From an uncultured virus (IMG/VR IMGVR_UViG_3300042540_001015) (lineage: Duplodnaviria; Heunggongvirae; Uroviricota; Caudoviricetes), in the IMG/VR virus record IMGVR_UViG_3300042540_001015: a stretch of 64,000 nucleotides of DNA; one strand, written 5' to 3'. How positions within the stretch are numbered: the first letter of the stretch is position 1; every line of letters starts with the position of its first letter. Shown one piece after another: positions 1-64,000 of this stretch. A program made the position numbers and the translations under genes. A model generated the notes under the pieces. It was not told the DNA's origin. It did not search any database and worked only from the letters and a program-made list of their open reading frames with translations.

Positions 1-75
1 TAGCGATGTATCAAGTTTGATACACAAACTGGCGAAAAGTGACCCTTTCTGTACTGGAAACTCACCGAAAAACGT

Positions 76-300
76 ATGTTTTCCAATATGACTAGGGAAC
101 CTATAACGACGCGACTGCGCCGCTGGACTCACGCCGTTGACGCTGTTCCCACCAGCGACCTGATGGACGAGGCAGCGAACTGCATCGAATCCCTACGCCG
201 AGAGGTGCGAACCCAACGCCAGGAGATTGCCGCACTCCGCGAGGAGCGTCGGGCGTTGATCGGGGCAGATGCGCCGCAACCCCGCTGCGACAAACTGTGA
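76..300 (+). CDS. small hypothetical coiled-coil phage protein
   Basis: ORF with 'LMDEAANCIESLR' pattern common in small phage accessory genes; true start uncertain. Confidence 0.5.
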   Translation: MFSNMTREPITTRLRRWTHAVDAVPTSDLMDEAANCIESLRREVRTQRQEIAALREERRALIGADAPQPRCDKL

Positions 301-398
301 CGCCACACGCCGCAGGAAGGGACGCGGCTGAATTAGGTAATGTCGCCGGAACTAGGTAGTAAATTAGGTAGGACGCTATTGAAATCAGAGAGGGAACA

Positions 399-608
399 AT
401 GATTGACCCAACAAACGTGGTGGCTGATTGGGAGCAGGATTACAAAATCATGCAGGATCAGCGTGCCGAGATTGCCCGCCTGCGGCTCACCGACGAGGAG
501 CGGGAGGCCGTTGCCGTCGCCATTGCGGAATGTGAGTCGATGCCGGTGGCGAAATCCCGTGTGGCTGCGGATACGCTGCGGGCGTTGCTGGCACGCACGA
601 CGCTATAG
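399..608 (+). CDS. small hypothetical phage protein
   Basis: GAGGGA RBS upstream; RLTDEEREAV...TLRALL pattern. Confidence 0.6.
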   Translation: MIDPTNVVADWEQDYKIMQDQRAEIARLRLTDEEREAVAVAIAECESMPVAKSRVAADTLRALLARTTL

Positions 609-625
609 AGCGAAGGGAGAGTCGG

Positions 626-904
626 ATGGGCTACTACAAAGAACTCGACATCCGCATTCGCAACGGCGGCGATGATGCCATTGCGGCCGTGAGCGAACTG
701 ATGCCGCGATGGATCGCTGTGGAGGAGCAACTGCCCCAGCGAGGCCAAATGGTCATCGTCGCGTTTCGTGGGCATTGGGGCGGCAAGAGGCAAGTCAGCG
801 CCGAGGTCTTCTGGATTGACGACCGTGGCGGATGGACAGGCTGCGATTCAATGAAGGACGGAAAGCCGACCCATTGGATGCCGCTACCCGAGCCGCCCGC
901 CTGA
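626..904 (+). CDS. DUF551-like protein
   Basis: WIAVEEQLP...PTHWMPLPEPP signature; GGGAG RBS. Confidence 0.75.
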   Translation: MGYYKELDIRIRNGGDDAIAAVSELMPRWIAVEEQLPQRGQMVIVAFRGHWGGKRQVSAEVFWIDDRGGWTGCDSMKDGKPTHWMPLPEPPA

Positions 905-1016
905 AGTGCGATACTGCGGCGAGAGACGGCCGCGACTGGACGTCCAGGGGCCCGGAGACTAGTAAAAATCCTCCGGGAACTTATGGGCTGACGCCTTGAA
1001 TTGCTAGGGTCGAAGT

Positions 1017-1367
1017 ATGGCCGACTACGCAATCCTGCCAAGTAATTTGAACATCCAGTTCGTTCGCGGGGACGAATTTGGGATGCTTTTGGACTTCGAC
1101 ACCTCGCTCGTCGGGTATGAGTTCCAGACCGTCATTTACGAAGTCGCTGGAGTCTCCGGCGGCGTCGTGACAGGCGGGGCTGTCCTGACATCGTTCACGA
1201 TCACCGAGGTCGACCTTTCCCTCGGGAAACTCAACCTGTCCCTGACAGAGACGCAGACGCAGTCGTTCAACCTCACGAAGTCCTATCGCTGGTACATGAG
1301 GTGGATCGCGCCGGGCGTCGTGACTAGAACTGTACTCTCCGGGTCCATCGCCGTCGGAGACCCGTGA
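1017..1367 (+). CDS. virion structural protein (BppU N-terminal-like beta domain)
   Basis: RGD...GKLNLSLT..QT..YRW...TVLSG pattern; first gene of the fibre cluster. Confidence 0.55.
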   Translation: MADYAILPSNLNIQFVRGDEFGMLLDFDTSLVGYEFQTVIYEVAGVSGGVVTGGAVLTSFTITEVDLSLGKLNLSLTETQTQSFNLTKSYRWYMRWIAPGVVTRTVLSGSIAVGDP

Positions 1368-2509
1368 TGGCGATCAACGTCACTGTCTCAGGCTCTGGTT
1401 CGATCGTGGCCGACGTCAGCGGAGGCGACTCCGCTGATATCGCCATCACTGGGGCGGAAGTCGTTGGGGTCGATGTTGTCGGGGGCATTGGCCCGGCCGC
1501 CTACATCAACGGCACGCACACGGCCGTCATCGGAGTCCACCCTGTCGTCGCAGGGGCGAACATTACCGTCTCAACCACGGCTGGCTCCTACACGATCATC
1601 GGGCGGGACGTACCTGTCCAAAGCGTCCAGGGCCGGGTTGGCAATGTCGTCCTGACTCTTGTCGACCTGACGGCGGCTGCCCAGGTCCATACTCACTCCA
1701 CGACCCAGGTCGTCGGACTCACGGCGGCGGCGTCAGCGGCCGCCCCTGTCCAGACTGTCCAAGGCAGGACGGGCAATGTCGTCTTGACTCTTGTCGACCT
1801 GACGGCGGCAGCGGCTTCGCATACGCACTCGACGGCTGACGTGATCGGGCTGACTGCCGCCGCATCGGCGGCCGCCCCTGTCCAGACTGTCCAAGGCAGG
1901 ACGGGCAATGTCGTCCTGACTCTTGTCGACCTGACTGCGGCAGCGGCTTCGCATACGCACTCGACGGCTGACGTGATCGGGCTGACGGCGGCTGCGTCGG
2001 CTGCGGCCCCCGTCCAGACTGTCCAGGGACGGACCGGGAATGTCGTCCTGACTCTTGTCGACCTGACTGCGGCAGCGGCTTCGCATACACACTCGACTGC
2101 TCAGATATCAGGAATTACAGCCGCCTCGCCTGTGCAGTCCGTGGCTGGAAGAACAGGCAACGTCGTCCTCTCGACGACCGACCTTCAGTCATTCACCTAC
2201 GTCCGAAGTGTCAACAATCTCACTGGCACGCTCTCGATCGTCGCAGGCGACAACATCGTCGTCACTTCATCTGGGGAGTCCGTGACGATCCAGGGCGAGG
2301 AAGGACTCCCCGATCAAGCCGGTGCCAGCGGACGCGTACTTGCAAGCAACGGCACAGCGGCTAACTGGTACTCGATCGTCGCCGGGTCGAATGTCACGAT
2401 CGTCCGAAACACGAACGCGAATTTCATCCAAGTCTCCGCAAGCGGCGGAGGCGGCCCCGGCGGAGGCGGCACCGCCATCTGGCCTGCACTTATTTTTGGA
2501 GGAGGCTGA
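1364..2509 (+). CDS. tail/head fibre protein with 44-aa tandem repeats (V.GRTG.V.L and HxH motifs)
   Basis: about 4.5 repeats of PVQTVQGRTGNVVLTLVDLTAAAASHTHST... Confidence 0.75.
   Translation: MMAINVTVSGSGSIVADVSGGDSADIAITGAEVVGVDVVGGIGPAAYINGTHTAVIGVHPVVAGANITVSTTAGSYTIIGRDVPVQSVQGRVGNVVLTLVDLTAAAQVHTHSTTQVVGLTAAASAAAPVQTVQGRTGNVVLTLVDLTAAAASHTHSTADVIGLTAAASAAAPVQTVQGRTGNVVLTLVDLTAAAASHTHSTADVIGLTAAASAAAPVQTVQGRTGNVVLTLVDLTAAAASHTHSTAQISGITAASPVQSVAGRTGNVVLSTTDLQSFTYVRSVNNLTGTLSIVAGDNIVVTSSGESVTIQGEEGLPDQAGASGRVLASNGTAANWYSIVAGSNVTIVRNTNANFIQVSASGGGGPGGGGTAIWPALIFGGG
1613..2170 (+). repeat. 132-bp coding tandem repeat, about 4 full copies plus a degenerate partial copy
   Basis: near-identical units start at 1613, 1745, 1877 and 2009. 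Confidence 0.9.
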
Positions 2510-2512
2510 TCC

Positions 2513-3511
2513 ATGCCCACGAACATCGCCATTACTGGGGAAGTCTACGGCAAAACGACGATAGGAAAAGTCTTGGAGTCGGGCTCCACGGTCGTCTCGA
2601 ATGCCACAGCCAGCGGGAAAATCATTCGCGTCAACTCGCTCCTGGTGGCGAACACGACGGGCTCGTCGAACGCCGACCTGATTGCCGTCATTCGACGGGG
2701 CGGAGACGGCACGGCCGCGAGCATTTATTTCGACGGTGCCAGTTACCTAAGCATGGACACCAACGCCGGAATGTCTTTCTCGGGCAACTTCACGGTCGAG
2801 GCGTTCGTCTACCTGATCTCCAATGGCAACTGGGGCGGGATCATCGACTGCCGATCGAGCGGAGGTCAATCAAGTTGGGTCTTTGGAGTCAGGAATAACA
2901 GTTACCAACGGCTCTACTGGGTCGACGCCAGCAACTCCGAGCGAAACTCGGACGCCCCAATCTTCTTCAATCGATGGACTCACGTCGCAGTCGTGAAGAA
3001 CGGATCGTCGATCTACTTCTACATCGATGGCGTTCGAGACACGCTCGTTACGGCGTCTTCGGCGGCCGTGACTGCACAGGCGACTTCTCCTGTTGTTGGG
3101 AAAACGGCCGACAACTACTACTTCAACGGGTACATCGAAGAACTCCGCGTCAGCGACACGGCGAGGTATACGACATCGACGTTTACTGTCCCGTCCTCGC
3201 CGTTCGCAAACAATCACGCCAACTCGAAACTCCTTCTCCACGGAGACGGCGAGAACGGCTCGACGACTTTCACTGACAGCGTCACGTCACCCCATACGCT
3301 CACGAGGTTTGGAAACACGAGAATCTCCACCGCTCGCAGCGTGTTTGCCGGAGAGGAACGCCGAATCGCCAACGCGATCTCCGTGCCCACTGGGGCGACT
3401 CTCTGCCTCACCGACAAACCCATCTACCTCGAAGAGGGAGACAGTCTTGTGTGCCTCGCCAGCACGAACGAGAGACTTGAGTACACCTGCTCCTACGAGG
3501 AGATCGGGTAA
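2513..3511 (+). CDS. LamG/concanavalin A-like lectin domain virion protein
   Basis: FTVEAFVY...WTHVAVVK...FYIDG...FNGYIEELRVS...ARY LamG_3 pattern. Confidence 0.85.
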   Translation: MPTNIAITGEVYGKTTIGKVLESGSTVVSNATASGKIIRVNSLLVANTTGSSNADLIAVIRRGGDGTAASIYFDGASYLSMDTNAGMSFSGNFTVEAFVYLISNGNWGGIIDCRSSGGQSSWVFGVRNNSYQRLYWVDASNSERNSDAPIFFNRWTHVAVVKNGSSIYFYIDGVRDTLVTASSAAVTAQATSPVVGKTADNYYFNGYIEELRVSDTARYTTSTFTVPSSPFANNHANSKLLLHGDGENGSTTFTDSVTSPHTLTRFGNTRISTARSVFAGEERRIANAISVPTGATLCLTDKPIYLEEGDSLVCLASTNERLEYTCSYEEIG

Positions 3512-6500
3512 ATGATTCGCGGCAGGGTTGGCGGGCGGATTGGGAATCGTGACGCCTCGCAGCCGAGTACGTCCGTGGCGAACGGCACTTGGACTCTTCA
3601 GGAGGCCTACGACGCTCTTCGGCGGGGCTCGTGGCCGATCTCTCGCGACGGCGGGTTCTCGGTCGCCAAGCCCCGCTCGATAAATGCCTCGTGCCCGCTC
3701 GCGGCGAACTTCTCTGCGCCCGTCCCCTTCAGCGGGGACCTGGGCTCGGGTCGCTCTAGCGGATGGGCCGACCCGATGAAGTTCGTGTGGGAGAAGAGCC
3801 TCTCGAACTCAAACTTTCCGAGCACGGGTAATCCGTGGCTTTCAGAGAACTTCGAGGCGAACAACCTTTGCTACTACTATAACAGCGGGTATTACTGCAA
3901 CCCGCTGAACCCTTCTGCCATCTACGCCACTGGCATTTCGCCGTCGCCGTTCGTGAAGGTCGAGTACGACTACACGGCATCAAGCGACCCGCTTTTTTCC
4001 CAGGTGACACTGTTCTCGAATTTCAACAACGGTTGCTTCGACCGCAGCAACTCGAAGAGAACGGCTTACATCAGGCGAGGCGGCTCTCTCACAACAGCCC
4101 GCTACAGGAACGGCACACGCAGTTTTACAAACGGCACCGTCTCCTGGTACGGAGGCCTGGCGATCTCCGGAAACTTCTGCATTGAGGGCTGGTTCTGGTT
4201 CAACGACTCAACGGACAAGCGGCCGCTGTTCTCGCTTGGCACAGTGTCTCCGATTGGAAAGTATTTTCAACTTTCTCTCAACGCCAACAGGATCGAGATC
4301 GAGCGATTCGGACAACAGCCGATCGTGCTCATGTCGAATGTCGTTGACGTTCAGTCGTGGACCCACATCGCCCTCTGCCGCAGCGGAAGCACGGTGCGGC
4401 TGTATGTAGACGGAATTGAGTCGGGCTCGACGACTGACTCGGACATTTTCGGAGACTCTCTCCTGGCCGGGAATGTCCAGGTTTACGCGAAAAGCGAAGA
4501 CTTCGTCGACGAGTTCCGAATAACTATCGCGTCTCGATACTCAGGTAATTTCACTCCTTCGAGCGGAAGCCTTGAGCCCGCAGCGTGCAACAGGCCCAAG
4601 GTCGTCGTTTCCGGGGCGGGGACTCCGATCGCAAACGATACGTTCCACCCGAGGGCAACGGGTGACGCAGGCTGGGACGAAAAGCAGTTCTTCTCCAACG
4701 ACAAGAATGATTGCTGCGTGTTCTGGGACTCGACTCGCGGTGTCTGGGTGATCTCCTACGGATCGAGCAGCGGACCTGCCGGAGACAGGAACTTTGCCTA
4801 TACAGGCAGCAGCATCTACCAAGACATTTTCATCAACTCCGGAACGTGGCTATACGCAAGCGACGGGAGTTGCTGGGCTCCTGTCACTGAGTCGGAGAAG
4901 TTCTACAACATTCCCTCCCAGTCTCTTTCGCTGACGTCGCTCGGGTTCTCGGACAACGAGACCTTCTACAGGCTTCGTGGAGTGAGCGGATTTCTGGATG
5001 CTGCGAGCAGTCCAGCAACTCTCACGGTCGAGCCGATCGCTGTGGCTTTCACTCAAGAGCCGACCGATCAGTTCGCCGCGAGCGGGTCTGCGACCTTCAC
5101 GGCTACCGTGAAGGCGACTGGGCAGTTCTCTGGCTCTGAGTACACAGGATTCTTGTATCAATGGCAGAAGAGGCCGCCGGGATCGACTGGGGCGTGGGAG
5201 AACATCGACGGGGCAACGAACGCCTCGGCACTGATTTCGGGCGTTTCCCCGTTGGCCGACAACGGCGCACAGTTCCGCCTTCGAGCCGCACCTAATTGCG
5301 AACAGTCTACGACGGTCTTTAGCAGGACTGCGATCCTCTATGTTGGTGCCCCAACGGCACCTCAGAACCTTGTCGGCATCCCCGGAGACTCTCAGGTCGG
5401 CCTCTCGTGGTCGGCCCCTTCCTCATCGGGGAACACGGCCGTCTTCGATTACGTCGTCCAATACTCGTCCAATGGCGGGGCGACCTGGACGACTTTTTCT
5501 GACGGGACAGGCACCACAACCTCAGCGACAGTCACCGGGCTCACGAACGGCACTGGATACATCTTCCGGGTCGCGGCCGTGAACAGCATCGGCTCCGGGC
5601 CGTTCTGCACGCCGACTCCGAGACTCGTCCCGGCAGCGGCCGGGACTGACCCGTACTTTTCTTACGTCTCCTTCGTCTCCAACTTCGAGGGAGAGAACAA
5701 CTCGACTGTCTTCGAGGACCAGTCACTCGCAGCGAGGACTGTGACTCGATTCGGAGACGCGAAGATTTCGACGGTTGAGAGCAAGTGGGGCTCGGCGGCC
5801 TACTTCGACGGCACAGGCGACTACCTGAGCGTCAGCGACCCGCTCGCGTTCAGGATCGGCAATCAGGACTTCACGGTCGAGGCTTGGGTTTATCCGACGA
5901 CTACTTCGGGTGGAGAAAAACCTGTCGTCACCACGGCGGACCCGGCAGACTATTCGGGATTTTTTGTAGGCATATCTCCTTCAGAGTGGTCGTGGAAACT
6001 TGGAGCGACGTCCTGGTCGGCAAGCGGCACTCCAATTAATGTCGCTGGGGATGGCTGGTATCACATCGCCCTGTCTCGATCCGGGGGCAATGTTCGCTTT
6101 TATGTGAACGGAACCGTTCGCCAGACTTCGGCAAACTCCACAAATGTCGCGAACTCGAACGAACTTCTTCGCATTGGTGGCCGGACTGTTGGAAGTCAGT
6201 ATTTCCAGGGATACATCGGCGGCCTTCGCGTTACGAAAGGCGTCGACAGGTATCCACTCGGGACGACTTTCACTGTCCCGTCAGCCCCCTTCCCAGTCTC
6301 TGTAGTCGGGGCGACTCCGCCCGATGCCCCGACTCTCGTCACCGCGACTGCCGGGACTCGGCAGGCCGTCGTGTCGTGGACTGCCCCGAATAACAACGGC
6401 TCCGGGATCAAGGATTATTTGATCCAATACAGCAGCAACGGCGGCACGACCTGGACAAACTTAACAGACAGCGTGAGCAAGTCGACAACTGCAACTGTCA

Positions 6501-7795
6501 CCGGACTCGCGGACGACACTGGATATGTCTTTAGGGTAGCGGCCGTGAACTACATCGGCACTGGCCCATACAGCACAGCCAGTTCGCCCGCGTCCACGAA
6601 CGCGTTGCCCGGGGCTCCGACAGGAGTATCGGGGACCCCGGGGAATGGCGAAGTCGCCCTGTCGTGGGCTGCCCCGGCCTCGAACGGAGGGGCGAGCATC
6701 ACCGACTATGTCGTGCAGTACAGTAGCAACTCGGGTTCAACCTGGACGACATTCTCCGATGGAACATCCGCAACGCTCTCGACCACTGTCTCGGGGCTCT
6801 CGAATGGAACTGGGTATCTGTTCCGTGTCGCGGCTGTGACGTCCGTTGGAACTGGCTCGTACAGCACTGCCAGTTCTTCGATCTCGCCAACTGGCACAGT
6901 TCCAAATGCGCCCACGACTCTCAACGGGACGCCAGGGGACACGCAAGTCTCGCTGACGTGGGCGGCCCCGGCAAACAACGGAGGCTCTTCGATCTCCGAT
7001 TACGTCGTCCAGTACAGTAGCAACTCTGGTTCGACCTGGACGACATTCAGCGATGGAACATCTTCGGTGACGGCGGCGACTGTGACCGGCCTCACAAATG
7101 GAACCGCCTACATCTTCCGCGTCGCGGCAACGAACTCGCAGGGTGCGGGTGCGTACAGCACAGCCAGTTCCTCGATCACGCCAAACTTGTTCACACCGAT
7201 GGCTATCCTGCTCACGTCCGGGACGAGTTACACGATTCCGGCCGGGGCGACGAGCATGAAGGCGTGGGCTGTCAGCGGAGCGACTCCGTATAGGGCTGGC
7301 GGAGTCTCGTACAAGACGTGGTCAGCAAGCGGAGGCACGACTGTCTCGTATTCGCTTGGGGCCTACTCCCCCGAGTTCGCGGAGAACACCCCGTGCGAAA
7401 TCACTTACGACGGATACACGATCTCGGCTGACTCTGAGTCGCCTTACTTCACTGGTGGCGATGGCGGGGCAGAGGGCGGAGAAACAATTTTCGTTTCCGC
7501 TGGTGCCCAAGTTCACGGGGGCGCGATTGGCGGGAACTCAGCGTCGCTGGCGTCTTGCGGAAGAAGGCCAGCAACGGATGTAAGTGGCTTGCTGGCGGCT
7601 GTTGCCCTGGCTGGCGAAAAGACGACTGAAGACTGCGCCGCGTCGGCTGCTTTCGGCAGCGGCTGCTTCGAGGACTACTACGACCCGACTCTCAGCAAGG
7701 ACTCCGGCATCGGCGGCGCAAACTATCGAGGAAGCGGATTCTTTGACCTTGGAGGCCCGGTCGGCGGCCCGGCCGTCGTCCTCTACTTCACATGA
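3512..7795 (+). CDS. large fibre/adhesin: 2 LamG domains, an Ig-like domain and 4 fibronectin type III repeats
   Basis: two LamG motifs; four P.AP...V.L.W.AP...DY..QYSSN.G.TW...Y.FRVAA FN3 units. Confidence 0.85.
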   Translation: MIRGRVGGRIGNRDASQPSTSVANGTWTLQEAYDALRRGSWPISRDGGFSVAKPRSINASCPLAANFSAPVPFSGDLGSGRSSGWADPMKFVWEKSLSNSNFPSTGNPWLSENFEANNLCYYYNSGYYCNPLNPSAIYATGISPSPFVKVEYDYTASSDPLFSQVTLFSNFNNGCFDRSNSKRTAYIRRGGSLTTARYRNGTRSFTNGTVSWYGGLAISGNFCIEGWFWFNDSTDKRPLFSLGTVSPIGKYFQLSLNANRIEIERFGQQPIVLMSNVVDVQSWTHIALCRSGSTVRLYVDGIESGSTTDSDIFGDSLLAGNVQVYAKSEDFVDEFRITIASRYSGNFTPSSGSLEPAACNRPKVVVSGAGTPIANDTFHPRATGDAGWDEKQFFSNDKNDCCVFWDSTRGVWVISYGSSSGPAGDRNFAYTGSSIYQDIFINSGTWLYASDGSCWAPVTESEKFYNIPSQSLSLTSLGFSDNETFYRLRGVSGFLDAASSPATLTVEPIAVAFTQEPTDQFAASGSATFTATVKATGQFSGSEYTGFLYQWQKRPPGSTGAWENIDGATNASALISGVSPLADNGAQFRLRAAPNCEQSTTVFSRTAILYVGAPTAPQNLVGIPGDSQVGLSWSAPSSSGNTAVFDYVVQYSSNGGATWTTFSDGTGTTTSATVTGLTNGTGYIFRVAAVNSIGSGPFCTPTPRLVPAAAGTDPYFSYVSFVSNFEGENNSTVFEDQSLAARTVTRFGDAKISTVESKWGSAAYFDGTGDYLSVSDPLAFRIGNQDFTVEAWVYPTTTSGGEKPVVTTADPADYSGFFVGISPSEWSWKLGATSWSASGTPINVAGDGWYHIALSRSGGNVRFYVNGTVRQTSANSTNVANSNELLRIGGRTVGSQYFQGYIGGLRVTKGVDRYPLGTTFTVPSAPFPVSVVGATPPDAPTLVTATAGTRQAVVSWTAPNNNGSGIKDYLIQYSSNGGTTWTNLTDSVSKSTTATVTGLADDTGYVFRVAAVNYIGTGPYSTASSPASTNALPGAPTGVSGTPGNGEVALSWAAPASNGGASITDYVVQYSSNSGSTWTTFSDGTSATLSTTVSGLSNGTGYLFRVAAVTSVGTGSYSTASSSISPTGTVPNAPTTLNGTPGDTQVSLTWAAPANNGGSSISDYVVQYSSNSGSTWTTFSDGTSSVTAATVTGLTNGTAYIFRVAATNSQGAGAYSTASSSITPNLFTPMAILLTSGTSYTIPAGATSMKAWAVSGATPYRAGGVSYKTWSASGGTTVSYSLGAYSPEFAENTPCEITYDGYTISADSESPYFTGGDGGAEGGETIFVSAGAQVHGGAIGGNSASLASCGRRPATDVSGLLAAVALAGEKTTEDCAASAAFGSGCFEDYYDPTLSKDSGIGGANYRGSGFFDLGGPVGGPAVVLYFT

Positions 7796-8265
7796 TCATC
7801 CTAAAAATGCCAAACGGCAGGTATTTCCTGCCGATAAAGAGAAGCGGAAGCCGCTGCATCGCAAGGGCTGCGATGAAGTCGTTCTACCCAGAGATCGAGA
7901 TCGGCGACGCACACCCCGCAGTCGTGTTTCCAAGCCGAGAAAGGCATGACGGCTCTCAAGAAGGCGTCGCCGTGCTCGTGAGAAATCCAATCGAGCGATT
8001 TCGATCTGCAATCGCGTACATGAAACTGCCTTTTGATTCTCAAGTCGTAACTCCTTCGCCTGGGTTTGTCCCCAGGGGAGATTTTCGGTATTTCAAGTTT
8101 GAAACTCAGTTGCAGGCCTGCGCCGACTGGCTGGGCATCACTGAGCCGCTCGTGCCTGAGTCGGAGCCTCTTGAGAAGCCTGAACTGAGCGAGTATCAGG
8201 AAGGGCTGATGCGAGGTATTTACAGGGAAGAACTCGAACTCTGGGAGTCTCTTGGAGATGCCTGA
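7792..8265 (+). CDS. sulfotransferase-family-like protein
   Basis: IKRSGSR (5'-PSB-like) and VRNPIERFRSA (3'-PB-like) motifs, C-terminal Y.E...LW. Confidence 0.55.
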   Translation: MIILKMPNGRYFLPIKRSGSRCIARAAMKSFYPEIEIGDAHPAVVFPSRERHDGSQEGVAVLVRNPIERFRSAIAYMKLPFDSQVVTPSPGFVPRGDFRYFKFETQLQACADWLGITEPLVPESEPLEKPELSEYQEGLMRGIYREELELWESLGDA

Positions 8266-8557
8266 GCGTTTCAAGTTTTTTTCCCCCAAGGGCAAGGCCA
8301 GGAAGAAGAGACTCGGGCCATCCTTCTCAGTCACTTATGGGGGAAGGAAATACTGGGAAGCCACCAGGAAGAGAATCCTGGTGAGGGACAATTGGCAATG
8401 CAGGCAGTGTGGGAGGGTTTGTGCAGATAGGGGAGAGGCGCAAGTTGACCACATCCAGAGAAAGTCTGAGGGGGGAGATGACTCGGATTCCAACCTCCAG
8501 GTGCTCTGCCTCCTGTGTCATGGGAGGAAAAGCCGGAATGAGCAATTGTATGGATAA
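8258..8557 (+). CDS. HNH endonuclease (terminase-associated, HK97 gp74-like)
   Basis: RD..QCRQCG...VDHI.....GG.D...NLQVLCLLCH..K; lies upstream of terS. Confidence 0.9.
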   Translation: MPERFKFFSPKGKARKKRLGPSFSVTYGGRKYWEATRKRILVRDNWQCRQCGRVCADRGEAQVDHIQRKSEGGDDSDSNLQVLCLLCHGRKSRNEQLYG

Positions 8558-8689
8558 GAGGGCCTCTGGCTTGCGATATGAAGCCATTTCAGGCATTCAG
8601 GCTGTCTCCATACCATTTGGTCATAAGGGGCTTTATGGGGCCTTCCAGGAGGCCGGGTTTTTCTGGTTCAAAAACAAACTCCCCGGAAG

Positions 8690-9200
8690 TTCTGCACTAA
8701 GTGCTTGTCTGCCTTGCACTTAGATGCTGGCCTGAACCAAATTTTCCAAATTTTCCCCCTATAGGGAGCCCAAGGTCATCCCCAAAATCTCATTTTTTAA
8801 AGTTCAAAGGTTCAACCCCTACTTAAGTCCAATGAAATCAATCACTTAAGTATGAACTTCAAAGTGAACTTCTACTTTTCTACAAGGTTCAAGAAGTTCA
8901 TATCAAATACCCTATTTTCGGGTCAGAGAGATTTTTCAGTCTTGTCTTGTACCCCCCCTATATAGGGAATGGAAGTTTTGCCCAGGCGGGGGATAGGCCG
9001 GGTGGAGTCCCAGAAAGCCCTGCTCACAAAAAGTGGGAAATTCCCACCAGAGCGAAAAGTGCTGTTTTTCCCGGGAAAACAGCCCCACCCCGGGGGAGTG
9101 TGCTCGATTTTTACCCCCTCGAACGGGGTGGGCCAGCCGGGGGCTTCCGTGCGCGGCCGCGAAATTTTGACCCAGGGCTTTCTTGGGGGTCGACTTCGAT
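8690..9200. other. AT-rich non-coding packaging (cos)/origin-like region
   Basis: six A[AG]GTTCA repeats in both orientations (8800-8900), ACTTAAGT palindromes at 8821 and 8844, IHF consensus at 8836-8848; lies between HNH and terS. Confidence 0.55.
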
Positions 9201-9219
9201 TTCGGGCAAGATCGATTGC

Positions 9220-9696
9220 ATGGGCAGGCCACCAGTTCCTTCATCGATCAAGATTCTCCGAGGCGATCCCGGCAAGCGGGGCGTCAATCACCTGGAGCCT
9301 GTGCCGCCCCCGGCCGACATGACTCCGCCTCTCGGGCTCGAAGGTCTCGCCCTGGAGAAGTGGAACGAGATGACGGCCCTCTTCTCGGCGATGGGGGTCT
9401 TCACCCAGGCCGATCGCCACACACTCCAGCGTTACTGCTTGATGTGGGAGCAGTGGTTCGGATTCGAGAAGCACTGCCGCGAGAACGGTTCAACTCAACT
9501 CACCCAAACCGGATACAGCCAAGTCACTGCGGAGGCGACTCTCGCGAGGGCTCTCAGGAAAGAACTCCTGGAGATCGAGCGACAGTTCGGCATGACTCCG
9601 GCCGCCCGGTCCTCGATGAAAGTTTCCGGTGCCCCTGCCACCCAAAACCCTCTTGCCGCGTTTGCCCAAAGCAGAAGCGGTCAAGCAGGGGCTTAA
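9220..9696 (+). CDS. terS: terminase small subunit (P27 family)
   Basis: MGRPPVP...LRGDPGKR...FGMTPAARS signature; ATG at 9220. Confidence 0.9.
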   Translation: MGRPPVPSSIKILRGDPGKRGVNHLEPVPPPADMTPPLGLEGLALEKWNEMTALFSAMGVFTQADRHTLQRYCLMWEQWFGFEKHCRENGSTQLTQTGYSQVTAEATLARALRKELLEIERQFGMTPAARSSMKVSGAPATQNPLAAFAQSRSGQAGA

Positions 9697-11304
9697 ATAC
9701 TACTTCGACGAAGGCAAGGCGGCCCACGCCGTCCGCTTCTTCGAGGAGTTTCTGACGCACTCGAAGGGCCAGTTCGCTGGCAAGCCATTTACGCTCCTGC
9801 CCTGGCAGAAGCACGACATTATCGAAGAACTCTTCGGGTGGATGCGAGTCGAGAGCGACACGAGAAAGTATAGAGTCGGGTACATCGAGGTGCCTAAAAA
9901 AAATGGTGCCTTGGCCCCTGCGGCTGGTTGCCGTGGGGGCCAAGGCATCATCGAGGAAAATCAACCCTCCTTTCCGGCATAGGCCTCTACACGATGGTCG
10001 CCGACGGCGAAGCCTCGGCTGAGTGCTTCGGCTGTGCCACCTCACGCGAGCAGGCGGGCATCGTCTACAAGCAGATGAAGGAACTCGTCGAGTCGAGTCC
10101 CTATCTCTCCGAGATGCTGGAGATCGTGGACTCGCGGAAAACGATCGCCTACATCCCGACTCACTCTTTCTGGAAAGTCATTTCGAGCGACGCAGGCCGC
10201 CAGGAAGGCCTCAACATCCACTCGCTCTGCTACGACGAGATTCACTCGGCCAAGGATCGGAAACTCTGGGACGCGGTTCGCTATGGCGGCATCTCCAGGT
10301 CGCAGAGCCTCATTCTCGCGATCACCACGGCGGGCGTAGACCGGAACTCGATCGGCTATGAGTTGCACGAACACGCGATGAAAGTCCGGCTCGACCCGAC
10401 CTATGACGAGCAGTTCTTCGCCTATGTCGCGGCGGCCGCCCCCGAGGACGACTACCGAGACCCCGAGGTCTGGAAGGCCGCGAATCCCTCCTGGGACGTG
10501 ACGATGGACGAGGAGAGTTTCCGTGCCGACGTTCGCGACGCCGAGCAGTCGAACAGCCGCCTCTCATCGTTTCTCCGGTACAGGCTCAATGTCTGGACAC
10601 AGGGAGACGGGAACCGATTCATCAAGTTGGATCAGTGGGAGGCCTGCAAGGGCGACTCCGGGATTCTCGGCTCCGATCGCATCTGGTACGCGGGGCTCGA
10701 CCTTGCCCAGACCTGGGACTGCAATGCCTTCGTGGCGGTCAGCAAGGCGAGCGATGACGTCTTCGATGTTCTCTGCCGGTTCTGGATTCCAGGCGATAAC
10801 GCCGGAGTCCGGTCTCAGAAGGACGGAGTGCCCTACACGACGTGGGCCAAGGAAGAGCGGAACGGGCTCTGCCTGACTCCCGGGAACACTTGCGACTACG
10901 CGTTCATCAAGCGGGACATCCTCCAGTTCTGCAAGGAGCGGACAGTCCGGATGATCGCGGTCGATCCCCATAACAGCCATTACCTCGTCCAACAACTTCA
11001 GGCGGATGGTTTAAATGTGCAAGGATTTTCACAAGGGTTCGCCAACATGAACCCTGGGACCCGCCTGACCGAGACGATTATTGCGCAGGGTCGCCTGCGA
11101 ACGAACAACAATCCCATCCTGAACTGGATGGCCGGAAACGCCACGACCAAAGAGAACGCCGAGGGCTACTGCAAAATTGTGAAGCCGAGCCCAACCAGCC
11201 CTCTGCGTGTCGACGGGATCGTGGCACTGGTCATGGCGATCGCCGTGGCGAGTGACGCCGAGAACGCCAAGCCAGCACCCGAGCCGGAGATTCTCATCCT
11301 ATGA
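9629..11304 (+). CDS. terL: terminase large subunit, interrupted by a 50-nt hairpin insert in the Walker A motif (two frames: 9629-9907 and 9958-11304)
   Basis: LLPWQ, VPKKNG|KST, YDEIH, ITTAG, GLDLA, RVDGIVA motifs; removing 50 nt restores VPKKNGKSTLLS. Confidence 0.9.
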
Positions 11305-14300
11305 GCGAGGAGCGAGTCCTGTCCGACTTTGTCTGGACACCGGAGCGGGGCGAGAACGACCCCGAGGTCCGGAGCATCTCCTGGAACAATCTCCTCCTTT
11401 CCGACGAGGTCTACAGCGGAAAGTTCCTTACCGCCGCCGAGATCAGAATCAATCCGGACACGGCCCTCCAGTCGACTACGTTTCTCGCGTGCTGCCGGAT
11501 TATCAGCGAAACTGTTTCTTCGCTCCCAATCCATGTCTATCGCCGACTGAAGAACGGACACGAGGAGATCGCGAGCGAGATTCCCCTCTACCACGTTCTG
11601 ACGTTCGCTCCCAATTCCTGGCAGACCAAGTTCGAGTTCTTCGAGCAGATGGTCATGGCACTGACGTGCTGGGGTAATTCCTATACCGAGGTCAACTCGG
11701 GCAAGTATGGAGCCGTCACTGAACTCAACAACTTGCATCCAAGCCGGATGCGAGTCGAGCGTCTGGAGAACGGGCGGCTCAAGTATTCATACAACGACCC
11801 CCAGACTGGTCGGCTGCTTCAGTACACACAAGACCAGATCATGCACGTCCGCTGGACGCCCGAGCCGGACGGCGTGAAGGGCATGGTCCCGGTCGAGGTG
11901 AGCCGCGACGCGATCGCGCTCTCCCGCGCCTGCGAAATCTACGCGAGCAAGTTCTGGGCGAACATGGGCAGGCCGGGAATTGTTTTGCAGACGGACGGTG
12001 CCCTCTCTGCCGAGACTGCGGAACGACTCCGCGACAATTGGGAGAGAATTCATAGGGGCGTCCAAAATGCTTATAAAACGGCAGTCCTCACGAATGGACT
12101 GAAAGTCGAATCATTCGGTGCGACGAATAATGATTCGCAATTTTTGGAGGTCAGGCGATTTCAGATCGAGGAAATCTGTCGAGTGTTCCGGTTGCCTCTG
12201 CATTTAGTGCAGGGGCAAGGCGGCGGCAGCCTGGAGATTCAAGGCCAGGAGTTCATCAACTACACGTTGATGCCCTGGCTGACTCGCATCGAGCAGTCGA
12301 TCAGCCGGTCGCTCATCTACGACGATGCGGTCTACTACGCGAAGTTCGACACTCGCGGCCTGCTTCGCGGAGACTCGAACAGCCGGGCAGCGTTCTATTC
12401 CACGATGCTGAACCTCGGAATTTTTTCGATCAACGAGTGCCGCAAGGCCGAAGGCCTGGGCCCGCTCGGCCCCGAGGCGGACAAGCATCTCGTGGCGATG
12501 AACCTCCAGCCTCTCGAAGAGGCTGTGAAGCCAAAGCCCGACCCCTCGATGATGCCAGGGTTCGGCTCGGGTGCTCCGCCGCAAGCCCCGGGCGGCCCGC
12601 CGAGTCTCTCGGAGGTGAAGACCGGCAAGCCTCCGATCGCGTCTCCGAAGGGAGAGGATTCGGCGAAGCGGTCGCTCAACCCACAAGACGCGGAACTCGA
12701 AGAGGCTCACGTCGAGATCGCCGAAGAAGAGGGCAAGTGGTCGAAGGAGTCGGCCCACTACATCGAGAAGAATCCGTTCGCCGCTCGTGGCATCAAGTGC
12801 CACAACTGCACACACTACGTCGAGGAGGGCGGGTGCAAGATCGTCTCCGGCCTGATCGGCGGCGAGGCGATCTGCAAACTGTGGGTGATCCCGCAGGAGA
12901 AGATCACTCAGGAGCCGGAGAGCCGGGCCTTCTGCCCGACCGGCCCAGGCGGCGGCGTGAAGAACGACTGCGGCAGCAAGGACGACGGCGGGCCTGCGGC
13001 TGAGTCTGGCGGCAAGAAGACAAACAAGGGCAACTTCCCTATTGCCAATTCCCTGCCAAAGGAAGTCCCAGCGGGGCACGAATCGCTTTCCGAGTACGTT
13101 GCCTTTAAGCCCGTTCCTGAAGGATCAGGCAACTCCGCCTTTGCTGTTCCGCCCTCTGACGAAGACCTTGCCCAAGCCTTGATTGGATCGAACAAGTCGA
13201 AGGGCACGAAGATCGGCAAGGCGAAGGAACTTCCTGAAGGAACCACGGTCGCTCTCAGAATTGACATTCCTGCCTTCAATCACTCGACGGACCGCATGGG
13301 CAAGAGCGTCTACGCGATCACGGTTCACGAGGATAAGGGCGGCAAGTCCAAAGACTTTGGGTCTCCGATCGGATACGAGCCGATGGCGAGGCTTTCGGGC
13401 CCCGTGAGGTTTGACTCAAAAGAGACCGAGGCGGTTCGCGTCGCCACCGGAGAGACAACGAAAACTCCGCTGGCGACCGTGAAGGGCAAGTACACGCAGG
13501 ACAGGACGATTCCTGCCGACATCGATACTTGGACTCCGGTTGGCTTCGACCCAAAGAAAGCCGCCTACTTCTACGACAAGAAAACCGGCGACGAGATTCT
13601 TTCCGGCACCGATGCCGTTAGCGTTGGCAACACAGTATTCACTCGCAACCCGCAGCGAGGGCCCAGAAACGCCAAGACCCACTACCGCTCTCTCGAAGAG
13701 ATGATGGCGGTTGATTCGTGGGGCCTGGAGTCGCGAGGCTTCTGCCCGACCGGCGAGGGCGGCGGCATCGACAACTCGTGCGGAGACGACGAGGGCGGCG
13801 GCGACTCGCCAGCCGCCCCCAAGGGCGATGGCGACTGCCCCAAGCCGTGCGGAGAAGTTGACGTTCACGCAGACAAGAACGACGACGGCGTGACTGACAC
13901 CGCGAGAGTCGGTGTTCCGGCGTTCGATGTTCCCCCGCCTCCCGGCATCCCGCGAATGCCTAACCTCGACGAGAAGTCTCGCGCCGCCGAAGAGGCGTTC
14001 GTCAAGCACTTCGAGAACGACCCCGAGGGCGTCTCTTCTCAGTTCCGCGATCTCGTGATGAAGCAGGGCGATCCGCCGACCTTCGGCACGGACGACGCCA
14101 AGTGCCTCACGGACGTGTGGTCAGAGTCGGACCCGGAGAAGCGAGCCGAGAACCGCGCGACCTTGAACACCGCCCTGCACCAGTGCGCAAACGCGGTCGC
14201 GAAGCGTGCATTCGTGCAGCACCTCGACACGCTCGAAAAGGGTGACTCGATCATGGTGACTGTCGGCGGCTGCGGTGCCGGGAAGGGCTTCGCTCTCAAG

Positions 14301-14789
14301 AACAACCCCGACGCCCTAGAGTTGAAGGGTCAAGCAAAGGCGATTTGGGATTCGGCCGGTGACCAGAACGCCACCGAGAATCCTTGGATTCAGGCCGAGG
14401 CCGAGAAGCGAGGCCTGAGCGTGACATACGTCTTCGTTCACGCCGATCCGAAGGTGCAGTGGGCCGACCCGAATCGCGGAGTCGTGAAGCGAGCAAGCGA
14501 CCCCAAGGACGGGAGAATGGTCGACGCGAAGGTCTTTGCCGACAGTTACGCGATCGGAGCAAAGAACCACCACGCGTTTCACCAAGCGAACAAAGACAAC
14601 TCCAACGCGAGGTTCGTGTTCCTCGACAACACCGGGAAGCCCAAGTCGATCCCTGGGGTTCCGAAGGAAGCACTCGATCTCAATCCGAGCGAACTCGCTT
14701 CGTTCGCCGAGAAGGAGGTTGAGAAGGCCCAGGCCCCGGAGCGGGTGAAGAAGGGTGCCCTTGCAGGGAGGCGAATCTGGAAGAAATGA
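11301..14789 (+). CDS. HK97-family portal protein with long C-terminal extension (HiPIP-like Cys domain, unknown domain, Zeta-toxin-like P-loop domain)
   Basis: N-terminal ~410 aa is portal (CCRIISETVSSLP, GNSY, EICRVFRLP, SINECR); extension has CHNC..C..C..W, two FCPTG tags and VGGCGAGKG. Confidence 0.9.
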   Translation: MSEERVLSDFVWTPERGENDPEVRSISWNNLLLSDEVYSGKFLTAAEIRINPDTALQSTTFLACCRIISETVSSLPIHVYRRLKNGHEEIASEIPLYHVLTFAPNSWQTKFEFFEQMVMALTCWGNSYTEVNSGKYGAVTELNNLHPSRMRVERLENGRLKYSYNDPQTGRLLQYTQDQIMHVRWTPEPDGVKGMVPVEVSRDAIALSRACEIYASKFWANMGRPGIVLQTDGALSAETAERLRDNWERIHRGVQNAYKTAVLTNGLKVESFGATNNDSQFLEVRRFQIEEICRVFRLPLHLVQGQGGGSLEIQGQEFINYTLMPWLTRIEQSISRSLIYDDAVYYAKFDTRGLLRGDSNSRAAFYSTMLNLGIFSINECRKAEGLGPLGPEADKHLVAMNLQPLEEAVKPKPDPSMMPGFGSGAPPQAPGGPPSLSEVKTGKPPIASPKGEDSAKRSLNPQDAELEEAHVEIAEEEGKWSKESAHYIEKNPFAARGIKCHNCTHYVEEGGCKIVSGLIGGEAICKLWVIPQEKITQEPESRAFCPTGPGGGVKNDCGSKDDGGPAAESGGKKTNKGNFPIANSLPKEVPAGHESLSEYVAFKPVPEGSGNSAFAVPPSDEDLAQALIGSNKSKGTKIGKAKELPEGTTVALRIDIPAFNHSTDRMGKSVYAITVHEDKGGKSKDFGSPIGYEPMARLSGPVRFDSKETEAVRVATGETTKTPLATVKGKYTQDRTIPADIDTWTPVGFDPKKAAYFYDKKTGDEILSGTDAVSVGNTVFTRNPQRGPRNAKTHYRSLEEMMAVDSWGLESRGFCPTGEGGGIDNSCGDDEGGGDSPAAPKGDGDCPKPCGEVDVHADKNDDGVTDTARVGVPAFDVPPPPGIPRMPNLDEKSRAAEEAFVKHFENDPEGVSSQFRDLVMKQGDPPTFGTDDAKCLTDVWSESDPEKRAENRATLNTALHQCANAVAKRAFVQHLDTLEKGDSIMVTVGGCGAGKGFALKNNPDALELKGQAKAIWDSAGDQNATENPWIQAEAEKRGLSVTYVFVHADPKVQWADPNRGVVKRASDPKDGRMVDAKVFADSYAIGAKNHHAFHQANKDNSNARFVFLDNTGKPKSIPGVPKEALDLNPSELASFAEKEVEKAQAPERVKKGALAGRRIWKK

Positions 14790-17700
14790 GTGCAGCGGAA
14801 AAAGCAACGCAACTGATCGAAGAGATCAAGGCTGCGGTCGGCATCTCGGAGTCCGACGATCTTGCCAAGTGGTGGGACGAAGACGCCGACCGTCTGAACA
14901 AGATGGCCGAAGAGGCCAAGAAGATCGCGGTGAAGGTCGAGAGCCGCGCCTTCTGCCCCACTGGCGAGGGCAACGGAATCGACAACTCATGCGGCTCCGG
15001 CGACAGGGGGCCGAAGATGGCCCCGGACAAAGACTCGGGCGGAGGGAGGGGCGGCGACGGCGACAACTTTGACGCCGTAGCCAACGAAATCTTGCGGTCC
15101 ATCGAGGCGACCGGCGGATACTCAGTCCATCCGATCACGGCCGAAAGCCCAACGACCGGATACATGGTCTCCACTGTCTCCCAGGCTGAGGAAAAGATTG
15201 CCGGTCTGGAGAACGTCACCGGAGACAGGATTCGCGAATACTTCGACAAGCACAAGGACTATCTTTCCGAGAACCCGCAGTTACACTTAGGGGGCTGGTT
15301 CAACCTCGAAGACGGGCTCGTCTATCTTGACCTGTCCGAGAGGTTTGAGGACGTCGACGACGCGATCGACAAGGCTGTCGAGAAGAACCAACTCGCAATC
15401 TGGGACCTGAACACCAAGTCAGAAATTCGCAAAGAGGATTACGATGGCAGAAGGACAAGAAAAAAAGAACCTCGTTCGGTTCGACTTCCCGCCCGGAGCG
15501 GGCCCGGACGAGATCGCGGCGGCGATCCGAAAGGCCGGATACAGGCTCCTGGCGGAGAAGGCGGCGAGGGAGGGGAAGCCCGCGCCTTCTGCGCCACCGG
15601 AGAAGGCGGCGGAGTAGACAACTCGTGCAGCGCGGGCGAATCATCGTCCGGCTCTGAGTGGGTTGCCTCCTCGACCGCCACGGCCACCGAGGAGCAAGAG
15701 CCCCAGTACACGGAGGCCGCCACCCCTCCATCGCGATCGGGCTGGAAGCGTTCCGAGGGGATGACGACCTGGAGTCGCGAGGAACTTCAGTCCTCGAAGA
15801 GCCCGTCGGAGACTGCCAAGAGTCTCGGCAGCCTCACGATCGTCGGAGGCAAGTGGGCGAGCGAGGCTCTCTCGAATGTTGGCGTCTCTCTCGACGACGT
15901 CATCGAGGCGTGCAGTTTCCCGGACGAGTCATCGAACGTCGTGATCGTGCCGGGCGAGCCCGCCCAGGCCTTCGACGTAATGTCTGGAAAAGATAACAAG
16001 GTCGGCTTCCTCGACGAGATCACGGTGACGACCGTGTCGACTCTCGAAGGATCAGACTCGCAGAACCACGCGATGACCTCGCTGCGGCGGCACGAGGACG
16101 GCACGCTCGAAATGAAACTCATCGGGCTCCTCGTTGCCGATGACGTGAAGCAGAACAATCGGATCGCTGCCGCCAGGAGAATTCTCGACCAAGTCCCGAG
16201 AATGATCGCCAACGCCGAGAGGCTGGGCGTCGACAAGGTTTCTCTCCGGGCGGCCGGTGACTCGGAGAACGAGAAGTATCAGGGCTACAAGATTTGGCCT
16301 CGCATCGGGTTTGACGGGGCGATCCCCAGGAAGTTGGTGACGAGCAAGTACACGCTGATGAAGGGCGTGTTCAACTCTTACGGCGACCGCATCCCTGACT
16401 CGATCCTCTCCCCTCGCGCCAAGCAGGAGAAGGCCAGCGGCAAGTTGACGGTCCAGGCTCTCTACGAGACGAAAGAGGGCCAGCGGTGGTGGGAGAGAAA
16501 CGGCGGCGATATGCCCATGTCTCTCGACATCAAGGACAAAGAGAGTCCTGGCATGAAGGCCTTCGAGAAGTCGCGGGCCAGGATCGGCAACCGGAGCCTG
16601 TCGGAGTTCCTCCTCTCCGAAAGTCGCAGCCTGAATCTTTTCTGGCCTGCGTGGCTGGAGAGGCGTGCGTACTGCCCAACCGGCGAAGGGAATGGAATAG
16701 ACAACTCATGCAGTAGCAGCGAAGGCGGCGCAGCGTCGTCCGCAATCGCCAGTGCTGTTCAGTCCCCCGAGAAGTCCTCGTCGCCAGCGGGGCCGCTCAA
16801 GTGGACATCCGGCGACCCGACAGGCGACATCACTTCTCGCGTGATGGCGGCCCCGCCGACCGTGAGGAGTGCTGACGGGAGGACGATCGAATCTACCTCT
16901 ATCCCGGACGCTCATATCTATCCGTTCGCCGGGCGTCAGTGGGTCTCGACGATCGACGCTGGCGCGTACCTGTCATCGATGCAAGACCAAGTTCGCGGCG
17001 GCGTAATTAACACCGCGACGGGCCGGGGGGAACTGTCACGCGAGAGCCTCGACTACATCACGACGGCAATCGCTGACCAGGGAATCACTGCGGCCAATCG
17101 CGGAATCGTTCCGCTCTTCTACTCGCCCGAAGAACTTGACCGGCAGTTGCAGGAGTTCTCGTCGCTCATTCCGCAGGTTCGCGGCGGACGAATGAAAGAC
17201 GGAACGCTCATCGAACAGGAGGACGCGGAGCACCTGTTCAGGGTTGTGCAGGCCCTCACGAGCCCCAACGCAACACCGTTTGCGAATATGCAGCGGACGG
17301 ACTCGCTCTTGCGAAAGTTCTTTGAGGGAGACGGAAGGATCACGACAGGAGATTCCCTCGGCGTCACCGGCCCAGGCATTCGCAAGTCGCTTCAGCGATT
17401 CCAGGCGATCGTCGACACGCTCGGAAGGCGAACTGGCGGGAGAGTCGACACGGCGGCCGGGCTGGCTGCGGCTCGTCAAATGCTCCAGCACCAGATGCTC
17501 CCGGCGAAAGAAATTGACAAATTCTTTGCCGACTTCAAGTCCGATAAGGACTCGAAGGACGCGTGGAAGCCCGGGAATTATCTCGTGGGTGAGGTCGTCC
17601 CGGTGTTCTCTACGTTTGGCCCCAAGGTCGGGCCGTTCTACGAGAACAACCAGGGCAACCTCGACCCGCTAACGGCTGATGTGTGGTTTACGAGAACCTG

Positions 17701-20440
17701 GGGTCGCGTCACTGGTGAACTCGTTGTGCCCGGCAAGTCGAGCAAGGCCGTCGAGCACGCCGAGCGACTCATCGATGCCTTCAAGAAAGCGAGAGACGAG
17801 CACTATCACGGGATCGCTCCCGAAGAGTTGCACGACTCGATTCGCAGGACGACTCAGAACGGCGTCGTCGATGACGTGCTTCGCGCTTGGTCTGAAGACC
17901 GCCTCGCGCACTACGCGGCTGGCGACTACAAGGAGAAGACTGGCGTCGGCGGCAAACTGAACTCGATCGCTAAGAACATCGTCAACAACGACACCTCGCT
18001 GATGGGAGACCCAGGCGCGGGCTCCCGCCGAAGCAACATGATCAAGGTGATGCGAGAGGCGTCGGCCAGGACCGGGCTGCCCGTTGCATATTTGCAGGAC
18101 GTCCTGTGGCAGGACGAGCAGGACGCCTACGCCTCCCTCGGCGCGAAGACGGCGACAGGCTTTGGGCAGTTGTCTCTGTACTCCGACCAGATCAGAAGGA
18201 TCGCCCAGGATCAAAAAAACAATCGCCGTCCGATGGCATCGAAGGATCGCTCCTCGCGACGGGCCTACAAGGAGGCCCAAGAGGACTCGTATCGCGACTA
18301 CGAACGCGGCGGCCGAGAGCAGATGCTCTGGGACGTTGCCCTCGCGAAGGTCAGCGACCAAGAATTCGCTAATGCCGTCATCGCCTTGGCCGAAGGAGGC
18401 AAAGAATCTCGCGGCTTCTGCGCCACAGGCGAAGGCGGAGGCATTGACAACTCGTGCGGCAGCGACGGCAAGGCCGCCGACGGCGACGAAAAGCAGTCAG
18501 GCAGCGAGTGGGCCGCCTCATCGGCGGGCGAGCCGACGTCCTCCACCGTCAAAATTGGAGACAAGCAGGAAGAAATCGACTCTCGCCTGGGCAAGATGGG
18601 CGTCAACATGGGCGAGGTCATGGCGATGGCGGGCGCAGGAGCCGACGGCGTCTACACATTCATCCGTCGCGACCAGGAAAAGCCCAACGAGAACGGGATT
18701 CACATCGAAACCACTCGCGATTTGGCCGGTGTGAGGGACGGAATGTTCACCACGACGGTGATTCGGAACGCCGGAACGGAGTCCGATCCCGAAATTGTCA
18801 TCGATCACAAGTTGATGGACGTCTCTCCGGCCGTCGCGTCCGACCCAGAGAAGCGGCACGAAGCGGCGAGGGTGTTTTTTCGCACGATGACCGACAATGT
18901 CGAGGCCGCACTCAAGTCTGGAGCGTCGAAAATTGTCCTGAACGCCGCCGGGAACGCTCGCGGCGAGGGCTCGAAGCGTCGAGAGATCGACGGAAACTCG
19001 TTCCGAGGCTACACGATCTGGCCGCGAATGGGTTTTGACGCTCCGATTCCGTTCAATCTCAAAAATAAGTTGCCGGAAGGCCTCGATCACTGCCGCACGT
19101 TGCTCGATTTGCACGCAACGCCCGCCGGAACACGCTGGTGGAGGGACAACGGCACCGACATCGACGTCCAACTCGACCTGAGTCGAGCCGATAGCCCCCA
19201 AATGCAGGTCTTCGGGCGTTTCGCGAGGCACTTCGAGCGAGACAGGCGAGAACTTGCCTACGGAACCGGCGATGGATGGCTCTCTCCGGCCGATCAGGCG
19301 AAACTCGACGAGTTGTGGGAAGGGATTTGGGACGAAGGGCTCCTCGACGACTACTCTGGCGAGGAAGAATCGCGAGCATTTTGTCCGACCGGCGATGGCG
19401 GCGGCATCGACAACTCGTGCAGCGCGAGCGATTCGTCGTCCGGCTCAGAATGGGCGGCCGCTTCGACGTCTCCGCCGAAGGAAGGCACCGCAGACTGGGG
19501 CCAGACGAGCGGAACTGAAATCTGGACCCCTGCGAAGCCTCTGTTCAAGGGCTCTGATCGGGTTGCGAGCATCAGGATCAATCGCGCCGCAGAGGTTCGC
19601 GAGATCGCAGAGGAGTTTGGGCTCGGCATCTCCGAGGTGACTGACGCCTCCGGCCCCGTAAGCGAGTCAACCGAGCGTGCTCACATCACTCTCCCGAGAG
19701 TCGAGGTTGGGCCGACCGGGAACGGCATACAGATTTCCTGGACTTGTCGCGGCGCAACGACCGGCGATGGTTACGCTCCGCACGAGAAGCCGTTCGCCGA
19801 GCCGAAAGATACGGTCGTGAACGCGGTCAGCGCGTATCGCGTGATCGAGAGAAGCCCGACCAGCGGTCTCACGCTGACTCTCGGGTCGTTCGACATCCAT
19901 CCCGACTTCCAGGGCAAGGGCATTGCCCTGGAGATGACCGGACGCGTCGTGTCTGCCCCGGTCGACGCGATCATAATGACAGCCGCGAGGCAGGATGACC
20001 CCAATCCACGGATGCGGATGACCGGATACGCGGAGTGGGCCAAGCACGGGTACAACGCCCACATCAACAGCGTGAAGGCAGTCCTTCAGGCCAAGGGCGT
20101 CGACCTGCCTGACGAGTTCGGCCACTGCCGCTCCCTCCTCGACCTCTACGCGACCCCCGGCGGGCCGGAGTTCTGGAGAGAGCACGGCGACACGATCACG
20201 CTGCGGTTCGACAAGCGTCCACGCAGCCAGAGTTACAACGCGTTGTTTGCAACACAGGACCGCGTTCGCAGGAAGAATCGTATGGAAGAGCCCTGGACGA
20301 GGCCCGCGACTGGCTCGGACTGCGACTACGATCCCGAAATCGACGCCGCGTGGGCGGAGATTCAAAGCAACGGAGGCCTCGACGGCCTGCCCCCAGAGGA
20401 GCCCGAAGATGGCGACCCCCGAGAAGTACAGCCACATTAA
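14786..20440 (+). CDS. 1884-aa multi-module head cargo polyprotein (5 tagged modules: unknown, GNAT-like x3, glycosylase-like)
   Basis: five [FY]C[PA]TG..GxDNSC tags; three paralogous GY..W.[RK].G[FY] domains; FGPKVGPFY...TADVWF domain. Confidence 0.75.
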   Translation: MSAAEKATQLIEEIKAAVGISESDDLAKWWDEDADRLNKMAEEAKKIAVKVESRAFCPTGEGNGIDNSCGSGDRGPKMAPDKDSGGGRGGDGDNFDAVANEILRSIEATGGYSVHPITAESPTTGYMVSTVSQAEEKIAGLENVTGDRIREYFDKHKDYLSENPQLHLGGWFNLEDGLVYLDLSERFEDVDDAIDKAVEKNQLAIWDLNTKSEIRKEDYDGRRTRKKEPRSVRLPARSGPGRDRGGDPKGRIQAPGGEGGEGGEARAFCATGEGGGVDNSCSAGESSSGSEWVASSTATATEEQEPQYTEAATPPSRSGWKRSEGMTTWSREELQSSKSPSETAKSLGSLTIVGGKWASEALSNVGVSLDDVIEACSFPDESSNVVIVPGEPAQAFDVMSGKDNKVGFLDEITVTTVSTLEGSDSQNHAMTSLRRHEDGTLEMKLIGLLVADDVKQNNRIAAARRILDQVPRMIANAERLGVDKVSLRAAGDSENEKYQGYKIWPRIGFDGAIPRKLVTSKYTLMKGVFNSYGDRIPDSILSPRAKQEKASGKLTVQALYETKEGQRWWERNGGDMPMSLDIKDKESPGMKAFEKSRARIGNRSLSEFLLSESRSLNLFWPAWLERRAYCPTGEGNGIDNSCSSSEGGAASSAIASAVQSPEKSSSPAGPLKWTSGDPTGDITSRVMAAPPTVRSADGRTIESTSIPDAHIYPFAGRQWVSTIDAGAYLSSMQDQVRGGVINTATGRGELSRESLDYITTAIADQGITAANRGIVPLFYSPEELDRQLQEFSSLIPQVRGGRMKDGTLIEQEDAEHLFRVVQALTSPNATPFANMQRTDSLLRKFFEGDGRITTGDSLGVTGPGIRKSLQRFQAIVDTLGRRTGGRVDTAAGLAAARQMLQHQMLPAKEIDKFFADFKSDKDSKDAWKPGNYLVGEVVPVFSTFGPKVGPFYENNQGNLDPLTADVWFTRTWGRVTGELVVPGKSSKAVEHAERLIDAFKKARDEHYHGIAPEELHDSIRRTTQNGVVDDVLRAWSEDRLAHYAAGDYKEKTGVGGKLNSIAKNIVNNDTSLMGDPGAGSRRSNMIKVMREASARTGLPVAYLQDVLWQDEQDAYASLGAKTATGFGQLSLYSDQIRRIAQDQKNNRRPMASKDRSSRRAYKEAQEDSYRDYERGGREQMLWDVALAKVSDQEFANAVIALAEGGKESRGFCATGEGGGIDNSCGSDGKAADGDEKQSGSEWAASSAGEPTSSTVKIGDKQEEIDSRLGKMGVNMGEVMAMAGAGADGVYTFIRRDQEKPNENGIHIETTRDLAGVRDGMFTTTVIRNAGTESDPEIVIDHKLMDVSPAVASDPEKRHEAARVFFRTMTDNVEAALKSGASKIVLNAAGNARGEGSKRREIDGNSFRGYTIWPRMGFDAPIPFNLKNKLPEGLDHCRTLLDLHATPAGTRWWRDNGTDIDVQLDLSRADSPQMQVFGRFARHFERDRRELAYGTGDGWLSPADQAKLDELWEGIWDEGLLDDYSGEEESRAFCPTGDGGGIDNSCSASDSSSGSEWAAASTSPPKEGTADWGQTSGTEIWTPAKPLFKGSDRVASIRINRAAEVREIAEEFGLGISEVTDASGPVSESTERAHITLPRVEVGPTGNGIQISWTCRGATTGDGYAPHEKPFAEPKDTVVNAVSAYRVIERSPTSGLTLTLGSFDIHPDFQGKGIALEMTGRVVSAPVDAIIMTAARQDDPNPRMRMTGYAEWAKHGYNAHINSVKAVLQAKGVDLPDEFGHCRSLLDLYATPGGPEFWREHGDTITLRFDKRPRSQSYNALFATQDRVRRKNRMEEPWTRPATGSDCDYDPEIDAAWAEIQSNGGLDGLPPEEPEDGDPREVQPH

Positions 20441-22721
20441 GTTCGTCCCTCCGTCCGGCGTCCGCCGCGAGGCAGAGTACGGACTCAAACTCCGTCGCGA
20501 GCACGGCCGAGGCGGCACCGCCGTCGGCATCGCGCGTGCGAGAGACCTGTCGAACGGCACCGAGTTGTCGCCGTCGACCGTGCGTCGCATGAAGGCGTAC
20601 TTCGATCGCCACACCGTCGACCAGAAGGGCGAAGGATTCAACCGAGGCGATAAGGGCTGGCCCTCGAACGGCTACATCGCCGCGAAGTTGTGGGGCGGAT
20701 TCCAGAGCGGCTACTCGTGGGCAAAGAAGGTCGTCGAGCAGATGAACGCGGCCGACGAGAAGTCTCGTTCTTATAGTCCGGAAACGGAAACCCGTAGTCT
20801 CGAAGTCAAGGAGACTGGGATGCAAAACGTCGAGCGACGGTATTTGGCAGCGTCTGGTTCTGAGAATTCCACCGAGGGCGCACTCGGCGTCGAGCACCGC
20901 GCCGACCCGCAGACGGGCGAGAAGCGGACATACCTTATCGGGTATGCGGCCAAATTTAATACTGACAGTTTGCTGTTGGGGGATTTCGTGGAGAGGATCG
21001 CCCCGTCGGCATTCGAGATCGTCGAGAATGGCGAGGACCTCGAAGGGAAGCCCCTGGAGACTCGTGGCCTCTTCAACCACGATCCGAATCACCTCATCGG
21101 TCGCTTCCCCAACACGATGAAGTTGACCGTCGACAAGATCGGTCTCAAGTACGAGATCATGCTCCCCGAGAGCCGCAAAGATTTGGCCGAGAGCGTGGCT
21201 CGCGGTGACTTGAAGGGCAGTTCATTTTCGTTCGTCGTGGCCGAAGGCGGCGAGAAGTGGACCCGCGAAGGAGGCAAGAGCCGCCGCCTCGTGACGAAGA
21301 TCAAGTCGCTCCTCGACTGCGGGCCCGTGACCTATCCGGCCTACAGGGATAGCAGCGTTGCCGTCGCGAAGCGAAGTTACGAGCAGTTCGCTGCCAAGCC
21401 TCAGGCCCCAAAGGTCGATCTCTCCGCAGAGATGCGGAAGTGCCAGGAGTTCATCGGCGAGCGTCGCGGCTTCTGTCCGACGGGCCCGGGGGGCGGGATC
21501 GACAATTCTTGCGGCGGGAAGTCGGGGGCAAGCAAAAAGCCAGCCGACGACGTCGGCGCGGACATTCACGCTGATTCCTTGCCAGCCATCGCAGGCGCAG
21601 CCGCAGGAGCGGCGGTCGGCGCGATCGCCGGAGCGCCAGGGGCTGTCGTCGGGGGCTTCGCGGGCCTCGTCGCCGGAGCCGTCAGCGTTGACCGCTACGT
21701 CGCGAAGGTCGAGAAAGCGCTCAAGAGTGTCGGCTCTTCCATTAAGAAAATCGACACCTTTGCAAGAACGATCGGCAAGGCGATGAGCATCACCTCCACG
21801 AAAACAGGGGGAGTCCAGGCCGAAGGCGGCGGCGTGAAGATGACCATCGAAAAGTATGCGAAGGACGAGGTCGGCAAGTCTCTCGCAGGAAAGGTTGCCT
21901 TCATTGAGAACGCCACCAACGCGATTGGCGGCGAGGGAACCGAGAGCGTCGGCCGTCTGGCGGGCACGCTCGTCAAGGCCGGTCGCGACCTCGGCGTCGA
22001 TCACGTCATGGTTGCCCTCGACACGATGGATAGGCTTCACGAGGAGGCGTTCGTTGAAGCCGGTTTCACACATAGCATCACAGGCGACGACGCGACTCGC
22101 ATCACGATGATCAAGTCGTACAAGCGTTCGTCGAAGCGGTACGACGAACTTATGGCTTTCTACTCCGAGCGTCGCGGCTTCTGTCCGACAGGCCCAGGCG
22201 GCGGCGTCGACAACACCTGCGGCGGCGGCAAGGAGGGCGGATTTGGGTCTGGCAACGACGTCGGCAAGAATAAGCCCGAGCCGGATAAGCCAAGCGGCGG
22301 CACCGTGAAGTCAGAGAAGCCTCCGGGCGAGCCGAAGTACATGGAGTGGAAGAAGGGGAAGGATCACAAGAGCAAGTCCAAGACCGACAAGGCCCAGGGC
22401 TTCCTCGACAAGGCCCGCGAAGAGCAACTCTCAAAGGGCGGCAAGGACAAGGGCAAGGCCGACGAAGGCGGCGGCGTGCAGACCTGGAGCAAGGGCGATC
22501 ACTTCCCTTGGACGACGAAGCAGGTCGGCGACAAGGACGGCTATCTTCAAGGCGTTCACCCGGACGGCTCGAAGACGGAGCAGTATCCGTTCAAGGACGG
22601 CAACACGTCCGAGGCCGAGAAGATGCTCGGGGAGGAACTGAAGCGTCGGCCGGGGAAGCGTGCATACGACCCCCGCCAAGTCGTCGAAGACACGCTGAGG
22701 TTCCTGAAGGACCGTCGCTGA
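20409..22721 (+). CDS. HK97-type prohead protease with N-terminal extra domain and two C-terminal tagged modules
   Basis: GYAAKFN, FVERIAPSAF, LFNHD, SSFSF, GPVTYPAY motifs; ATG at 20409. Confidence 0.9.
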   Translation: MATPEKYSHIKFVPPSGVRREAEYGLKLRREHGRGGTAVGIARARDLSNGTELSPSTVRRMKAYFDRHTVDQKGEGFNRGDKGWPSNGYIAAKLWGGFQSGYSWAKKVVEQMNAADEKSRSYSPETETRSLEVKETGMQNVERRYLAASGSENSTEGALGVEHRADPQTGEKRTYLIGYAAKFNTDSLLLGDFVERIAPSAFEIVENGEDLEGKPLETRGLFNHDPNHLIGRFPNTMKLTVDKIGLKYEIMLPESRKDLAESVARGDLKGSSFSFVVAEGGEKWTREGGKSRRLVTKIKSLLDCGPVTYPAYRDSSVAVAKRSYEQFAAKPQAPKVDLSAEMRKCQEFIGERRGFCPTGPGGGIDNSCGGKSGASKKPADDVGADIHADSLPAIAGAAAGAAVGAIAGAPGAVVGGFAGLVAGAVSVDRYVAKVEKALKSVGSSIKKIDTFARTIGKAMSITSTKTGGVQAEGGGVKMTIEKYAKDEVGKSLAGKVAFIENATNAIGGEGTESVGRLAGTLVKAGRDLGVDHVMVALDTMDRLHEEAFVEAGFTHSITGDDATRITMIKSYKRSSKRYDELMAFYSERRGFCPTGPGGGVDNTCGGGKEGGFGSGNDVGKNKPEPDKPSGGTVKSEKPPGEPKYMEWKKGKDHKSKSKTDKAQGFLDKAREEQLSKGGKDKGKADEGGGVQTWSKGDHFPWTTKQVGDKDGYLQGVHPDGSKTEQYPFKDGNTSEAEKMLGEELKRRPGKRAYDPRQVVEDTLRFLKDRR

Positions 22722-25132
22722 TGAGCCTAAACGCTCGCATCGCGAGTCTCGTCGCGTTCTCGCAGTCGAGGGCGATGGGCACCGCCACGAACGCAGGCGG
22801 GGGTGCCCTCACGGGCACGAGCGACTGCGGGCGAGATGAGGATGGGAAGTTTGGTGCTGGCAACACCTGCGGCATCGGCATCAACATCAACGACAAGCAT
22901 CAGGACTTTACCGGATTAATCCTGGCCGGGCAGAAGACTTCCGAGACGAGAATAACTCACTCACTCAAGCCATACGTCGGCAAGACTGTCGGGATCGTCC
23001 GCACCGGAAAGGGCAAGGCGACGCTTGTCGGCACGATGAAGATCGGCGAGCCAAAGTTCTACAAGACGAGCAAGGACTTCGACGCCGACTTTGATAAGCA
23101 TCAAGTCGGTAAAGATTCGCCCCACTACATCGGCCCTGAGGGAAAGTACGGATACCCTCTCTCAGAGGTGAAGCCCGTCAAGCCGGTCGTGCTCAAGTCG
23201 AAGGGCATCATTGGGCGAGTCATTCACAAGTCGAAGCGAGACATGACGATCGTGTACGACCTCGCTGGCGAGGAGTCTCCGGAAGAGCCGAGAGCCTTTC
23301 TTCTCTCCGGGGGAGACGCCCGCTACGCCAGCCTCCTGGCATTCGCCGAGGCTCGCGACTGCGGGCGGGACCCCGACGGGAAGTTCTCGTCTGGCAACAC
23401 CTGCGCGGGCGGAGCCATTGCCGAGGCTGCGAAGGGTGCCGCCGCCGGGGCGGTGAAGGGTGCGATCACCGGCCTCCTCGCGGGCGGGCCCGCGACCGTG
23501 AAGCCCGGGGCCGCGATCGGTGCCGCCACCGGCGCAGTGAAGGGCATCTACGACAACCAGATGCGGCCAACGAGAGTGAAGAGGACGATTGAGAAGTTGG
23601 GCATGACGAGTGATCAGGTCGGCTCTCTCGTCGAGCGGCTCGGCGGCACGCCTAACTCCTCCGCAGACACGAAGGGCAACTCGCTGCGGATCACGATCCG
23701 AGACAAGGAAGGCAAGAAGTCTTTTCACGTCGAGATCGACAAGAAGAACATTACTGTCTACCCGCGAAGAGCATCCGGGGAACTGAGCAGCAAAGAAATA
23801 GACCGCGTCAAAAAGATCGCCGACGAGTCGACCCCGAAGTCGGTTGCCGTCGTCGTGAAGAAGAGTTCGTCGGCCTACGTCGCCAAACTCGTGAAGAGCG
23901 GCTTCACGTTGGCCGCAGGTCATGCCGCCGACATTCTCCTGGCGACCTACGCGACGCCTCTCGTCCACTCGGCCGTGGTCGATGCTGCCCAGTCCGTGAA
24001 GAAGCGAGTCTCTTCTCGCGGCTTCTGCCCCACGGGTGAGGGCGGGGGCATCGACAACTCGTGCAGCAGCCAGGACGGCGATTTTGCAGCCGCATCGGCC
24101 GGTGCCACGAAGACGTACTCAAAGGCCGCCGAGATCGAGGGGCCGAAGACGTTTGACTCGCAAGAGATTGCAAAGGAGATTGCCTGCGATCGGTTTGACG
24201 AAACAGGCGAACTTCAGCGATGGGCGAAGGGCTCTCGCGCAAGGCAGGCAGACGTCTCCGCCCATGTGGCTTCCGTTCGACTGGCTTCTCAGGCCGTTCC
24301 GGAGATTGGCGAGGCGAAAATCAACTTCATATCCCGGGCAGACGCCACAAGGGCGGGGATGCTTCGGGGGGTTTCGCCAAAGGAGGCCGAAGGCATCTTG
24401 GGCCTCACGAATACGGGCACGGGCGAGATCAGGATGATCATTGACAACCCGCCGACCCCGAAACTTATGCGGAAGGCTTTCGAGGATCAGGTTCTCTCGA
24501 CCGACCATCCGTCTCACGGAATTGTCCATGAGTTCGCTCATCACCTTCAGGTGGACGGCTACAGGCAATTCCTGATTGAAGACATCAAGTCGGTGATTGC
24601 TGACGGCAATCACAGCCAGAGCCAAAAGACTCACATGGAGAACTTGGTCAATCACCTTGAGGGCGGAGGAGAGATTCCGCCAGAAGCAGTCAAGGACGGG
24701 GAACGAAAACTGATGGAGAAGTTCGCCGAGTTTGCTCTCGCCGACAGGGACGTCCGGCCGTGGGCGATCGAGTTGCACAGGCAGATGGCCGACAAAGGCA
24801 ATCAAGATTCCAAGAAGCGGCTCGCCGACCTGGAGCGAGGCCACGATCTCGATTTGAATGAACTCAAGGCATACGAAATTGCCTCGAATTTCTGGTCTCA
24901 GGGCCTGAAGCCGCAGCCCGGAGTGGTGATGCCGCCGCCGCTCCCGGACTCGTTCGTGGCCCGGGTTCGCGGTGTTTCCAAATACGCGACCACCCAGCCG
25001 ATAGAATTAACGGCAGAGTATTGGACAGCCGTGGCCCTCGGATACCGCAAGCGAGACCCGTACCTGGATGAGATGTGCCTCGCATCGCACATGCCCGTTC
25101 CCAAAGAGCGAAAGGGGAAGGCGAAGAAATGA
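22721..25132 (+). CDS. head cargo polyprotein: ASCH-like domain, Gly/Ala-rich module, HEXXH metallopeptidase
   Basis: ATG overlaps the upstream TGA; LILAGQKTSETR (ASCH-like); IVHEFAHH...SKYATTQPIELTAE. Confidence 0.75.
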   Translation: MSLNARIASLVAFSQSRAMGTATNAGGGALTGTSDCGRDEDGKFGAGNTCGIGININDKHQDFTGLILAGQKTSETRITHSLKPYVGKTVGIVRTGKGKATLVGTMKIGEPKFYKTSKDFDADFDKHQVGKDSPHYIGPEGKYGYPLSEVKPVKPVVLKSKGIIGRVIHKSKRDMTIVYDLAGEESPEEPRAFLLSGGDARYASLLAFAEARDCGRDPDGKFSSGNTCAGGAIAEAAKGAAAGAVKGAITGLLAGGPATVKPGAAIGAATGAVKGIYDNQMRPTRVKRTIEKLGMTSDQVGSLVERLGGTPNSSADTKGNSLRITIRDKEGKKSFHVEIDKKNITVYPRRASGELSSKEIDRVKKIADESTPKSVAVVVKKSSSAYVAKLVKSGFTLAAGHAADILLATYATPLVHSAVVDAAQSVKKRVSSRGFCPTGEGGGIDNSCSSQDGDFAAASAGATKTYSKAAEIEGPKTFDSQEIAKEIACDRFDETGELQRWAKGSRARQADVSAHVASVRLASQAVPEIGEAKINFISRADATRAGMLRGVSPKEAEGILGLTNTGTGEIRMIIDNPPTPKLMRKAFEDQVLSTDHPSHGIVHEFAHHLQVDGYRQFLIEDIKSVIADGNHSQSQKTHMENLVNHLEGGGEIPPEAVKDGERKLMEKFAEFALADRDVRPWAIELHRQMADKGNQDSKKRLADLERGHDLDLNELKAYEIASNFWSQGLKPQPGVVMPPPLPDSFVARVRGVSKYATTQPIELTAEYWTAVALGYRKRDPYLDEMCLASHMPVPKERKGKAKK

Positions 25133-25275
25133 TCATCTTGCAGCAGCCCGGAGAAACTCCGGAGCAGTACGCAGAGCGAGTGAAGAAAATCCAGGAGGCT
25201 GTCTACGGAAAGCAGCCGAGCCTAGTTGAACTCTTGCAGAAAAAGGCCAAGGATGGCGACCGTCCGAAGCGGTGA
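25129..25275 (+). CDS. small hypothetical protein
   Basis: ATGA overlap with the upstream stop; MIILQQPGETPEQYAERV. Confidence 0.55.
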   Translation: MIILQQPGETPEQYAERVKKIQEAVYGKQPSLVELLQKKAKDGDRPKR

Positions 25276-25447
25276 TAAGTGTTCCAATTCCGGTTGCTGT
25301 GGTCTCATGGCAACTCGGAGTAGCCGACAGAGCGGCGAGTTCCAGATTCGATACCTCCGCTGCCAAGTCTGTGGCAATTGCGCGAGGTCGGTCGTGACTG
25401 CAAGCGACGTCCGGTCGATTTGCTGGCGACGCGCCAATCAAAAATAG
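25253..25447 (+). CDS. Ogr/Delta-like zinc-finger protein (candidate late-gene activator)
   Basis: C...C....TRSS......RYLRCQVCG pattern. Confidence 0.55.
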   Translation: MATVRSGDKCSNSGCCGLMATRSSRQSGEFQIRYLRCQVCGNCARSVVTASDVRSICWRRANQK

Positions 25448-25553
25448 TGTTGTGCCGCACAACACTTTCTTTCTCCCTGCTTCTTGGGGTGCCTGAGCGA
25501 TTGAATCTAGTGTGAACGTGTAGCCCCACTACCCGCACATAGGAATCAATCGC

Positions 25554-27014
25554 ATGGAAGCCTCCGCCAAGATCAAGCAACTCCTCGACGAACTCGCGGC
25601 CGTCCTCGCTGAGATGGGCGCGCTCCAGGAGAAGGGCGAGGTCGAGGACACCGAGGCTGGCGAAGAGTCGGTCGAGGAGAAAGGCAAGACGGAAGGCCAC
25701 GAGGACGCCGAGTACACGGAAGAGGAAGACGAAGAGCAGACCGAGAAGAAGATTCGCTGCCTCTGCGAGCGTGCCGAGAAGATTCGCGACAAGATCAAGT
25801 TTTACGAGGGCGTGGCGGTCAAGGAACTGGAACTCCGCACCGTTCTCGACAAGGCGACCCCCGCTTCGGTGGCCGCTGTCTCCCCCACTCAGGCCAAGGA
25901 GGGCCGATCCGTGACCCAGATTTATCACAACCTTCCCGGTGCCGGTCGTCTTCGCGGCTTCAAGGGCCCCAACGCCGAAGAGCGTGCCTACCGTGCGGGG
26001 ATGTTCTATAAGGCTCAACTGTTCGGCGACAAGGACGCAGCCCGCTGGTGTGCCGATCACGGCGTGATCGACAGCCGTGCGATGGGCGAAGGCGTGAACA
26101 GCCTCGGCGGCGTGTTTGTCAATGAGGAGATTCTCAACGAGGTGATTGTCCTCGTCGAAGAGTACGGCGTGTTCGCCAAGAACGCCCGCAACGTCAACAT
26201 GAACTCGGACACGCTCATTGTGCCGCGTCGAGTTGGCGGCCTGTCGGCTTACTTCATCGGCGAGAACACGGCGATTCCGGATTCGGACGCCTCGTGGGAT
26301 CGCGTGCAACTCGTAGCCAAAAAGGTCGCGGTCTCCAACAGGATTTCTTCGGAATTGCTGGAGGACTCCGTACTCTCGTTGGGAGATTATTTGACCACTG
26401 AGACAGCAAGAGCCCTTTCGATCTTGACAGATCGCGTCGGCTTCGTCGGGACCGGCAGCGGTGACGACGGCGGTATCATCGGTGTCTCCACGAAGATCGC
26501 CGACGGTGCCCACAACGGCAGCCTCGTGACGGCCGCGACCGGCAACACTGCCGCGACCACCCTCACGATCGACGACTTCGTGAACACGGTGGCGCGGCTT
26601 CCGGTTTACGCGCGTGCCCGTGCAGCATGGTATGTGAGTCCGGCCGTGTTCGCCGCCAGCGTGCAGCGTCTCGGCCTGACCAACAACGGCAAGTTGACCG
26701 GCGGCAACTCCGCCGCGAACCTCGCCGAGGCTCCGGAAATGCGACTGCTCGGATATCCAGTGAATTTCGTTCACACCCTTCCGAGCGGCCTCGGTGCCGA
26801 CCCCGGCAAGGTGCAGTTCCTGCTCGGCGACCTCAGCCTCAGCACGATGTACGGCACCCGTCGCGGCCTCCAGGTCAAGACCAGCGTGGACCGCTACGCG
26901 GAACTCGACCAGACCCTGATCGTCGCTTCGATGCGTATGGATTGCGTCACCCACGACGTGGGCGACGCGACCAAGGCGGGCCCGGTTGTCGGTCTCCGCA
27001 CGGCTCTCTCTTGA
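25554..27014 (+). CDS. major capsid protein, HK97 fold with N-terminal delta (scaffold) domain
   Basis: acidic coiled-coil N-terminus, SR|AMGEG...GGVFV, ISSELLEDS, LLGYPV, LLGDL. Confidence 0.93.
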   Translation: MEASAKIKQLLDELAAVLAEMGALQEKGEVEDTEAGEESVEEKGKTEGHEDAEYTEEEDEEQTEKKIRCLCERAEKIRDKIKFYEGVAVKELELRTVLDKATPASVAAVSPTQAKEGRSVTQIYHNLPGAGRLRGFKGPNAEERAYRAGMFYKAQLFGDKDAARWCADHGVIDSRAMGEGVNSLGGVFVNEEILNEVIVLVEEYGVFAKNARNVNMNSDTLIVPRRVGGLSAYFIGENTAIPDSDASWDRVQLVAKKVAVSNRISSELLEDSVLSLGDYLTTETARALSILTDRVGFVGTGSGDDGGIIGVSTKIADGAHNGSLVTAATGNTAATTLTIDDFVNTVARLPVYARARAAWYVSPAVFAASVQRLGLTNNGKLTGGNSAANLAEAPEMRLLGYPVNFVHTLPSGLGADPGKVQFLLGDLSLSTMYGTRRGLQVKTSVDRYAELDQTLIVASMRMDCVTHDVGDATKAGPVVGLRTALS

Positions 27015-27064
27015 TGTACGGACACGGTAACCACTAACAAAACCCTCCCTGGAGCAGTTCTCAA

Positions 27065-27496
27065 ATGAACCACCTCGAAGCCACGAAGACCGACGCTCGT
27101 GTCAGTGCATCTGTCGCGACGAACGCCACCCACAGCCACGAGATCGACACCTACGGGTACGAGTATGCGTCGATCGACGTGGTCTTCGGTGCCTACTCCG
27201 CCGCGACCAGCCAGTACGCGACCGTGCTGAAGTTGCAGCAGAGCGACACGGCCGGTTCGGGCCAGACGGATATCGCCGCCTACACGGTGACGGCCGGTGC
27301 CGGTGCGACGACCCCCGCGACCAAGGGTGCCGTGTGCCGCTACAACGTCGACCTCCGTGGCAAGAAGCGTTACCTGACGGTCGTGACGACCCCGGGCAAC
27401 GCGGTGCCGGTGGTGACGGTGGCTCGGCTCGGCAAGGGCAACGAGGCCCCGTACAACGCGGCCACCGCTGGCGTCAACAACTACGTTTCCGGCTGA
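27065..27496 (+). CDS. capsid decoration/cement-like protein
   Basis: follows MCP; IDT.GY...KLQQSD...KRYL pattern. Confidence 0.65.
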   Translation: MNHLEATKTDARVSASVATNATHSHEIDTYGYEYASIDVVFGAYSAATSQYATVLKLQQSDTAGSGQTDIAAYTVTAGAGATTPATKGAVCRYNVDLRGKKRYLTVVTTPGNAVPVVTVARLGKGNEAPYNAATAGVNNYVSG

Positions 27497-27564
27497 GTCA
27501 AGGACGGCTCACCTGGGCATGGATGCCCAAGCCATTTTTCCTCGGAGGGCTTGGAGCACGATGA

Positions 27565-28338
27565 ATGCGAGTTGCTGTCGGTTCGTTCGAGCACGACGTT
27601 AAGGTTGCTGCTTGCCTGAGCGTTCCACGCTTGGGCTTTCAGGACAATTTCTTCACGGCGTTCTCGGCCCTGGCCCCTCATGGCATCACGATCACAAAAG
27701 GCACGGGGGCCTTCTGGGATCAGACCATGTCGAGGATTCTCACCGATCTCTCCAAGGAAGAGACCGGGAACGACCTGATCCTCACGCTCGACTACGACAG
27801 CGTGTTCGAGCCTGACTGCGTGTCCCGGCTCGTGTCGGCCCTGCTCGTCAGTGGAGTGGATGCAATCGCTCCTCTCCAGATGAAGCGTGACGACAAGACT
27901 CTCATGTTCACTCCGGCTGGCCTCGCGAGCGACGACGGCCCCGTGACGGTGAGCCTCCCGGTCGAGTGGTGGGAGAAGCCAGCCCAGCCAGTGGACACGG
28001 CGCACTTCGGCCTCACCGTGATTCGCACGGCCGCCCTGCGGAAGACGCCCAAGCCGTGGTTCATCGGAGTGCCCAACGCGGAGGGCGACTGGGGCGACGG
28101 CAGGCGAGACCCAGATATATTTTTCTGGCACAAGTTCCGCGAGGCAGGCAACACAGTCGCCGTGTGCCCCCAGGTGGCGATCGGCCACGCCGAGTTGGTC
28201 ATCAACTGGCCTGACCAGAGACTCAAGACCATCTACCAGTACCCGAGTCACTACTGGGAGTCGGGCGGAAAGCGTCCCCCCGAGGCGTGGGGGAGCGATG
28301 ATCACGCCACGAAGTCAATGCAGAAGGTAGGCCAATGA
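27565..28338 (+). CDS. GT-A-fold glycosyltransferase-like protein
   Basis: LTLDYD (DxD), HFGLTVI, KPWF, DIFF, IGH motifs. Confidence 0.65.
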   Translation: MRVAVGSFEHDVKVAACLSVPRLGFQDNFFTAFSALAPHGITITKGTGAFWDQTMSRILTDLSKEETGNDLILTLDYDSVFEPDCVSRLVSALLVSGVDAIAPLQMKRDDKTLMFTPAGLASDDGPVTVSLPVEWWEKPAQPVDTAHFGLTVIRTAALRKTPKPWFIGVPNAEGDWGDGRRDPDIFFWHKFREAGNTVAVCPQVAIGHAELVINWPDQRLKTIYQYPSHYWESGGKRPPEAWGSDDHATKSMQKVGQ

Positions 28339-28547
28339 AAGTTCGATTGCTGAAAGACTGGAATTTCTACAAGGTCGGGCAAGTCGCCGACGTGTTCGAC
28401 CCTCTCGCCAGGAACTGGATTCAGTCCGGCCTAGCCGAGGAGGCCGTCGAGGCCCGCGCCGTCGTCGTCGAGCGAGCCGAGGCGTTCAACGATGGAATCG
28501 AGCGGGCCGTCGTCACTGAAAAGAGACGCAAGCCGAAGGAGGCATAG
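28335..28547 (+). CDS. small head-associated protein
   Basis: MKVRLLK...GQVADV...A..WI..GLAE, typical position after the capsid genes. Confidence 0.6.
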   Translation: MKVRLLKDWNFYKVGQVADVFDPLARNWIQSGLAEEAVEARAVVVERAEAFNDGIERAVVTEKRRKPKEA

Positions 28548-29186
28548 TTGTACCCGTCCAAGACCGACCGATACCTCGCCGTCGTCTCCCGCCAGAACCT
28601 CCGTTACAGGTCCCTGGTTCGTCTCACTGAGCCCGTCGTCGAGCCCGTGTCGGTCGCCGAGGCGAAGAATCACCTCCGCATCGACAGCGACTTCACGGAC
28701 GACGACCTGTATATCCAGAGCCTGATCACTGCCGCGAGGCACTACGTCGAGAACCACGTTGACCGCACTCTCCTGCGGACTCAACTCCAGATGAAACTCG
28801 ACTACTTTCCCGTCTGGGACCTTCCGCTTCCGCGTCCGCCGGTCATGTCGGACCCGGTCGTCGTGCAGTACGTCTCTTCAGACTCGTCGCTCGTTACCTT
28901 CACGAACTTCCGCACCGACCGCGACGCGACCCCTGCCGTCATCCGCCCGCAGTGGAACGGGACGTGGCCGACAGTTCGCGGTGCAGAGAACGACGTCGTC
29001 ATCTCGTGGTGGGCGGGCTACGGAACCACCGGAGCCAACGTGCCAGTCCCCGCCCGCCACGCGATGCTTCTTATCCTCAGTCACTGGTATCGCAATCGCG
29101 AAGCGATTTCCGAGAACAGGTTCGCCCCCGTCCCCATGTCCGCCGAGACTCTCCTGGGGACCGTGAACTGGGGGCAGTACCGTTGA
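28548..29186 (+). CDS. head-tail connector (HK97 gp6/phiE125 gp8-like)
   Basis: EPVSVAEAKNHLRID...LITAAR...AGYG...HWYRNRE. Confidence 0.9.
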   Translation: MYPSKTDRYLAVVSRQNLRYRSLVRLTEPVVEPVSVAEAKNHLRIDSDFTDDDLYIQSLITAARHYVENHVDRTLLRTQLQMKLDYFPVWDLPLPRPPVMSDPVVVQYVSSDSSLVTFTNFRTDRDATPAVIRPQWNGTWPTVRGAENDVVISWWAGYGTTGANVPVPARHAMLLILSHWYRNREAISENRFAPVPMSAETLLGTVNWGQYR

Positions 29187-29515
29187 TCAACTCCGGCGAC
29201 CTCCGCCATTCCGTGACCGTCCAGGTGGCCTCCCCGGCAACAAACGCCTACGGCGAGACTGTTTTGACGTGGTCGAATTTCGCCACGCGGAGGGCGGCGA
29301 TTGAGGGCAGGACGATCCGGGAGACGATGAGTTTTTCGCAACCGTACACAAGCGGCTCATACGACGTCAGGTTTCGATATCTACCGGGCCTGTCTCCTGA
29401 CATGAGGCTCGTGTGGACAAGCCGGACGCCGAATCGAGTCCTCGACATCCTGGCGGTCACTGAACTTGGGACGAGAGAGGGCCACCAACTTGTTTGCAGA
29501 GAGGACGGAGGATGA
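29183..29515 (+). CDS. head closure / head-tail adaptor (SPP1 gp16-like)
   Basis: GDLRHSVTVQ...YGE...W...RY...DMRL; TTG start overlapping the upstream stop. Confidence 0.8.
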   Translation: MINSGDLRHSVTVQVASPATNAYGETVLTWSNFATRRAAIEGRTIRETMSFSQPYTSGSYDVRFRYLPGLSPDMRLVWTSRTPNRVLDILAVTELGTREGHQLVCREDGG

Positions 29516-29916
29516 TCAGCCTCGAAATCCAAGGCCTCGAAGAGACGATCGCAGCCATCCGGGACGTGCCGACCGTGCTCGACCGGGAGAAGGCGTTCAG
29601 CGAGGTCGCTTCTCAGTTCAAGGATCGCCTAATCGAGGTCACCCCGGTCGGCTACAGCGGTCGGCTCAAGAGGTCCGTGATCGCCGAAGTCGAGGCCGAT
29701 GAGGCCCGAGTCGGGTACGAGTCCGGAGTCGAGACTGCCGGAAACCCGAAACTCGACAGCGTTCTCAGGGTTCGGACCCGTGGCCGCAGTGTGCTCTGGG
29801 TGCCAGTCGACGACCTGGAGGAGACGCTCGCCCAGGAGTTCGAGGACTTCGAGGGCGTAGCCATGTCCGTCCTGGAGGCCTCTTTCGCGGAGTCGCTCGC
29901 TAATGCCAGCACCTGA
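29512..29916 (+). CDS. HK97 gp10-like neck protein
   Basis: IQGLEE...TPV..SGRLKRS; synteny. Confidence 0.7.
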   Translation: MISLEIQGLEETIAAIRDVPTVLDREKAFSEVASQFKDRLIEVTPVGYSGRLKRSVIAEVEADEARVGYESGVETAGNPKLDSVLRVRTRGRSVLWVPVDDLEETLAQEFEDFEGVAMSVLEASFAESLANAST

Positions 29917-30298
29917 GACTTGGCTCAGAAAGGCCCTCGACGACGCCACAACAGCGAGCATCCACCCGGTGCTTGCTCCGCAGAACACTTCCTTCCCGCT
30001 AGTCGTCTACCGCCGCTCCGCCACTCGCCGCGAGCGAGGCTTTGGCGGGAATTTCGGAGTCCCGGTGGCGACCTTCTCAGTCTCGATCGTGTCCAATTCC
30101 TACGCCGAGGCGAAAGACATCGCTGATGCAATTCGATTGAGGGCCGACAACTTTACGGGCGATTTTTCAGGTGTGAAAATCATCACAACGGCACTGACCG
30201 CCGAGAGCGACAACATGGAACGTCCTCCGGAAGGCCAGTCGAAACCGCTGTACAGGGTCGATCAGGTCTACGACGTTCGCTTTCAAGAAACTGTTTAG
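29903..30298 (+). CDS. tail terminator (DUF3168-like)
   Basis: APQ...PLVVYRR...SY.EAK.IADAIR; synteny. Confidence 0.75.
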   Translation: MPAPETWLRKALDDATTASIHPVLAPQNTSFPLVVYRRSATRRERGFGGNFGVPVATFSVSIVSNSYAEAKDIADAIRLRADNFTGDFSGVKIITTALTAESDNMERPPEGQSKPLYRVDQVYDVRFQETV

Positions 30299-30319
30299 CG
30301 TCCAAGGAGGGACGAAAAA

Positions 30320-30691
30320 ATGGCATACGAGTCTTCGCAGGGAATCGGGTTCTCTTTCTCCGGTCAGGCCTTCACGGCCAACTCGATCCAGTTGAGCCAG
30401 TCGGTTTCCGAGATCGACGTTTCCTCGCTGTCCGACCCCACCGGGTCGTACCGCTCGTTTCGACCCGCCCCGATCCGTGAAGCACCGGAACTCCAGATCG
30501 ACTTCGTTGGCATGGCTCTCCCGCAGATGACCGCGACCGGCGCGATCTCCTGGACGATCGCCGCGAGCGGGTCGAATGCTGGCTTCACGACCGGCATTCC
30601 GGCGAATGCTCTCTGCACCTCGGCTAGTGTCACCGCAGCGGTCGGCGAACTGATCAAGGGTCAGGCCACGTTCCGGCTGACGGCGACCTAA
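30320..30691 (+). CDS. tail tube-like protein 1
   Basis: SSQG...EIDVSS...VGELIKG.ATFRL; synteny; strong RBS. Confidence 0.65.
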   Translation: MAYESSQGIGFSFSGQAFTANSIQLSQSVSEIDVSSLSDPTGSYRSFRPAPIREAPELQIDFVGMALPQMTATGAISWTIAASGSNAGFTTGIPANALCTSASVTAAVGELIKGQATFRLTAT

Positions 30692-30720
30692 GCAAAGCCT
30701 CCTGGCCTGGGAGGTGGCTT

Positions 30721-31143
30721 ATGGCTGTGAAGGACGCAGTCTCCTCTCAAGGGATCGCATGCGCGTGGGGGACGACTGTCATCGAGGTGACGTCCCTCCA
30801 GTACAACCGTTCCGCCTCTGCGGAGATCGACATTACGGGGGTGGACTCGGCTGCGACCACCGACCCAAACTGGTCCACCAGACGGGTCGTGGTCAAGTCG
30901 ACCGAGTACGGGGTAGTCGACCCCGGCGAGGTTCAGTTGGAGTTCGTTGCAAATGCAGCCGTAATGCTTCTTCGGGATCACGTCGGCTACAAAAGATTGT
31001 TATCGCTCAGTAATAGCCCGGCTCCCGGGGGCGTCGGGCCTGTTAACGTCTCTGTTAATGCCATCCTCTCCCAGTTCTCGATCCAGTCCCAGGTCGGAGA
31101 GGTGGTTCGGGGCAACTGTACGTTCAGGCTCACTGAGTTTTAG
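30721..31143 (+). CDS. tail tube-like protein 2 (paralog)
   Basis: SSQG...EIDITG...VGEVVRG.CTFRL, similar to the preceding gene. Confidence 0.6.
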   Translation: MAVKDAVSSQGIACAWGTTVIEVTSLQYNRSASAEIDITGVDSAATTDPNWSTRRVVVKSTEYGVVDPGEVQLEFVANAAVMLLRDHVGYKRLLSLSNSPAPGGVGPVNVSVNAILSQFSIQSQVGEVVRGNCTFRLTEF

Positions 31144-31194
31144 AATCAGGTTGTACGGATACGGTTTCTTTCTTTCCTGAAGGAGTAGGTAGGC

Positions 31195-31560
31195 ATGGCA
31201 TTTTTAAGCAAGGCGGCGATTCTCGCTGCCAAGGACAAGAAGATGGTCGAGGTCACCGTCCCAGAGTGGCTCGACGAGAAGGGCGAGCCGGGCGTGGTCA
31301 ATCTCCGTGTCCTCACGGGGACCGAGCGAGACCGTTTCGAGTCCGAGTTCGTGGGCGGCAACAAGAGCGTGGACATGGTCCGCGCCAAACTCGTGGCGAA
31401 GTGCCTGTGTGACGCCGAGGGCAACCGGCTCTTCACCGAGCAGGAGATTCCTGCCCTCGGCGAGAAGTCGGCGGCCGTCCTCGACAGGCTCTTCAGTCAG
31501 TGCATGAAGTTGAATCGGTTCACGAAGGAGGACGTCGAGGACCTCGCGGGAAACTCCTAG
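31195..31560 (+). CDS. tail assembly chaperone (gpG-like)
   Basis: VPEW...LTG.ERD.FE...GN.LF; ends with G GGA AAC slippery site. Confidence 0.85.
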   Translation: MAFLSKAAILAAKDKKMVEVTVPEWLDEKGEPGVVNLRVLTGTERDRFESEFVGGNKSVDMVRAKLVAKCLCDAEGNRLFTEQEIPALGEKSAAVLDRLFSQCMKLNRFTKEDVEDLAGNS

Positions 31561-31856
31561 GCCGTCCGAGGCGGCGTTTCGAGTTCAGGCTGGCGTTGGC
31601 ACTCGGCAAGACGCACAGGCAACTCCTGGAGGAGTGCGATGCAGATGAACTTGCCGAGTGGGAAGCCTACTGGCTCATCGAGCCGTGGGGAGACGAGTGG
31701 CGACAAACCGCTCGTCTCGCCACGGCTCTTTGCACTGCCTGGGGCAGCAAGAACCTTGAAGAGGAAATGATCATGCCGTCTCACCGCAAGCCTCCGCAGC
31801 CCGCCGAGGTGATGGTGGGCGAGTTGATGAAGGTCGCAGCCATAATGAAGAAGTGA
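31548..31856 (+). CDS. -1 frameshift extension of the tail chaperone (gpGT-like)
   Basis: GGGAAAC at 31548-31554; the -1 frame is open: LALALGKT..QL....ELAEWEAY...EPWG. Confidence 0.85.
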   Translation, partial: GKLLGRPRRRFEFRLALALGKTHRQLLEECDADELAEWEAYWLIEPWGDEWRQTARLATALCTAWGSKNLEEEMIMPSHRKPPQPAEVMVGELMKVAAIMKK

Positions 31857-31860
31857 TTGA

Positions 31861-34800
31861 ATGGCGACGATTGGCACACTGTCTGTTGCTTTTCGTGCGG
31901 ATACTGCCGCCCTTGAATCGGGCGTCGAGTCCGTCATTGCCTCGATGGCCGCCGTCGGCAATGCCGTCGGCGCTCTGCGAGAGAAGTTGAGCGGACTGTC
32001 GTCGATCGCGATTTCCGTCGATGCCTCGCAGGTAAAAGAGGTCGCGAAGTCCATCGAGTCGCTAAAGTCTTCTGTTGATGATTCTTCTGCGTCTATTTCC
32101 ATCGACGTCGCGTCCAATGGCATTGAAGACTTGCCGACCGCTGTCGAGTCGATCGAGGAGATGGCCGACAAAGCCTCCGAGTCTGAGAGGGAAGTTAGTC
32201 GGCTCGGAGAGGCGATAAAGCAGTTCGCCGAATCGGCGGAGGACGGATTCACAAGGAGCAGGCGAGATGCCCTTGATGGTGCTGAGGCATACTCGGCCGC
32301 AAGGCAGTCTGTGCTCTCCCTGGCAGGTGCCACGCAGGGCGCGCTCTCGGCCATTTCGGCGAGCGCATCGTCTGCGTCGTCCGCCGTCGGCGGTCTGGCG
32401 GCCGCGTTCGCGGCCGTGACCGGAAGCGATAGAAGTCTCTCGCGAGTTGCCGATGCCTCGATCACCGCCGCCGGTCGCGTGTATGACTCTTATGAGACGG
32501 TCAGGACGACGCTCGTAGAAGTGATCCCAAACGCCGCCGCTGCGGCGAGGGCCTCTCTCTCGACCCTCGTCGGGACAATGGGCGGATTCTCGACGGTAGT
32601 CGCCGCTGCGGGCGGCAGCGCGGCGGCCACCGCCGTCGCCGTCGCGAGCCTCGGGTCGGCAATCGTCAGCGGGGTAGCCTCCGTCACGACCTACGCAGCG
32701 GTCATGGCGATTGCGAAGTTTGCAACGGCTGGCTTGAGCGAGGAGACCCAGGCGTATGTTATGAGGGCCGCCTCGGTTGTTGGTGTAATTGCCGCCAGTG
32801 TCGTGTCCGCCAGGGCGGGGGCCGCCGCCTTCACCTTGATTTCAAATGCGATCTGGACGTCTGCCTCGGCGTCCGAGGCGTTCACGAAAATTTTCACCGG
32901 AGTTGCATCGGGTCTGACGGCCTCGATCGGGCCAGCACTGCGAGTTGCTTCGGCTGTCGGTCAAGTTGTCACCGTACTGCAACTCGTAAACGCAGCCTCG
33001 ACCGGAAGCGTTCCTGCATTTGCCGCAGCCGCCGCGTCTGCTGTTGCTTTCTCCGCCGGAATCGGCGCGCTGCGAGGTGCCGCCGCCGCCGCAACTGCCG
33101 GGACCTCGCTCCTTGGCGGAGCCCTCGGGGGAGCCGCCGCAGGCCTCGCGTCCTTCGCCGCTGCCTTGCCGACCACAATCGCCCTGTCCGTGGCGGCTGC
33201 CGTCGCGTTCGGTCGTGTCGAGAAAGCCCTGCGGCACGTCGGCGACAACGCCGAGTTGCTCGGCAACTTGTCCGATCGGTTCGGGCAGCCTGTGCAGGAG
33301 ATTGAGAAACTCAAGATCGCTGCCGAGCAGTCTGGCGTTGCCCTGAACTCGGTCGTCCGCGCGCAGCAAATCTTCAGCCAAAACGTCTCGAAGATCAAGA
33401 TCGGCAACCTGGGCGTCGCTCAGACTCGCGAGGCGAGCGCGGCCATGAAGCAGTTGGGCATCAGTGTGCAGGACCTCCGCAGCAAGAAGCCGGAAGACCT
33501 GTTCATCGACGTGGCCCGAGAAATCTCTAAGTTGCCAGACGCGACCAAAAAGACCCAGGTCGCGATGGACTTGTTCGGCAGGACGGGCCCGGCCCTACTG
33601 CCTCTTCTCAAGAATCTTGAGCAGGTCAACAAGGACATCGGCCGCCTCGGCGGCACAATCAGCGATCTCGACTTCGAGCGGTTCTCCGCCGTCGACCAGT
33701 CGTTCGATAGGCTGAAAACGGCCTCTGGCGCGATGACCGACGACCTCGTGATCCCGTTCACGAGGATGCAGGAGGCGTGGAACAACGCGTCTGCCGAAGT
33801 CATCGGCGGGCTCGCGCCGCTCGTCGGGGCGATCGGCGAGGTAGTCGCCGACCTCTCGACGCCGTTCGCCGTTATTGTCGAAGTGGCGGGAAGAGTGATC
33901 GGCATCTTTGCCAGGATCGCCGCCGCCGTCACGAAGATTGCGACAGCATTTCTTCCGGTGTCTGCGACGGCAACTCTTTTTGAGTTGCTGGGAGACGCCG
34001 TCAACGCTCTGCTTTCGCCCGTCGAGGGCCTCGTTAATGCGCTTGAGGCATTTGCTTCGACGGTTGAGGAGTTCATGCGGCCGACTGTGGAGGGTTTCCT
34101 CGCAATTGGCGAGCGAGCGGCTGAACTGCTCAACATCTTCACTAGATTTCTTGGGCTTGGTGATATTTTCGGGAGCACGACAGCGTCCCTGCTCGCTCTC
34201 GGGGCCGCGTACCTTGCAGTCACGTCTTCTTCTCAAATCTTTACTGCCGTCATGGCAACGTCCGCTGGTGCAGCCATCGCAAGCGCGGCCACGACGGCGG
34301 CCGCCTGGGTCGCGGCAGGTGTCGCAATCGCCGCCGCCCTAGTCGGCGGGGCCGTCGTCGCCATTGGCCTGTATGTCGCCTCCGTGATTGCCGCGACCGC
34401 CGCGACGATCGCCTCATGCGCAGCGATGCACGTCGCGTGGCTATTTGGCCTGGGCCCCCTCGGGCTTCTTATCGCTGGCGTTGAACTTCTCGCCCTCGGG
34501 GTCGTCGCCCTTTACGCCCTCGGCGGGAGTATCGTCGACTTTTTTAGCGGCTGGGGCGAGGGGCGGAAGGAGATCGATGGAGCAACCGCAAGCGTCGAGG
34601 AACTGGCCGCCGCCGCAGCGGAGGCGAATCAGGGCTCAGGCATTGGCAAAGACGCGAAAGCATTGGCCGACTCGCTCGCCCCCGCTGGCGGGGCCTCTTC
34701 TGGCACTGCCGAAGTCAACTTTGGAGACGACGCGAGGACGGCAGAGGCCGAGTTCGGAAAGGCCCGCGAGGCGGCTGTCCAGTTCGGAATGTCCTTGGGG

Positions 34801-37380
34801 TTCAGTGAGGAGCAGTCGAGAGAGTGGGCCGCTGAAGTCGCCGCCCAGGCCGCTCGCGTTGCCGAGTCGCTGAAGGGCCCGTCGAAGGAAGAGATCATGT
34901 CGAACATCTCGTCCGCCAGGGACGCGATGGCCGACCTGTCGATTCGGGCCGCCAAGTTCGGGCAGGCCGGGGCCGACGCCGCGTCCAAAAGCGGAGAAGA
35001 GTTCAACGAACTTCAGCGGAAACTCGGCTCGAACAAGATAACGATCGACGAATTCAACAAGGGTGCCGCAGACATCGCTGAGAATCTCAGCAAGGGCCTC
35101 GACGAGATCGCGAAGTCGAGCCCGGAGGAGACTCTCAAGAAGAACCTGGAACTCTTCAAGCAACTCGACGACGCGGTCAAGTCTGCCGGGAAGTCTATCC
35201 GTGACCTGACCGCCGTCCGTGATGTTGACGGCAAGTTACTGCCCGCATCCGAAGAGGTGAAGAGGCGTGCTGCGGAGTTGAAGGACGAATACTCTTCGGC
35301 TCTCGACGCGATCAAGAAGAAGCAGGCCACTGGCGGCTTCCAGGCTGAACTTGACCAGAAGAAGTCCCAGGCCCAGGCGGATTTCGACTCTGGCAAGATC
35401 GACTCGGCAGGTTTCTCAGCGATCAAGGCTGAACTCGACTCCACGAACGCCCAGGAGGAAGCCTCCAAGGCAGTCGAAGAAGTCCAGAGGGAGTTCGACC
35501 GCAAGAAGGCGAAAATCCAGGCGGACATTTCCTTCGCTGATGACATTCGCAAGAAACTCGACGACACGTTCCTGTCTCCAGTTCAGAAGATGCAGAAGGA
35601 ACTCAAGAAGATTGCCGAGAACCCAGACCTGAACCCGTTCGAGAAGGCGGCCGCCTCGCTCATGGTCTCGAAACAGGCTCGCGAAGGCCTTGTTGGCAAG
35701 GATGCTCAGACGCAAATCCAGGAACGTCGTCGCGACCTCACGCAGGCCCGCGACTCTGGGCTGATCTCTGGCGGCTCGTTTGAAGTCGAGATGAGAAAAG
35801 CGATGGACGACCTCGCGTCCGCAGTCGGCGTCACGAAGACTCCGTTCGAGGCCTTCTCGTCCTCGCTTGACAACATCACGAAGCAGTTTGGGTTCGCAGG
35901 CCAGCCCCTCGACGAAGTCCGGAAGAAGTTGGCTGGCAACGCCGATCAGTTGGCCTTGTTCGACCGTGCCGTGCAGGAGGCCAGAGACAACCTCCTTCAG
36001 TCCCTCGGCGTCGAAAAGTCGCCGCAGAAGGTCTTCGAGGAGCAGATGAAGAAGATCGACGAGGCAGTCAATGCGACTGACCCGTCGAAGAAGATCACCG
36101 AAGAGGAGGCCGCGCAGGCGAGGGCTGCGGCGACACGGAAGCGAGACTCGGCCCTCGGTGCCGGGGAGGACCTCGGGGGACAGTTTGCTGAACGTCAGGC
36201 GAAGATCAACGAGGCATTCGGAGGCGGAAAGGACCCGGCCAAACTGGCCGCCGCCAACAATAACCTCGCCATTGACCGCCGTCAGGCCGCCGGTCTCGAC
36301 GCCACGCCCGCCCAGGCGTTGCAGGCCGGTGTCGACAAGATCAACGACGCGTTCGGCGAGGCTGGCAAGGGAACGGCCGAATACAACGAGGCAATCAAGA
36401 AGAATCGAGACTCAGTCCTCCAGTCTGTCGGCATTGAGAAGAGTGCCGTCCAGGTGCGCCAAGAGGCGAACAAGCGTCTTGAAGGCCTGTCCCTCTCGGC
36501 TGGCGAGGCCGCGCAGGCGCAGCAGAAAATCTCCGACTCCTTCATGTCTGCCCTGGGGATCACGAAGACGCCGTTCGAGCAGTTCTCTGGTGAGTTGGAC
36601 AACATCGCTGCTCAGTTCGACATGGCCGGGGAGCCGCTCGACAAGGTTCGCGAGTCTCTGAAGGGCAACGCGAAGGACCTCGAACTGTTCGATCGGGCCG
36701 TCAAGCAGTCGCGAGACAATCTCCTCGCCTCGCTTGGCGTCGAGAAGTCTCCGCAGCAAGTGTTTGAAGAGCAGATGAAGAAAATCGACGAGGCGGTCAA
36801 CTCGACCGACCCGTCGATGAGGATCACTGAAGATGAGGCGACGAAGGCCAGGATCGCCGCCGACAGGAAGCGGAACGAGGCTCTCGGGGCCGACACGGCC
36901 AACACCCGCGCGGGGCTGTTCGGCGAGCAGCGGGCGAAGATCGAAGAGGCTTTCGGCAAGGACGGCGAGAAGAATCAAGAAGCGTTCGACGCCGCGATGA
37001 AGAACCTCCGGAAGCAGGGCCCCGGGGCAAATCCGGAAAGCCCGGTCGACGCCTTCAAGGAGAGCATGAAGGAACTGGAGTTTATGAGAGGCTCCGGAGC
37101 GATCGACAACAAGGAATTCGCCGACCGCAAACTCAACCTCCAAGCAGAACTCCAAGAGTCCCTCGGCTCCGCACTCGACAACGTGAAGCCCGACCGTCGT
37201 GGCGTCGAGGGCTCCGACGTCCGCAGCAAGGCAGGCGTCGACACGTTCTTCCGCATCCTTCGCGGCAACGACAACCCGTCGCTGAAGGCGCAACTTGAAA
37301 TCGCACGGAACACGAAGATGCTCGCAGAGGCGTCGAAGACGCCGGATGCTGCGCCTGTGCTCGCGATGATTGGAAGGTAG
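31861..37380 (+). CDS. tape measure protein
   Basis: 1839 aa, Ala-rich helical, MATIGTLSV start, follows the chaperones; C-terminal TP.E.F repeats. Confidence 0.92.
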   Translation: MATIGTLSVAFRADTAALESGVESVIASMAAVGNAVGALREKLSGLSSIAISVDASQVKEVAKSIESLKSSVDDSSASISIDVASNGIEDLPTAVESIEEMADKASESEREVSRLGEAIKQFAESAEDGFTRSRRDALDGAEAYSAARQSVLSLAGATQGALSAISASASSASSAVGGLAAAFAAVTGSDRSLSRVADASITAAGRVYDSYETVRTTLVEVIPNAAAAARASLSTLVGTMGGFSTVVAAAGGSAAATAVAVASLGSAIVSGVASVTTYAAVMAIAKFATAGLSEETQAYVMRAASVVGVIAASVVSARAGAAAFTLISNAIWTSASASEAFTKIFTGVASGLTASIGPALRVASAVGQVVTVLQLVNAASTGSVPAFAAAAASAVAFSAGIGALRGAAAAATAGTSLLGGALGGAAAGLASFAAALPTTIALSVAAAVAFGRVEKALRHVGDNAELLGNLSDRFGQPVQEIEKLKIAAEQSGVALNSVVRAQQIFSQNVSKIKIGNLGVAQTREASAAMKQLGISVQDLRSKKPEDLFIDVAREISKLPDATKKTQVAMDLFGRTGPALLPLLKNLEQVNKDIGRLGGTISDLDFERFSAVDQSFDRLKTASGAMTDDLVIPFTRMQEAWNNASAEVIGGLAPLVGAIGEVVADLSTPFAVIVEVAGRVIGIFARIAAAVTKIATAFLPVSATATLFELLGDAVNALLSPVEGLVNALEAFASTVEEFMRPTVEGFLAIGERAAELLNIFTRFLGLGDIFGSTTASLLALGAAYLAVTSSSQIFTAVMATSAGAAIASAATTAAAWVAAGVAIAAALVGGAVVAIGLYVASVIAATAATIASCAAMHVAWLFGLGPLGLLIAGVELLALGVVALYALGGSIVDFFSGWGEGRKEIDGATASVEELAAAAAEANQGSGIGKDAKALADSLAPAGGASSGTAEVNFGDDARTAEAEFGKAREAAVQFGMSLGFSEEQSREWAAEVAAQAARVAESLKGPSKEEIMSNISSARDAMADLSIRAAKFGQAGADAASKSGEEFNELQRKLGSNKITIDEFNKGAADIAENLSKGLDEIAKSSPEETLKKNLELFKQLDDAVKSAGKSIRDLTAVRDVDGKLLPASEEVKRRAAELKDEYSSALDAIKKKQATGGFQAELDQKKSQAQADFDSGKIDSAGFSAIKAELDSTNAQEEASKAVEEVQREFDRKKAKIQADISFADDIRKKLDDTFLSPVQKMQKELKKIAENPDLNPFEKAAASLMVSKQAREGLVGKDAQTQIQERRRDLTQARDSGLISGGSFEVEMRKAMDDLASAVGVTKTPFEAFSSSLDNITKQFGFAGQPLDEVRKKLAGNADQLALFDRAVQEARDNLLQSLGVEKSPQKVFEEQMKKIDEAVNATDPSKKITEEEAAQARAAATRKRDSALGAGEDLGGQFAERQAKINEAFGGGKDPAKLAAANNNLAIDRRQAAGLDATPAQALQAGVDKINDAFGEAGKGTAEYNEAIKKNRDSVLQSVGIEKSAVQVRQEANKRLEGLSLSAGEAAQAQQKISDSFMSALGITKTPFEQFSGELDNIAAQFDMAGEPLDKVRESLKGNAKDLELFDRAVKQSRDNLLASLGVEKSPQQVFEEQMKKIDEAVNSTDPSMRITEDEATKARIAADRKRNEALGADTANTRAGLFGEQRAKIEEAFGKDGEKNQEAFDAAMKNLRKQGPGANPESPVDAFKESMKELEFMRGSGAIDNKEFADRKLNLQAELQESLGSALDNVKPDRRGVEGSDVRSKAGVDTFFRILRGNDNPSLKAQLEIARNTKMLAEASKTPDAAPVLAMIGR

Positions 37381-37382
37381 TC

Positions 37383-38249
37383 ATGGCCGTCGTCAGTTGC
37401 AGAGAGATTTATCGGGGACGCCAAAGGTCCGCTGTTTTTGCGGAGGTCTCGACGTATCTTCGCGTCTGGATCGTCACTGTAGACGACGCCAACCAAAACT
37501 TTCAGGAAATTTCAGCAGCACCGGGGGTCGCTTGGCTCGACCCCCACCCCGAGAACCAGTACGCGTTCCTGGCCGAGTCAAGTGTTCAACTTGAAGGCGA
37601 CAGTCCGTTTCACTATCGCCTGACGTTCACCTACAAGGGCATGAAGCCCGAAGAGGCGAACCCGATTCCGACGAGCAGGCCTCCGCAGTTCTCGTTCTCG
37701 GGCTCGCTCGCCAGTGCCCCGTGCTTCTGGCACTACCCAAACCCGGGCGACAACGGCACGAAGCAAATCATCATCAATACCGCCGGAGACCCGATCGGCG
37801 GCCTCGACCGCGACGAGGGCGAGTTCACGGTGACGATTTCGGCCAACACCGAGCCGCCGTTCCCCTATGTCAAGGCCCAAAACTACGTCGGAGCGATCAA
37901 CAGCGACTCCTGGAGCGGCGGGGCCGCGAAAACCTGGAAGTGCCTGAGCATCACCGGCAATCGCAAGATCGAAGACATTGCTGGAATCCAGTACGTCTAC
38001 TACGAGGTCTCGACGACGCTCGCGTATCGTGGCACGGGATGGGACCTTCAGACCTGGGACGTCGGATTCAACGAGATCGTCGGAGGCCAGCGGAAGAAGA
38101 TTCTCGCCGGGAAGGACCCTGTCTCCGAGCCCGCCGCGCTCAGTAACGGCCGCGCCAAGCCCCCAGGCCAGCCTCCAGACCTCCGCACGTTTCGCATCTA
38201 CCAGATGCTTCCGTTCAACGGCACGTTCCCTGTGATTCCGGATACCTGA
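37383..38249 (+). CDS. minor tail (distal tail-like) protein
   Basis: directly after TMP; HP...NTAGDP motif. Confidence 0.6.
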   Translation: MAVVSCREIYRGRQRSAVFAEVSTYLRVWIVTVDDANQNFQEISAAPGVAWLDPHPENQYAFLAESSVQLEGDSPFHYRLTFTYKGMKPEEANPIPTSRPPQFSFSGSLASAPCFWHYPNPGDNGTKQIIINTAGDPIGGLDRDEGEFTVTISANTEPPFPYVKAQNYVGAINSDSWSGGAAKTWKCLSITGNRKIEDIAGIQYVYYEVSTTLAYRGTGWDLQTWDVGFNEIVGGQRKKILAGKDPVSEPAALSNGRAKPPGQPPDLRTFRIYQMLPFNGTFPVIPDT

Positions 38250-38251
38250 TT

Positions 38252-38626
38252 ATGAACCCTGGAATGAACAAGCCCGTCACGTTCACTTTCGGCGACGCCG
38301 AGCGGATTGGGCACGCCGTCAAAAAGTCGGAACGCGAGAGGCGTGGCCGGAAGCCGAGTTCCCTGCCGAGGGCGGCGGGGAGTGGCGGAAGCGGAGGCGG
38401 AAGCGGAGGCGGCGTTGAGTTTGCCACGTTCGCTGGATCGTGGTTCAAGGGAACTTACAAGACGATCACGCTTCTTCCTGGAACGGCAACAGCATCTGCG
38501 TACAACTCGCTCTCAAGCATTGCTGGCACCGGCTCCGGAAGGAACTGTACGGTCTCCGTATTTCCAGGCCCTGGCCCGAGCGGAGAAGAAGACGAGTACC
38601 GCCTAGTCTCTGCGGAGTGCTCGTGA
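38252..38626 (+). CDS. minor tail protein
   Basis: synteny; DAERI..AV...E, GSW.KG motifs. Confidence 0.55.
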   Translation: MNPGMNKPVTFTFGDAERIGHAVKKSERERRGRKPSSLPRAAGSGGSGGGSGGGVEFATFAGSWFKGTYKTITLLPGTATASAYNSLSSIAGTGSGRNCTVSVFPGPGPSGEEDEYRLVSAECS

Positions 38627-38627
38627 G

Positions 38628-41600
38628 ATGAGCGGCCTCGGGATCGGCGACTGCCTGAAGCGGTTTCTGTGCTGCTTCCCGCGAGTGTATGCTTGGTTTT
38701 TTTTTACCACAGGAGAACTGAATGCTGTCGGCCGCGCCGCCGACTCTGGGGAAGGGTTAAAAACTCCTTCGCTTTTTGGCTATTCGGGCCCTTCAATAAT
38801 TGATCGGCAAGATGATTGGAAGTTTGTCGCGGGGGGGTCGTTGAACGGATATGGAATCAAGGAGGACGGCTCGCTTTGGGCGTGGGGCTCAGGGATGATC
38901 GGAGACGGAACTCTCTCCTCAAGTTCTGTGCCGGTTTATGTAAGTCCCGGTCCGTGGAAGTTTGTCTCCACAAGTTTGGGCGGGCCCAATGCGGCACTGG
39001 CTATCAAAGAAGACGGCACAATGTGGGCGTGGGGTGAAAATTCTGACGGGCAGTTAGGCCTCGGCCGATCCGGGCGGCCTCCTGGGGATTCGGCCCCCAG
39101 GGCGAGGCTCTCCTCTTCGGTGTCTCGCGTCGACGTCGCAGGCTCAGGTTATTACTCCAAGACGCCGTCTGTCTCCTTTTTTTATAAGGACGGCAGAAGT
39201 CAATACTCATCGGAAGTATCGGGCCCTGGGTCGGGGGCCGTGGCCGAAGCGGTCATGGATTACGGGCTCGACCTCTATCAAGTCGTTGTCGAGGAAGCCG
39301 GGGGCGAATACAAAAGCATACCTACAGTCAAAGTGACGCCGCAGGATATTGCTCCGACCGAAGAGGCTTCTGTAAGCCTCACTGTTCGATTTCAGGTACT
39401 TTCCATCGAAGTCACAGGAGGCGGAGACGGGTATCAGTCTCCCCCAGCCGTGTCGGTCCCTGGCGTTTCCGGATTTTCGGCCACGGCTTTCGTTGACGGC
39501 GGCAGGGTAACTTCAATAGAAGTCCAGTCTCCCGGGGCCATAGAACTAACATCGACTGGCGACGGGGGCAGCGACCGCGTGCTCCCGGTTACGATTGCTG
39601 GGGGCGGGCTGGGGGCGGCTGCTATTGCGAGGCTTGGCGGCGGGTACGTTGTCAGCGGAAGCGTGGTTTCGGCAGGGAAAGGCTACAGAAGTCCGATCGC
39701 CCTTGAAATCTCTTCCGGCTCCGCAAGAGTTTCCTGCCGATCTCGCGGAGGCGTGAAAGGCGTAAAAATAATAAGCGGCGGAAGTGGCTACACGAACGCC
39801 AGTTCGCAGGCGTTGTTTGCAAGGTTTAACAGGCAGGCTGGAGATGCTTACCCCTACGGCGGTGTCATCGACGCCCCCGCGTCAATAGCCCCGGCGATGG
39901 CGACCATCGAGTGGGGCGGAAATCTTGAGTCATATTTATCGCATCCATTCTTTACCGGAAGAAGCGGAAGGCTCTCCGCTTTTTCTTTTCCCTACAGCGT
40001 GACGAATTTAGTCTCGCTTGAGGCAAGGATCGTGGGCGGTGGACTTTCGTGGAGCGACGGCATCCCGGTCGCCTATTCTGGCGGAGTCCTTTCTTACGAC
40101 GGATCGTCTGAGTACGGTTTTTACTCCACGCCTTTCATTCAAATAAGGCTGTCAACCTCTACTAGCATCCCAACCGACTACGGAAGACTGGGCACATACC
40201 TATATTACGAAGGCGACGACCCTCGCAAAGCAGTTGAGGACGCCTGGGACGTTGAGTACAGCAAAGGCCCGCCCTTCATAGGATGGGTTTATGGCGTGCC
40301 GTGCCAACCGGCCAAGTGCCAGTTTCACACGATTACAAAAGAATCTGGGGACCTCGTTGAGTTCGTCAACGGCCTCACGGGCGAGGCATCTCTTGTTCCT
40401 AGGGTTATAGGTGCGGCTATTAGTTGGTGGAATCAGACCGCATACGCAACGATCAGCGGGGACCCCAAATTAAACATAGAGTTCGGCGACGCGGAGTACG
40501 AACTTTTTGACGTGTTTGACGGCTCTGCTTATTTTAATGTCAAGAGCAGGGGCAGCGAGTATCTAAGAGCGTCGTCCGAGGACCTGCCGCCCCCTCCTCC
40601 GCAGGCCGACAGTTGCGGAATCACGACGACTTTTGAGCGCAAGAAAGTCACTGTCGACGATCGGATGCCGCAGTTGACTCTCTCCGGGCACGTCGCCAAC
40701 CCGTACACGTTCGCAAGGTCGGTTCCGGTTCCGGAGTTTTCCTTTAATGGCCCCAAGTCATCGCCCGGCCGAGCCTATTTCGTATTTGGGGGCGGGAGGG
40801 AGCAGGGAAGTTTTTCCGTGGGGGCCGGAGGAGTTCAAGTTCATCGAGTCGGCGGATACTGGACCGAGGAGCCAACCGTCACCCAAGTCGACGGTGTCGT
40901 TCTCGTCCCGCAGCAGGTTGCTGGCGAGTGGCAGCACTGCGAGGTCGGCAACAGAATGGCCGTCTCGGCATCCGGAGAAGTTTTTGGCTGGTCTTCCGCC
41001 GCCCCGTGGCCTGCAAGCGTTGGGCGACCCGTAGAAATCTCTGTCGAATGGAACAAAGACAGCGTCACGTCCGGCGGCTTTTCCGGCGGCTGGTGGTGGG
41101 GAGGTCAAGCCTTCACTCACGGTGCCGTTTCATCGTATGAAGTCAGAGGATACAGAGTCTACTTCAGTAATGACACGGACCAAAGATTCTTCACGATGTC
41201 GCCCCCAAATTACGTCGGCGGCAGCGGAGCCGGAATCACGAGCACTAAAAGATTGTGCTATGAGTACGATTTTTACCCGGCCGAATTGTTTAATGACCAC
41301 TTTTTGCCAAGGACGAAGAGCAGCGACGAGAAGTCGGGCGTAGACGGGGAAGCCCCAGTGGCATCCTCAAAATACGCGGATTTCTATTCAAATGAATTCT
41401 CGACGCCTCCGCTGACGGTATTTTCAACAGGCTCAGGCTACTACTCTCCACCGGAGATTCTTTTTTCTCCCGGCGGCGATCCTCTTGTCAGCGTGAACGC
41501 GGAACTTTCAGATGTTCCGCCTTTTCAAGAGACGCAAGGAAATTTTGCGATGACGGAGGGTGGCGAACTGTGGTCGCTCTCCGGGGGGTCGCGAATCGTT

Positions 41601-44600
41601 GACTTTGACTACAAGGTTGTAGCGAGAAAGGCAACATTTGAATCCTCGCCTCTCTACAACGTATTCGGAATCTCAGCCGGATCGTCTGAGGTCACGACTC
41701 GCATCGGCGAGAACGAGTACATCTGGAAAAATGTTTCGCCGTACTATCGATGGTCTGGCTGGAATTACTACGGCTCCGTCGCCGAGTTCTCTCGCGAGAA
41801 GAGCCCAGTAAACCACGAGACCGTCGATTCAATTGATGCAGTGGTCGGGTATGCGATTGTGTTTGACGACGGCGGCAGCGGATTTGACAACTACAGCACA
41901 TGGAATATCCGCATAACGAGGCCTGCGCAGATTGCAGTCGCCGGGGGGGTTGCCGACTCTGGCCTCTACGGAGGGTACGGATACTCCTCGACGACCTTCG
42001 GCGGCCAGGAGCAGCCGCTGCCTGAGTTTCCAGACAAGAAAGGATACAAACTTGCAAAGCACTCATACGATATGTCCGTCGCGTATTCCCAGTGCATGGG
42101 CAATAGCAGCAACGCCCAGCCGCCAAGCGAGAGTTCGTACAAGTTCCCGCAGGCCTCCCTGGGCCTCGCGAGTTCCTGTAGCCACAGGGTCGAGGAGAGA
42201 ATTGTAGAAACAGGGGGGGGTGCGATCAACATCCATACGACTACATGGATGGGATCGCTTATGCCGCCATCCTTCGATTTTCCGATATTCGTGTCCTCGA
42301 CGAGCCGACTCAGCGACGAGCCAACGGTGGAATTTATTGGCTCTGGCTCCTACGAGTCCCCGCCGTCGTATCGCGTCATCCCCGTGCGTGGATATCTCCA
42401 GGCCACTGGAGGGCAGCAAAAAGTCGACGGCTCTTGGTCTGATTTCCAGATAGAGTCTGGCGTAAGGAAACTTTACAAGTATTCTTTCCCGACATTTACG
42501 GGATTCCCCGCTCCCGGCACTGAAGCCGAGTTCGTAAAGACAGACCGCCACGTCGGCCTAAAGGCAGATGGATCGTTGTGGCGGCTCGGTTCGCCGGGCA
42601 CGAGCCCCTCCAGGGTCATGGGCAACCTCGAAGTCAAAGTCACTTCTTCGGGCTATGGATACAAGTCCCCCCCCCTCGCTGAAATTTCTCAGCAACGCCT
42701 TGGAGTTGCCAAGGCCACGGCGACCTTTGACGGGAAGGTTGTTGCAGTTGGCATCGACAACCAAGGGGCTGGTTACAGAACGCCACCGCAACTTACTGTT
42801 TCTGGGGGGGCTCAACTCCAGGCCGTCATCCTTGGCCCAGTCGATTCCGTGACGGTCACGAACGGCGGCTCTGGGTACAGGAACCCGCCGCGCGTTATTT
42901 TCTCGACGCCCGGCGTATCCGCATCAGGCAAGGCAAGCGTGAGGGGCAGCGTCTCGTCTGCCTGGGTCATCGACGGGGGCGAGGGCTACGCAACGCCTCC
43001 GACGATCTCGATGGGCGGGAACGCGGTCGCAACCGCGACAATCAAGGGGTATGTCCAGGGTGTCGTTGTCAATGAGGGCGGCCTCTACTCGTCGGCTCCG
43101 GCCGTGAGTTTTTCGGGAGGCGGAGGCTCTGGGGCGACGGCAGTCGCCGTCATGTCGAGATCGGGGACTTCGCTGAGAGTTTCGTCCGTGGTGGTGACGA
43201 GTTCCGGCAGCGGGTACACGTCTTCGCCGACTGTGAATTTTTCGGGCGACGGCGGGGCCGCCGCAACGGCTGCTCTTAACGCGTCGGTTGACAGCGTGTC
43301 CCTAAATTCAGGAGGAAGTGGGTATACGGATCACCCAACCGTGACCGCCGACGGACTCGCAAGGCGGAACGCGACGCTTGCGGCACTCTGCTCGTTTGGC
43401 GTCGACTCCGTTTCTGTCGTCAATGGCGGCTCCTACAGGGCCGCCCCGACGGCATCGTTCGAGGCGATCGGCGAGATTTCCTCTGTCAGCCTCACGAGCG
43501 GAGGAGGTGGGTACTCGTCAACGCCGGAAGTGAAGATTCTTGGCGGGCTCGGCTCTGGCGCAGAAGCGGCCTGCACGATATCTGCCTCGATTCAAAGTTT
43601 TGTCGTCACAAACGGAGGCAGCGGATACCTGTACCCGCCGTATGTGCTGATCACTAGCGGCAGGCGGCCAAACCAAAGCACGCAGGCCAAGGCGTCGGCA
43701 GCCCTCGTCGGCGGAGCCGTCGCTTCCATCTCCGTCGACTCTGAAGGCAGCGGCTACTACGAACAGCCAACGGTGGCCTTCAAGTTCCCCGAGTCTGCAA
43801 TTGCAAACGCTTCCGTGTCTAACGGCTCCGTCTCGGGGGTCGAGGTTCTCTCCGGCGGATGCTGGTACACCGACCCGCCGCTGGTTGTGTTCGAGGGGGC
43901 CGGGACGGGGGCCTCCGCCACGGCGCAGGTGCAAGACGGCTTGGTCACGTCGGTCAACATGATCAGCGGGGGAAGCGGGTACTCGACTCCACCGAAGGTG
44001 AACTTTGTCGTTCCCTCGGGCGGGCGCGGCGCGCGGGCTGCGGCGGTTCTCTCCGGAGAGGTTGACTCCATCAGGCTCATTTCCTGCGGAGCGAACTACG
44101 ACGCTGACGCCCTTCCGGAAGTGCTATTCATTGGCGGCGGCGGCGACGGCGCGTCGGCCTCGCTCGCCGTCGCGAAGTCGGGTTCCGGCGGCTCGGCCAC
44201 GGCGACGATTAGCGGTTCTATTATCTACGCAAAAATCACGAACCAGGGCTCTGGATACCAGGACGAGCCGACGGTCACAGTCTCCGATTCAACGAATTTC
44301 ATTCTTCAAAAAGCGTCGCAGGACTACGCCGACGGGCTAATTGGCGAAGATGAATATAACGAGATCACAAACGCCAGCAGGGCCGTGGTGAGGGCAGGTA
44401 TTGCGGGAAAGGTTACTTCAATAACAGTCGATAGCGGCGGATCAAATTATGCAGATGTAAGCGGCACAGTCGCGAACCAGCACGGCGAAAGAAAGCCCAA
44501 GAGCGTTTTTCTGAAAGGGCCGACGACTTCATTGGAGTTGTCGGGCAGGGCACTTGATCTAAGCAAAGTTTCAGTGTCTTCAAACATTGGCCCTGGCGGA

Positions 44601-45830
44601 AGCATCTCCTCAATAACGCCAGACGACACAGTTTTTGTCAGAACGCCAAGCGTTCACTTTTCGGACACCGTTGGCGTTAAGGTGGGGACTCGCCTAAAGG
44701 TCTCAAGCCTCGGAATAATGAAGGGCTCTCCGGCCGACGCCGGACTGTACGGTTACGGCGGAAGCAACGCCACGCCCGGCTCTCTCTTGAGGGACGGGGG
44801 TTCCTACAACTCCGCAAACAACACCAGCGGAGTCAATTACGGCATGGCCGACTTCAACAACGATAGCACTGGCGGCAACGACGCGATGACTGGGATGCCA
44901 AACGCCAAGGCCACCGTCTCGATTCACTTCCACGACATGACGATCTGGTCCGTGAAAGCCTTTTTTTGGAATGGGAAATTTGTCAGAAAGCCAAAGGTTG
45001 CGATCGAGTCGAGTCTCGGGAGCAGGGAGGTGTGGCTTGCTGGTGAGGGGCCGGGGGAGATTCAGCATCTTCAGGACGTGCCTTTTCCTGCCGCACAAAA
45101 GCACTCTGGCGATTTTGCTGCGATAACTCTTGATCCAGGCGTCGTCGCAATTTCAGTCCCGACATTTGAAGTCTCGGTCGTCGGCGGCGCAGTTGCCTCA
45201 GTCGCTGCGACAGGAGGGGCTGAAATCGATGAACGCTGGGGGCTCGGAGAACTTGTCGTTCACGGAGGAGGCGGCTCGGGAGCAACTCTTTCGTTTTCTA
45301 TTTCCCAGAAAACGATGACCGTGTACGTCACGAGCGGAGGCAGCGGATACACGTCTTCGCCGCAGGTGAAGTGGGTGCCTCCCCAGGAGGCTTACGGCCC
45401 TCGGATTCCCCCTGACGACAGCGCATACCCGGCAGACGACTCGAAATGGAAGTCCGGCGAGTATTCGCCTGCCATTAATATCGATGGCTACTCCGTAGTT
45501 ATTGCTGGAAGAAAAATTGAGTATGTAACCGGCTCGTCGAATGAGCATTACATATCAACTCGCGAAAACTATCCAATAACGGAAGGTGGCCTGTATCCCT
45601 TCCTTAAAGAAGGCTTTGTGGCATCGGCGACGATGACGGACGCCGGTTCTGTTACGACCGATTACGACGGCGCGGCCTTCCTGAAGCACTACGCGTCACC
45701 TCCGGCCGTGGCTTTGTACGGTGGCTCCCCGGATGAGCAGGCGTCTGTTCAGGCGTCCGTCGTTAAGTGGACTGAAAAATTCTCCGGCGCGGCGGGTTTT
45801 TGTGTGGCCGTTCGCGACGAAATCACATGA
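38628..45830 (+). CDS. 2400-aa tail/receptor-binding protein with RCC1-like repeats and many V..GGSGY...P.V repeats
   Basis: IKEDG.[LM]WAWG.N..GQLG; recurrent GSGY...P.V units. Confidence 0.8.
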   Translation: MSGLGIGDCLKRFLCCFPRVYAWFFFTTGELNAVGRAADSGEGLKTPSLFGYSGPSIIDRQDDWKFVAGGSLNGYGIKEDGSLWAWGSGMIGDGTLSSSSVPVYVSPGPWKFVSTSLGGPNAALAIKEDGTMWAWGENSDGQLGLGRSGRPPGDSAPRARLSSSVSRVDVAGSGYYSKTPSVSFFYKDGRSQYSSEVSGPGSGAVAEAVMDYGLDLYQVVVEEAGGEYKSIPTVKVTPQDIAPTEEASVSLTVRFQVLSIEVTGGGDGYQSPPAVSVPGVSGFSATAFVDGGRVTSIEVQSPGAIELTSTGDGGSDRVLPVTIAGGGLGAAAIARLGGGYVVSGSVVSAGKGYRSPIALEISSGSARVSCRSRGGVKGVKIISGGSGYTNASSQALFARFNRQAGDAYPYGGVIDAPASIAPAMATIEWGGNLESYLSHPFFTGRSGRLSAFSFPYSVTNLVSLEARIVGGGLSWSDGIPVAYSGGVLSYDGSSEYGFYSTPFIQIRLSTSTSIPTDYGRLGTYLYYEGDDPRKAVEDAWDVEYSKGPPFIGWVYGVPCQPAKCQFHTITKESGDLVEFVNGLTGEASLVPRVIGAAISWWNQTAYATISGDPKLNIEFGDAEYELFDVFDGSAYFNVKSRGSEYLRASSEDLPPPPPQADSCGITTTFERKKVTVDDRMPQLTLSGHVANPYTFARSVPVPEFSFNGPKSSPGRAYFVFGGGREQGSFSVGAGGVQVHRVGGYWTEEPTVTQVDGVVLVPQQVAGEWQHCEVGNRMAVSASGEVFGWSSAAPWPASVGRPVEISVEWNKDSVTSGGFSGGWWWGGQAFTHGAVSSYEVRGYRVYFSNDTDQRFFTMSPPNYVGGSGAGITSTKRLCYEYDFYPAELFNDHFLPRTKSSDEKSGVDGEAPVASSKYADFYSNEFSTPPLTVFSTGSGYYSPPEILFSPGGDPLVSVNAELSDVPPFQETQGNFAMTEGGELWSLSGGSRIVDFDYKVVARKATFESSPLYNVFGISAGSSEVTTRIGENEYIWKNVSPYYRWSGWNYYGSVAEFSREKSPVNHETVDSIDAVVGYAIVFDDGGSGFDNYSTWNIRITRPAQIAVAGGVADSGLYGGYGYSSTTFGGQEQPLPEFPDKKGYKLAKHSYDMSVAYSQCMGNSSNAQPPSESSYKFPQASLGLASSCSHRVEERIVETGGGAINIHTTTWMGSLMPPSFDFPIFVSSTSRLSDEPTVEFIGSGSYESPPSYRVIPVRGYLQATGGQQKVDGSWSDFQIESGVRKLYKYSFPTFTGFPAPGTEAEFVKTDRHVGLKADGSLWRLGSPGTSPSRVMGNLEVKVTSSGYGYKSPPLAEISQQRLGVAKATATFDGKVVAVGIDNQGAGYRTPPQLTVSGGAQLQAVILGPVDSVTVTNGGSGYRNPPRVIFSTPGVSASGKASVRGSVSSAWVIDGGEGYATPPTISMGGNAVATATIKGYVQGVVVNEGGLYSSAPAVSFSGGGGSGATAVAVMSRSGTSLRVSSVVVTSSGSGYTSSPTVNFSGDGGAAATAALNASVDSVSLNSGGSGYTDHPTVTADGLARRNATLAALCSFGVDSVSVVNGGSYRAAPTASFEAIGEISSVSLTSGGGGYSSTPEVKILGGLGSGAEAACTISASIQSFVVTNGGSGYLYPPYVLITSGRRPNQSTQAKASAALVGGAVASISVDSEGSGYYEQPTVAFKFPESAIANASVSNGSVSGVEVLSGGCWYTDPPLVVFEGAGTGASATAQVQDGLVTSVNMISGGSGYSTPPKVNFVVPSGGRGARAAAVLSGEVDSIRLISCGANYDADALPEVLFIGGGGDGASASLAVAKSGSGGSATATISGSIIYAKITNQGSGYQDEPTVTVSDSTNFILQKASQDYADGLIGEDEYNEITNASRAVVRAGIAGKVTSITVDSGGSNYADVSGTVANQHGERKPKSVFLKGPTTSLELSGRALDLSKVSVSSNIGPGGSISSITPDDTVFVRTPSVHFSDTVGVKVGTRLKVSSLGIMKGSPADAGLYGYGGSNATPGSLLRDGGSYNSANNTSGVNYGMADFNNDSTGGNDAMTGMPNAKATVSIHFHDMTIWSVKAFFWNGKFVRKPKVAIESSLGSREVWLAGEGPGEIQHLQDVPFPAAQKHSGDFAAITLDPGVVAISVPTFEVSVVGGAVASVAATGGAEIDERWGLGELVVHGGGGSGATLSFSISQKTMTVYVTSGGSGYTSSPQVKWVPPQEAYGPRIPPDDSAYPADDSKWKSGEYSPAINIDGYSVVIAGRKIEYVTGSSNEHYISTRENYPITEGGLYPFLKEGFVASATMTDAGSVTTDYDGAAFLKHYASPPAVALYGGSPDEQASVQASVVKWTEKFSGAAGFCVAVRDEIT

Positions 45831-46339
45831 CCGGCACCAAACTCAAAGAAATCCTCTCCTGGTTCAAACTCACTGACGAGGCTGGCTGTCAATGCCAAGC
45901 CAGGGCCAAAATCATGGATTTGTGGGGCCCGGACGAAACTGAGCGCAGGATGGACGAGGTGGTAGGATGGCTTCGTGAGGCCGCCGCCGCCCGGGGGCTG
46001 CCTTTCGTCGAGATCGCGGCCAGAGCGGCCGTGAAACTGGCGATCTGGAGGGCAAGGCGTGATGGACCACCACTTTCTGATCAGCGGCCAGAGGTGGCTC
46101 TGGAGGTACTCGAACCTCAAGGGGAAAGCCGACGGCTGGACGGAGTACGCGAAACACAAGGTCCTGATACACTCGGCCCTCGCCCGCCGGGCGAAACTGG
46201 AGTGCGAACTCCACGAAGGGCTCCACGCATCCCTGGGCCCAACGATAAGCGAAGAGGCAGTCACCCAGGCGGCCGAGGACCTCGCCAAGATTCTGTGGAG
46301 CCTCGGCTACCGCCAAAGTACGGACAGGAGCACCAATGA
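45827..46339 (+). CDS. hypothetical protein (CxC motif); C-terminal part overlaps the next gene
   Basis: ATGA overlap with the upstream gene; GT.LK..L...CQC...MD.WG. Confidence 0.55.
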   Translation: MTGTKLKEILSWFKLTDEAGCQCQARAKIMDLWGPDETERRMDEVVGWLREAAAARGLPFVEIAARAAVKLAIWRARRDGPPLSDQRPEVALEVLEPQGESRRLDGVRETQGPDTLGPRPPGETGVRTPRRAPRIPGPNDKRRGSHPGGRGPRQDSVEPRLPPKYGQEHQ

Positions 46340-46346
46340 GCATTGA
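46059..46346 (+). CDS. small HEXXH metallopeptidase-like protein
   Basis: LHEGLHA...EEAV motif. Confidence 0.6.
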   Translation: MMDHHFLISGQRWLWRYSNLKGKADGWTEYAKHKVLIHSALARRAKLECELHEGLHASLGPTISEEAVTQAAEDLAKILWSLGYRQSTDRSTNEH

Positions 46347-46839
46347 CGATCGCGAGACAGTCGAAGAGGTGCAGGAAGAGATGGAGCGCGACGAGGCGTT
46401 CCCCGGGCTCTTCGCGTCCGAGAATCCGAAGGACGTGATCGGCACGAACAAGTTGCCGCTTCACCTCTGGCCGATGACCGCGACGGCGATGGGTTCGATC
46501 GCGATGCTCAACGGTGCTCTCAAGTACGGCCGCTCGAACTGGAGAGCCGTCGGTATCAAGGCCTCTATCTACGTCGACGCGTGCCAGCGTCACCTTACTC
46601 AGTGGTTCGAGGGAGCCGAGCACGACGAGGAGGGCGTGCCCCACCTCGCCTCCGCCATCGCGTGCCTTGCGATCTTGATCGACGCCCGAGCCGCCGGGAA
46701 ACTCAAGGACGATCGTCAGGTCGAAGGCGGATACAAGGAACTCGCTGCCGCCCTGACGACGCACGTCGCGAGGCTCCGCGAAGTTCACGCCGACAAGTCT
46801 CCGAAACACTGGACGATCCAGGATTCTCCCCCGCCGTGA
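46336..46839 (+). CDS. dATP/dGTP diphosphohydrolase-like (DUF5664) protein
   Basis: GALKYGRSNWR...YVDACQRH...W.EG...D.E..PHLA.A...LAIL. Confidence 0.8.
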   Translation: MSIDDRETVEEVQEEMERDEAFPGLFASENPKDVIGTNKLPLHLWPMTATAMGSIAMLNGALKYGRSNWRAVGIKASIYVDACQRHLTQWFEGAEHDEEGVPHLASAIACLAILIDARAAGKLKDDRQVEGGYKELAAALTTHVARLREVHADKSPKHWTIQDSPPP

Positions 46840-46880
46840 GGGGCGACCACACGCCCTCGCCTACCCCGTGTGGTCGCCCC
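46840..46880. terminator. 14-bp perfect inverted repeat between convergent genes (terminator or att-associated)
   Basis: GGGGCGACCACACG 46840-46853 / CGTGTGGTCGCCCC 46867-46880. Confidence 0.5.
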
Positions 46881-47760
46881 CGGCGGGCTTCCTGTGAATC
46901 GATGGCAGAACGTGGCACGCGGGCGTGCCGACGTCGGCATACCTCGGATCGAGATATGCCTTCGTGATTTTGGGGCTGCTGTGATCGAGCAGTTCCGTTG
47001 GATTGCCGCCACGGGCCTTGAAGTGCGAGGCGGCGCAGCGTCTCAGGCAATGAAACTTTGCCTTCCTGCCGCCGCCGAGCCCGGCGGCTGCGACAATATC
47101 TCCAAAACGCATCCAAATGTGCGTGAAGCATCGGTCCCATCTCCAGACGAGATCGTTGGGGTCACGCCCTCGACAGAGTCGGTCGACGAGGTCTGAAGTC
47201 GAGTCGGTCAACGTGTAGAGCCGATCTCGCTTCCCTCCCTTCCTGTACTCCGCTCTCGCCAGGAGTCTCGGACGCTGCCAGTCGCAGACGCGAGCGGCGA
47301 AGACCGCGCCGCAGCGTTCGGCAGACTCGTAGAGGACGCAGACCAAAGACTTCCAGAACAGCCCGGCCTGGACGTCGCCGATCATGCCGGGAGTCGCGCC
47401 TGCGATCGACACGAGGTGCTGGAGTTCCTCGACCGACCAGCACTGAGGGACTCGCTCAGGCAGTCTCGCCGACGGCGGCACGCACGGGCCGGTCTTCGTG
47501 ATGCCGCGATCTCTGGCGAAACGCCAGAGCGAGGCTAACTGGCTCCGCTCCTTCTCGCTCGTGTAGGGACTGCGTTCGCGAGATCGCTTATCCAGGAACC
47601 TCGACAAGACGAGATCGTCGAAGTCGTCGATCGTCGCCGGTCGTCCAAGGAACTTGTCGAACGAGCGAAGGGTGCAGTGATACAGGCGGGACGTGTTTTC
47701 GCTTCGACCCCGTAAGCGGAGCGGGCGAAAGTGATTCTCGAACAAATCGAAGAGGGTCAT
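46861..47760 (-). CDS. tyrosine recombinase/integrase
   Basis: YESAER, FHCLRR, LLDHSS..IT..Y catalytic motifs; AGGAGA RBS before ATG at 47760. Confidence 0.88.
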   Translation of the reverse strand: MTLFDLFENHFRPLRLRGRSENTSRLYHCTLRSFDKFLGRPATIDDFDDLVLSRFLDKRSRERSPYTSEKERSQLASLWRFARDRGITKTGPCVPPSARLPERVPQCWSVEELQHLVSIAGATPGMIGDVQAGLFWKSLVCVLYESAERCGAVFAARVCDWQRPRLLARAEYRKGGKRDRLYTLTDSTSDLVDRLCRGRDPNDLVWRWDRCFTHIWMRFGDIVAAAGLGGGRKAKFHCLRRCAASHFKARGGNPTELLDHSSPKITKAYLDPRYADVGTPACHVLPSIHRKPAGGDHTG

Positions 47761-47879
47761 GGCGTATCTCCTGCTGATAGGGAGGGAGGATACGCATCCG
47801 TGCGAGGGGGTCATGCCGCGCGGTGGGGGACGACCCCCCACCGCGCTACCCCCCCTGCGCGATTCATTCGCGCAGGTCG

Positions 47880-48158
47880 TTATTTCTTGCCCCGGTGGTC
47901 TCCTTTCACAGCGACTCGAATGTCCTCGCCGATAGCGAGGGCCGCGTACTCGACTGTGTTGAGGGGGGCCTCCTCCCGAGACCCGTCCCAGGCCGCCGCG
48001 AGGTGGTGAGGGAGCACGTCGCGGATTATTTTCCGGACGGCCTCGTTCCCGACCACGCGGCCGACGCGGCTCTCGATCAGTTCTGCGATTCTGTCGACAT
48101 CGACCTCATCGCCCTGGCTTGGCGTCGTCGCGTGAACGACATCCCAAAACGGCTTCAT
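47880..48158 (-). CDS. hypothetical protein
   Basis: AGGAGAG RBS upstream on the minus strand. Confidence 0.5.
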   Translation of the reverse strand: MKPFWDVVHATTPSQGDEVDVDRIAELIESRVGRVVGNEAVRKIIRDVLPHHLAAAWDGSREEAPLNTVEYAALAIGEDIRVAVKGDHRGKK

Positions 48159-48315
48159 TTTTGACTCTCCTGGTTGGGGGCACTTTTCCGCCGGGGCAGT
48201 CCCTGCGGCTGACGTTCAAGTGTTACCCCCGCCACTTGACTGGTCAAGGTCGAGTTTGGCCCCGGAACGTCCGGGGCCAAATTTCGGCCGAAAAGTACGG
48301 ATAGGAGGCTCTTTT

Positions 48316-48750
48316 ATGGCGTCGGACAGAATCGTGTCGATCAACGAGGCGGCGAAACTCCGGGGGCAGTCCAAGGAGGGGATCGTGAAGGCGATCCACA
48401 CCGGCCGCCTCTACAGTTACCAGTTGTCCGGGAAGGGGCACATGCTCTCCGCGAGGCAGGTGCTCGGGAAGACTTTCGACGAGGTGGCCTTCAAAAAACT
48501 GTGCCAGCAATATGTCTCCGTGCCGGAGGCTTGCAACATCGTCTGGAAAACCGACGCCGCCGTGATGAGAGACCTAAGAAAGGGCGTGATCAAGGGATTC
48601 AAACTTAACCACAAGTGTTGGGTCGTCCTCCGATCGTCTGCCGAGCAAGAGTTTCGGGACTATCTTGAGGCCCACAAGGGTCGCGTGGGGCGGAAGCGTT
48701 CGATCGGCGAGGATCGGTCTCCCCGCAAAAAGCCCTTGAAAAAGAAATAG
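48316..48750 (+). CDS. tandem HTH (excisionase-like) DNA-binding protein
   Basis: two VS..EA......G.[LI] units; AGGAGG RBS. Confidence 0.7.
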   Translation: MASDRIVSINEAAKLRGQSKEGIVKAIHTGRLYSYQLSGKGHMLSARQVLGKTFDEVAFKKLCQQYVSVPEACNIVWKTDAAVMRDLRKGVIKGFKLNHKCWVVLRSSAEQEFRDYLEAHKGRVGRKRSIGEDRSPRKKPLKKK

Positions 48751-48772
48751 GGCGAGTTACAATCGCAATGCC

Positions 48773-48973
48773 ATGCAGATAGCAACCACCGTGGAGTTGG
48801 CTGAAGAACTCGGAACGAGCCCGTCGAGCATCTCCCGCGCAGCGAAGCGGGCGAACGTCGGCGTGCGTCGAGAAGACGGCCGCCTCGTCGGCGTGCCTCG
48901 GCGAGACGTCGCGAAAATCAAGAAACTGCTCAGGTTCAAGGCCGGAAACCCAAACTTCGGAAAGAAGAAATGA
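48773..48973 (+). CDS. small HTH protein
   Basis: TVELAEELGTSPSSISR; promoter-like TTGAAA-16-TACAAT at 48736-48763. Confidence 0.7.
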   Translation: MQIATTVELAEELGTSPSSISRAAKRANVGVRREDGRLVGVPRRDVAKIKKLLRFKAGNPNFGKKK

Positions 48974-49851
48974 AGGTCTTCTACAGCGACGACTACGTCC
49001 GGGCTTCCCACGCTTTCGACACCACGAAGAAGGCGGGCTGGATCGCGGACTCTCTCGAACTTCGTCCGATCACGGGCGTCGAAGTCGTGGCCCCGGAGCC
49101 AGCGACTCGCGAGAGCATCGAGGAAGTTCACTGCCCAGAGTACGTCCGTGCCGTCGAGGCAGGCTCGGGGGTGAGCACGAGCGGCATCGAGTGGTGCCCC
49201 GAGGTGTTCCCTGCCGTCTTGGCGAGCACTGGCGGAGTCGTTGCCGCCGTCCGGGCTGCGATCGACGAAGGCGTGGCCGGGAGCCTGTCGAGCGGAATGC
49301 ACCACGCTCGATACGACCACGGGCTCGGCTTCTGCACTTTCAACGGACTCGTCGTCGCGGCGAACGAGGCGGAGCGTCTGGGCAAGAAGAAGGTGCTGAT
49401 CCTCGACCTCGACGCCCACGGCGGCGGAGGCACGGCCTCTCTTGTTTCTGGCAAAGTACGGATAAGTCACCTCGACCTTGCTGTTGATCCGTTTGACTTG
49501 CACGCAGACTCGGTCGATCTCTCGAAGTCGAGCCCGCTCAACTATCTGTTGGTCCTCGACTCGATCCTCGACGAGACCGACCCAGACTTCGTGATCTACA
49601 ACGCCGGGATGGACGTTTTCGAGTCGGACTGCGGGCCGCGAGGCTTCGACTCGAATGTCATCGCCGCCCGCGAGGCTACCGTGTTTAGTTGGGCCGCCGA
49701 CCGCGACGTCCCGATCGCGTTCGCCCTGGCTGGCGGGTACACGTCCAAGGAACGTCCACGAGAACTGCTCGTTGCTCACCACCGCTGCACAATTCGTGCA
49801 GCGGCGTCCATTGTAAGGAAAGGAGTCCCCTCTCATGCCGACTTGCTCTGA
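48970..49851 (+). CDS. histone deacetylase/AcuC-family Zn-dependent deacetylase
   Basis: GMHHA, GFCTFN, LDLDAH, YNAGMD, LAGGY motifs. Confidence 0.9.
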   Translation: MKVFYSDDYVRASHAFDTTKKAGWIADSLELRPITGVEVVAPEPATRESIEEVHCPEYVRAVEAGSGVSTSGIEWCPEVFPAVLASTGGVVAAVRAAIDEGVAGSLSSGMHHARYDHGLGFCTFNGLVVAANEAERLGKKKVLILDLDAHGGGGTASLVSGKVRISHLDLAVDPFDLHADSVDLSKSSPLNYLLVLDSILDETDPDFVIYNAGMDVFESDCGPRGFDSNVIAAREATVFSWAADRDVPIAFALAGGYTSKERPRELLVAHHRCTIRAAASIVRKGVPSHADLL

Positions 49852-50065
49852 CTGCCTCTTCTGGAAGAACACGATCACGCCTCCGCAGCCTGGGATGATG
49901 CAGCCGATGATGCAGCCCATTCCTCCCGGGATGGGCCAGTGCCGTCGCAACGCGCCGATCCCGATTCCCGCCCCTCCCGGAATGATGATGCCGCCGGGCG
50001 GAGTCATGTGGCCGGTCACGCAGGGCTCGGACTCGTGTGGTCAGCATGAGGGACCCGACGCATGA
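49835..50065 (+). CDS. small 4-Cys protein with Met/Pro-rich loops
   Basis: CSDC..W...GQCRRNAP...WP.T...SCGQH. Confidence 0.65.
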   Translation: MPTCSDCLFWKNTITPPQPGMMQPMMQPIPPGMGQCRRNAPIPIPAPPGMMMPPGGVMWPVTQGSDSCGQHEGPDA

Positions 50066-50439
50066 GCAACGCCGTCGACCACCCTCAGCACTACACCTCG
50101 CACCCGTCCGGAGTCGAGGCTGTCGAGATTACCGAGTGGCTGTCGTTCAATCTCGGCAACTGCGTGAAGTATTTGCTTCGCCGCGAGCACAAGGGCCACG
50201 AACGCCAGGACATGGAGAAGGCCTTGTGGTACGCGAGGCGAGAGAAGGCCCGGTCGCGGCCCGAGCCGGTCGCCCCGGCCCCGTTTGATCTCATTCATAA
50301 AGTGACTCGCGTCGTCTCTGCCGAGCCAGACCAGGACGTTGGCCGTGCGATCGGCCTCTTCGCGCTGGCCGCCTGGAGCGGCTCGGGCGAGCGAGACCTG
50401 CAAATGTCGATTCGCATCCTGGAGGAGAGGCTCTCGTGA
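50062..50439 (+). CDS. DUF3310 protein
   Basis: VDHPQHY...F.LGN..KY..R...K.....D..KA.WY. Confidence 0.85.
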   Translation: MSNAVDHPQHYTSHPSGVEAVEITEWLSFNLGNCVKYLLRREHKGHERQDMEKALWYARREKARSRPEPVAPAPFDLIHKVTRVVSAEPDQDVGRAIGLFALAAWSGSGERDLQMSIRILEERLS

Positions 50440-50493
50440 TTGCAGCCGCCCTTGCCATGACCTCGCTCTTCCTCCTGCTCACTGTGATCCGCA

Positions 50494-50679
50494 ATGGAAA
50501 GCAATGACATCGTGAGGCAACTACTCGACTCGGTTCATCAGTGCCGGGCACTGGATCGCTCGATGCTCCTGACGGCTGCCGCCCAGGAGATTCAATCACT
50601 TCGGAACGACCTGGAGATCGCCAAGACGGCGGTCGCGTTTTGGAAAGAGAGGGCCACGGATGGTCGAGTCGAGTCTTAA
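50494..50679 (+). CDS. small hypothetical protein
   Basis: DIV..L...AA.EI..LR pattern. Confidence 0.5.
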   Translation: MESNDIVRQLLDSVHQCRALDRSMLLTAAAQEIQSLRNDLEIAKTAVAFWKERATDGRVES

Positions 50680-50770
50680 TGTCTGGATGAACGTAGCCGT
50701 CGCCCTGTCTCTGACTGGGTTTGTCGTCTACATCTCATGTCTCCGTTCAACAACATGGTGGGAGGACTAG

Positions 50771-51070
50771 ATGAACGAACTCATCTCCGCAGTCGAGCAG
50801 TGGGCACGCGATCGGAAGATCATTCCAAACAGCAATCCGCTGTCGCAATTGATGAAGACGGTGAGCGAACTCGGCGAGTTGGCTGACGCGACGCTCAAGG
50901 ACGACGACGAGGGCATCATCGACGGCGTCGGCGACGTCCTCGTGACGCTGATCATCTACGCGAATCTCCAGGACGTGAGTCTGGAGGACTGTCTGGCGTC
51001 GGCCTACGAAACAATCAAGGATAGAAAAGGCACACTCACGCCGGAAGGAGTTTTCGTCAAGGATGAGTAG
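50771..51070 (+). CDS. MazG-like nucleotide pyrophosphohydrolase
   Basis: WARDR...K..SELGEL...DGVGD.LV...I.DRKG...G.FVK. Confidence 0.88.
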   Translation: MNELISAVEQWARDRKIIPNSNPLSQLMKTVSELGELADATLKDDDEGIIDGVGDVLVTLIIYANLQDVSLEDCLASAYETIKDRKGTLTPEGVFVKDE

Positions 51071-51413
51071 GCCTCTCCTCTACGTCGCCGGGCCGTACTC
51101 GAAGCCCGACCCGGTCTCAAACACGCACGCAGTCTGCCGCGTGGCGATCGAAATCTACGAGCGGACGGAGTGGTGCCCTGTCGTGCCGCACCTGTCGCTC
51201 CTCTGGCACGCCGTCACGCCGCGCGAGTACAGGCACTGGCTGGACTACGACCTGCACTTGATGCGGAGATGCGACGCCGTCGTCCGTCTACCGGGCGCGA
51301 GCCCAGGCGCAGACGAGGAAATCGAGGAGGCGAACCGGCTCGGCATCCGTGTCCTGTGCATCGACGAACTGCCGCCCGAGGCCCTGACGCACTGGATCAA
51401 CAAAATCGCTTGA
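51063..51413 (+). CDS. DUF4406/nucleoside 2-deoxyribosyltransferase-like protein
   Basis: YVAGPY...CDAV.RLPG.S.GA..E...A. Confidence 0.8.
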   Translation: MSRPLLYVAGPYSKPDPVSNTHAVCRVAIEIYERTEWCPVVPHLSLLWHAVTPREYRHWLDYDLHLMRRCDAVVRLPGASPGADEEIEEANRLGIRVLCIDELPPEALTHWINKIA

Positions 51414-51437
51414 CCGAAGTCCGGATACGAGTACACT
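51410..51437 (+). promoter_or_regulatory. sigma70-like promoter for the Y-RNA/Ro60 unit
   Basis: TTGACC-16-TACACT. Confidence 0.55.
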
Positions 51438-51444
51438 CGCGGCC

Positions 51445-51514
51445 GCCGGTAGTGAAGAGAAACGGGTACTTCACTAAAGCATGATGATCACCCCGTTCTC
51501 GCGAGTTCTCCGGC
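51445..51514 (+). ncRNA. candidate Y-RNA-like structured RNA 1
   Basis: GCCGG/CCGGC closing stem, inner GAGAAACGGG/CCCGTTCTC stem, conserved GTAGTGAAG..GGGTACTTC..GTTCT. Confidence 0.65.
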
Positions 51515-51526
51515 ACTAATACAACA

Positions 51527-51590
51527 CGGCGTAGTGAAGGTCGCGGGTACTTCTAAGGAAAGTTTGACCGCGTACCGTTTGTTCTCGCCG
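51527..51590 (+). ncRNA. candidate Y-RNA-like structured RNA 2
   Basis: CGGCG/CGCCG closing stem, inner GGTCGCGG/CCGCGTACC stem, same conserved blocks. Confidence 0.65.
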
Positions 51591-51610
51591 GTTTGATTCA
51601 AGGAGGAGCC

Positions 51611-52909
51611 ATGCGAATGAACTCTCGCCCGCCGTCCGCGACGACGCACGAGGGCGGCACTGCAAAACGGATCACGCCGTCGCAGGAACTCCGCCGCAGC
51701 GTCCTCTCCTGCCTCCTCTGGGAGAAGGAGTTCTACGAGGACGGCGAATCGATCGCCGATCGGATCGACTCGCTCTGCGAGAAGGTCGAGCCTCGCGAGG
51801 TCGCTCTCCTGGCCGTCCAGGCTCGAAACGAGTTTCACCTCCGCCACGTCTCTTTGCTCCTCGCGGCCTGCCTTGCCAAGCGGACCGGCGGCCCGATCGT
51901 GGCCGCGACGATCCACGGCGTCGTTCAACGCGCCGACGAGTTGGCCGAGTTCCTCGCGATCTATTGGAGGAAAGGCCGCTGCTCGCTCTCGAATCAGGTG
52001 AAGAAGGCCCTCGCGGCCGCGTTCCAGAAGTTCAACGCGTACCAACTCGGCAAATACAACCGCGACGGTGCGATAAAACTCCGCGACGTCCTGTTCCTCG
52101 TCCACGCGAAGCCGAAGGACGACGAACAGGCGGCCACCTGGAAGCGGCTCGTCGACGGCACCCTGGAGTCTCCGGACACCTGGGAGGTCGCTCTGTCGTC
52201 CGGTGCCGACAAGAAGGAGACGTTCGAGAGGCTCCTGAGCGAGCGGAAACTCGGATACCTCGCCCTGCTTCGCAACCTGCGGAACATGGCCGAGGCTGGA
52301 TGCTACGAGCCGCTCGTGAAGACCGCGATCCTGTCGCGGATCGGCGCGGATCGGATTCTGCCGTTCCGGTACGTCGCGGCGGCTCGCGCCTGCCCGCAGA
52401 TGGAGCCGACGCTCGACATCGCTCTCCTGGCGTCGATCTCCGAGTTGCCCACGCTCGAAGGGAAGACGATCGTCCTCGTCGACGTCTCGGGATCGATGGA
52501 CGCCCCGCTCTCCGAGCGAAGCGACATGACTCGAATGGACGCGGCGGCTGCCCTGGCTGCGATCATCCCCAGCCAAGACTTGCGAGTCTTCACGTTCAGC
52601 GACCGGACCGTCGAGGTTGCTCCGCGTCGAGGCATGGCTGGCGTCGACGCCGTGATCAACTCACAGCATCACAGCGGCACCTACCTCGGGCAGGCCGTGG
52701 TCGACGTGAGCCGCCACCCGCACGATCGCCTGATCGTGATCACAGACGAGCAGACGTTCGATCGAGTTCCGGAACCTTCGTGCGAGCACGCGTACATGAT
52801 CAATGTCGCCTCGAATCAGCGAGGCGTTGGCTACGGTGCCTGGACGCACCTGGACGGATTCAGCGAGAACGTCATCCGATACATGGTGGAACATGAACAA
52901 ATTTCTTGA
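51611..52909 (+). CDS. Ro60/TROVE-domain RNA-binding protein with C-terminal vWA domain
   Basis: THEGG, LRRSV.SCLLWE, RADE, YQL.KY, PDTWE, ALLRNLRN, LVDVSGSM, ITDEQ; AGGAGG RBS. Confidence 0.92.
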   Translation: MRMNSRPPSATTHEGGTAKRITPSQELRRSVLSCLLWEKEFYEDGESIADRIDSLCEKVEPREVALLAVQARNEFHLRHVSLLLAACLAKRTGGPIVAATIHGVVQRADELAEFLAIYWRKGRCSLSNQVKKALAAAFQKFNAYQLGKYNRDGAIKLRDVLFLVHAKPKDDEQAATWKRLVDGTLESPDTWEVALSSGADKKETFERLLSERKLGYLALLRNLRNMAEAGCYEPLVKTAILSRIGADRILPFRYVAAARACPQMEPTLDIALLASISELPTLEGKTIVLVDVSGSMDAPLSERSDMTRMDAAAALAAIIPSQDLRVFTFSDRTVEVAPRRGMAGVDAVINSQHHSGTYLGQAVVDVSRHPHDRLIVITDEQTFDRVPEPSCEHAYMINVASNQRGVGYGAWTHLDGFSENVIRYMVEHEQIS

Positions 52910-53079
52910 TCAAGTCTTCGCGGTCCTCGTCGCCCTCGGCATCTACGCAGCCGAGGGCGGCATCGTGATGCTCGCCTGGAACGCAAGCGTTCCCGCCCTG
53001 TTCGGGATGCCCACGGCGACCTGGGTGAACGGCGTCGGCCTCATTTTCCTGGCGAATGCGACGCTTCGACGACGTCCTA

Positions 53080-53108
53080 TTGACAAGCGGCCGCGATAGG
53101 GATATCTT
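53080..53108 (+). promoter_or_regulatory. sigma70-like promoter
   Basis: TTGACA-17-TATCTT. Confidence 0.5.
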
Positions 53109-53137
53109 TGGGCATCACCTTCAAGGAGATGCCAGAG

Positions 53138-53503
53138 ATGACCAAGCACGACGAGATTCAGACGATCAAGAAGTTCGTGGCGGCCCTGCCTGAGAACACC
53201 TATCTTCGTTCGGCCCTGGAGCCGTTCGTCCTGGAGTTCGAGCAGGGTATCTACTCCGACATCGTCCCCTCGCTCCGCGAGTCGTGGAACGAGCGGATCG
53301 AGGCCCAGCGAGAGGCCGCCGAGGCGAAGCGGGCAGTCGAAGCCCTTCGCCGCGAGCAGTCGAAACTTGAGGAAGCCGTCGTCGGCCAACTCCGTCGCAT
53401 CGAGAACGCTGCCGGTCTGTTTCGCGACATCGAACAGGTCGTCGGCTCTGCGAAGTTCGCCGCCGATCGCGTCGCGTCATCCGCCCGATCCCTTCTTTCT
53501 TGA
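53138..53503 (+). CDS. hypothetical coiled-coil protein
   Basis: AAGGAG upstream; start could be 53129 or 53138. Confidence 0.6.
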   Translation: MTKHDEIQTIKKFVAALPENTYLRSALEPFVLEFEQGIYSDIVPSLRESWNERIEAQREAAEAKRAVEALRREQSKLEEAVVGQLRRIENAAGLFRDIEQVVGSAKFAADRVASSARSLLS

Positions 53504-53517
53504 GGAGTTGTACGGAC

Positions 53518-53910
53518 ATGAGCACCCCGCTGAAGGACCCGTTTTTCATTTCTTCCTGGCTGACTCCTGCCGTCCGGGTTGCCGACGCCGTCATCTCGAT
53601 TGAGTACGGCGACGCGACCCCGGACGGCCGCGTCCGCTACCGCTACGTCATCGAGTTCCCCTGCCACTCATGCCACCGTGGGGACGACCTGAAGAGCGGC
53701 GTCGGCGGAGGGGCGCTGAAGCAGGGGATGGAGTCCCTGCTCTCGTTTCTCTCGGCGTGCGGAGAGTCAAACAGGCCGGGGCGCAGGGGCGAGAACGCCG
53801 ACCTGTTCCCGCCCATCGTGGCCGAGTGGTGCTACGAGAATCAGGACGAAATCGAGTTGGTTCGCACTCAGATCGAGGAAACGGAGGACTGCTGCGTTGA
53901 GTCTCGTTAG
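53518..53910 (+). CDS. hypothetical protein
   Basis: GAGGAG upstream; DDLKSG...SLLSFL.AC.E...ENADLFP. Confidence 0.6.
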   Translation: MSTPLKDPFFISSWLTPAVRVADAVISIEYGDATPDGRVRYRYVIEFPCHSCHRGDDLKSGVGGGALKQGMESLLSFLSACGESNRPGRRGENADLFPPIVAEWCYENQDEIELVRTQIEETEDCCVESR

Positions 53911-54088
53911 GGTAACGCCCGACTGGTACGAGTCTCGCGACGGTCGCTACTGCGTCCTTCGTGTCGGCTCGAAGTGGGCACTCGCGGCGTTCAACGGACA
54001 GCGGTGGGTATCGGAGTCATTCCGCAGCAAAAGGGAGGCTGCGGCGGAGGTTGCACGGAGGCTGACGCAGGAACGGACAAACGCGTAG
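53897..54088 (+). CDS. small hypothetical protein
   Basis: GGAGG RBS; YES.DGRY...F.SK.EA. Confidence 0.5.
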   Translation: MSLVRVTPDWYESRDGRYCVLRVGSKWALAAFNGQRWVSESFRSKREAAAEVARRLTQERTNA

Positions 54089-54094
54089 GAGGGA

Positions 54095-54582
54095 AGGCAT
54101 GGACACCGCCTTATTAGATTAACGCTCCACCGTGAGCGTCAGCGGCTGCGATTCACGGCCGCATCGGTCGCCCAGTCGAGAGGTGGCGAGTAACGCTCGA
54201 CGAAACCATTGGTGTATCTCCTGGCGCAGGGCGGCTTCGGCCGCCCTGCGTTTGGGGAGGCCACGACGAGACTTCGGTGGAAATCTTCGGCGCGACCCGC
54301 CGGAGTGTTCGGTAGGGCGAACTGGCTGAGAAATCAGTCCCCTCTAAAAGCAACAAAAAATCTTCGGCGTAATCCGTCGGAGTGTTCGGTAGGGCGAACC
54401 GGCAGAGCGATCTGCCCCCACTAAGATGCGGTATTAGCAACTGCCCGGCAGGGCCAGGTGAAGTCTCAAGAGCGCAGGGCGGCGCGAAGGACGCGATGGG
54501 CTGCTCTCTCAGCCCAAATCGTCCTAAAGAGGCCAGCGGCTGATATTCGCTGGCCTCTTCGGCCGCCCTGCGTTTTTCTTTC
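54095..54582 (+). ncRNA. large structured intergenic RNA candidate with a tandem 67-nt motif, ending in a stem plus U-tract
   Basis: many hairpins with UUCG/GNRA loops; covarying repeats at 54281-54347 and 54358-54424; duplicated GCGCAGGGCGGC/GCCGCCCTGCGT stem. Confidence 0.6.
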
Positions 54583-54634
54583 TTGCCAATGCACCGGCGT
54601 CGTGCTATACTGCATCACCACGAGGAGGGTCGCA

Positions 54635-55159
54635 ATGAAATTCAAGGTCTTGAAAGTCACCGAGGAGGGCCACTGCGAGAAGTGTGGTCGCCCTTGTCCG
54701 CGTCGCCGCGTGCTCGTGCAGCCGCTCGACGCCGATGGCAACCCGAATGCCGAGCCGCAGGCCTGGGGCGTCAACTGCGCCGCCGAGGCGAAGTACGGCA
54801 AGAAGACGGCGAAACTCCAACAGACGATCCTGTTCGAGGCCGAGAACGCCGAGCGGGAGCGAGTGCTGACGGAGAAGGGTTGGCTGGACCGCGTCGTGAA
54901 GGTCGGCGAGCCTGTTGTGTTGTGGGTGCCCGGCATGGGACGTTCGTTCCTCGTCGACCCGCCGACGACCATAGAGGAGGCAAAGAGCCTCGCGAACAGG
55001 AAGTACAACTCCTGCCGTGCGAGCCTCGTCGGCTCCTACTTCGCGCAGCGTGGCGAGGTGGAGGTCGTGCGGGTCGACGCTCTGAGGGTAGGTCAGGCGA
55101 AGTTCTTCGAGTCTCAGGGTTTCGTTCGAGTCTCAGAGCCAGTGGCGGAGGCGATATGA
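54635..55159 (+). CDS. hypothetical early protein with Zn-finger-like N-terminus
   Basis: CEKCGR...WGVNCA; GAGGAG RBS after the promoter. Confidence 0.7.
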   Translation: MKFKVLKVTEEGHCEKCGRPCPRRRVLVQPLDADGNPNAEPQAWGVNCAAEAKYGKKTAKLQQTILFEAENAERERVLTEKGWLDRVVKVGEPVVLWVPGMGRSFLVDPPTTIEEAKSLANRKYNSCRASLVGSYFAQRGEVEVVRVDALRVGQAKFFESQGFVRVSEPVAEAI

Positions 55160-55587
55160 ACGGCTACGGCAAAAAAGGCGGCATCGGCCCGACGAAGGGA
55201 CGGAAGGCGACCAACTACACGGCCGTTGCCCCGGACGGCACCGTCGTGAAAACGAAGTCATTCTTCGTGAGCAATCGCGACGCCCAGGTGGCGATCGTGA
55301 GGGCCGACGACGGCAGGTGGCTCGTCCTCGACGTGCGACGCCTGGATGACGGCTGGGAGAACTCCCCCGCCGAGGGCGTGCCCGGGCGTGTCGTCGTCCA
55401 GTGTGTCGCAGCCCCGAAGGCTGGCTTCCGTTTTCTCCACCGGCACTACCTCGCGGCCGACTGCAAGGCTCCGGCGGAGTTCGAGGTGACGGCCGTCCGT
55501 CGCGGCTTCGTCTACTACCGGCCCGTCGACGGAGGTGCTCCGCTGTGCTGCCCGATCGAGGACTTCTACACGAGGTACGTCAAATGA
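55156..55587 (+). CDS. hypothetical early protein
   Basis: ATGA overlap, GGAGG RBS. Confidence 0.6.
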   Translation: MNGYGKKGGIGPTKGRKATNYTAVAPDGTVVKTKSFFVSNRDAQVAIVRADDGRWLVLDVRRLDDGWENSPAEGVPGRVVVQCVAAPKAGFRFLHRHYLAADCKAPAEFEVTAVRRGFVYYRPVDGGAPLCCPIEDFYTRYVK

Positions 55588-56048
55588 AAATCCGCAGCAT
55601 CAAAATCGTGAACGAGACGTGCTGGTCGACCGACCACCTCTGGGCGTTCGTCCGGCCGCTCGTGATCCAGGAACTCGACAAGGAGAAGTGGAAGGGCCTC
55701 GTCATCACGTTCACGCCCAGGCGAAGCCAGCGTCGCAGCGAGTGGCGATCCGACGGCGAGGCGTGGTGCTGGTGCTCAGGTTGGGCCAGTTGGAGAGACC
55801 ACACGATCGCGATCCGCGTGCCCACGAAGTTCGAGCAACTCACGGCTCGCGAGAAGGTCGAACTCGCGGCCGTGATCGCGCACGAGTTGTGGCACATCAA
55901 CTCTCGCCGAGGCGGGAAGGCGGTCGAGGTCGCGATGCGGCGGAGCATCAAGTACGGGCGACCGAAGACGCCCGAGGCCCGCCAGGAACAGGCTGTCCAG
56001 TACGCCTGGGCGGCTGCCCTGCCCCTGGAAAAGGCCTGTGTGTCATAG
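55584..56048 (+). CDS. HEXXH metallopeptidase-like protein
   Basis: VIAHELWH; ATGA overlap. Confidence 0.6.
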   Translation: MKIRSIKIVNETCWSTDHLWAFVRPLVIQELDKEKWKGLVITFTPRRSQRRSEWRSDGEAWCWCSGWASWRDHTIAIRVPTKFEQLTAREKVELAAVIAHELWHINSRRGGKAVEVAMRRSIKYGRPKTPEARQEQAVQYAWAAALPLEKACVS

Positions 56049-56136
56049 AGACTTGCCCCACACTTGCAATGCACCGGGGTCGGTGCTATACTCTTGGGGT
56101 CGGGCCGAAACACTCAAACTCAGGAGACGAGACACA

Positions 56137-57225
56137 ATGAGCACCGCAATCGCAACCGCCGCCTGGAAGTCGTACAAGACCGGCGTCGAGATCAACGGAT
56201 GGAAGATCGTCGAGATCGTCCGCAAGACGACGACCAAGGGCTACCGGACGCGAGTCTTCACTCTCGAATGTCTGGACACGGGTCGCCGGGTCCGCAAGTC
56301 GAGCCGAGGCATCACGCTCTTCGCCGAGGGCCAGCCGATCGACTTCGTCGAGCAGCCCGTCGTCGAGGTCGAGCCGGTCGTCGAGGCGAAGCCGGAGCCG
56401 GTAGTGGCGGTCGCCCCTGGCGAGGTCCGGCACGCCAACTACCCCGCCCTCCTGCGGTGCGTGGCCGCTCGCGTCAACGTGTGGCTCGTCGGCCCCGCCG
56501 GGAGCGGCAAGACGTCCGCAGCCGAGAACGTGGCCCGCGACCTGGGGCTCAAGTTCTACTCGAAGAGCGTCGGCCCGCAGACGAGCGAGTCGGCCCTCCT
56601 GGGCTACCAGGACGCCAACGGGCGGACGGTCCGGACGCTCCTCCGCGAGGCGTTCGAGCACGGCGGCGTGTTCCTCCTCGACGAGGTCGACGCTGGCAAC
56701 CCGGGCGTCCTCGTCGTGGTCAACAACCTCACAGCCAACGATTCGTGTGCCTTCCCGGACGCGGTCGTGAAGAAGCACCCAGACTTCGTGCTCGTGGCCG
56801 GGGCCAACACGATCGGCCAGGGTGCCGATCGCCAGTATGTCGGACGCAGCCAGATCGACGCGGCCACGCTCGATCGGTTCGCGAACCTCGTCTGGGACTA
56901 CGACCCGGGCATCTTCGCCGTCGCCGCCGGAGTCTCGCTCGACGCCCTCAGCGAGTTCCCTAAGCCGTCGGCCGTCCGGTTCGAGGCGAACGTCACCACG
57001 GCCCAGGCCGAGGCCCGCGTCGTCGAGTACGTCCAGACGGTCGTCCGGGCGTTCAACGCGGCGGCGGGCTTCGGCAAAGCCGTCCGGGTGATCATCGGGA
57101 CCCGCGCCGCGAAGCACGGGGCCGCCCTGATCCGCCAGGGCTTCTCGGTGGCCGACGCCCTCGACGCCTGCCTGTGGAAGGGCCTGGATGCCGACACCCG
57201 GGCCAAGATCGAGTCCTGCTTGTAA
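56137..57225 (+). CDS. MoxR/CobS-like AAA+ ATPase
   Basis: GPAGSGKT, LLDEVD, HPDF...ANT.G.G, DAATLDRF. Confidence 0.88.
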   Translation: MSTAIATAAWKSYKTGVEINGWKIVEIVRKTTTKGYRTRVFTLECLDTGRRVRKSSRGITLFAEGQPIDFVEQPVVEVEPVVEAKPEPVVAVAPGEVRHANYPALLRCVAARVNVWLVGPAGSGKTSAAENVARDLGLKFYSKSVGPQTSESALLGYQDANGRTVRTLLREAFEHGGVFLLDEVDAGNPGVLVVVNNLTANDSCAFPDAVVKKHPDFVLVAGANTIGQGADRQYVGRSQIDAATLDRFANLVWDYDPGIFAVAAGVSLDALSEFPKPSAVRFEANVTTAQAEARVVEYVQTVVRAFNAAAGFGKAVRVIIGTRAAKHGAALIRQGFSVADALDACLWKGLDADTRAKIESCL

Positions 57226-57274
57226 TGCACCGGCATCGGTGCTATACTCACCCCACCACCAGGAGAACGAAGAC

Positions 57275-58105
57275 ATGATCGTCCGATTCGACTCTTTCGA
57301 GAAGTTCATCGAGCAGGCCCTCGTCGTGCCCAAGAAGCAAGACTCGTCGAGCAGCCGCCAGACGCGGGAAGGCAAGGACCCGTGGCATGGGACCAACACT
57401 TTCGAGCAGGCCGTAGAGATCGCCAAAAAGGGCTGGGCCGAGGGTGCCGCCGAGGCCCTCAAGATTCGGGCCGCCGTCGAGGCCGCCGTCCGCGACCTGA
57501 TCAACGCCCGCTCTACGGTCTACTCCTACGACGTCGCTGGGGAGTTCGTGGACGTGGGCCGGTTCCTGTCGGGCGAGCCGGAGTGCTTTGGGATCGAGTT
57601 CAACGACGGCGGCTCGATCGCTCGCCCCGTGGTGAAGATCGTCGCGAATCTCGCCGCCAGCGGCTCGGTGACGCCAAAGTCCCTGTTCATCCGGGGCGCG
57701 GCCATCGTGGCCGCCATCGACATCCTGGAGGCCCTGGGGCGTCGCGTAGAGGCCTGGGTGGCCCACGGGTCAGCCAGGGGCCGTGGCGTCAACGCCGGTG
57801 CCCACGAGACTCATGTCCTGGTGAAGAGGGCAGACCAGCCCCTGGACGTCGACCGGCTGGCGTTCGCGGTCGCTCACCCGGCCTGCCTGCGTCGGCTCTG
57901 CTTCTCGGTCATGGAGCAGCACGGCCACCTTGCTAACTCCACCTACCCGCACCGGGTGACGGTCGAGGGGGACGCGATCGTGACCGAGCACTCCCTGCGG
58001 TCGGTCGACTTCTCGAAACGGGAACTGTTCGACCTCGTCTCTCGCATCTGCGGGCAGGCGGGCGTCGACATCCCGGAAAGCGAGATCGAGGCCCTCGCGT
58101 CATAG
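57275..58105 (+). CDS. vWA-like partner of the AAA ATPase
   Basis: DVAG..VDV.RFLSGEPEC...VK...PLD...AHP..LRR; adjacent to the AAA gene. Confidence 0.6.
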   Translation: MIVRFDSFEKFIEQALVVPKKQDSSSSRQTREGKDPWHGTNTFEQAVEIAKKGWAEGAAEALKIRAAVEAAVRDLINARSTVYSYDVAGEFVDVGRFLSGEPECFGIEFNDGGSIARPVVKIVANLAASGSVTPKSLFIRGAAIVAAIDILEALGRRVEAWVAHGSARGRGVNAGAHETHVLVKRADQPLDVDRLAFAVAHPACLRRLCFSVMEQHGHLANSTYPHRVTVEGDAIVTEHSLRSVDFSKRELFDLVSRICGQAGVDIPESEIEALAS

Positions 58106-58165
58106 CCCCCCTTGCAATGCACCGGGATCGGTGCTATACTGCACGCACCCAAGGAGACGCCGACA

Positions 58166-59101
58166 ATGGACCTCAGCAATTTCAACCCGATCGCGATCGA
58201 CCTGACCTACCTGGAGCGGCTCGCCGCCAAGACTCGCGCCTGGGAGGCCGTCGAGAAGGCGGCCGCCCGCGTCCTGGACGAAGCCGGGAAGCAAGTCTAC
58301 GTCCTGTCCGGCAGGTACGGCCGGTGGGTCACAATCCGCCGTGAGGTGACTCATCTCGCCGTGGCTCGCGGAGTCACCGAGGCTGAGGTCGCCCCGTACA
58401 TCCTGGAGGTCCCTGCGGCTCTGGCTGAGGGCCTCGCTCCGAAGTCGGCTCCGCTCCTAGCCGACGCCGAGATCGCCTGCGCAGCGGCCCGGGAAGCCTG
58501 CCGTGAGTGTGAAGACGAGTACGATCGCCGCCCCTGGGCCCGATACTGGCTCGTCGTCTCGTCCGACGGCCACATCCACCGCTCGTGCCACTGCTCGACG
58601 TGCAACAAGGGCAAGAACCGCACCCGGTTCGCCCTGGCGGCCTACCTGTCCGGCAAGCCTGTCGAGGAGGCCGTCGCCGACCTCGGCCCGGCCCTGTGCT
58701 CGGTCTGTTTTCCCGACGCCCCGGTCGAGTCGAAGGAACAGGCCCGCATCTCGTCCAGGCTCGCCCTGACGCTCGCCGAGGAGGGCTGTGAGGCCTTCCA
58801 GAAGGCCCGCCAGGAGGCAGCCGCCAAGGCCGCCCTGCGGTGCCCTGGCTCGGGCCAGCAAGGCGTCCCAGGCAGCCACCGGGCCTTCCACTCCTGCCCG
58901 GTCTGCGGCGAGTCTCAGCGGGCCACCCCGGGGGGCAAGTTCCGGCCTCACAAGCCTGCCCAGTTCTGGATCGAGAACGACGACTGGAAGGCCTGGACGG
59001 GCTCTGCCTGGGGGCCGAAGACGAAGGCCGCCCTGTACGGGTCGTTCGGGGAGGCGGAGGCCGTGGCGGCTCAGGTGGGCGGGAAAACAAGGCGGAAATA
59101 G
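58166..59101 (+). CDS. Cys/His-rich hypothetical early protein
   Basis: GHIH.S..CSTC...LCSVCFPDAP, CPGSG...CPVCG; AAGGAG RBS. Confidence 0.7.
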   Translation: MDLSNFNPIAIDLTYLERLAAKTRAWEAVEKAAARVLDEAGKQVYVLSGRYGRWVTIRREVTHLAVARGVTEAEVAPYILEVPAALAEGLAPKSAPLLADAEIACAAAREACRECEDEYDRRPWARYWLVVSSDGHIHRSCHCSTCNKGKNRTRFALAAYLSGKPVEEAVADLGPALCSVCFPDAPVESKEQARISSRLALTLAEEGCEAFQKARQEAAAKAALRCPGSGQQGVPGSHRAFHSCPVCGESQRATPGGKFRPHKPAQFWIENDDWKAWTGSAWGPKTKAALYGSFGEAEAVAAQVGGKTRRK

Positions 59102-59190
59102 GCCCTGTGTCATAGGGCTTGACAATGCACCGGGGTCGGTGCTATAATTGGGGCAGACGGGACGAGAAACCAATCACCAGGAGACGAGAC

Positions 59191-59463
59191 ATGACCAAGG
59201 CCGCCAAGAGCAAGTACCAGCCGGTTGTCGGCGATCGAATCACCAGGAATCTTTCCGTTGTCTACGGCAAAAACGGCAAGCCTGACGTCACCGATTTGTG
59301 GGGCCCTCGCCGAGGCACGTTCGTCGACGAAGACGGCCAGAAGTTCTTTCTCTACGTTCCGTCCCGGGGATGTTTGCACAGCCTGAATGTCTCCGCGACG
59401 GTTCGTTGGGTCACCGAGGAAGGCATCGTCCTTCTCTCCAATGTTCGCCTCAAGAAGTCCTGA
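59191..59463 (+). CDS. hypothetical early protein
   Basis: AGGAGA RBS after the promoter. Confidence 0.6.
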   Translation: MTKAAKSKYQPVVGDRITRNLSVVYGKNGKPDVTDLWGPRRGTFVDEDGQKFFLYVPSRGCLHSLNVSATVRWVTEEGIVLLSNVRLKKS

Positions 59464-59510
59464 TTGTCCGGATACAAGAACCGCCACCCCCTCAACAAGG
59501 AGACTTACCA

Positions 59511-59795
59511 GTGAGCACCCCTCCCTTCATCGAGTTCATCGAGTTCTTCGACGCCAAGGGTATCCGCACGGCCAAACTGGTCTGCAAAGACTTGCCGGAC
59601 GGCTTCGGCTGCCGCATCACCCGCGAGGAGACCGTCGGCCTGAACGGCGAGACGTTCGTCGGCTACGTCCGCAAGACGAAGGCCTACGGCAAGGGCTCGA
59701 TTCGGTACGTCCTGCATGGCACCCTGGAGTCGGCCTACGAGGCGGCCGTGGCCTGGGCGAGGCGGAAGGTGGCCGAGGCGGCCCGTGTGTCATAG
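59511..59795 (+). CDS. hypothetical early protein
   Basis: AAGGAGA RBS, GTG start. Confidence 0.6.
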   Translation: MSTPPFIEFIEFFDAKGIRTAKLVCKDLPDGFGCRITREETVGLNGETFVGYVRKTKAYGKGSIRYVLHGTLESAYEAAVAWARRKVAEAARVS

Positions 59796-59873
59796 CCCCT
59801 TGACAATGCACCGATGCCGGTGTATACTGCACCCAGACGACAACGAGACACCACTAACCAGGAGACTTGAGAC

Positions 59874-60362
59874 ATGGCCGCATTCAAGAAGATCACGATC
59901 AGCCCCGAGTCGACGAACCACTGCGACAACGCCGAGAACGTCGCGTACCTGTACCGGGGCTACTACATCTGGAAGGCCGGAGAGAGCGGCCTGTTCGATG
60001 CCTGGAACTTCGCCCCAGCCGTCTACCACACCCCCAAGGCCGCGCTGGGCGAGACGTTCGAGCCCTACTGGGACGACGACGGCGACACGGAGAGCGCCGC
60101 GACTCGCAGTTCCTGCATCAAGGCGATCGACCGGAAGTTCGAGAACGGCACGGCCAAGTTCTTCGCCGGTTACGACCCGGACGCCGAGAAGAACGTCACG
60201 ATCACCGTGTCGTTCAACGACGCCCGGGCGATCCTGGCGGCCCTGAGCCGTCGCTGCGACGAACTTGCCAGCCTTGGCGGCCCGCAGGCCGACGAGTTGC
60301 TGGCCGAGACCAAGGCCATCTACCAAGACATCGACCGGCAGGCCTTCCATCCGCAGTCCTGA
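59874..60362 (+). CDS. hypothetical early protein
   Basis: AGGAGA RBS after the promoter. Confidence 0.65.
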   Translation: MAAFKKITISPESTNHCDNAENVAYLYRGYYIWKAGESGLFDAWNFAPAVYHTPKAALGETFEPYWDDDGDTESAATRSSCIKAIDRKFENGTAKFFAGYDPDAEKNVTITVSFNDARAILAALSRRCDELASLGGPQADELLAETKAIYQDIDRQAFHPQS

Positions 60363-60405
60363 TCGCCCGGATGCACACACCACCCTCAACAAAGGAGACC
60401 TACCC

Positions 60406-60825
60406 GTGAAGACAAAGACCGTAAAAACCGAAGCCGACATTTTCCACAACCGCGTCGTCGAGACCTTGAAGGAGATCAAGGCCAACTTCGAGGAGGCCAA
60501 GAAGGACTTCCTCGACTGGGCCAAGAAGAACCCGGCCACTGCCATCGAGGACCGTGGGTCGCACGTCGCAGCCTGCCAGGAGTACCACGTCAGGGCCGAG
60601 CGTCTGCGTCACTTCCTGGGGCTCGTGGGGGCGAAGTATGGGTACGCCACCCGCAAGGAGGCCGTGCAGGCCTGCCTGGACGAGGCCCGCGAGGTCCTGA
60701 TCCGCGAGGCGGCCAGCGGCAACTCGTCGTGCAACGTGGCGAACGGCATCGATCAGGCCCGCCGTCGTGGCCTCTACGACGCCGTGCGGACGTTCGAGAA
60801 CCTTGTCGACCACGAGTTCATCTGA
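60406..60825 (+). CDS. hypothetical early protein
   Basis: AAGGAGA RBS, GTG start. Confidence 0.6.
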   Translation: MKTKTVKTEADIFHNRVVETLKEIKANFEEAKKDFLDWAKKNPATAIEDRGSHVAACQEYHVRAERLRHFLGLVGAKYGYATRKEAVQACLDEAREVLIREAASGNSSCNVANGIDQARRRGLYDAVRTFENLVDHEFI

Positions 60826-60922
60826 GAGAAGACCGAGCACTGTGTCATAGGGCTTGCAATGCACCGGCATCGGTGCTATACTTGGGCAGTCGAGCAAATC
60901 ACCATCAACAAGGAGACGACCA

Positions 60923-61402
60923 GTGAACGCAACCTACACCAAACTTCGCGACGGCTCGTGGGGCATCCGGGTGACTGGCACGGCCAAGGCCGGTGACGTC
61001 GTCACCGTCACCAAGCGGTCCGGCGAGACGGTCAACGCGACCGTGGGCCGCGTCGTCTGGAGCGGCAACGGCGTGTCTCTGTGCGAGGTCGCCGCAGCCG
61101 CCAAGCGTGGCCGCCGGGCGGCTGCCAAGCCCCGCGTCCAGCACGGCCCGGAGGTTCGCATCGAGTATCCCAGCCAGGGGCAGACCTACAGCAAGGATGA
61201 GCACGGCGTGTACGCCTACGACGAGTTCCCCGCGTCGTCGGTCCTGGCCGGGCAGCAACGCCGGGCGTTCAAGACGTCCGGCACCCTGGAGCACTGTCAG
61301 GCCTACTGCCAGGAGCACTACGGGAGCGTTCCCGGGCACGTCTCCGGCTGCGGCTACATCAAGCCCTACGTCGGCCACCTGTCGGACAGTGCCGACTACT
61401 GA
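60923..61402 (+). CDS. hypothetical early protein
   Basis: AAGGAGA RBS; KLRDGSWG.RV...GD.VTV.K.SG; SSVLAGQ. Confidence 0.65.
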   Translation: MNATYTKLRDGSWGIRVTGTAKAGDVVTVTKRSGETVNATVGRVVWSGNGVSLCEVAAAAKRGRRAAAKPRVQHGPEVRIEYPSQGQTYSKDEHGVYAYDEFPASSVLAGQQRRAFKTSGTLEHCQAYCQEHYGSVPGHVSGCGYIKPYVGHLSDSADY

Positions 61403-61447
61403 TTGTCAGGATACACTCACCCCCACCCTCAGCCAGGAGACTGCCCA

Positions 61448-61939
61448 GTGAACGCCACCAAAAGCCAAACCCCCGTGCTCGACTTGATCAACGCCGCGAA
61501 GGCGGCGGGGTGGCATTACGAGCCGCCTCGAAGCCCGGCCGCCCTGACACTCGGCGGCACGGCATACTCGACGCTCATCGCCCCAGGCGTGAAGGTCGCC
61601 GTTGGCAGCCTGCTCCTCTACTACCACGACGGACGAGTTTGGCGAGGGTGCCCCGTCACCGACGCCTCGGAGACTCGCGTCGTCATCGAGGCGATCGTAG
61701 TGGGCCCTGACTTTCGCAGGCACGGTATCGCGACCCGCGCGATTCGAGCGTTGCAGGAGTTGGCCGCCGGGCTCGGGCTGGAGTTGTGGGCCGAGGCGAC
61801 GCCGATCGAGGCGTTCAAGGCCAAGGGCCAGCGGACGATCACGACGAGGAAACTCGTGAGGTGGTACAAGTCTCTCGGCTTCGTCGACGCGTACCCGGGA
61901 GAGGGCGATCGAATTCTCAAGTGGAGCAGCGTCCAGTGA
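61448..61939 (+). CDS. GNAT-family acetyltransferase
   Basis: V.PDFRRHGIA (acetyl-CoA motif A), LVRWYKSLGF. Confidence 0.8.
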   Translation: MNATKSQTPVLDLINAAKAAGWHYEPPRSPAALTLGGTAYSTLIAPGVKVAVGSLLLYYHDGRVWRGCPVTDASETRVVIEAIVVGPDFRRHGIATRAIRALQELAAGLGLELWAEATPIEAFKAKGQRTITTRKLVRWYKSLGFVDAYPGEGDRILKWSSVQ

Positions 61940-62235
61940 AGACAACCATCCAAACCGAAGACGCGTGGGGTCGACCCATCTACACCTTCACTGTCACATT
62001 CCAAGAAGTCGGCGGCGAAGGCCGGTCGTGGTCTGGAAAAATCCGCGAGACGGACGAAACGATCAAGGGGCAGTGGCCGAGAGCGGTCAAATGCCTCGCG
62101 AAACACTTTGACGTCGCGACGAACGCGTTGGGTTACTGCGTCCGCTGGGACGCCGGAAAAATCGTGATGACTCTGAGGTCTGGCGAAGTGTGCGAGATTC
62201 CTGTGACGGCAACTTATCGAAGGAGGTATCAGTGA
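61936..62235 (+). CDS. hypothetical protein
   Basis: GTGA overlap chain. Confidence 0.5.
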   Translation: MKTTIQTEDAWGRPIYTFTVTFQEVGGEGRSWSGKIRETDETIKGQWPRAVKCLAKHFDVATNALGYCVRWDAGKIVMTLRSGEVCEIPVTATYRRRYQ

Positions 62236-62402
62236 GAATTGAAATCGAAATCACGGCGACGGAGAAGGAGGCTCTGCGACGCGCCATCGCGGGGCTCGCG
62301 GCCGACGAGGCCAAGCGGTGGCTCGGCCGAAAGAGGCCCAGCAAGATTCAACTGGCGTGCGAGAGTCTGTACGAAAAAATCTTCGATAGAAAGGTGGTCT
62401 GA
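62232..62402 (+). CDS. small hypothetical protein
   Basis: AGGAGG RBS, GTGA overlap. Confidence 0.5.
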   Translation: MRIEIEITATEKEALRRAIAGLAADEAKRWLGRKRPSKIQLACESLYEKIFDRKVV

Positions 62403-62403
62403 C

Positions 62404-62844
62404 GTGAACTACGCAATCGTCGATCTCGGCACCTTGTGGGACCACGAGGCAGCCAACTGGAGAGACAAGGTCTTCGTGGTCAGCCTCGAAGACAGCGACA
62501 GCCTCGTCGGCATCGGGAACGTATTCGCGGACGTCGGCCAGCCCGACAAGCGGTTCATTTACAGGTACGCGACGGGCAAGTGGGGTGAGGTGATCGGCGG
62601 CAACGATCACCGGCCGTACCACGGCCCCGTGCCATCGCTCGAAGTCTGCGACGTGTGCGAGCGAATCTTCTACTCGAAGACTCGCTGCACGAATCGTCGA
62701 TGCGGCAATTGTCACCGAGAGCACTGTACCAAAAATGGTGCAACCGAGCCGGGGCACGGGCGGACGTGGCCCGAGCCAGTGAACGTCGGAGAGCATGAAG
62801 ATCGGCTGAACGTCATTCGCGAACAGATTGGAGGGCGACGATGA
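62404..62844 (+). CDS. hypothetical protein with Cys-rich C-terminus
   Basis: CDVC...RC...RCGNCH..HC. Confidence 0.55.
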   Translation: MNYAIVDLGTLWDHEAANWRDKVFVVSLEDSDSLVGIGNVFADVGQPDKRFIYRYATGKWGEVIGGNDHRPYHGPVPSLEVCDVCERIFYSKTRCTNRRCGNCHREHCTKNGATEPGHGRTWPEPVNVGEHEDRLNVIREQIGGRR

Positions 62845-63212
62845 TCCAAGACCCACAAGGCAAGAACCGACCCGTCTACACCGTCAACGAAAAGAGCGTG
62901 AGCCTCTGGCTGCCACGGGCGGACGGAGGTTACGAGTACGAGGAGACCTACGCCAACTTCGAGGACCTGAAGGAGGCCTATCCGGACGCGGTCAAGAACG
63001 TCTTCCGTCGATACCAGCCAAACCGGCGACGGCACCCGGACGTTCACTTTCGCCCGTCTGGGCTCGCGGTCTACTGCCGGAAGTATCTCGCCCCGGAGGC
63101 GACTCTCCAGGCAGATCAACTCGGGAACGCCCAGACGACGACGGACGTCGCCCGCGTGACTTGTAAGACGTGTCTCAAGGCAATCATTTTTCTCGCACGG
63201 AGGATCGCATGA
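62841..63212 (+). CDS. hypothetical protein (H..C..CxxC)
   Basis: GGAGG RBS; VTCKTC. Confidence 0.55.
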   Translation: MIQDPQGKNRPVYTVNEKSVSLWLPRADGGYEYEETYANFEDLKEAYPDAVKNVFRRYQPNRRRHPDVHFRPSGLAVYCRKYLAPEATLQADQLGNAQTTTDVARVTCKTCLKAIIFLARRIA

Positions 63213-63423
63213 GTTATCGAACCACACGAGTCGCCCTGAGTTCTCCCGACATCATCACCCCTGGCAGCATCGTCCGGCTGGGCGATCGGCTGCACAAGGT
63301 CGTGACGCCGCGAATCCTGGAGGACTGCCTTACGAGGGAATGGGTATACGATGCGTCTTTGTACGGATACGCTGACGCCAAGCCAGTGAAGGTCGAGTTC
63401 GTTTCACCACCGGAGAGAAAGTA

Positions 63424-63762
63424 ATGAACATTCTTTTTTTGGACGAAGAGCAATCGCAAGTGATCCCCGCTCTCGCGAAGGCGATGGCTGATGCCTCCTC
63501 CAAGTGCGCCGCCGCCGCCGAGGCGGAGGGGAACAATGAACAGCGAGACCACTTCCTTGACAGGCAGAAGCAGTACGAGTCTCTGTCCGACTCGCTTCAG
63601 CACTTCAACGACGTCGACGACACCGCCGCGTACTACTTCTCGACGCCGCTCGGGAGAGCGTACCTCACGGCGGCGTTCGTCGCACTCCGACTTCGCGTCG
63701 GGCTGGGGCACGCGTGGAATAAATACGTCAAGCCGGAGTTTGAAGCAAGGGAGGCGACATGA
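63424..63762 (+). CDS. hypothetical protein
   Basis: TAATG overlap with the upstream small ORF (63209-63424). Confidence 0.55.
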   Translation: MNILFLDEEQSQVIPALAKAMADASSKCAAAAEAEGNNEQRDHFLDRQKQYESLSDSLQHFNDVDDTAAYYFSTPLGRAYLTAAFVALRLRVGLGHAWNKYVKPEFEAREAT

Positions 63763-64000
63763 ACTGGCTCTTCGGTAGCAAGAATAAGACGGACGACCTC
63801 CAGGCCCTCGCGACGAGGCTGGAGGCGGACAACGACCGGCTCCGCCGCGAGAACGCCGTGCTCACGAATCTCGTCCGTGCGTTGCGTGACGTGAACGAAC
63901 ACCTCGACAAGATGAGGCAATATGAAACGACGAATTGACCTTCAGAAGGCGGTCGCGAAGGCCGGTGGCCGAGTCGACGGGTGCCCCCCGTGCTGGTGTG

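Follow-up and report, generated by a model that had tools for sequence, protein, structure and literature searches.

A repeated Cys-loop tag at predicted prohead-protease junctions of head-linked polyvalent proteins in uncultured tailed phages

Polyvalent proteins, as presented in the main text of two reports (Iyer et al. 2017, PMC5512222; 2022, PMC9503650), are large multidomain proteins encoded among phage head genes. They show fusions to portal, MuF and prohead peptidase, mosaic architectures and shared domains such as ART-PolyVal, InPase, GNAT, 2H and HExxH peptidase, and are predicted to be packaged and injected. The phages described here resemble them in all these respects. For processing, that main text proposes metallopeptidase autoprocessing; the words "linker" and "cysteine" do not occur in it, nor does a repeated junction tag or a covariation between protease and P1, the residue ahead of the tag, whereas our phages have both.

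Cleavage of head proteins is described in three further systems. In T4, the prohead protease gp21 processes internal proteins and Alt at the capsid-protein motif, L/I-x-E, and the signal is an N-terminal propeptide, one per protein, removed by the cut (PMC9026906). The tag reported here is, in contrast, a conserved peptide placed after the cut, with up to ten repeats per chain, and crosses protease families; it lies C-terminal to P1, mostly internally, and does not correspond to a T4 capsid targeting sequence. HK97 has the same portal, protease and capsid families as our locus; its gp4 (S78) protease cuts K103/S104 at the gp5 delta domain (PMC10275583), with a basic P1 and small P1′ like those of the cuts proposed here. 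It differs in that P1 is Arg (E-x-R) in the clade of our phage and Lys in a sister clade, and in that HK97 has no cargo polyproteins. In SPN3US and phiKZ, the sections of the report considered here (PMC10052503) describe one protease cutting many head proteins, portal included, with redundant propeptide sites, and ejection proteins cut at A-x-E; most SPN3US head proteins need no cleavage. What those sections report is propeptide removal from single proteins of giant phages, with no mention of a conserved prime-side tag.

Tag copies and modules of the portal-to-capsid block

The window, that is the whole 64,000-nucleotide stretch analysed (IMG/VR record IMGVR_UViG_3300042540_001015), comes from a lake-water phage, and its portal occurs on contigs of up to 89,381 bases. 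A preliminary description had listed ten copies of a peptide, R↓[AG][FY]C[PA]TGxG[GN]G[IV][DK]N[STD]C (↓, proposed cut), and our scan reproduced every coordinate and residue pattern. Copies start at 12918 and 13728 in the portal ORF, at 14939, 15575, 16658, 18404 and 19367 in an ORF of 1884 codons, at 21459 and 22167 in the protease ORF, and at 24011 in ORF 22721-25132. All lie inside the portal-to-capsid block, and a six-frame scan of the entire window gave no other strict copy. Residue shuffles of the four proteins (2000) produced 0.001 copies on average, and 1 at most. A second tag type, DCGRDxDGKFxxGNTC, is present twice in ORF 22721-25132 (22823 and 23357). The genes and modules are as follows.

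9629..11304, + strand: terminase large subunit (context gene, interrupted by a 50-nt insert)
11301..14789, + strand: HK97-type portal (aa 60-385; PF04860, E 3e-96; TIGR01537) with C-terminal extension
within 11301..14789, + strand: portal extension, two tagged modules preceded by a small four-Cys domain
12927..13736, + strand: tag 1 (12927-12971) and uncharacterised, weakly L5 gp82-like module (PF25735, E 0.066; relative, E 5e-4)
13737..14786, + strand: tag 2 (13737-13781) and P-loop NTPase/kinase-like module (Walker A-like at 14268, from alignment; zeta toxin profile, E 0.014)
14786..20440, + strand: 1884-aa polyvalent protein, with five tagged modules behind an acidic leader of 54 aa
14948..15583, + strand: tag 3 (14948-14992) and small alpha/beta phage domain, function not assigned (model pLDDT 85)
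15584..16666, + strand: tag 4 (15584-15628) and GNAT-like module, paralogue a (paralogy, E 3e-19)
16667..18412, + strand: tag 5 (16667-16711) and module of predicted HhH-GPD DNA-glycosylase fold (model pLDDT 82)
18413..19375, + strand: tag 6 (18413-18457) and GNAT-like module, paralogue b (paralogy, alignment, weak GNAT)
19376..20437, + strand: tag 7 (19376-19420) and GNAT-like module, paralogue c (paralogy, alignment, weak GNAT)
20409..22721, + strand: prohead protease (S78, HK97 family; PF04586, E 1e-30; TIGR01543; 20409 is the likely start; S78 domain at 20874-21386) with two tagged C-terminal modules
within 20409..22721, + strand: phrog_2859-like domain at the N-terminus of the protease ORF
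21078, 21216 and 21315, + strand: invariant His, Ser motif and Asp of the protease (alignment)
21468..22175, + strand: tag 8 (21468-21512) and glycine-zipper module (PF13441, E 0.004)
22176..22718, + strand: tag 9 (22176-22220) and charged low-complexity module (no family match)
22721..25132, + strand: 803-aa ORF, a 17-aa leader and three tagged modules
in ORF 22721..25132, + strand: second-type tag (22823-22870) and weak ASCH-like module
in ORF 22721..25132, + strand: second-type tag (23357-23404) and glycine-zipper module
in ORF 22721..25132, + strand: tag 10 (24020-24064) and HExxH zincin-like module, HExxH at 24527 (sequence reading)
25554..27014, + strand: HK97-fold major capsid protein (PF05065 from aa 185), untagged, with R175 (26076) as the end of its delta-like domain

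As had been claimed, the tag is conserved mainly as a peptide: codons have largely diverged, with a mild excess of identity (159 identical degenerate codons among 354 comparable, against ~120 expected from codon usage). The low-complexity linker after the tags was also recovered and is Gly/Ser-rich (G 27%, S 16% over 12 residues). Outside the tags, three proteins of the window contain 0.26-0.28 Cys per 100 residues, against an invariant Cys pair in the tag itself. No match over the tags was found in Pfam, NCBIfam or PHROGs, and the tag profile had 0 PDB matches at E≤10, in line with the earlier remark that the motif was not recognised as a described one; a search of publications for the literal motif returned 0 matches. 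The portal-to-capsid region was covered in 30/30 bins in 4/4 other lake metagenome runs; joints in contigs of these runs, mostly short tag matches from related phages, were left out.

The PF04586 protease, beside the PF04860 portal and the PF05065 capsid protein, forms an HK97-type S78 set. Its conserved His, Ser and Asp are probably catalytic, judging from their invariance; an R↓S directly after the protease domain is invariant as well. The capsid site IDSR↓AMGEG, reported previously, was found at R175 (nt 26076).

Of the 12 tagged modules, only about half are recognisable enzymes. The term "enzyme cargo modules" of the preliminary description therefore suits about half of them, and not the two glycine-zipper, one low-complexity and two uncharacterised ones. 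That three window modules are glycine-zipper or low-complexity is a counter-point to the cargo reading, as is the SPN3US precedent of head proteins that mostly need no cleavage. PDB sequence searches with the modules and the protease were blank. The tag 1 module had no PDB match; the P-loop module (13737..14786) follows the same tag in other phages, with R, K or N ahead. For the tag 3 domain (14948..15583), no PDB fold was found (best Z 3.6) and BFVD gave 22 matches at E≤0.001; a SAM-lyase-like identity was not supported (Z only 2.6). The GNAT assignment of the paralogous modules is weak (2/19 members), and profile searches matched no family to the HExxH module, whose HExxH is visible in sequence only.

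The predicted model of the tag 5 module had an 8-oxoG glycosylase as top match (Z 10.9, rmsd 3.7, 193 aligned), a Z that, for a helical protein, lies under the caution level of the tool, with the top 20 matches all in one superfamily (HhH-type glycosylases or queuine-salvage hydrolases). On this basis the fold is assigned to the HhH-GPD superfamily, and an invariant Asp in L-T-x-D-x-W suggests an active site. Foldseek against the PDB returned nothing, ESM Atlas gave hypothetical clusters only (DUF7178 on 14-33% of members), and BFVD matches fell in LPD/ART-PolyVal polyvalent proteins.

By domain content and gene context, these proteins are of the polyvalent kind. The 1884-aa protein joins HhH-glycosylase-fold, GNAT-like and uncharacterised domains, the cargo genes accompany portal-terminase packaging genes or are fused to them, and the repertoire (HhH-glycosylase fold, P-loop, GNAT-like, HExxH) matches that of polyvalent proteins. 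Domains of the described set occur in relatives, which carry PF18760, PF18823 and PF04233; LPD Pfam models had no match in the window's own proteins, nor MuF (PF04233) in its head proteins. MuF was found in 22 of the 34 top-scoring tagged proteins scanned from other phages, with ART, 2H, GNAT, ParB and sigma70 as cargo. The link to polyvalent and MuF proteins, first drawn as a conceptual likeness, was correct and is closer than analogy.

Spread of the tag and identity of the preceding residue

The tag is portable: 419 sites were collected in 205 contig groups, and tagged proteins form 1519 clusters at 50% identity. P1 is R in the window phage and N, K, E, F/Y or L elsewhere, E-type sites reading L/I-x-E as in T4; the tag residues C, T, G, G, G, C were invariant at 68/68 sites across P1 classes. 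No cultured phage with the tag was found, matches at E 3-10 being chance, and the pattern occurred in only 3 MAG contigs of GTDB genomes. Confinement to head loci with variable downstream domains had been named as support in the preliminary description. Head genes were present in 69/69 groups of at least 8 kb, and 140 of the 145 evaluable tagged ORFs lay within 3 kb of one. The tag heads cargo, never portal, protease or MuF cores. The 1884-aa protein has 160 homologues with shuffled module order, and of the 161 junctions whose upstream sequence was conserved, 114 had a different downstream module. Because homologous modules often adjoin each other without a recognised tag, and sequence-unrelated tags can stand in place of the Cys-loop one, the tag is dispensable or redundant.

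Within a genome P1 is nearly constant: it was the same in 799 of 821 pairs (0.35 expected) and discordant in 22. In the same pairs P2 agreed in 149, P1′ in 463 and the variable x of the tag in 352, so that recent duplication does not account for the constancy. A further 122 proteins agreed in P1 in 422/438 pairs. P1 also followed the prohead-protease family in 70/70 groups whose fetched DNA included a protease (permutation maximum 45), which represent about six independent protease lineages rather than 70 independent tests; the other 135 of the 205 groups, with no protease within the fetched DNA, stand outside this count. The match held in 16/16 groups new to the seeds, those of four small protease classes having been drawn from the same groups, and 3 of 235 sites deviated from their protease class. 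Phages of the Leu type are absent from the 70 because their candidate protease has no family match; it was not found by phrog_976, and several L↓[A/S] sites were read in it by eye.

P1 is also the residue at the capsid propeptide boundary, located by sequence patterns of our choice, in 39/39 capsid proteins for which an extension was matched: R in 20, N in 14, K in 3 and Y in 2. In 20/20 capsid proteins related to that of the window, the boundary residue is Arg. Since P1 follows the protease family and equals the capsid boundary, cutting of the junction by the phage's own protease, as originally proposed, is very likely. For the window phage, these comparisons make us confident that the S78 protease would cut the polyproteins at E-x-R↓, the same site as for the presumed delta-domain removal. 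We also asked whether the tag mimics the capsid N-arm and rejected the idea, a similar Gly-Gly pattern being seen in HK97-type capsids only.

Possible roles of the tag

The account that we favour, by a modest degree, is that the products of the four genes are head-cargo polyproteins of the polyvalent kind, that the prohead protease of the same phage cuts them, and that the tag acts per module afterwards. The proteins would enter the prohead through the fused portal or protease, or through acidic helical leaders and linkers. The S78 cut would then expose a 15-residue Cys-x11-Cys loop, perhaps closed by a disulfide or a metal, as the new N-terminus of each module (180-580 residues), followed by the Gly/Ser tether. 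The tag is a portable, protease-independent part, which phages with six or seven other protease types use with their own P1. Since it would persist once the chain is cut, recurs on each module and is lacking from structural cores, its role is most likely per module, after cleavage. Given cleavage, we put at about even the chance that it is a leader retaining the module in the maturing head and/or threading it through portal and tail with the DNA. The repeated tag is, as a side effect, a site of module exchange between phages.

The cut could be as proposed and the tag be only a prime-side docking element, or a cargo co-recruiter, for the prohead protease fold. The register is indeed fixed, Cys being always the third residue after P1, and tailed-phage prohead proteases are described as homologous (PMC9026906), so one peptide could serve all. 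But capsid, scaffold and protease self-sites share the P1 and have no tag, the second tag stands 0-4 residues from the R, and unrelated tags substitute for the Cys-loop tag; we regard docking as rather unlikely. The packaging signal suggested in the preliminary description fares less well, and a loading signal of the T4 type is improbable. Confinement to head-linked cargo would agree with it, as would the leaders of merely 8-10 residues that precede the first tag in some proteins. The T4 signal, however, is lost at the cut (PMC9026906) and the Cys-loop tag stays. Its copies also head internal modules and those fused to portal or protease, whose loading is already assured, and the carriers' capsid proteins and scaffolds belong to different families.

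We give little credence to the tag being mainly a recombination anchor or neutral boundary for module shuffling, with the peptide a linker only. Homology blocks shared with relatives often stop 31-67 nt past the tag start, and the module swaps and mild excess of synonymous identity go the same way; synonymous sites are nevertheless mostly diverged while the six tag residues are invariant, and the variable linker also shapes block ends. Finally, it is very improbable that the polyproteins stay uncut, or are processed by an HExxH peptidase of their own or inside the host, with the motif an internal structural repeat. The window contains an HExxH module, and delivery without cutting is described for N4 vRNAP and some polyvalent proteins, with metallopeptidase autoprocessing proposed (main text of PMC5512222), but P1 tracking of protease family and capsid boundary would be left unexplained.

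A broader proposal, which we advance tentatively, is that tailed phages with unrelated heads share a few interchangeable N-terminal leaders. The maturation protease would unmask these, they would mark proteins to be ejected together with the genome, and the Cys-x11-Cys loop would be one of them. If so, P1 would read out protease specificity, including Asn-specific and aromatic/Leu-specific families, and a portable protein-ejection signal would exist for any cargo. The findings bear on the processing of polyvalent proteins in the 1000-3000-residue range and on the selection of head proteins to be ejected. They offer a testable grammar, in which a site for the phage's own protease is followed by a retained tag, a flexible tether and a swappable module. 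From P1, the specificity with which several unstudied prohead protease families cleave can be predicted, and dividing polyproteins by this grammar gives individual candidate effectors to screen for anti-defence activity. Were the tag an ejection leader, it would provide a 15-residue handle to load and deliver proteins with phage particles.

Occurrence and confinement of the tag

The window, with a GC content of 61%, is tailed-phage sequence. Its features of interest, in window coordinates, are as follows.

8947-27014: head genes (terminase, HK97-type portal, S78 prohead protease, HK97-fold capsid)
11301-14789: portal
14786-20440: 1884-aa polyvalent protein
20409-22721: S78 protease
22721-25132: ORF of the head block
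22823 and 23357: a second tag, DCGRDxDGKFxxGNTC, present twice
46861-47841, minus strand: integrase-like ORF

The preliminary description had placed ten copies of a Cys-x11-Cys peptide, the tag ([AG][FY]C[PA]TGxG[GN]G[IV][DK]N[STD]C), in the four listed proteins. All ten were found exactly there, and a six-frame scan of the whole window detected none elsewhere; residue shuffling of the four proteins gave a mean of 0.001 chance copies. The tag is real. Between copies, 159 of 354 degenerate codons were identical, where about 120 were expected; the copies are therefore old. Conservation is of the peptide, as had been claimed. Together with the two second tags, they delimit 12 tagged modules. The region 9500-27100 was covered in 30 of 30 bins in each of four other lake metagenome runs, and among the matches listed, 24 runs were lake or freshwater metagenomes.

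Degenerate-pattern scans recovered at least 163 + 119 stretches in viral contigs, at least 173 in metagenomes, and 4 on 3 MAG contigs of GTDB. At least 429 tag loci were collapsed into at least 205 contig groups, with at least 419 distinct sites. A profile of 68 sites, the search proposed initially, gave 1519 matches (E<=0.001) among 1.84 billion cluster representatives. In the contig groups the tag is confined to head loci: head genes were present in all 69 groups of at least 8 kb, and after leaving out 22 of 167 tagged ORFs from short unflanked loci, the nearest head gene was no more than 3 kb away for 140 of the 145 evaluated and no more than 6.5 kb away for all 145. No match was found in cultured phage records, and no model in Pfam, PHROGs, NCBIfam or PDB covers the tag, which matches no characterised repeat family in these collections. 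In an XkdF-type phage (L029), small stand-alone ORFs (7224-7778 and 12426-13058 of that locus), one amid head-tail connector genes, are headed by the tag after leaders of about 10 residues.

Other features of the window were recorded. The terminase large subunit (ORFs 9629-9982 and 9928-11304) carries a 50-nt insert at 9907-9956, a strong hairpin (about -40 kcal/mol) that splits the Walker A motif between a Gly and a Lys codon; its last codon is a second Gly. At least four related loci carry similar inserts of 46-51 nt, in differing frames and in two cases with in-frame stops, whereas six lack one. The hairpin resembles programmed translational bypassing, as outlined for T4 gene 60 and a Streptomyces phage terminase, or a tiny intron. 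A Glycosyltransferase-2-like ORF (27565-28338), between capsid and head-tail connector genes and kept in 13 groups, possibly serves virion glycosylation. Genes at 46336-52909 (dATP/dGTP diphosphohydrolase, the integrase-like ORF listed above, histone-deacetylase-family, MazG-like, nucleoside deoxyribosyltransferase, TROVE/Ro60) suggest DNA modification and possibly lysogeny. A 2400-aa tail protein with RCC1 repeats (38628-45830) and, upstream of the terminase, a 1427-aa Fn3/laminin-G protein (3512-7795) were also seen.

The residue before the tag and the head protease

The residue preceding the tag (P1) was N at 182 sites, R at 164, K at 30, E at 13, Y at 11, L at 9, F at 7, H at 2 and G at 1. 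Within groups, 799 of 821 pairs shared it (0.35 expected), and 62 of 67 multi-site groups had a single P1. Neighbouring positions were far less constant in the same pairs (P2 149, P1' 463; P3, mostly Glu in the Arg class, 534), as was the variable residue of the tag (352). In a further 122 proteins, P1 agreed in 422 of 438 pairs (0.67 expected). Across groups, P1 tracks head type.

Table. P1 and accompanying head genes
R: portal PF04860; protease PF04586; capsid PF05065
K: divergent S78 clade, or XkdF (PF14550)
N: portal PF06381; capsid DUF6260; protease-like domain matching phrog_760, weakly phrog_530
F/Y: Mu-type portal; protease phrog_976/PF10123
E: capsid PF25209; domain phrog_29592/15531

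The N-type protease-like domain carries the working label DUF2213-like, a family that the Pfam search did not return. Protease family predicted the majority P1 in all 70 groups (of 205) with a protease in the retrieved DNA, including 16 of 16 outside the seed set (R and N types only), and 232 of 235 individual sites fitted. The best of 10,000 permutations reached 45, a control that overstates independence since the 70 groups represent about six lineages. The capsid propeptide boundary residue, located by author-chosen sequence patterns, also agreed with P1 (R 20/20, N 14/14, K 3/3, Y 2/2); two XkdF-type capsids lacked the extension that bears this boundary. HK97 cleavage is reported at K103/S104 (PMC10275583). 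The E-type sites read L/I-x-E, the same pattern as the T4 gp21 motif (PMC9026906).

No single case is clearer than that of the P-loop module (portal, 13737..14786): its copies, 61-91% identical, come after Arg, Lys or Asn with an unchanged tag, and one phage has Asn with a different tag. In the window protease, His, Ser and Asp are invariant by alignment, as is an R|S site directly past the domain. Its N-terminal phrog_2859-like domain (20409-20800) is conserved and fused likewise in most Arg-type relatives. A 60.5-kb Leu-type phage (G002) has a candidate protease-scaffold (L434:11839-12861) with several L|A or L|S sites and no family match; a 268,804-base contig repeating this Leu-type locus is probably a concatemer.

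Recruitment into the prohead and cutting after Arg had been suggested. It is the cutting that gains from the tracking of protease family and capsid boundary residue by P1, and the phage's own protease very probably cuts the cargo chains at their junctions.

Tagged modules and their exchange

No tag lay upstream of 44 of 45 portal matches (the exception being a mis-clustered cargo module) or of 28 of 29 protease matches in tagged ORFs, and MuF was always at least 182 residues from one. Among the best 34 of 150 listed representatives, 22 carry MuF. Relatives have cargo of the polyvalent kind: ART-PolyVal, InPase, 2H, topoisomerase IB, GNAT, ParB and sigma70. The window modules had been described as enzyme cargo, which is plausible for about half of the 12: one of HhH-GPD glycosylase fold (Z 10.9), which occurs in polyvalent proteins as well; the P-loop module, weakly similar to zeta-toxin (E 0.014); three paralogues with weak GNAT support; an HExxH module, read from sequence; and one weakly ASCH-like. 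The others are two glycine-zipper, one low-complexity and two uncharacterised modules. Cys is at 0.26-0.28 per 100 residues outside tags in three window proteins and, across loci, at 0.45 downstream of tags versus 1.27 in other ORFs. The portal also has a small untagged four-Cys domain (aa 500-535, 12798-12900; C-x2-C-x9-C-x12-C-x2-W), presumably HiPIP-like, whose position shifts among relatives; a similar pattern occurs in Mu-type proteases of two other tag-bearing loci (L027, L052).

Other short peptides also take this position after P1: DCGRxxxG[KR]FxxxNxC, NCGxGxGGFQxGNxC, [FY]DPxQPRDxxG[RK][FW], NPxGxNQ[YF] and W[ST]xEARxA. The first and second tags head the same module in 18 and 14 cases for module 3 of the 1884-aa protein and in 53 and 20 for module 4, and many homologue junctions bear no recognised tag. 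Upstream sequence matched a window junction at 161 of 442 tag sites (120 homologues), with the same module following in 47 but not in the other 114, of which 36 were unmatched and some others were swaps among GNAT-like paralogues. Blocks of DNA homology frequently end just beyond the tag. Module end and tag are often separated by a helical, acidic spacer, missing in some homologues, that contains another Arg site.

Known systems and the role of the tag

By architecture, context and shared domains, the four proteins are phage polyvalent proteins, which bears out the likeness first proposed. For these, metallopeptidase autoprocessing has been put forward (PMC5512222; PMC9503650); the sections and passages covered describe no junction tag, and the 2017 supplements could list the motif. 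The predicted processing resembles that of T4 (PMC9026906) and SPN3US (PMC10052503). The tag is distinct from the T4 capsid targeting sequence. Neither the motif nor a closer concept was found in the literature covered, most subscription papers lying outside it.

Cargo would be loaded by fusion to portal or protease, or by helical leaders, and after the cut every module would have the tag as its new N-terminus. The tag may possibly be a protease-recognition element only: its register to the cut is fixed, but sites in capsid and scaffold proteins do without a tag. The packaging-signal role suggested initially, loading into the capsid, is improbable: the tag stays on after the cut, is internal, and is present even where fusion to portal or protease already ties the module in. 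The reading that fits best, with about even odds if cleavage occurs, is that the tag acts per module thereafter, in head retention or in guiding the module out together with the DNA. Heads of very different types would then have to share its partner, which could be DNA, a conserved fold surface, a metal or a host factor.

Follow-up and report, generated by a model that had tools for sequence, protein, structure and literature searches.

A covarying hairpin at the Walker A motif of phage terL genes, probably skipped by ribosomal bypassing and possibly part of a mobile cassette

The only large terminase gene (terL) of an uncultured lake phage is interrupted within its Walker A motif by a 50-nt gap that, judging from sequence comparison, is probably skipped by translating ribosomes in an event of programmed bypassing. 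This gap, at positions 9908–9957 of the 64,000-nt stretch of DNA analyzed here (the window), is real, conserved, structured on the sense strand and flanked by matched codons, and in half of its variants it is untranslatable. More tentatively, the gap and its borders may together be a bypass cassette of ~80 nt that is complete in itself and moves laterally, and in which the ribosome would hop by way of a hairpin shortcut without a stop codon, a Shine-Dalgarno (SD) element, a dedicated nascent peptide or a linked endonuclease.

The upstream part of terL, in the frame of ORF 9629..9982, ends in GTG CCT AAA AAA AAT GGT (VPKKNG, with GGT at 9905–9907), and the downstream part, in the frame of ORF 9928..11304, begins with GGA AAA TCA ACC CTC CTT (GKSTLL, with GGA at 9955–9957). 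The downstream frame is –1 relative to the upstream frame and the two Gly codons lie 50 nt apart, as described in the original prediction, which had also correctly placed an A8 run at 9896–9903 and followed frame 1 to 9982. Frame 1 ends at the TAG at 9980–9982, giving a 0-frame product of 117 aa; over 9898–11304 the –1 frame stays open. With the gap counted as in T4 gene 60, from the first base past the take-off codon to the landing codon inclusive, the features of the locus are as follows.

9629..9907, plus strand: 5′ part of terL, ending ...YIEVPKKNG (93 codons counted from GTG 9629, the putative start)
9887..9892, plus strand: GAGGTG, an SD-like hexamer (Glu-Val codons) upstream of the A-run, of putative role
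9896..9903, plus strand: A8 run (AAA AAA AAT, Lys-Lys-Asn)
9903..9951, plus strand: RNA hairpin with arms 9903–9924 and 9930–9951 (22 bp, 3 G-U) and loop TGGTT at 9925–9929
9905..9907, plus strand: GGT (Gly), proposed as take-off codon, at the foot of the stem’s 5′ arm
9908..9957, plus strand: 50-nt coding gap, probably untranslated, whose flanks abut on one Gly in uninterrupted relatives
9952..9954, plus strand: CGA, a 3-nt tail between stem and landing codon, unpaired in the RNA fold
9955..9957, plus strand: proposed landing codon GGA (Gly)
9958..11304, plus strand: 3′ part of terL, from KSTLL... through the ATPase and nuclease domains (Pfam) to the stop codon

In Pfam comparisons the C part matches TerL_ATPase profile positions 33–175 (E 1.2e-17) and TerL_nuclease (E 1.7e-31), and residues 58–93 of the N part match TerL_ATPase positions 1–33 weakly (E 0.034, below the cut-off). 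A natural uninterrupted relative of 550 aa (L022) is 81% identical to the N part over its residues 12–104; the N part aligns up to Gly104 of this protein and the C part starts at the same Gly104. Nine insert-free relatives have a continuous VPKKNGKST. The two gene halves thus meet on a single Gly in uninterrupted relatives, and removal of the gap is exact.

Folding of 9885–9975 as RNA gave an uninterrupted 22-bp stem with a minimum free energy of –50.6 kcal/mol (z = –7.0; 0 of 200 shuffles as stable), and an inverted-repeat scan returned the same arms, each 22 nt long, 86% complementary by Watson-Crick pairing and separated by a loop of 5 nt, so that the originally predicted stem with its three G-U pairs is borne out by both methods. 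It is by far the longest hairpin in the window, where the next longest has 15 bp, and a search of the window for further copies of the arm with up to 3 mismatches returned only the hairpin’s own two arms. The minus-strand fold is weaker (–44.3 kcal/mol, with internal loops), the G-U pairs becoming A-C mismatches on that strand. In minus-strand orientation a U8 comes after the hairpin, which makes it terminator-like and offers a possible side explanation for the A-run; a minus-strand scan for the terminator consensus did not flag the hairpin with its U8.

The cassette is widespread. At the identical terL site it is present in 53 IMG/VR contigs comprising 37 distinct variants, whose TerLs are 38–100% identical to that of the window, across many samples and years. 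A pattern for the hairpin core had 43 matches in IMG/VR, all at the Walker A site of terL, and a pattern built on the flanks alone had 46 of its 47 matches there. Scans of genomes and metagenomes added one MAG contig (L042) and three metagenome contigs. The window holds one copy, and an identical 17-kb IMG/VR record was used for its phage. Logan contigs from three other lake-water runs (X2, X3 and X5) cover 9500–10074 or beyond with no gaps, and a contig from a fourth run (X7) ends at 9915, within the hairpin. An assembly artefact, which the original prediction had named as a possible refutation, is therefore excluded by contigs from three independent lake metagenomes that cross the hairpin without indels. 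A search for a cultured carrier found none, the best GenBank phage matches to the C part being below 38% identity, and a literature search covering the main texts of papers found none on a terL hairpin cassette.

Across the 37 variants the stems span 17–22 bp and are G+C-rich, with helix energies of –35 to –48 kcal/mol. In the covariation analysis 91.8% of cells were paired, 8 of the 22 pairs had changed on both sides, and none of 500 shuffles reached the observed score, a positive outcome for the proposal that related phages should carry covarying hairpin inserts at this site. Tandem U-G and G-U pairs are the commonest state at two stem pairs, and the plus strand is more stable than the minus strand in 36 of the 37 variants; the G-U pairs and the plus-strand bias together indicate that RNA rather than DNA is the selected structure. 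The hairpin is a structure of the sense-strand RNA. Selection also acts on the surrounding gene: both terL halves are intact in all 38 loci checked and show dN/dS of 0.05–0.22 at dS of 0.44–2.5, indicating purifying selection, and terL is the sole TerL_ATPase locus both in the window and in three carrier genomes that are 99–100% complete.

Gap length varies in a manner incompatible with decoding in a fixed frame. Gaps of 46, 47, 48, 49, 50 and 51 nt occur in 3, 13, 7, 3, 7 and 4 variants, respectively, occupying all three classes modulo 3 (20, 11 and 6 variants). The sole frame that could connect the two halves is blocked by stops in 20 of the 37 variants and is open, as the –1 frame, in the window’s own copy. 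One variant and its copies (L008) have a TGA immediately before the landing codon. The conserved covarying stem, the variation modulo 3, the blocked frames and the purifying selection together imply, for the family as a whole, that the gap is untranslated and skipped exactly, supporting the class of explanation originally put forward, namely recoding or precise RNA excision. Synthesis of TerL as two separate polypeptides was considered and rejected, as variants with TGA before the landing codon leave no start codon before GKST.

The codons bordering the gap are matched to differing degrees. The codons for take-off and landing match exactly in 22 variants and form same-tRNA wobble pairs in six more (together 28 of 37, the three Asn/Asn cases described below included); eight pairs, including the GGT/GGA of the window, differ at the third base beyond standard wobble, and one (L016) differs at the first base (GGC/TGC). 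The 22 identical pairs are weaker evidence than the count implies, since the variants share ancestry and GGC accounts for 51% of the Gly codons in window genes. Of the 37 variants, 34 have a 5′ Gly codon, which is retained despite poor pairing within the stem (column 20–63 is unpaired in 22 of the 34); the remaining three use the preceding Asn instead (AAT...AAC, Asn/Asn). Matched border codons could alternatively be target-site duplications left by an insertion. Downstream of the stem, the tails vary from 0 to 8 nt among 31 variants examined, and in 29 of these the landing codon is the first cognate-type triplet 3′ of the stem.

Upstream of the stem, the A8 run is kept in 33 of the 37 variants, as is GAGGTG, which also occurs in some insert-free alleles. 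The Lys-Lys-Asn codons of the A8 run are rare in the phage (AAA 0.22 and AAT 0.27, from the codon usage of seven window genes), and near-identical insert-free alleles write them as AAG AAR AAY.

In the reading we favor, these elements would make up a small cassette acting in cis: the A8 run, the 17–22 bp hairpin with a Gly codon for take-off at its foot, the unpaired tail of 0–8 nt, and a Gly codon on which to land. With peptidyl-tRNA-Gly paired to GGU 9905–9907, a ribosome would encounter the very stable hairpin directly 3′ of its P site; the peptidyl-tRNA would release GGU, the hairpin would be passed undecoded, and the peptidyl-tRNA would re-pair at the first GG-triplet 3′ of the stem, GGA 9955–9957. 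Translation would then resume on AAA TCA ACC, giving a normal ...VPKKNGKSTLL... terminase with a junction predicted to read ...EVPKKNGKSTLL... We infer that it is the ribosome, and not an RNA-level step, that does the skipping, and likewise that the A-run contributes to it. Occurrence of the cassette in TerLs only 38–49% identical, with no linked gene and no RtcB in five carrier records, fits a signal that needs the ribosome alone.

Hallmarks of bypassing are found in part. The take-off codon GGT lies within the 5′ arm (9903–9924) of a stem-loop, as in gene-60-type bypassing. No stop directly follows the take-off codon in any of the 37 variants. In the window and four other variants take-off is followed by GCC. 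The remaining 32 variants have GTC, GCC, TCC or CGC at this codon when of the Gly class, and CTC, CCC or GTC when of the Asn class; zero-frame stops lie 6–8 codons past take-off, in the loop, in 19 of the 37. The two caveats attached to the original prediction hold for the window copy, namely that the codons are GGT/GGA, a pair that standard wobble does not assign to one tRNA, and that no stop follows take-off. The variant alignment shows no conserved SD-like motif 5–6 nt before the landing codon, and comparison of carriers with insert-free alleles over the 60 aa upstream revealed no carrier-specific nascent-peptide residue, which still allows a nascent-peptide signal that is part of the conserved sequence of TerL itself. 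With 0 tRNA genes, the window has no phage tRNA-Gly. Further points against bypassing are that the gap is almost wholly one very stable helix, an obstacle to an elongating ribosome, and that in the window GAGG, A AAA AAA and the hairpin, together with the open –1 frame, resemble a –1 frameshift cassette.

Removal of the hairpin at the RNA level, by cutting it as a mini-intron from the terL transcript, ligating the ends and translating the mended mRNA, with enzymes supplied by the host or the phage, is unlikely. It would account equally well for an untranslatable, exactly removable gap of variable length modulo 3 and for selection on sense-strand RNA structure, and it would be indifferent to imperfect codon pairs such as the GGU/GGA of the window and the GGC/TGC of L016. 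To our knowledge, no bacterial or phage system removes a plain hairpin from mRNA. Rfam 15 at gathering thresholds gave 0 family matches in the whole window, and no RNA ligase or RNA endonuclease families were found among the 43 window ORFs scanned with Pfam. RtcB is absent from five carrier records (three of them complete), although a host enzyme could still serve. Excision would moreover need identical enzymes in the hosts of phages with TerLs 38–49% identical, and it gives no reason for the redundant 5′ Gly in 34 of 37 variants or for the matched Asn pair in the other three. Bypassing is favored over excision by the pairing of like codons at the borders, Gly with Gly and, in one lineage, Asn with Asn.

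A second alternative is that the hairpin is translated, once ribosomes have shifted to –1 on A AAA AAA or RNA polymerase has slipped on A8, and that the enlarged P-loop is tolerated. The product would be a TerL in which 18 residues, KWCLGPCGWLPWGPRHHR, replace Asn (17 extra residues), with a junction reading ...KKKWCLGPCGWLPWGPRHHRGKST... In dnaX-type –1 frameshift cassettes an SD-like element, A AAA AAG and a downstream stem-loop act together, and the spacer from slippery run to stem in –1 frameshifting is usually 5–9 nt. GAGG (9887–9890), the A-run and the strong 3′ hairpin follow in the same order here; the –1 frame is open throughout 9898–11304 in the window, and 20 of the 37 gaps are 2 modulo 3, with the frame open in 14 of these 20. 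The terL cassette differs from the dnaX type in its spacer of 0–1 nt, in the 17 variants with gaps of 0 or 1 modulo 3, which a –1 shift cannot connect and of which 13 nevertheless keep the A8 run, and in the TGA that blocks the –1 frame in 6 of the 20 variants with gaps of 2 modulo 3. Close relatives of the window carry such a TGA (L008 and its copies, one tail base from L010; L017–L020; L029). Open frames in about half of the variants are the chance level for a G+C-rich stretch of 16 codons, and the insertion would part strand 1 from the GKST of the Walker A loop. We regard translation of the hairpin as very unlikely, in line with the rejection of a simple –1 slip in the original prediction.

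Precise deletion of the inverted repeat from some replicating genomes, which would then supply TerL for the whole burst, has a slighter chance again. Slippage between the flanking GG repeats or a hairpin-specific enzyme might bring it about: inverted repeats flanked by short direct repeats are deletion hot spots, and precise evolutionary losses exist (L021, the L022 clade and L144, all nested among carriers). Genomes with the deletion would outcompete carriers, yet the cassette has persisted while synonymous sites became saturated (dS 0.44–2.5), and the G-U pairs and plus-strand bias speak for RNA and against DNA-level removal. Pfam scans of 43 window ORFs revealed no HUH or transposase families, and no deleted form or indel occurs in the contigs of the four runs, which is a weak argument since contigs drop rare variants. 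That terL is simply dead, as a pseudogene of a decaying prophage or in a phage reliant on another terminase, would suit an ORF that is broken under table 11 and yields in the 0 frame only a 117-aa fragment, and had been foreseen as a possible refutation, but the probability is negligible given halves intact in 38 of 38 loci at dN/dS of 0.05–0.22, the lack of any other terL in three complete genomes and the window, structural selection on the cassette itself and its presence in many samples and years.

We turn from the skipping of the gap to its distribution, which suggests lateral movement of the cassette from one terL gene to another, unrelated one, a behavior not foreseen by the original prediction. 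Near-identical hairpins occur in TerLs only ~40% identical, with gap identity of up to 98% between TerLs that are 44% identical. Conversely, alleles 95–99% identical differ in the presence or absence of the cassette and have a converted flank, suggesting that a short flanking patch is co-converted with it. The cassette thus behaves as an element that enters the same site of unrelated terL genes and is sometimes precisely lost, as in the insert-free alleles nested among carriers. Gap identity and TerL identity are uncorrelated (Spearman 0.06), a figure that is biased because distant carriers were found through a hairpin-based pattern; the argument for mobility rests instead on unbiased, protein-based samples. 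No linked endonuclease gene was found around the cassette. An HNH gene at 8252–8557, 1.4 kb upstream, was considered as a linked homing endonuclease; it also stands beside insert-free alleles, and two contigs, one with and one without the cassette, run collinear over 7.3 kb around terL, leading us to reject the linkage. A mobile unit of ~80 nt would comprise the A8 run, its own take-off codon, the hairpin, the tail, the landing codon and a short converted flank. Its persistence may come from occupying and disrupting a DNA site that is also targeted by inteins and homing endonucleases, or alternatively from throttling TerL synthesis.

Programmed bypassing, in the late-2024 view given in the available text of one source, comprised T4 gene 60 with its homologues and the mitochondria of Magnusiomyces, with one terminase case as a strong candidate (bioRxiv 10.1101/2024.12.09.627546). 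If bypassing of the gap is true, the terL cassette would be a third, independent and abundant natural system, offering 37 natural variants of another architecture (one long helix, no stop, no SD) with two alternative codon pairs, from which the essential features of bypassing could be asked; its small size also suits the cassette to direct reporter tests. Such a system would further mean that bypass cassettes can behave as selfish mobile DNA in bacterial viruses, and that the terminase P-loop serves inteins, short gaps and hairpin gaps alike as a place to land. As a practical matter, interrupted terL genes end up split or discarded by gene callers, which distorts estimates of phage completeness and terminase phylogenies.

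Among known systems, the closest in location is the candidate bypassing reported for Streptomyces phage phiHau3 and two prophages, in their large terminase (PMC10732093). As far as the available text of that paper describes it, the first phiHau3 insert lies in the same gene at practically the same site: the g6 query ends ...RLKGWG and g7 starts KDPLL..., placing the boundary at the Gly|Lys junction of Walker A, as in the terL cassette. The same argument is made in both cases, namely that a junction so highly conserved would hardly accept additional residues. The inserts differ, those of phiHau3 being 10 nt (7 nt in the prophages), led by a rare UUA and proposed to act as a tRNA-dependent switch, and those of the terL cassette being hairpins of 46–51 nt without an apparent rare leading codon (the gap in the window starts with GCC). 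The phiHau3 type was found in 3 of the 100 terminase genes considered there, with no sign, in the same available text, of a conserved mobile cassette (PMC10732093).

The byps of Magnusiomyces capitatus mitochondria are inserts of 27–55 nt that are skipped precisely in translation (bioRxiv 10.1101/2022.08.31.505936, as given in its available portion). Like the terL cassette, they are described as disrupting essential coding sequences and spreading as miniature G+C-cluster mobile elements, and the terL gaps of 46–51 nt are likewise short, G+C-rich, structured and apparently mobile inserts in coding sequence. By the same account, byps are mitochondrial, with 81 copies in 12 genes, whereas the terL cassette occurs once per genome and has only one target site. 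Byps also depend on an A-site sense codon without a tRNA, no such codon being evident in the terL cassette, and are AU-rich in their 3′ part, unlike the terL cassette.

Comparison with T4 gene 60 reveals both differences and likenesses. The terL cassette lies in another gene (at the terL Walker A motif) and is unrelated in sequence. The gene 60 gap, in the descriptions available to us, has a short stem-loop followed by an AU-rich stretch, in contrast to the one long G+C-rich helix and 0–8 nt tail of the terL gap. The terL cassette further differs in having no stop and no apparent rare codon after take-off, no conserved SD-like motif before landing and no linked homing-endonuclease gene such as mobA, and in 9 of its 37 codon pairs, including that of the window, not being same-tRNA pairs. 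In the gene 60 homologues of myovirus topoisomerase genes, the available text places the take-off codon in the stem-loop’s 5′ side, with matched pairs that fall on one or the other of two neighboring codons, Gly46 or Asp45 (bioRxiv 10.1101/2022.08.31.505936). On that description, both systems have an untranslated gap of ~50 nt at an invariant residue of an essential phage gene, with a take-off codon in the 5′ side of a covarying stem-loop; in both, some lineages use the neighboring codon (Asp45 in gene 60, Asn in the terL cassette), and in both the element appears mobile, with repeated insertion at one site.

The Walker A motif of the large terminase gene (terL) is encoded in two pieces. The codons GTG CCT AAA AAA AAT GGT (V P K K N G) lie in the frame of ORF 9629..9982, and the codons GGA AAA TCA ACC CTC CTT (G K S T L L) in that of ORF 9928..11304, shifted by -1 against the first frame. 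The sequence read confirmed the original prediction of a split motif spaced by 50 nt from Gly codon to Gly codon, and RNA folding reproduced its 22-bp stem, uninterrupted and with three G-U pairs:

8252-8557, HNH gene, from the gene order of the window
9903-9924 / 9930-9951, + strand, inverted repeat arms with a 5-nt loop between them
9905-9907, + strand, 5′ Gly codon GGT, sequence read
9955-9957, + strand, 3′ Gly codon GGA, sequence read

The minimum free energy of 9885-9975 is -50.6 kcal/mol (z = -7.0; 0 of 200 shuffles equally stable), and the complementary strand folds more weakly (-44.3 kcal/mol, with internal loops). No other hairpin longer than 15 bp was found in a scan of the whole window. 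The 3′ part of terL contains TerL_ATPase (profile positions 33–175) and TerL_nuclease domains, while the 5′ part weakly matches TerL_ATPase positions 1–33 (E 0.034). Alignment with L022, a naturally uninterrupted related TerL (550 aa), runs up to Gly104 for the 5′ part (81% identity) and from Gly104 onward for the 3′ part (73%); therefore, one Gly codon and everything between the two is surplus.

The phage is an HK97-like temperate phage (61% G+C) with a single terL locus, and its gene order is HNH, terS (small terminase subunit) just 5′ of terL, terL, portal, prohead protease, capsid, and an integrase-like gene. Unusually long ORFs encode a 1427-aa fn3/Laminin_G protein (3512-7795), a 1162-aa protein with the portal domain confined to its first 385 residues (11301-14789), proteins of 1884 and 1839 aa without Pfam match (14786-20440 and 31861-37380), and a 2400-aa protein with RCC1 repeats (38628-45830). 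The stretches 51593-52909 and 56038-58105 encode a fusion of a TROVE (Ro60-like) domain with a VWA domain and, nearby, an ATPase of the AAA_5 (MoxR-like) type and a DUF7192 protein; Rfam gave no Y-RNA-like partner. The plus-strand ORF 48970-49851, with a histone-deacetylase-family domain (E 5.6e-32), is overlapped by a longer minus-strand ORF (48757-50019) without Pfam match, and is probably the real gene of the pair. A 15-bp palindrome at 48252-48284, GAGTTTGGCCCCGGA ACG TCCGGGGCCAAATTT, is flanked on one side by the integrase-like gene (46861-47841, minus strand) and on the other by an ATG at ~48317 preceded by AGGAGG, and may be an operator or terminator; the core that it has in common with the terL hairpin (TTGGCCCC / GGGGCCAA) may be chance.

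The insert is no artefact. Independent assemblies of three other lake-water runs gave contigs that cover at least 9500-10074 without a break and have the identical hairpin and A8 run, with three substitutions downstream relative to the window; in a fourth run, the contig ends at 9915, within the hairpin. No gap-deleted form was seen in the contigs of these four runs, in which rare variants are hidden. (We call the untranslated stretch after the 5′ Gly codon, landing codon included, the gap, and the A8 run, both codons, hairpin and tail the cassette.) The original prediction pointed to relatives as a place to look for covarying hairpin inserts. A protein-based IMG/VR scan with the terL 3′ part gave 39 loci, 34 of them at least 67% identical; 25 of these have an insert at exactly the same site, and nine read VPKKNGKST uninterrupted. 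A DNA pattern on the hairpin core gave 43 stretches, all at this terL site and 21 on new contigs, and a flank-only pattern (A8-YGG, 41–51 free bases, GGN AAR TCN AC) gave 47: 46 are copies of this cassette, with six of them adding new contigs, and the remaining one is an AT-rich chance match without a hairpin. Altogether, the cassette was found on 53 IMG/VR contigs, on one MAG contig, L042, and on two other metagenome contigs, in terL genes whose 3′ parts encode protein 38–100% identical to that of the window.

The hairpins do covary. Across 37 distinct variants, 91.8% of stem-column cells are paired, vs. at most 52% when partners are slid by 1–3 columns, and 8 of 22 pairs show changes on both sides (40 cells), a score reached by 0 of 500 shuffles. 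U-G and G-U are the most frequent states at two adjacent stem positions and the plus strand is more stable in 36/37 variants, indicating structure selected on the sense RNA, as the prediction had read from the G-U deviations. Gap lengths of 46 (3 variants), 47 (13), 48 (7), 49 (3), 50 (7) and 51 nt (4) cover all three classes modulo 3. The sole frame able to connect the halves is stop-closed in 20/37 variants, and the zero frame has a stop inside the gap in 19/37, mostly in the loop. TGA stands immediately 5′ of the landing codon in L008 and its copies, which are closely related to the window and separated from L010 by a single base in the tail.

Both terL halves are intact in 38/38 loci examined, with pairwise dN/dS of 0.05–0.22 for both (dS 0.44–2.5), and three carrier genomes rated 99–100% complete have no TerL_ATPase locus other than the interrupted gene. 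With the gene under purifying-type selection and the insert unreadable in half of the variants, the insert must be skipped exactly, which supports the proposed choice between recoding and exact RNA removal. We infer that skipping probably occurs by ribosomal bypassing. Coding requires just one Gly codon, yet 34/37 variants keep a Gly codon at the base of the 5′ arm despite poor pairing (column 20-63 is unpaired in 22/34). The other three variants (L069, L070 and L079) have a matched Asn pair shifted by one codon, with AAT preceding the gap and AAC closing it. In 29 of the 31 variants inspected, no cognate-type triplet occurs between the stem and the landing codon; each of these features favors bypassing. 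So does the likeness to T4 gene 60 homologs, for which the accessible text of a preprint (bioRxiv 10.1101/2022.08.31.505936) describes inserts at Gly46 or Asp45 with matched codons in each case, the same kind of variation.

Excision of the hairpin from the terL transcript is an unlikely route: RtcB was not found in five carrier records, nor an RNA ligase family among 43 window ORFs scanned. Judged from its distribution, the cassette appears to function in phages with very different TerLs and with no linked gene, and together these observations fit a purely cis-acting ribosomal signal. Several points count against bypassing. Codon pairs are not same-tRNA in 9/37 variants, including the window (GGT/GGA) and one GGC/TGC; GGC makes up 51% of Gly codons in the window and the variants are related, both of which weaken the codon-match argument, and the matched border codons could be insertion duplications. 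The take-off codon is followed by an ordinary sense codon, never a stop (GCC in the window); both anticipated differences from gene 60, the GGT/GGA pair and the missing stop, hold. The variant alignment contains no SD-like motif before the landing codon, and the nascent peptide no carrier-specific residue. Gap helices have stabilities of -35 to -48 kcal/mol, and we know of no demonstration of a ribosome passing such a helix.

The A8 run forms three codons, AAA AAA AAT, that are rare in this phage (AAA 0.22, AAT 0.27). It is kept in 33/37 variants, and 13 of these belong to the 17 in which the length of the gap precludes a -1 connection; a frameshift site joining the frames is thus very unlikely, in line with the earlier disfavoring of a simple -1 slip. 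At these codons, insert-free alleles with 98% identity to carriers read AAG AAR AAY, indicating that the A-run belongs to the cassette; under bypassing, it might make the approach to take-off weakly pairing, unstructured or prone to sliding. A dead pseudogene is contradicted by the intact halves and low dN/dS. On the minus strand, 9903-9951 reads as a hairpin with U8 immediately after it, and so has the form of an intrinsic terminator that would act on antisense transcription; a terminator consensus scan left it unflagged because the G-U pairs become A-C mismatches there.

In the tree of the window's TerL family, carriers occur in both main clades and insert-free alleles form two groups, requiring at least two changes. 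Among 22 representative carriers, a set biased by distant members from the hairpin-pattern search, gap and TerL identities are uncorrelated (Spearman 0.06): L007 and L099 are 44% identical in TerL and 98% in the gap, while pairs with 68–83% TerL identity have gaps just 59–79% identical. Two unbiased protein-based samples carry more weight. Of 80 relatives of the L106-type TerL, 9 carry the cassette, 66 are contiguous, 2 have an apparent intein at that spot and 3 are truncated; among 79 relatives of the L098-type TerL (Asn class), the cassette is solely on the query's own contig, and alleles 95–97% identical lack it. L106-type contiguous alleles read ...EVPKKN-AKSTLLSCLSIW... and carriers 98–99% identical overall read ...EVPKKN-G[gap]GKSTLLSALSIW..., with recoded KKN codons and ~24 nt of altered downstream flank, which appear to be a short patch imported together with the hairpin. 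L144 is contiguous but has kept the flank imported downstream in carrier L137, and arose either by precise loss or by recombination. The near-identical alleles with and without the cassette, and the imported flank, suggest that the cassette moves, or is moved, by gene conversion. No linked endonuclease was found: a carrier and a non-carrier contig are collinear (90% identity over 7.3 kb) with no extra gene near terL, and the upstream HNH gene adjoins both allele types.

In the L106-type lineage, 65/66 contiguous alleles (L115-L120 and most of L123-L186) have Ala before the Walker A lysine (N-A-K-S-T), and all 9 hairpin alleles have Gly. In L145:250-440 and L148:250-440 (90–91% identical to L106-type), the contiguous Walker A is replaced by upstream sequence that ends in ...GMIPTHN immediately ahead of STLLSC. 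This sequence resembles the C terminus of an intein that would have inserted between GK and ST, within a few bases of the hairpin, in which case this one spot would host selfish inserts of three kinds.

Among known systems, T4 gene 60 bypassing is closest in mechanism, the byps of Magnusiomyces mitochondria in element type, and the first phiHau3 terminase insert in site, its flanks being given in the accessible text as ending ...KGWG and starting KDPLL... (PMC10732093). Compared with each of these, the terL cassette has a different sequence, architecture and target. Literature searches gave no published description of it, and the introduction of a December 2024 preprint, in its accessible part, names only these three (bioRxiv 10.1101/2024.12.09.627546). 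New here are the Asn/Asn class of matched codons, the tie of the A-run to the cassette irrespective of frame, and evidence for lateral movement of the cassette as a unit that has a converted flank and lacks a linked endonuclease.

Follow-up and report, generated by a model that had tools for sequence, protein, structure and literature searches.

What are the two similar three-hairpin elements that stand in tandem at the 3' end of an early operon in an uncultured tailed phage, and where do they come from? The window, by which we mean the whole 64,000-nt stretch of DNA that was analysed, carries terminase, portal, capsid and tape measure genes, and the sequences come from lake metagenomes; the sequencing runs listed as containing it include no RNA run, which does not bear on expression. 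A preliminary description, made from the letters alone, pointed out a tandem 67-nt motif at this locus and suggested a new ribozyme, an aptamer or a decoy RNA, possibly a mimic of the type III antitoxin ToxI.

The two-unit hairpin repeat is confirmed as real. Both copies, their coordinates and sequences and the three hairpins of each were borne out by a check of the sequence and by folding (Table 1). The units are 67 nt each, have a period of 77 nt and are identical at 56 of 67 positions (84%). In each of them, hairpin A is predicted to have 8 bp, hairpin B 5 bp and a GUAGGG loop, and hairpin C 6 bp and a GNRA loop, while single-stranded AAAU and loop B are invariant between the copies. Seven of the 11 differences fall on unpaired positions and four on paired columns, and despite these differences all 19 predicted pairs are retained in both units. 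When 11 changes are placed at random, 19/19 pairs are retained in ~0.8% of trials (simulated P ~0.008); with four changes falling on paired columns, this happens in ~2% of trials. The covariation claimed earlier for the hairpins holds for a single U-A to A-U double change, which lies in hairpin C, but the rest consists of only two single G-C/G-U changes; no pair is broken. Folded alone as A-B-C, the units reach -25.0 and -25.2 kcal/mol on the + strand and only -20.3 and -18.1 kcal/mol on the - strand, in agreement with the strand originally proposed. Since the folding z-scores of units 1 and 2 are -1.8 and -1.9, their stability is not unusual. A comparison of both units revealed no suitably common stop-free frame by which coding could explain their differences. 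Contigs from two other runs reproduce parts of the surrounding cassette letter for letter (X3, 53894-54301 and 54424-54720; X5, 54373-54599), which excludes an assembly artefact; among the listed pieces from these runs, none covers both units. As modest evidence from two sequences, the pattern of changes weakly supports selection on the structure of the units.

It was also proposed that the invariant GGG of loop B pairs with the CCC near the 3' end. Such a pairing can form, but a 3-bp match of loop B to a random 8-nt tail is expected 27% of the time, and the positions involved (loop B and tail) are identical in both units, with zero covariation. A better 5-bp register, UAGGG:CC(W)CUA, in which the variable W bulges out, has a random expectation of 1.4%, this register having been picked after the fact. 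A pseudoknot between loop B and the tail is possible, but no variation supports it. When the whole context is folded, hairpin B of unit 1 has a predicted probability of only ~0.45, its rival being a nested AGGG/CCCU helix, and the hairpin A arms are predicted to be exchangeable between the two copies with a probability of 0.34.

The units sit in a 330-bp hairpin cassette bounded by two copies of one terminator stem, T1 and T2. The direct repeats common to T1 and T2 that bound it are 12 nt (54224/54472) and 19 nt (54235/54557) long. The predicted probability of T2 formation is ~0.97. T2 is Y-shaped, and its bulged G precedes CGAAG, one letter from the Y-RNA motif. The arms of T1 and T2 could also pair across at equal energy: the alternative fold with T1 paired to T2, in which the units are not involved, is isoenergetic (-187.0 versus -187.6 kcal/mol). 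Along the locus, the order is a promoter, three small ORFs, element U (a candidate RNA that is considered below), T1, the two units, T2 and a new promoter at 54583. The 174-aa ORF behind the latter has its own, consensus-matched promoter and would therefore be transcribed separately; it has no Pfam, PHROG or PADLOC match and only unnamed viral look-alikes. Near-identical promoter-operator elements lead successive early cassettes (54583, 56064, 57220, 58112, 59119 and 60854).

Table 1. Features of the locus and its surroundings, in window positions
Feature	Position	Strand	Details
Y-like RNAs of the phage	~51445-51514 and ~51527-51590		in front of the Ro60 gene
Ro60/TROVE gene	51593..52909	+	1.4 kb upstream of the units
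Sigma70-like promoter	53080..53108	+	operon with the units in its 3' region; consensus match only
122-aa ORF of the operon	53135-53503	+	
130-aa ORF of the operon	53518-53910	+	
63-aa ORF of the operon	53897-54088	+	
Element U	54053..54201	+	candidate structured RNA, separate from the units; also in relatives without the cassette
T1	54224..54254	+	12-bp GC stem, UUCG loop, three U only; at the position of the relatives' terminator
Closing helix around both units	54268-54276 with 54459-54467	+	9 bp; prediction only, P ~0.9
Unit 1	54281..54347	+	AAAU, hairpin A 54285-54305, U, hairpin B 54307-54322, U, hairpin C 54324-54339 (GAAA loop), tail CCCUCUAA
REP-like half of unit 1	54311..54339	+	more diverged
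Linker	54348..54357	+	A-rich, 10 nt, separates unit 1 from unit 2
Unit 2	54358..54424	+	AAAU, hairpin A 54362-54382, U, hairpin B 54384-54399, C, hairpin C 54401-54416 (GCGA loop), tail CCCACUAA
REP-like half of unit 2	54388..54416	+	GGTAG, GGCGAAC leader, C, 6-bp hairpin
T2	54468..54584	+	second copy of the T1 stem, two hairpins inside its loop, then a long U tract; z -8.9
Next promoter	54583..54611	+	conserved phage promoter-operator type; consensus match only
174-aa ORF	54635-55159	+	behind the next promoter

The cassette is missing from four syntenic records of two lineages (L215, L216, L217/L102 and L218/L120); in L215, L216, L217 and L218, element U is followed directly by a single terminator and a promoter. 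The locus lies outside the coverage of the nearest viral record (G001) and of the 99% sister contig (L290), which, compared with the window, has extra cassettes of ~1.8 kb and ~1.2 kb. In runs X7 and X8 the contig match ends at 54234. Past this position the X8 sequence runs on for at least 255 nt and has a different hairpin, so other strains bear another module there. The units are part of an accessory, strain-variable cassette in the 3' region of the transcript.

An Rfam scan, suggested at the outset as a check, gave no match to a known family: no model reached its gathering score in the window, and at E<=10 the segment 50600-55000 gave two chance hits and no ribozyme model. This is so although the tandem includes every circular permutation of the unit. 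The early impression that the unit fits no hammerhead, HDV, pistol or twister core was upheld by Rfam and by descriptors for hammerhead, HDV-like and pistol-junction folds, and a tRNA/tmRNA search found none. Scans with full-unit patterns returned nothing beyond chance matches (4, 4 and 27 loci in IMG/VR viral records, 16 loci in JGI metagenomes and 34 in GTDB genomes), BLAST against phage and plasmid collections gave nothing below E 0.5, and a descriptor scan of 2.29 Mb detected no third copy of the unit. The covariance model, built from the two units only (self score 99 bits), is poor for remote homologues. Above 26 bits it had no match in the window, the fetched loci or whole viral records (0/49 and 0/27); other genomes gave none (0/5), and weak matches were seen in 16 of 151 Planctomycetia genomes (E<=0.05) and in 1 of 151 genomes of the family (E<=1e-4). 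In other words, the homologue collection envisaged in the preliminary description came to nothing: the viral, metagenome and genome scans contain no full-length homologue, an absence that, with searches weak for remote ones, is not proof of uniqueness. Apparent resemblances of the unit to TPP, GEMM and the tRNA D-arm were dropped, since the matching letters differ between the copies or there is no Rfam score. VIPR, TIGR and UG27 arrays, as far as the available portions of their descriptions go, do not fit either: the GGYNN period is absent, and the ORFs scanned include neither a reverse transcriptase nor a related protein. Toxin, reverse transcriptase and Y1 transposase genes were found neither among 16 + 21 + 11 + 24 selected ORFs of the window nor among 64 of the 131 sister-contig ORFs. 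We found no published description of the unit; preprint supplements (e.g. the motif catalogue, 10.64898/2026.10.21.760802) might contain the unit or element U.

Two weak covariance-model matches (25 bits) correspond to a host palindrome of the form GGCGARC-N-stem-4-nt loop. The invariant GGTAGGGCGAAC together with hairpin C resembles this planctomycete REP-type repeat, and the resemblance of the 3' half to a host repeat provides another reason for the invariance of that part. Among 81 genomes of the family of G052 (Limnoglobus), which we take to be Gemmataceae, 11 have 20-305 matches to the pattern with a 6-bp stem, against 0-13 for the reversed-pattern control; in the phylum of G561 it has at most four matches per genome (81 genomes). 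Individual counts are 94 in G657 and 56 in G462 (control 0), and a pattern close to the phage half has 167 matches in G597 (control 1). Genomes with the host repeat are G597, G657, G462, G576, G635 and G682. The copies are arranged as inverted pairs and as head-to-tail arrays, and in the latter GGTAG stands before the leader. At 3 of 28 Y1-transposase loci the host repeat is found on both sides of the gene, and L395, L396 and L397 are REPtron-like Y1 loci; the partial Y1 segments at repeat loci match REP-transposase and IS200 models below the cut-off. A repeat that flanks a Y1 transposase gene on both sides is the REPtron layout (PMC3733652, PMC3479197).

The half of unit 2 is identical at 26 of 29 nt to the head-to-tail array of G682, and leader plus hairpin agrees with the best host-locus copy at 21/24 and 19/24 nt for the two phage copies. 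The G682 array contains both C and T linkers, the letters in which units 2 and 1 differ between hairpins B and C, and the A-T/T-A flip of the fourth stem pair as well as the GCGA loop occur among the host variants, as between the phage copies. Scored with a matrix of 23 distinct host copies, the units come out as the two best sites of the window: unit 2 scores 24.9 bits, above all 4.02 million viral positions scored, and unit 1 scores 10.1 bits, which is reached by 8 viral positions. However, the likeness is inflated, and the shuffle P of 0.0005 for that half is circular, because patterns derived from the phage half served to retrieve the host loci; a selection-aware P is ~0.001-0.02 under an assumed 4000 trials. 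Hairpin A compared with the host arrays gives P 0.03-0.43, which does not support its REP origin, and the other cassette hairpins give P>=0.06. Among 53 hairpin contexts at host loci, the CCCNCTAA tail occurs in none and GTTC just upstream in three, although the two phage copies do not differ in them. REP likeness thus accounts for neither hairpin A nor the 5' arm of B nor the tail. The phage leader is predicted to be paired in hairpin B, the phage stem is two outer pairs shorter than the host stem, and a pattern of the phage form has at most two matches per genome in 401 Planctomycetia genomes. Both phage copies have an A-T closing pair that is missing from the host consensus; the flip would therefore have arisen after the remodelling or through recombination.

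Like REP/BIME elements, the phage half is a short GC-rich hairpin with a conserved unpaired leader, placed extragenically behind genes and in head-to-tail tandem, and, as in the E. coli REP system, GTAG lies on the 5' side of its leader and CT dinucleotides flank it, a likeness that may be chance. Nonetheless, the combination of a palindrome with an unpaired leader is found only in the 3' half of each unit. High copy number, a mark of REP/BIME families, is seen in the host family but not in the phage, which has two copies in the window, not dispersed, and none in the sister contig or relatives scanned. The REP/BIME tag of the Di Nocera families (GTAG or CGTC) lies directly at the foot of the stem, whereas the GTAG of the unit is 8 nt away, before GGCGAAC-Y; in host arrays this GTAG is the tail of the preceding copy. 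The unit further differs in its extra hairpin A, in a GTTC arm that pairs with the leader, in its CCCWCTAA tail, in the stem two pairs shorter and in its length (67 nt versus 20-40 bp). As no Y1 transposase was found among the phage ORFs scanned, such an enzyme would act in trans. By analogy, then, the unit seems to behave as a REP-type 3' element, but by copy number and tag position it is not a member of a REP family.

From the repeat alone, we infer that the phage may have a planctomycete host. The window integrase is common to many relatives, several of them on 90-98-kb contigs; as to prophage relatives in planctomycetes, the integrase was found in 0 of 351 and the capsid protein in 0 of 301 Planctomycetota genomes.

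Based on these observations, we tentatively prefer the possibility that the unit is a captured, remodelled and duplicated REP-like element kept as a 3'-end RNA shield. The data directly show the tandem units, the flanking stem repeats, relatives that lack the cassette and a 3' half resembling a high-copy host palindrome, together with the fold as a prediction. If this is the case, the source of the REP-type palindrome would be a planctomycete-like host or an element that phage and host have in common, and the capture would have come about either by recombination between the short repeats of the terminators or through a host REP transposase working on single-stranded DNA. The palindrome would have been remodelled by an added arm and tail and duplicated within the 330-bp cassette that entered at the terminator of the early operon. 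Read-through of a leaky T1 up to T2 would transcribe the units, and the stacked hairpins, possibly with the UAGGG:CC(W)CUA pseudoknot, might slow 3'-5' exonucleases or RNA polymerase, acting through shape and not catalysis. Such slowing would make the RNA upstream, with its three small ORFs and element U, more stable, much as REP/BIME elements do behind bacterial genes. REPs are reported to make mRNA more stable and sometimes to cause termination (PMC3479197). On the other hand, T2 is already a very stable 3' barrier, so further hairpins may add little. A REP origin, if true, would mean that a phage captures and reshapes a host repeat under selection for RNA structure. It would also suggest that Gemmataceae-like planctomycetes are infected by an abundant, large and uncultured phage family from lakes (90-98 kb), for which protein searches gave no host. 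A 3'-end shield or a leftover would be of modest value; a decoy or a ribozyme would be a new small RNA class, and a REP turned functional RNA would show a class of functional RNA in the course of its origin from a selfish repeat.

There is also a possibility that the units are simply a neutral leftover, that is, a decaying REP-derived mosaic that was inserted and duplicated, and whose pairs have been kept by inherited variants, gene conversion or chance. The cassette is absent from all relatives examined, the folding z-scores are modest, and the only double change is a flip already present among host variants. Yet this explanation appears improbable in the face of 19/19 pairs surviving 11 changes (P ~0.008) with no pair-breaking change, and of the A-T closing pair common to both copies and absent from the host consensus. 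The invariant AAAU, loop B and tail are not supplied in this form by a REP, and they are therefore the best reason to retain the readings in which the RNA itself acts. One of these is a trans-acting decoy, a unit folded with its pseudoknot that would come from the 3' end of the early transcript and titrate a host protein (a defence RNase, in the manner of pseudo-ToxI, or a binder of REP hairpins), with two copies raising the dose. We regard it as unlikely, though worth keeping in mind: the cassette is accessory and strain-variable and lies in the early cassette region, the single-stranded parts are invariant, the units are predicted to lie within a closing helix with a terminator downstream, and the tandem copies have an A-rich linker and each begin with AAAU. 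ToxN(Pa) cuts at AA/AU, and type III antitoxins such as ToxI and CptI, or pseudo-ToxI, share with the units tandem repeats, a possible pseudoknot, an A-rich AAAU linker and a downstream terminator (PMC5086642). However, no AAAU follows unit 2 (the next is at 54516), so a ToxN-type enzyme would not excise unit 2, and a matching array is absent from 151 + 151 planctomycete genomes. Type III antitoxin repeats are compact H-type pseudoknots excised at A-rich sites on either side. In contrast to the 34-36 nt given for ToxI-family repeats (PMC5086642), the period is 77 nt with three hairpins, the unit being about twice as long, and the copies are 84% identical. Those antitoxins are also followed by a toxin gene (PMC5086642), whereas no toxin gene lies past the terminator here. 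A type III antitoxin proper was rejected: a ToxN, CptN or TenpN gene was expected there, and the 174-aa ORF in that place matches no family. The decoy suggested at the outset thus survives in its general form, but its ToxI-type version, with no type III toxin in the proteins scanned, has gained no positive support.

Another such reading is a small ribozyme of a new kind that would cleave itself and resemble pistol in its P1 and pseudoknot; cleavage of the tandem would free a 77-nt RNA. The resemblance of hairpin B to the pistol P1-loop pseudoknot (PMC4604425, PMC6154101) lies in a short hairpin whose 6-nt loop can pair over 5-6 bp with a downstream strand, in the unit over 5 bp with one bulge and with zero covariation; both are found in phage intergenic sites, and the unpaired bases of the unit are invariant. 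Nevertheless, the unit lacks a P2 closed by the 3' strand, a P3 followed by a 2-nt G-U junction and the conserved G-C-G (G40, C41, G42) after the pseudoknot strand. A P2/P3 junction at this point is not common to both units, the letters after the tail being AAGC in one and GAUG in the other. There is no ribozyme model in Rfam at E<=10, no pistol score, and no hammerhead core or HDV-like topology by descriptor, while REP likeness accounts for much of the invariance. With the known cores absent and no positive support, the proposed ribozyme is distinctly improbable. The hammerhead core consists of CUGAnGA and GAAA, and the HDV fold is a nested double pseudoknot with a J4/2 C; both were discarded, as CUGAnGA occurs on neither strand, the descriptors have 0 hits in 54050-54600 and Rfam has none. 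The two lines of thought could be combined. A host REP palindrome might have been turned into a new phage RNA, with the added arm hiding the leader in hairpin B and the loop and tail forming a pistol-like pseudoknot, and serve as a trans decoy or a self-cleaver, which we consider rather unlikely. For an aptamer we see no positive support. Some aptamers have the HL-out pseudoknot layout that the units resemble, and the isoenergetic T1-T2 fold could be taken as a switch, the units being tandem riboswitch aptamers that govern T2 read-through. But T1 would fold first in transcription, the alternative fold bypasses the units and Rfam gives no match. Riboswitches stand 5' of the gene they control with an expression platform, and the unit is in a 3' position, before a constitutive terminator and a gene with its own promoter, so a riboswitch would have nothing to control; the place of an accessory cassette in the 3' region of the transcript also argues against it. 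This reading is extremely unlikely.

Finally, the units could be partners or clients of Ro60, either as a Y-like RNA or as its three-hairpin effector domain. They lie on the same strand as a Ro60 gene, at 1.4 kb, and no RNA-binding protein other than Ro60 was recognised in the ORFs scanned. YrlA RNAs occur within 4 kb of Ro60 genes (PMC4201824), a distance (~4 kb) within which the units fall, and Y RNAs and YrlA likewise have three consecutive hairpins (PMC4201824, PMC12135203). However, segment 54050-54590 has no GNCGAAN0-1G motif (PMC4201824) and no T-loop or Y-RNA module. Unlike Y RNAs and YrlA, the units have neither a Ro60-binding motif nor T and D arms and no YrlA score, and Ro60-bearing relatives occur without the cassette, so to speak of a Ro60 partner here is very unlikely to be right. 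The Y-like RNAs of the phage are elsewhere, upstream of the gene. Arrays of them at phage Ro60 genes have a common module, GURGYGAAG...CGGNUACUUC...GUUCUC, with variable inserts (window 51410-51595; L217 3536-4010). This module occurs twice before the Ro60 gene of the window and in 28 of 47 sources scanned. L217 has four Y-like RNAs, one of them with a YrlA tRNA-like domain (32 bits, below the gathering score), and the window two short ones without this domain.

As a new RNA at this locus, element U is better supported than the units, since it shows covariation at three pseudoknot-stem pairs. Copies are found in L217 (6545-6706), L216 (6524-6678) and L215 (6536-6675) and in contigs of X3 and X5, and the DNA of the element is conserved far beyond the flanking proteins, with no Rfam match. 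In the predicted layout a long hairpin spans the 63-aa ORF's stop codon, together with a short hairpin and an H-type pseudoknot, of which stem UCGCC/GGCGA is invariant and stem GUCGAG/CUCGAC has double changes at 3 of 6 pairs (four sequences). Element U also holds a 7-codon ORF behind a Shine-Dalgarno sequence, which is deleted in L215. Elsewhere in the phage, a gene of the histone-deacetylase family is present (window 48970-49851), and the sister contig carries ferritin-like and CAP-domain genes (L319 14448-14912; L320 5223-5648). A coding repeat, also of 67 nt, encodes a cysteine-bearing peptide and is present in at least 10 copies over the portal and adjoining giant head-region ORFs (window 12921-24080).
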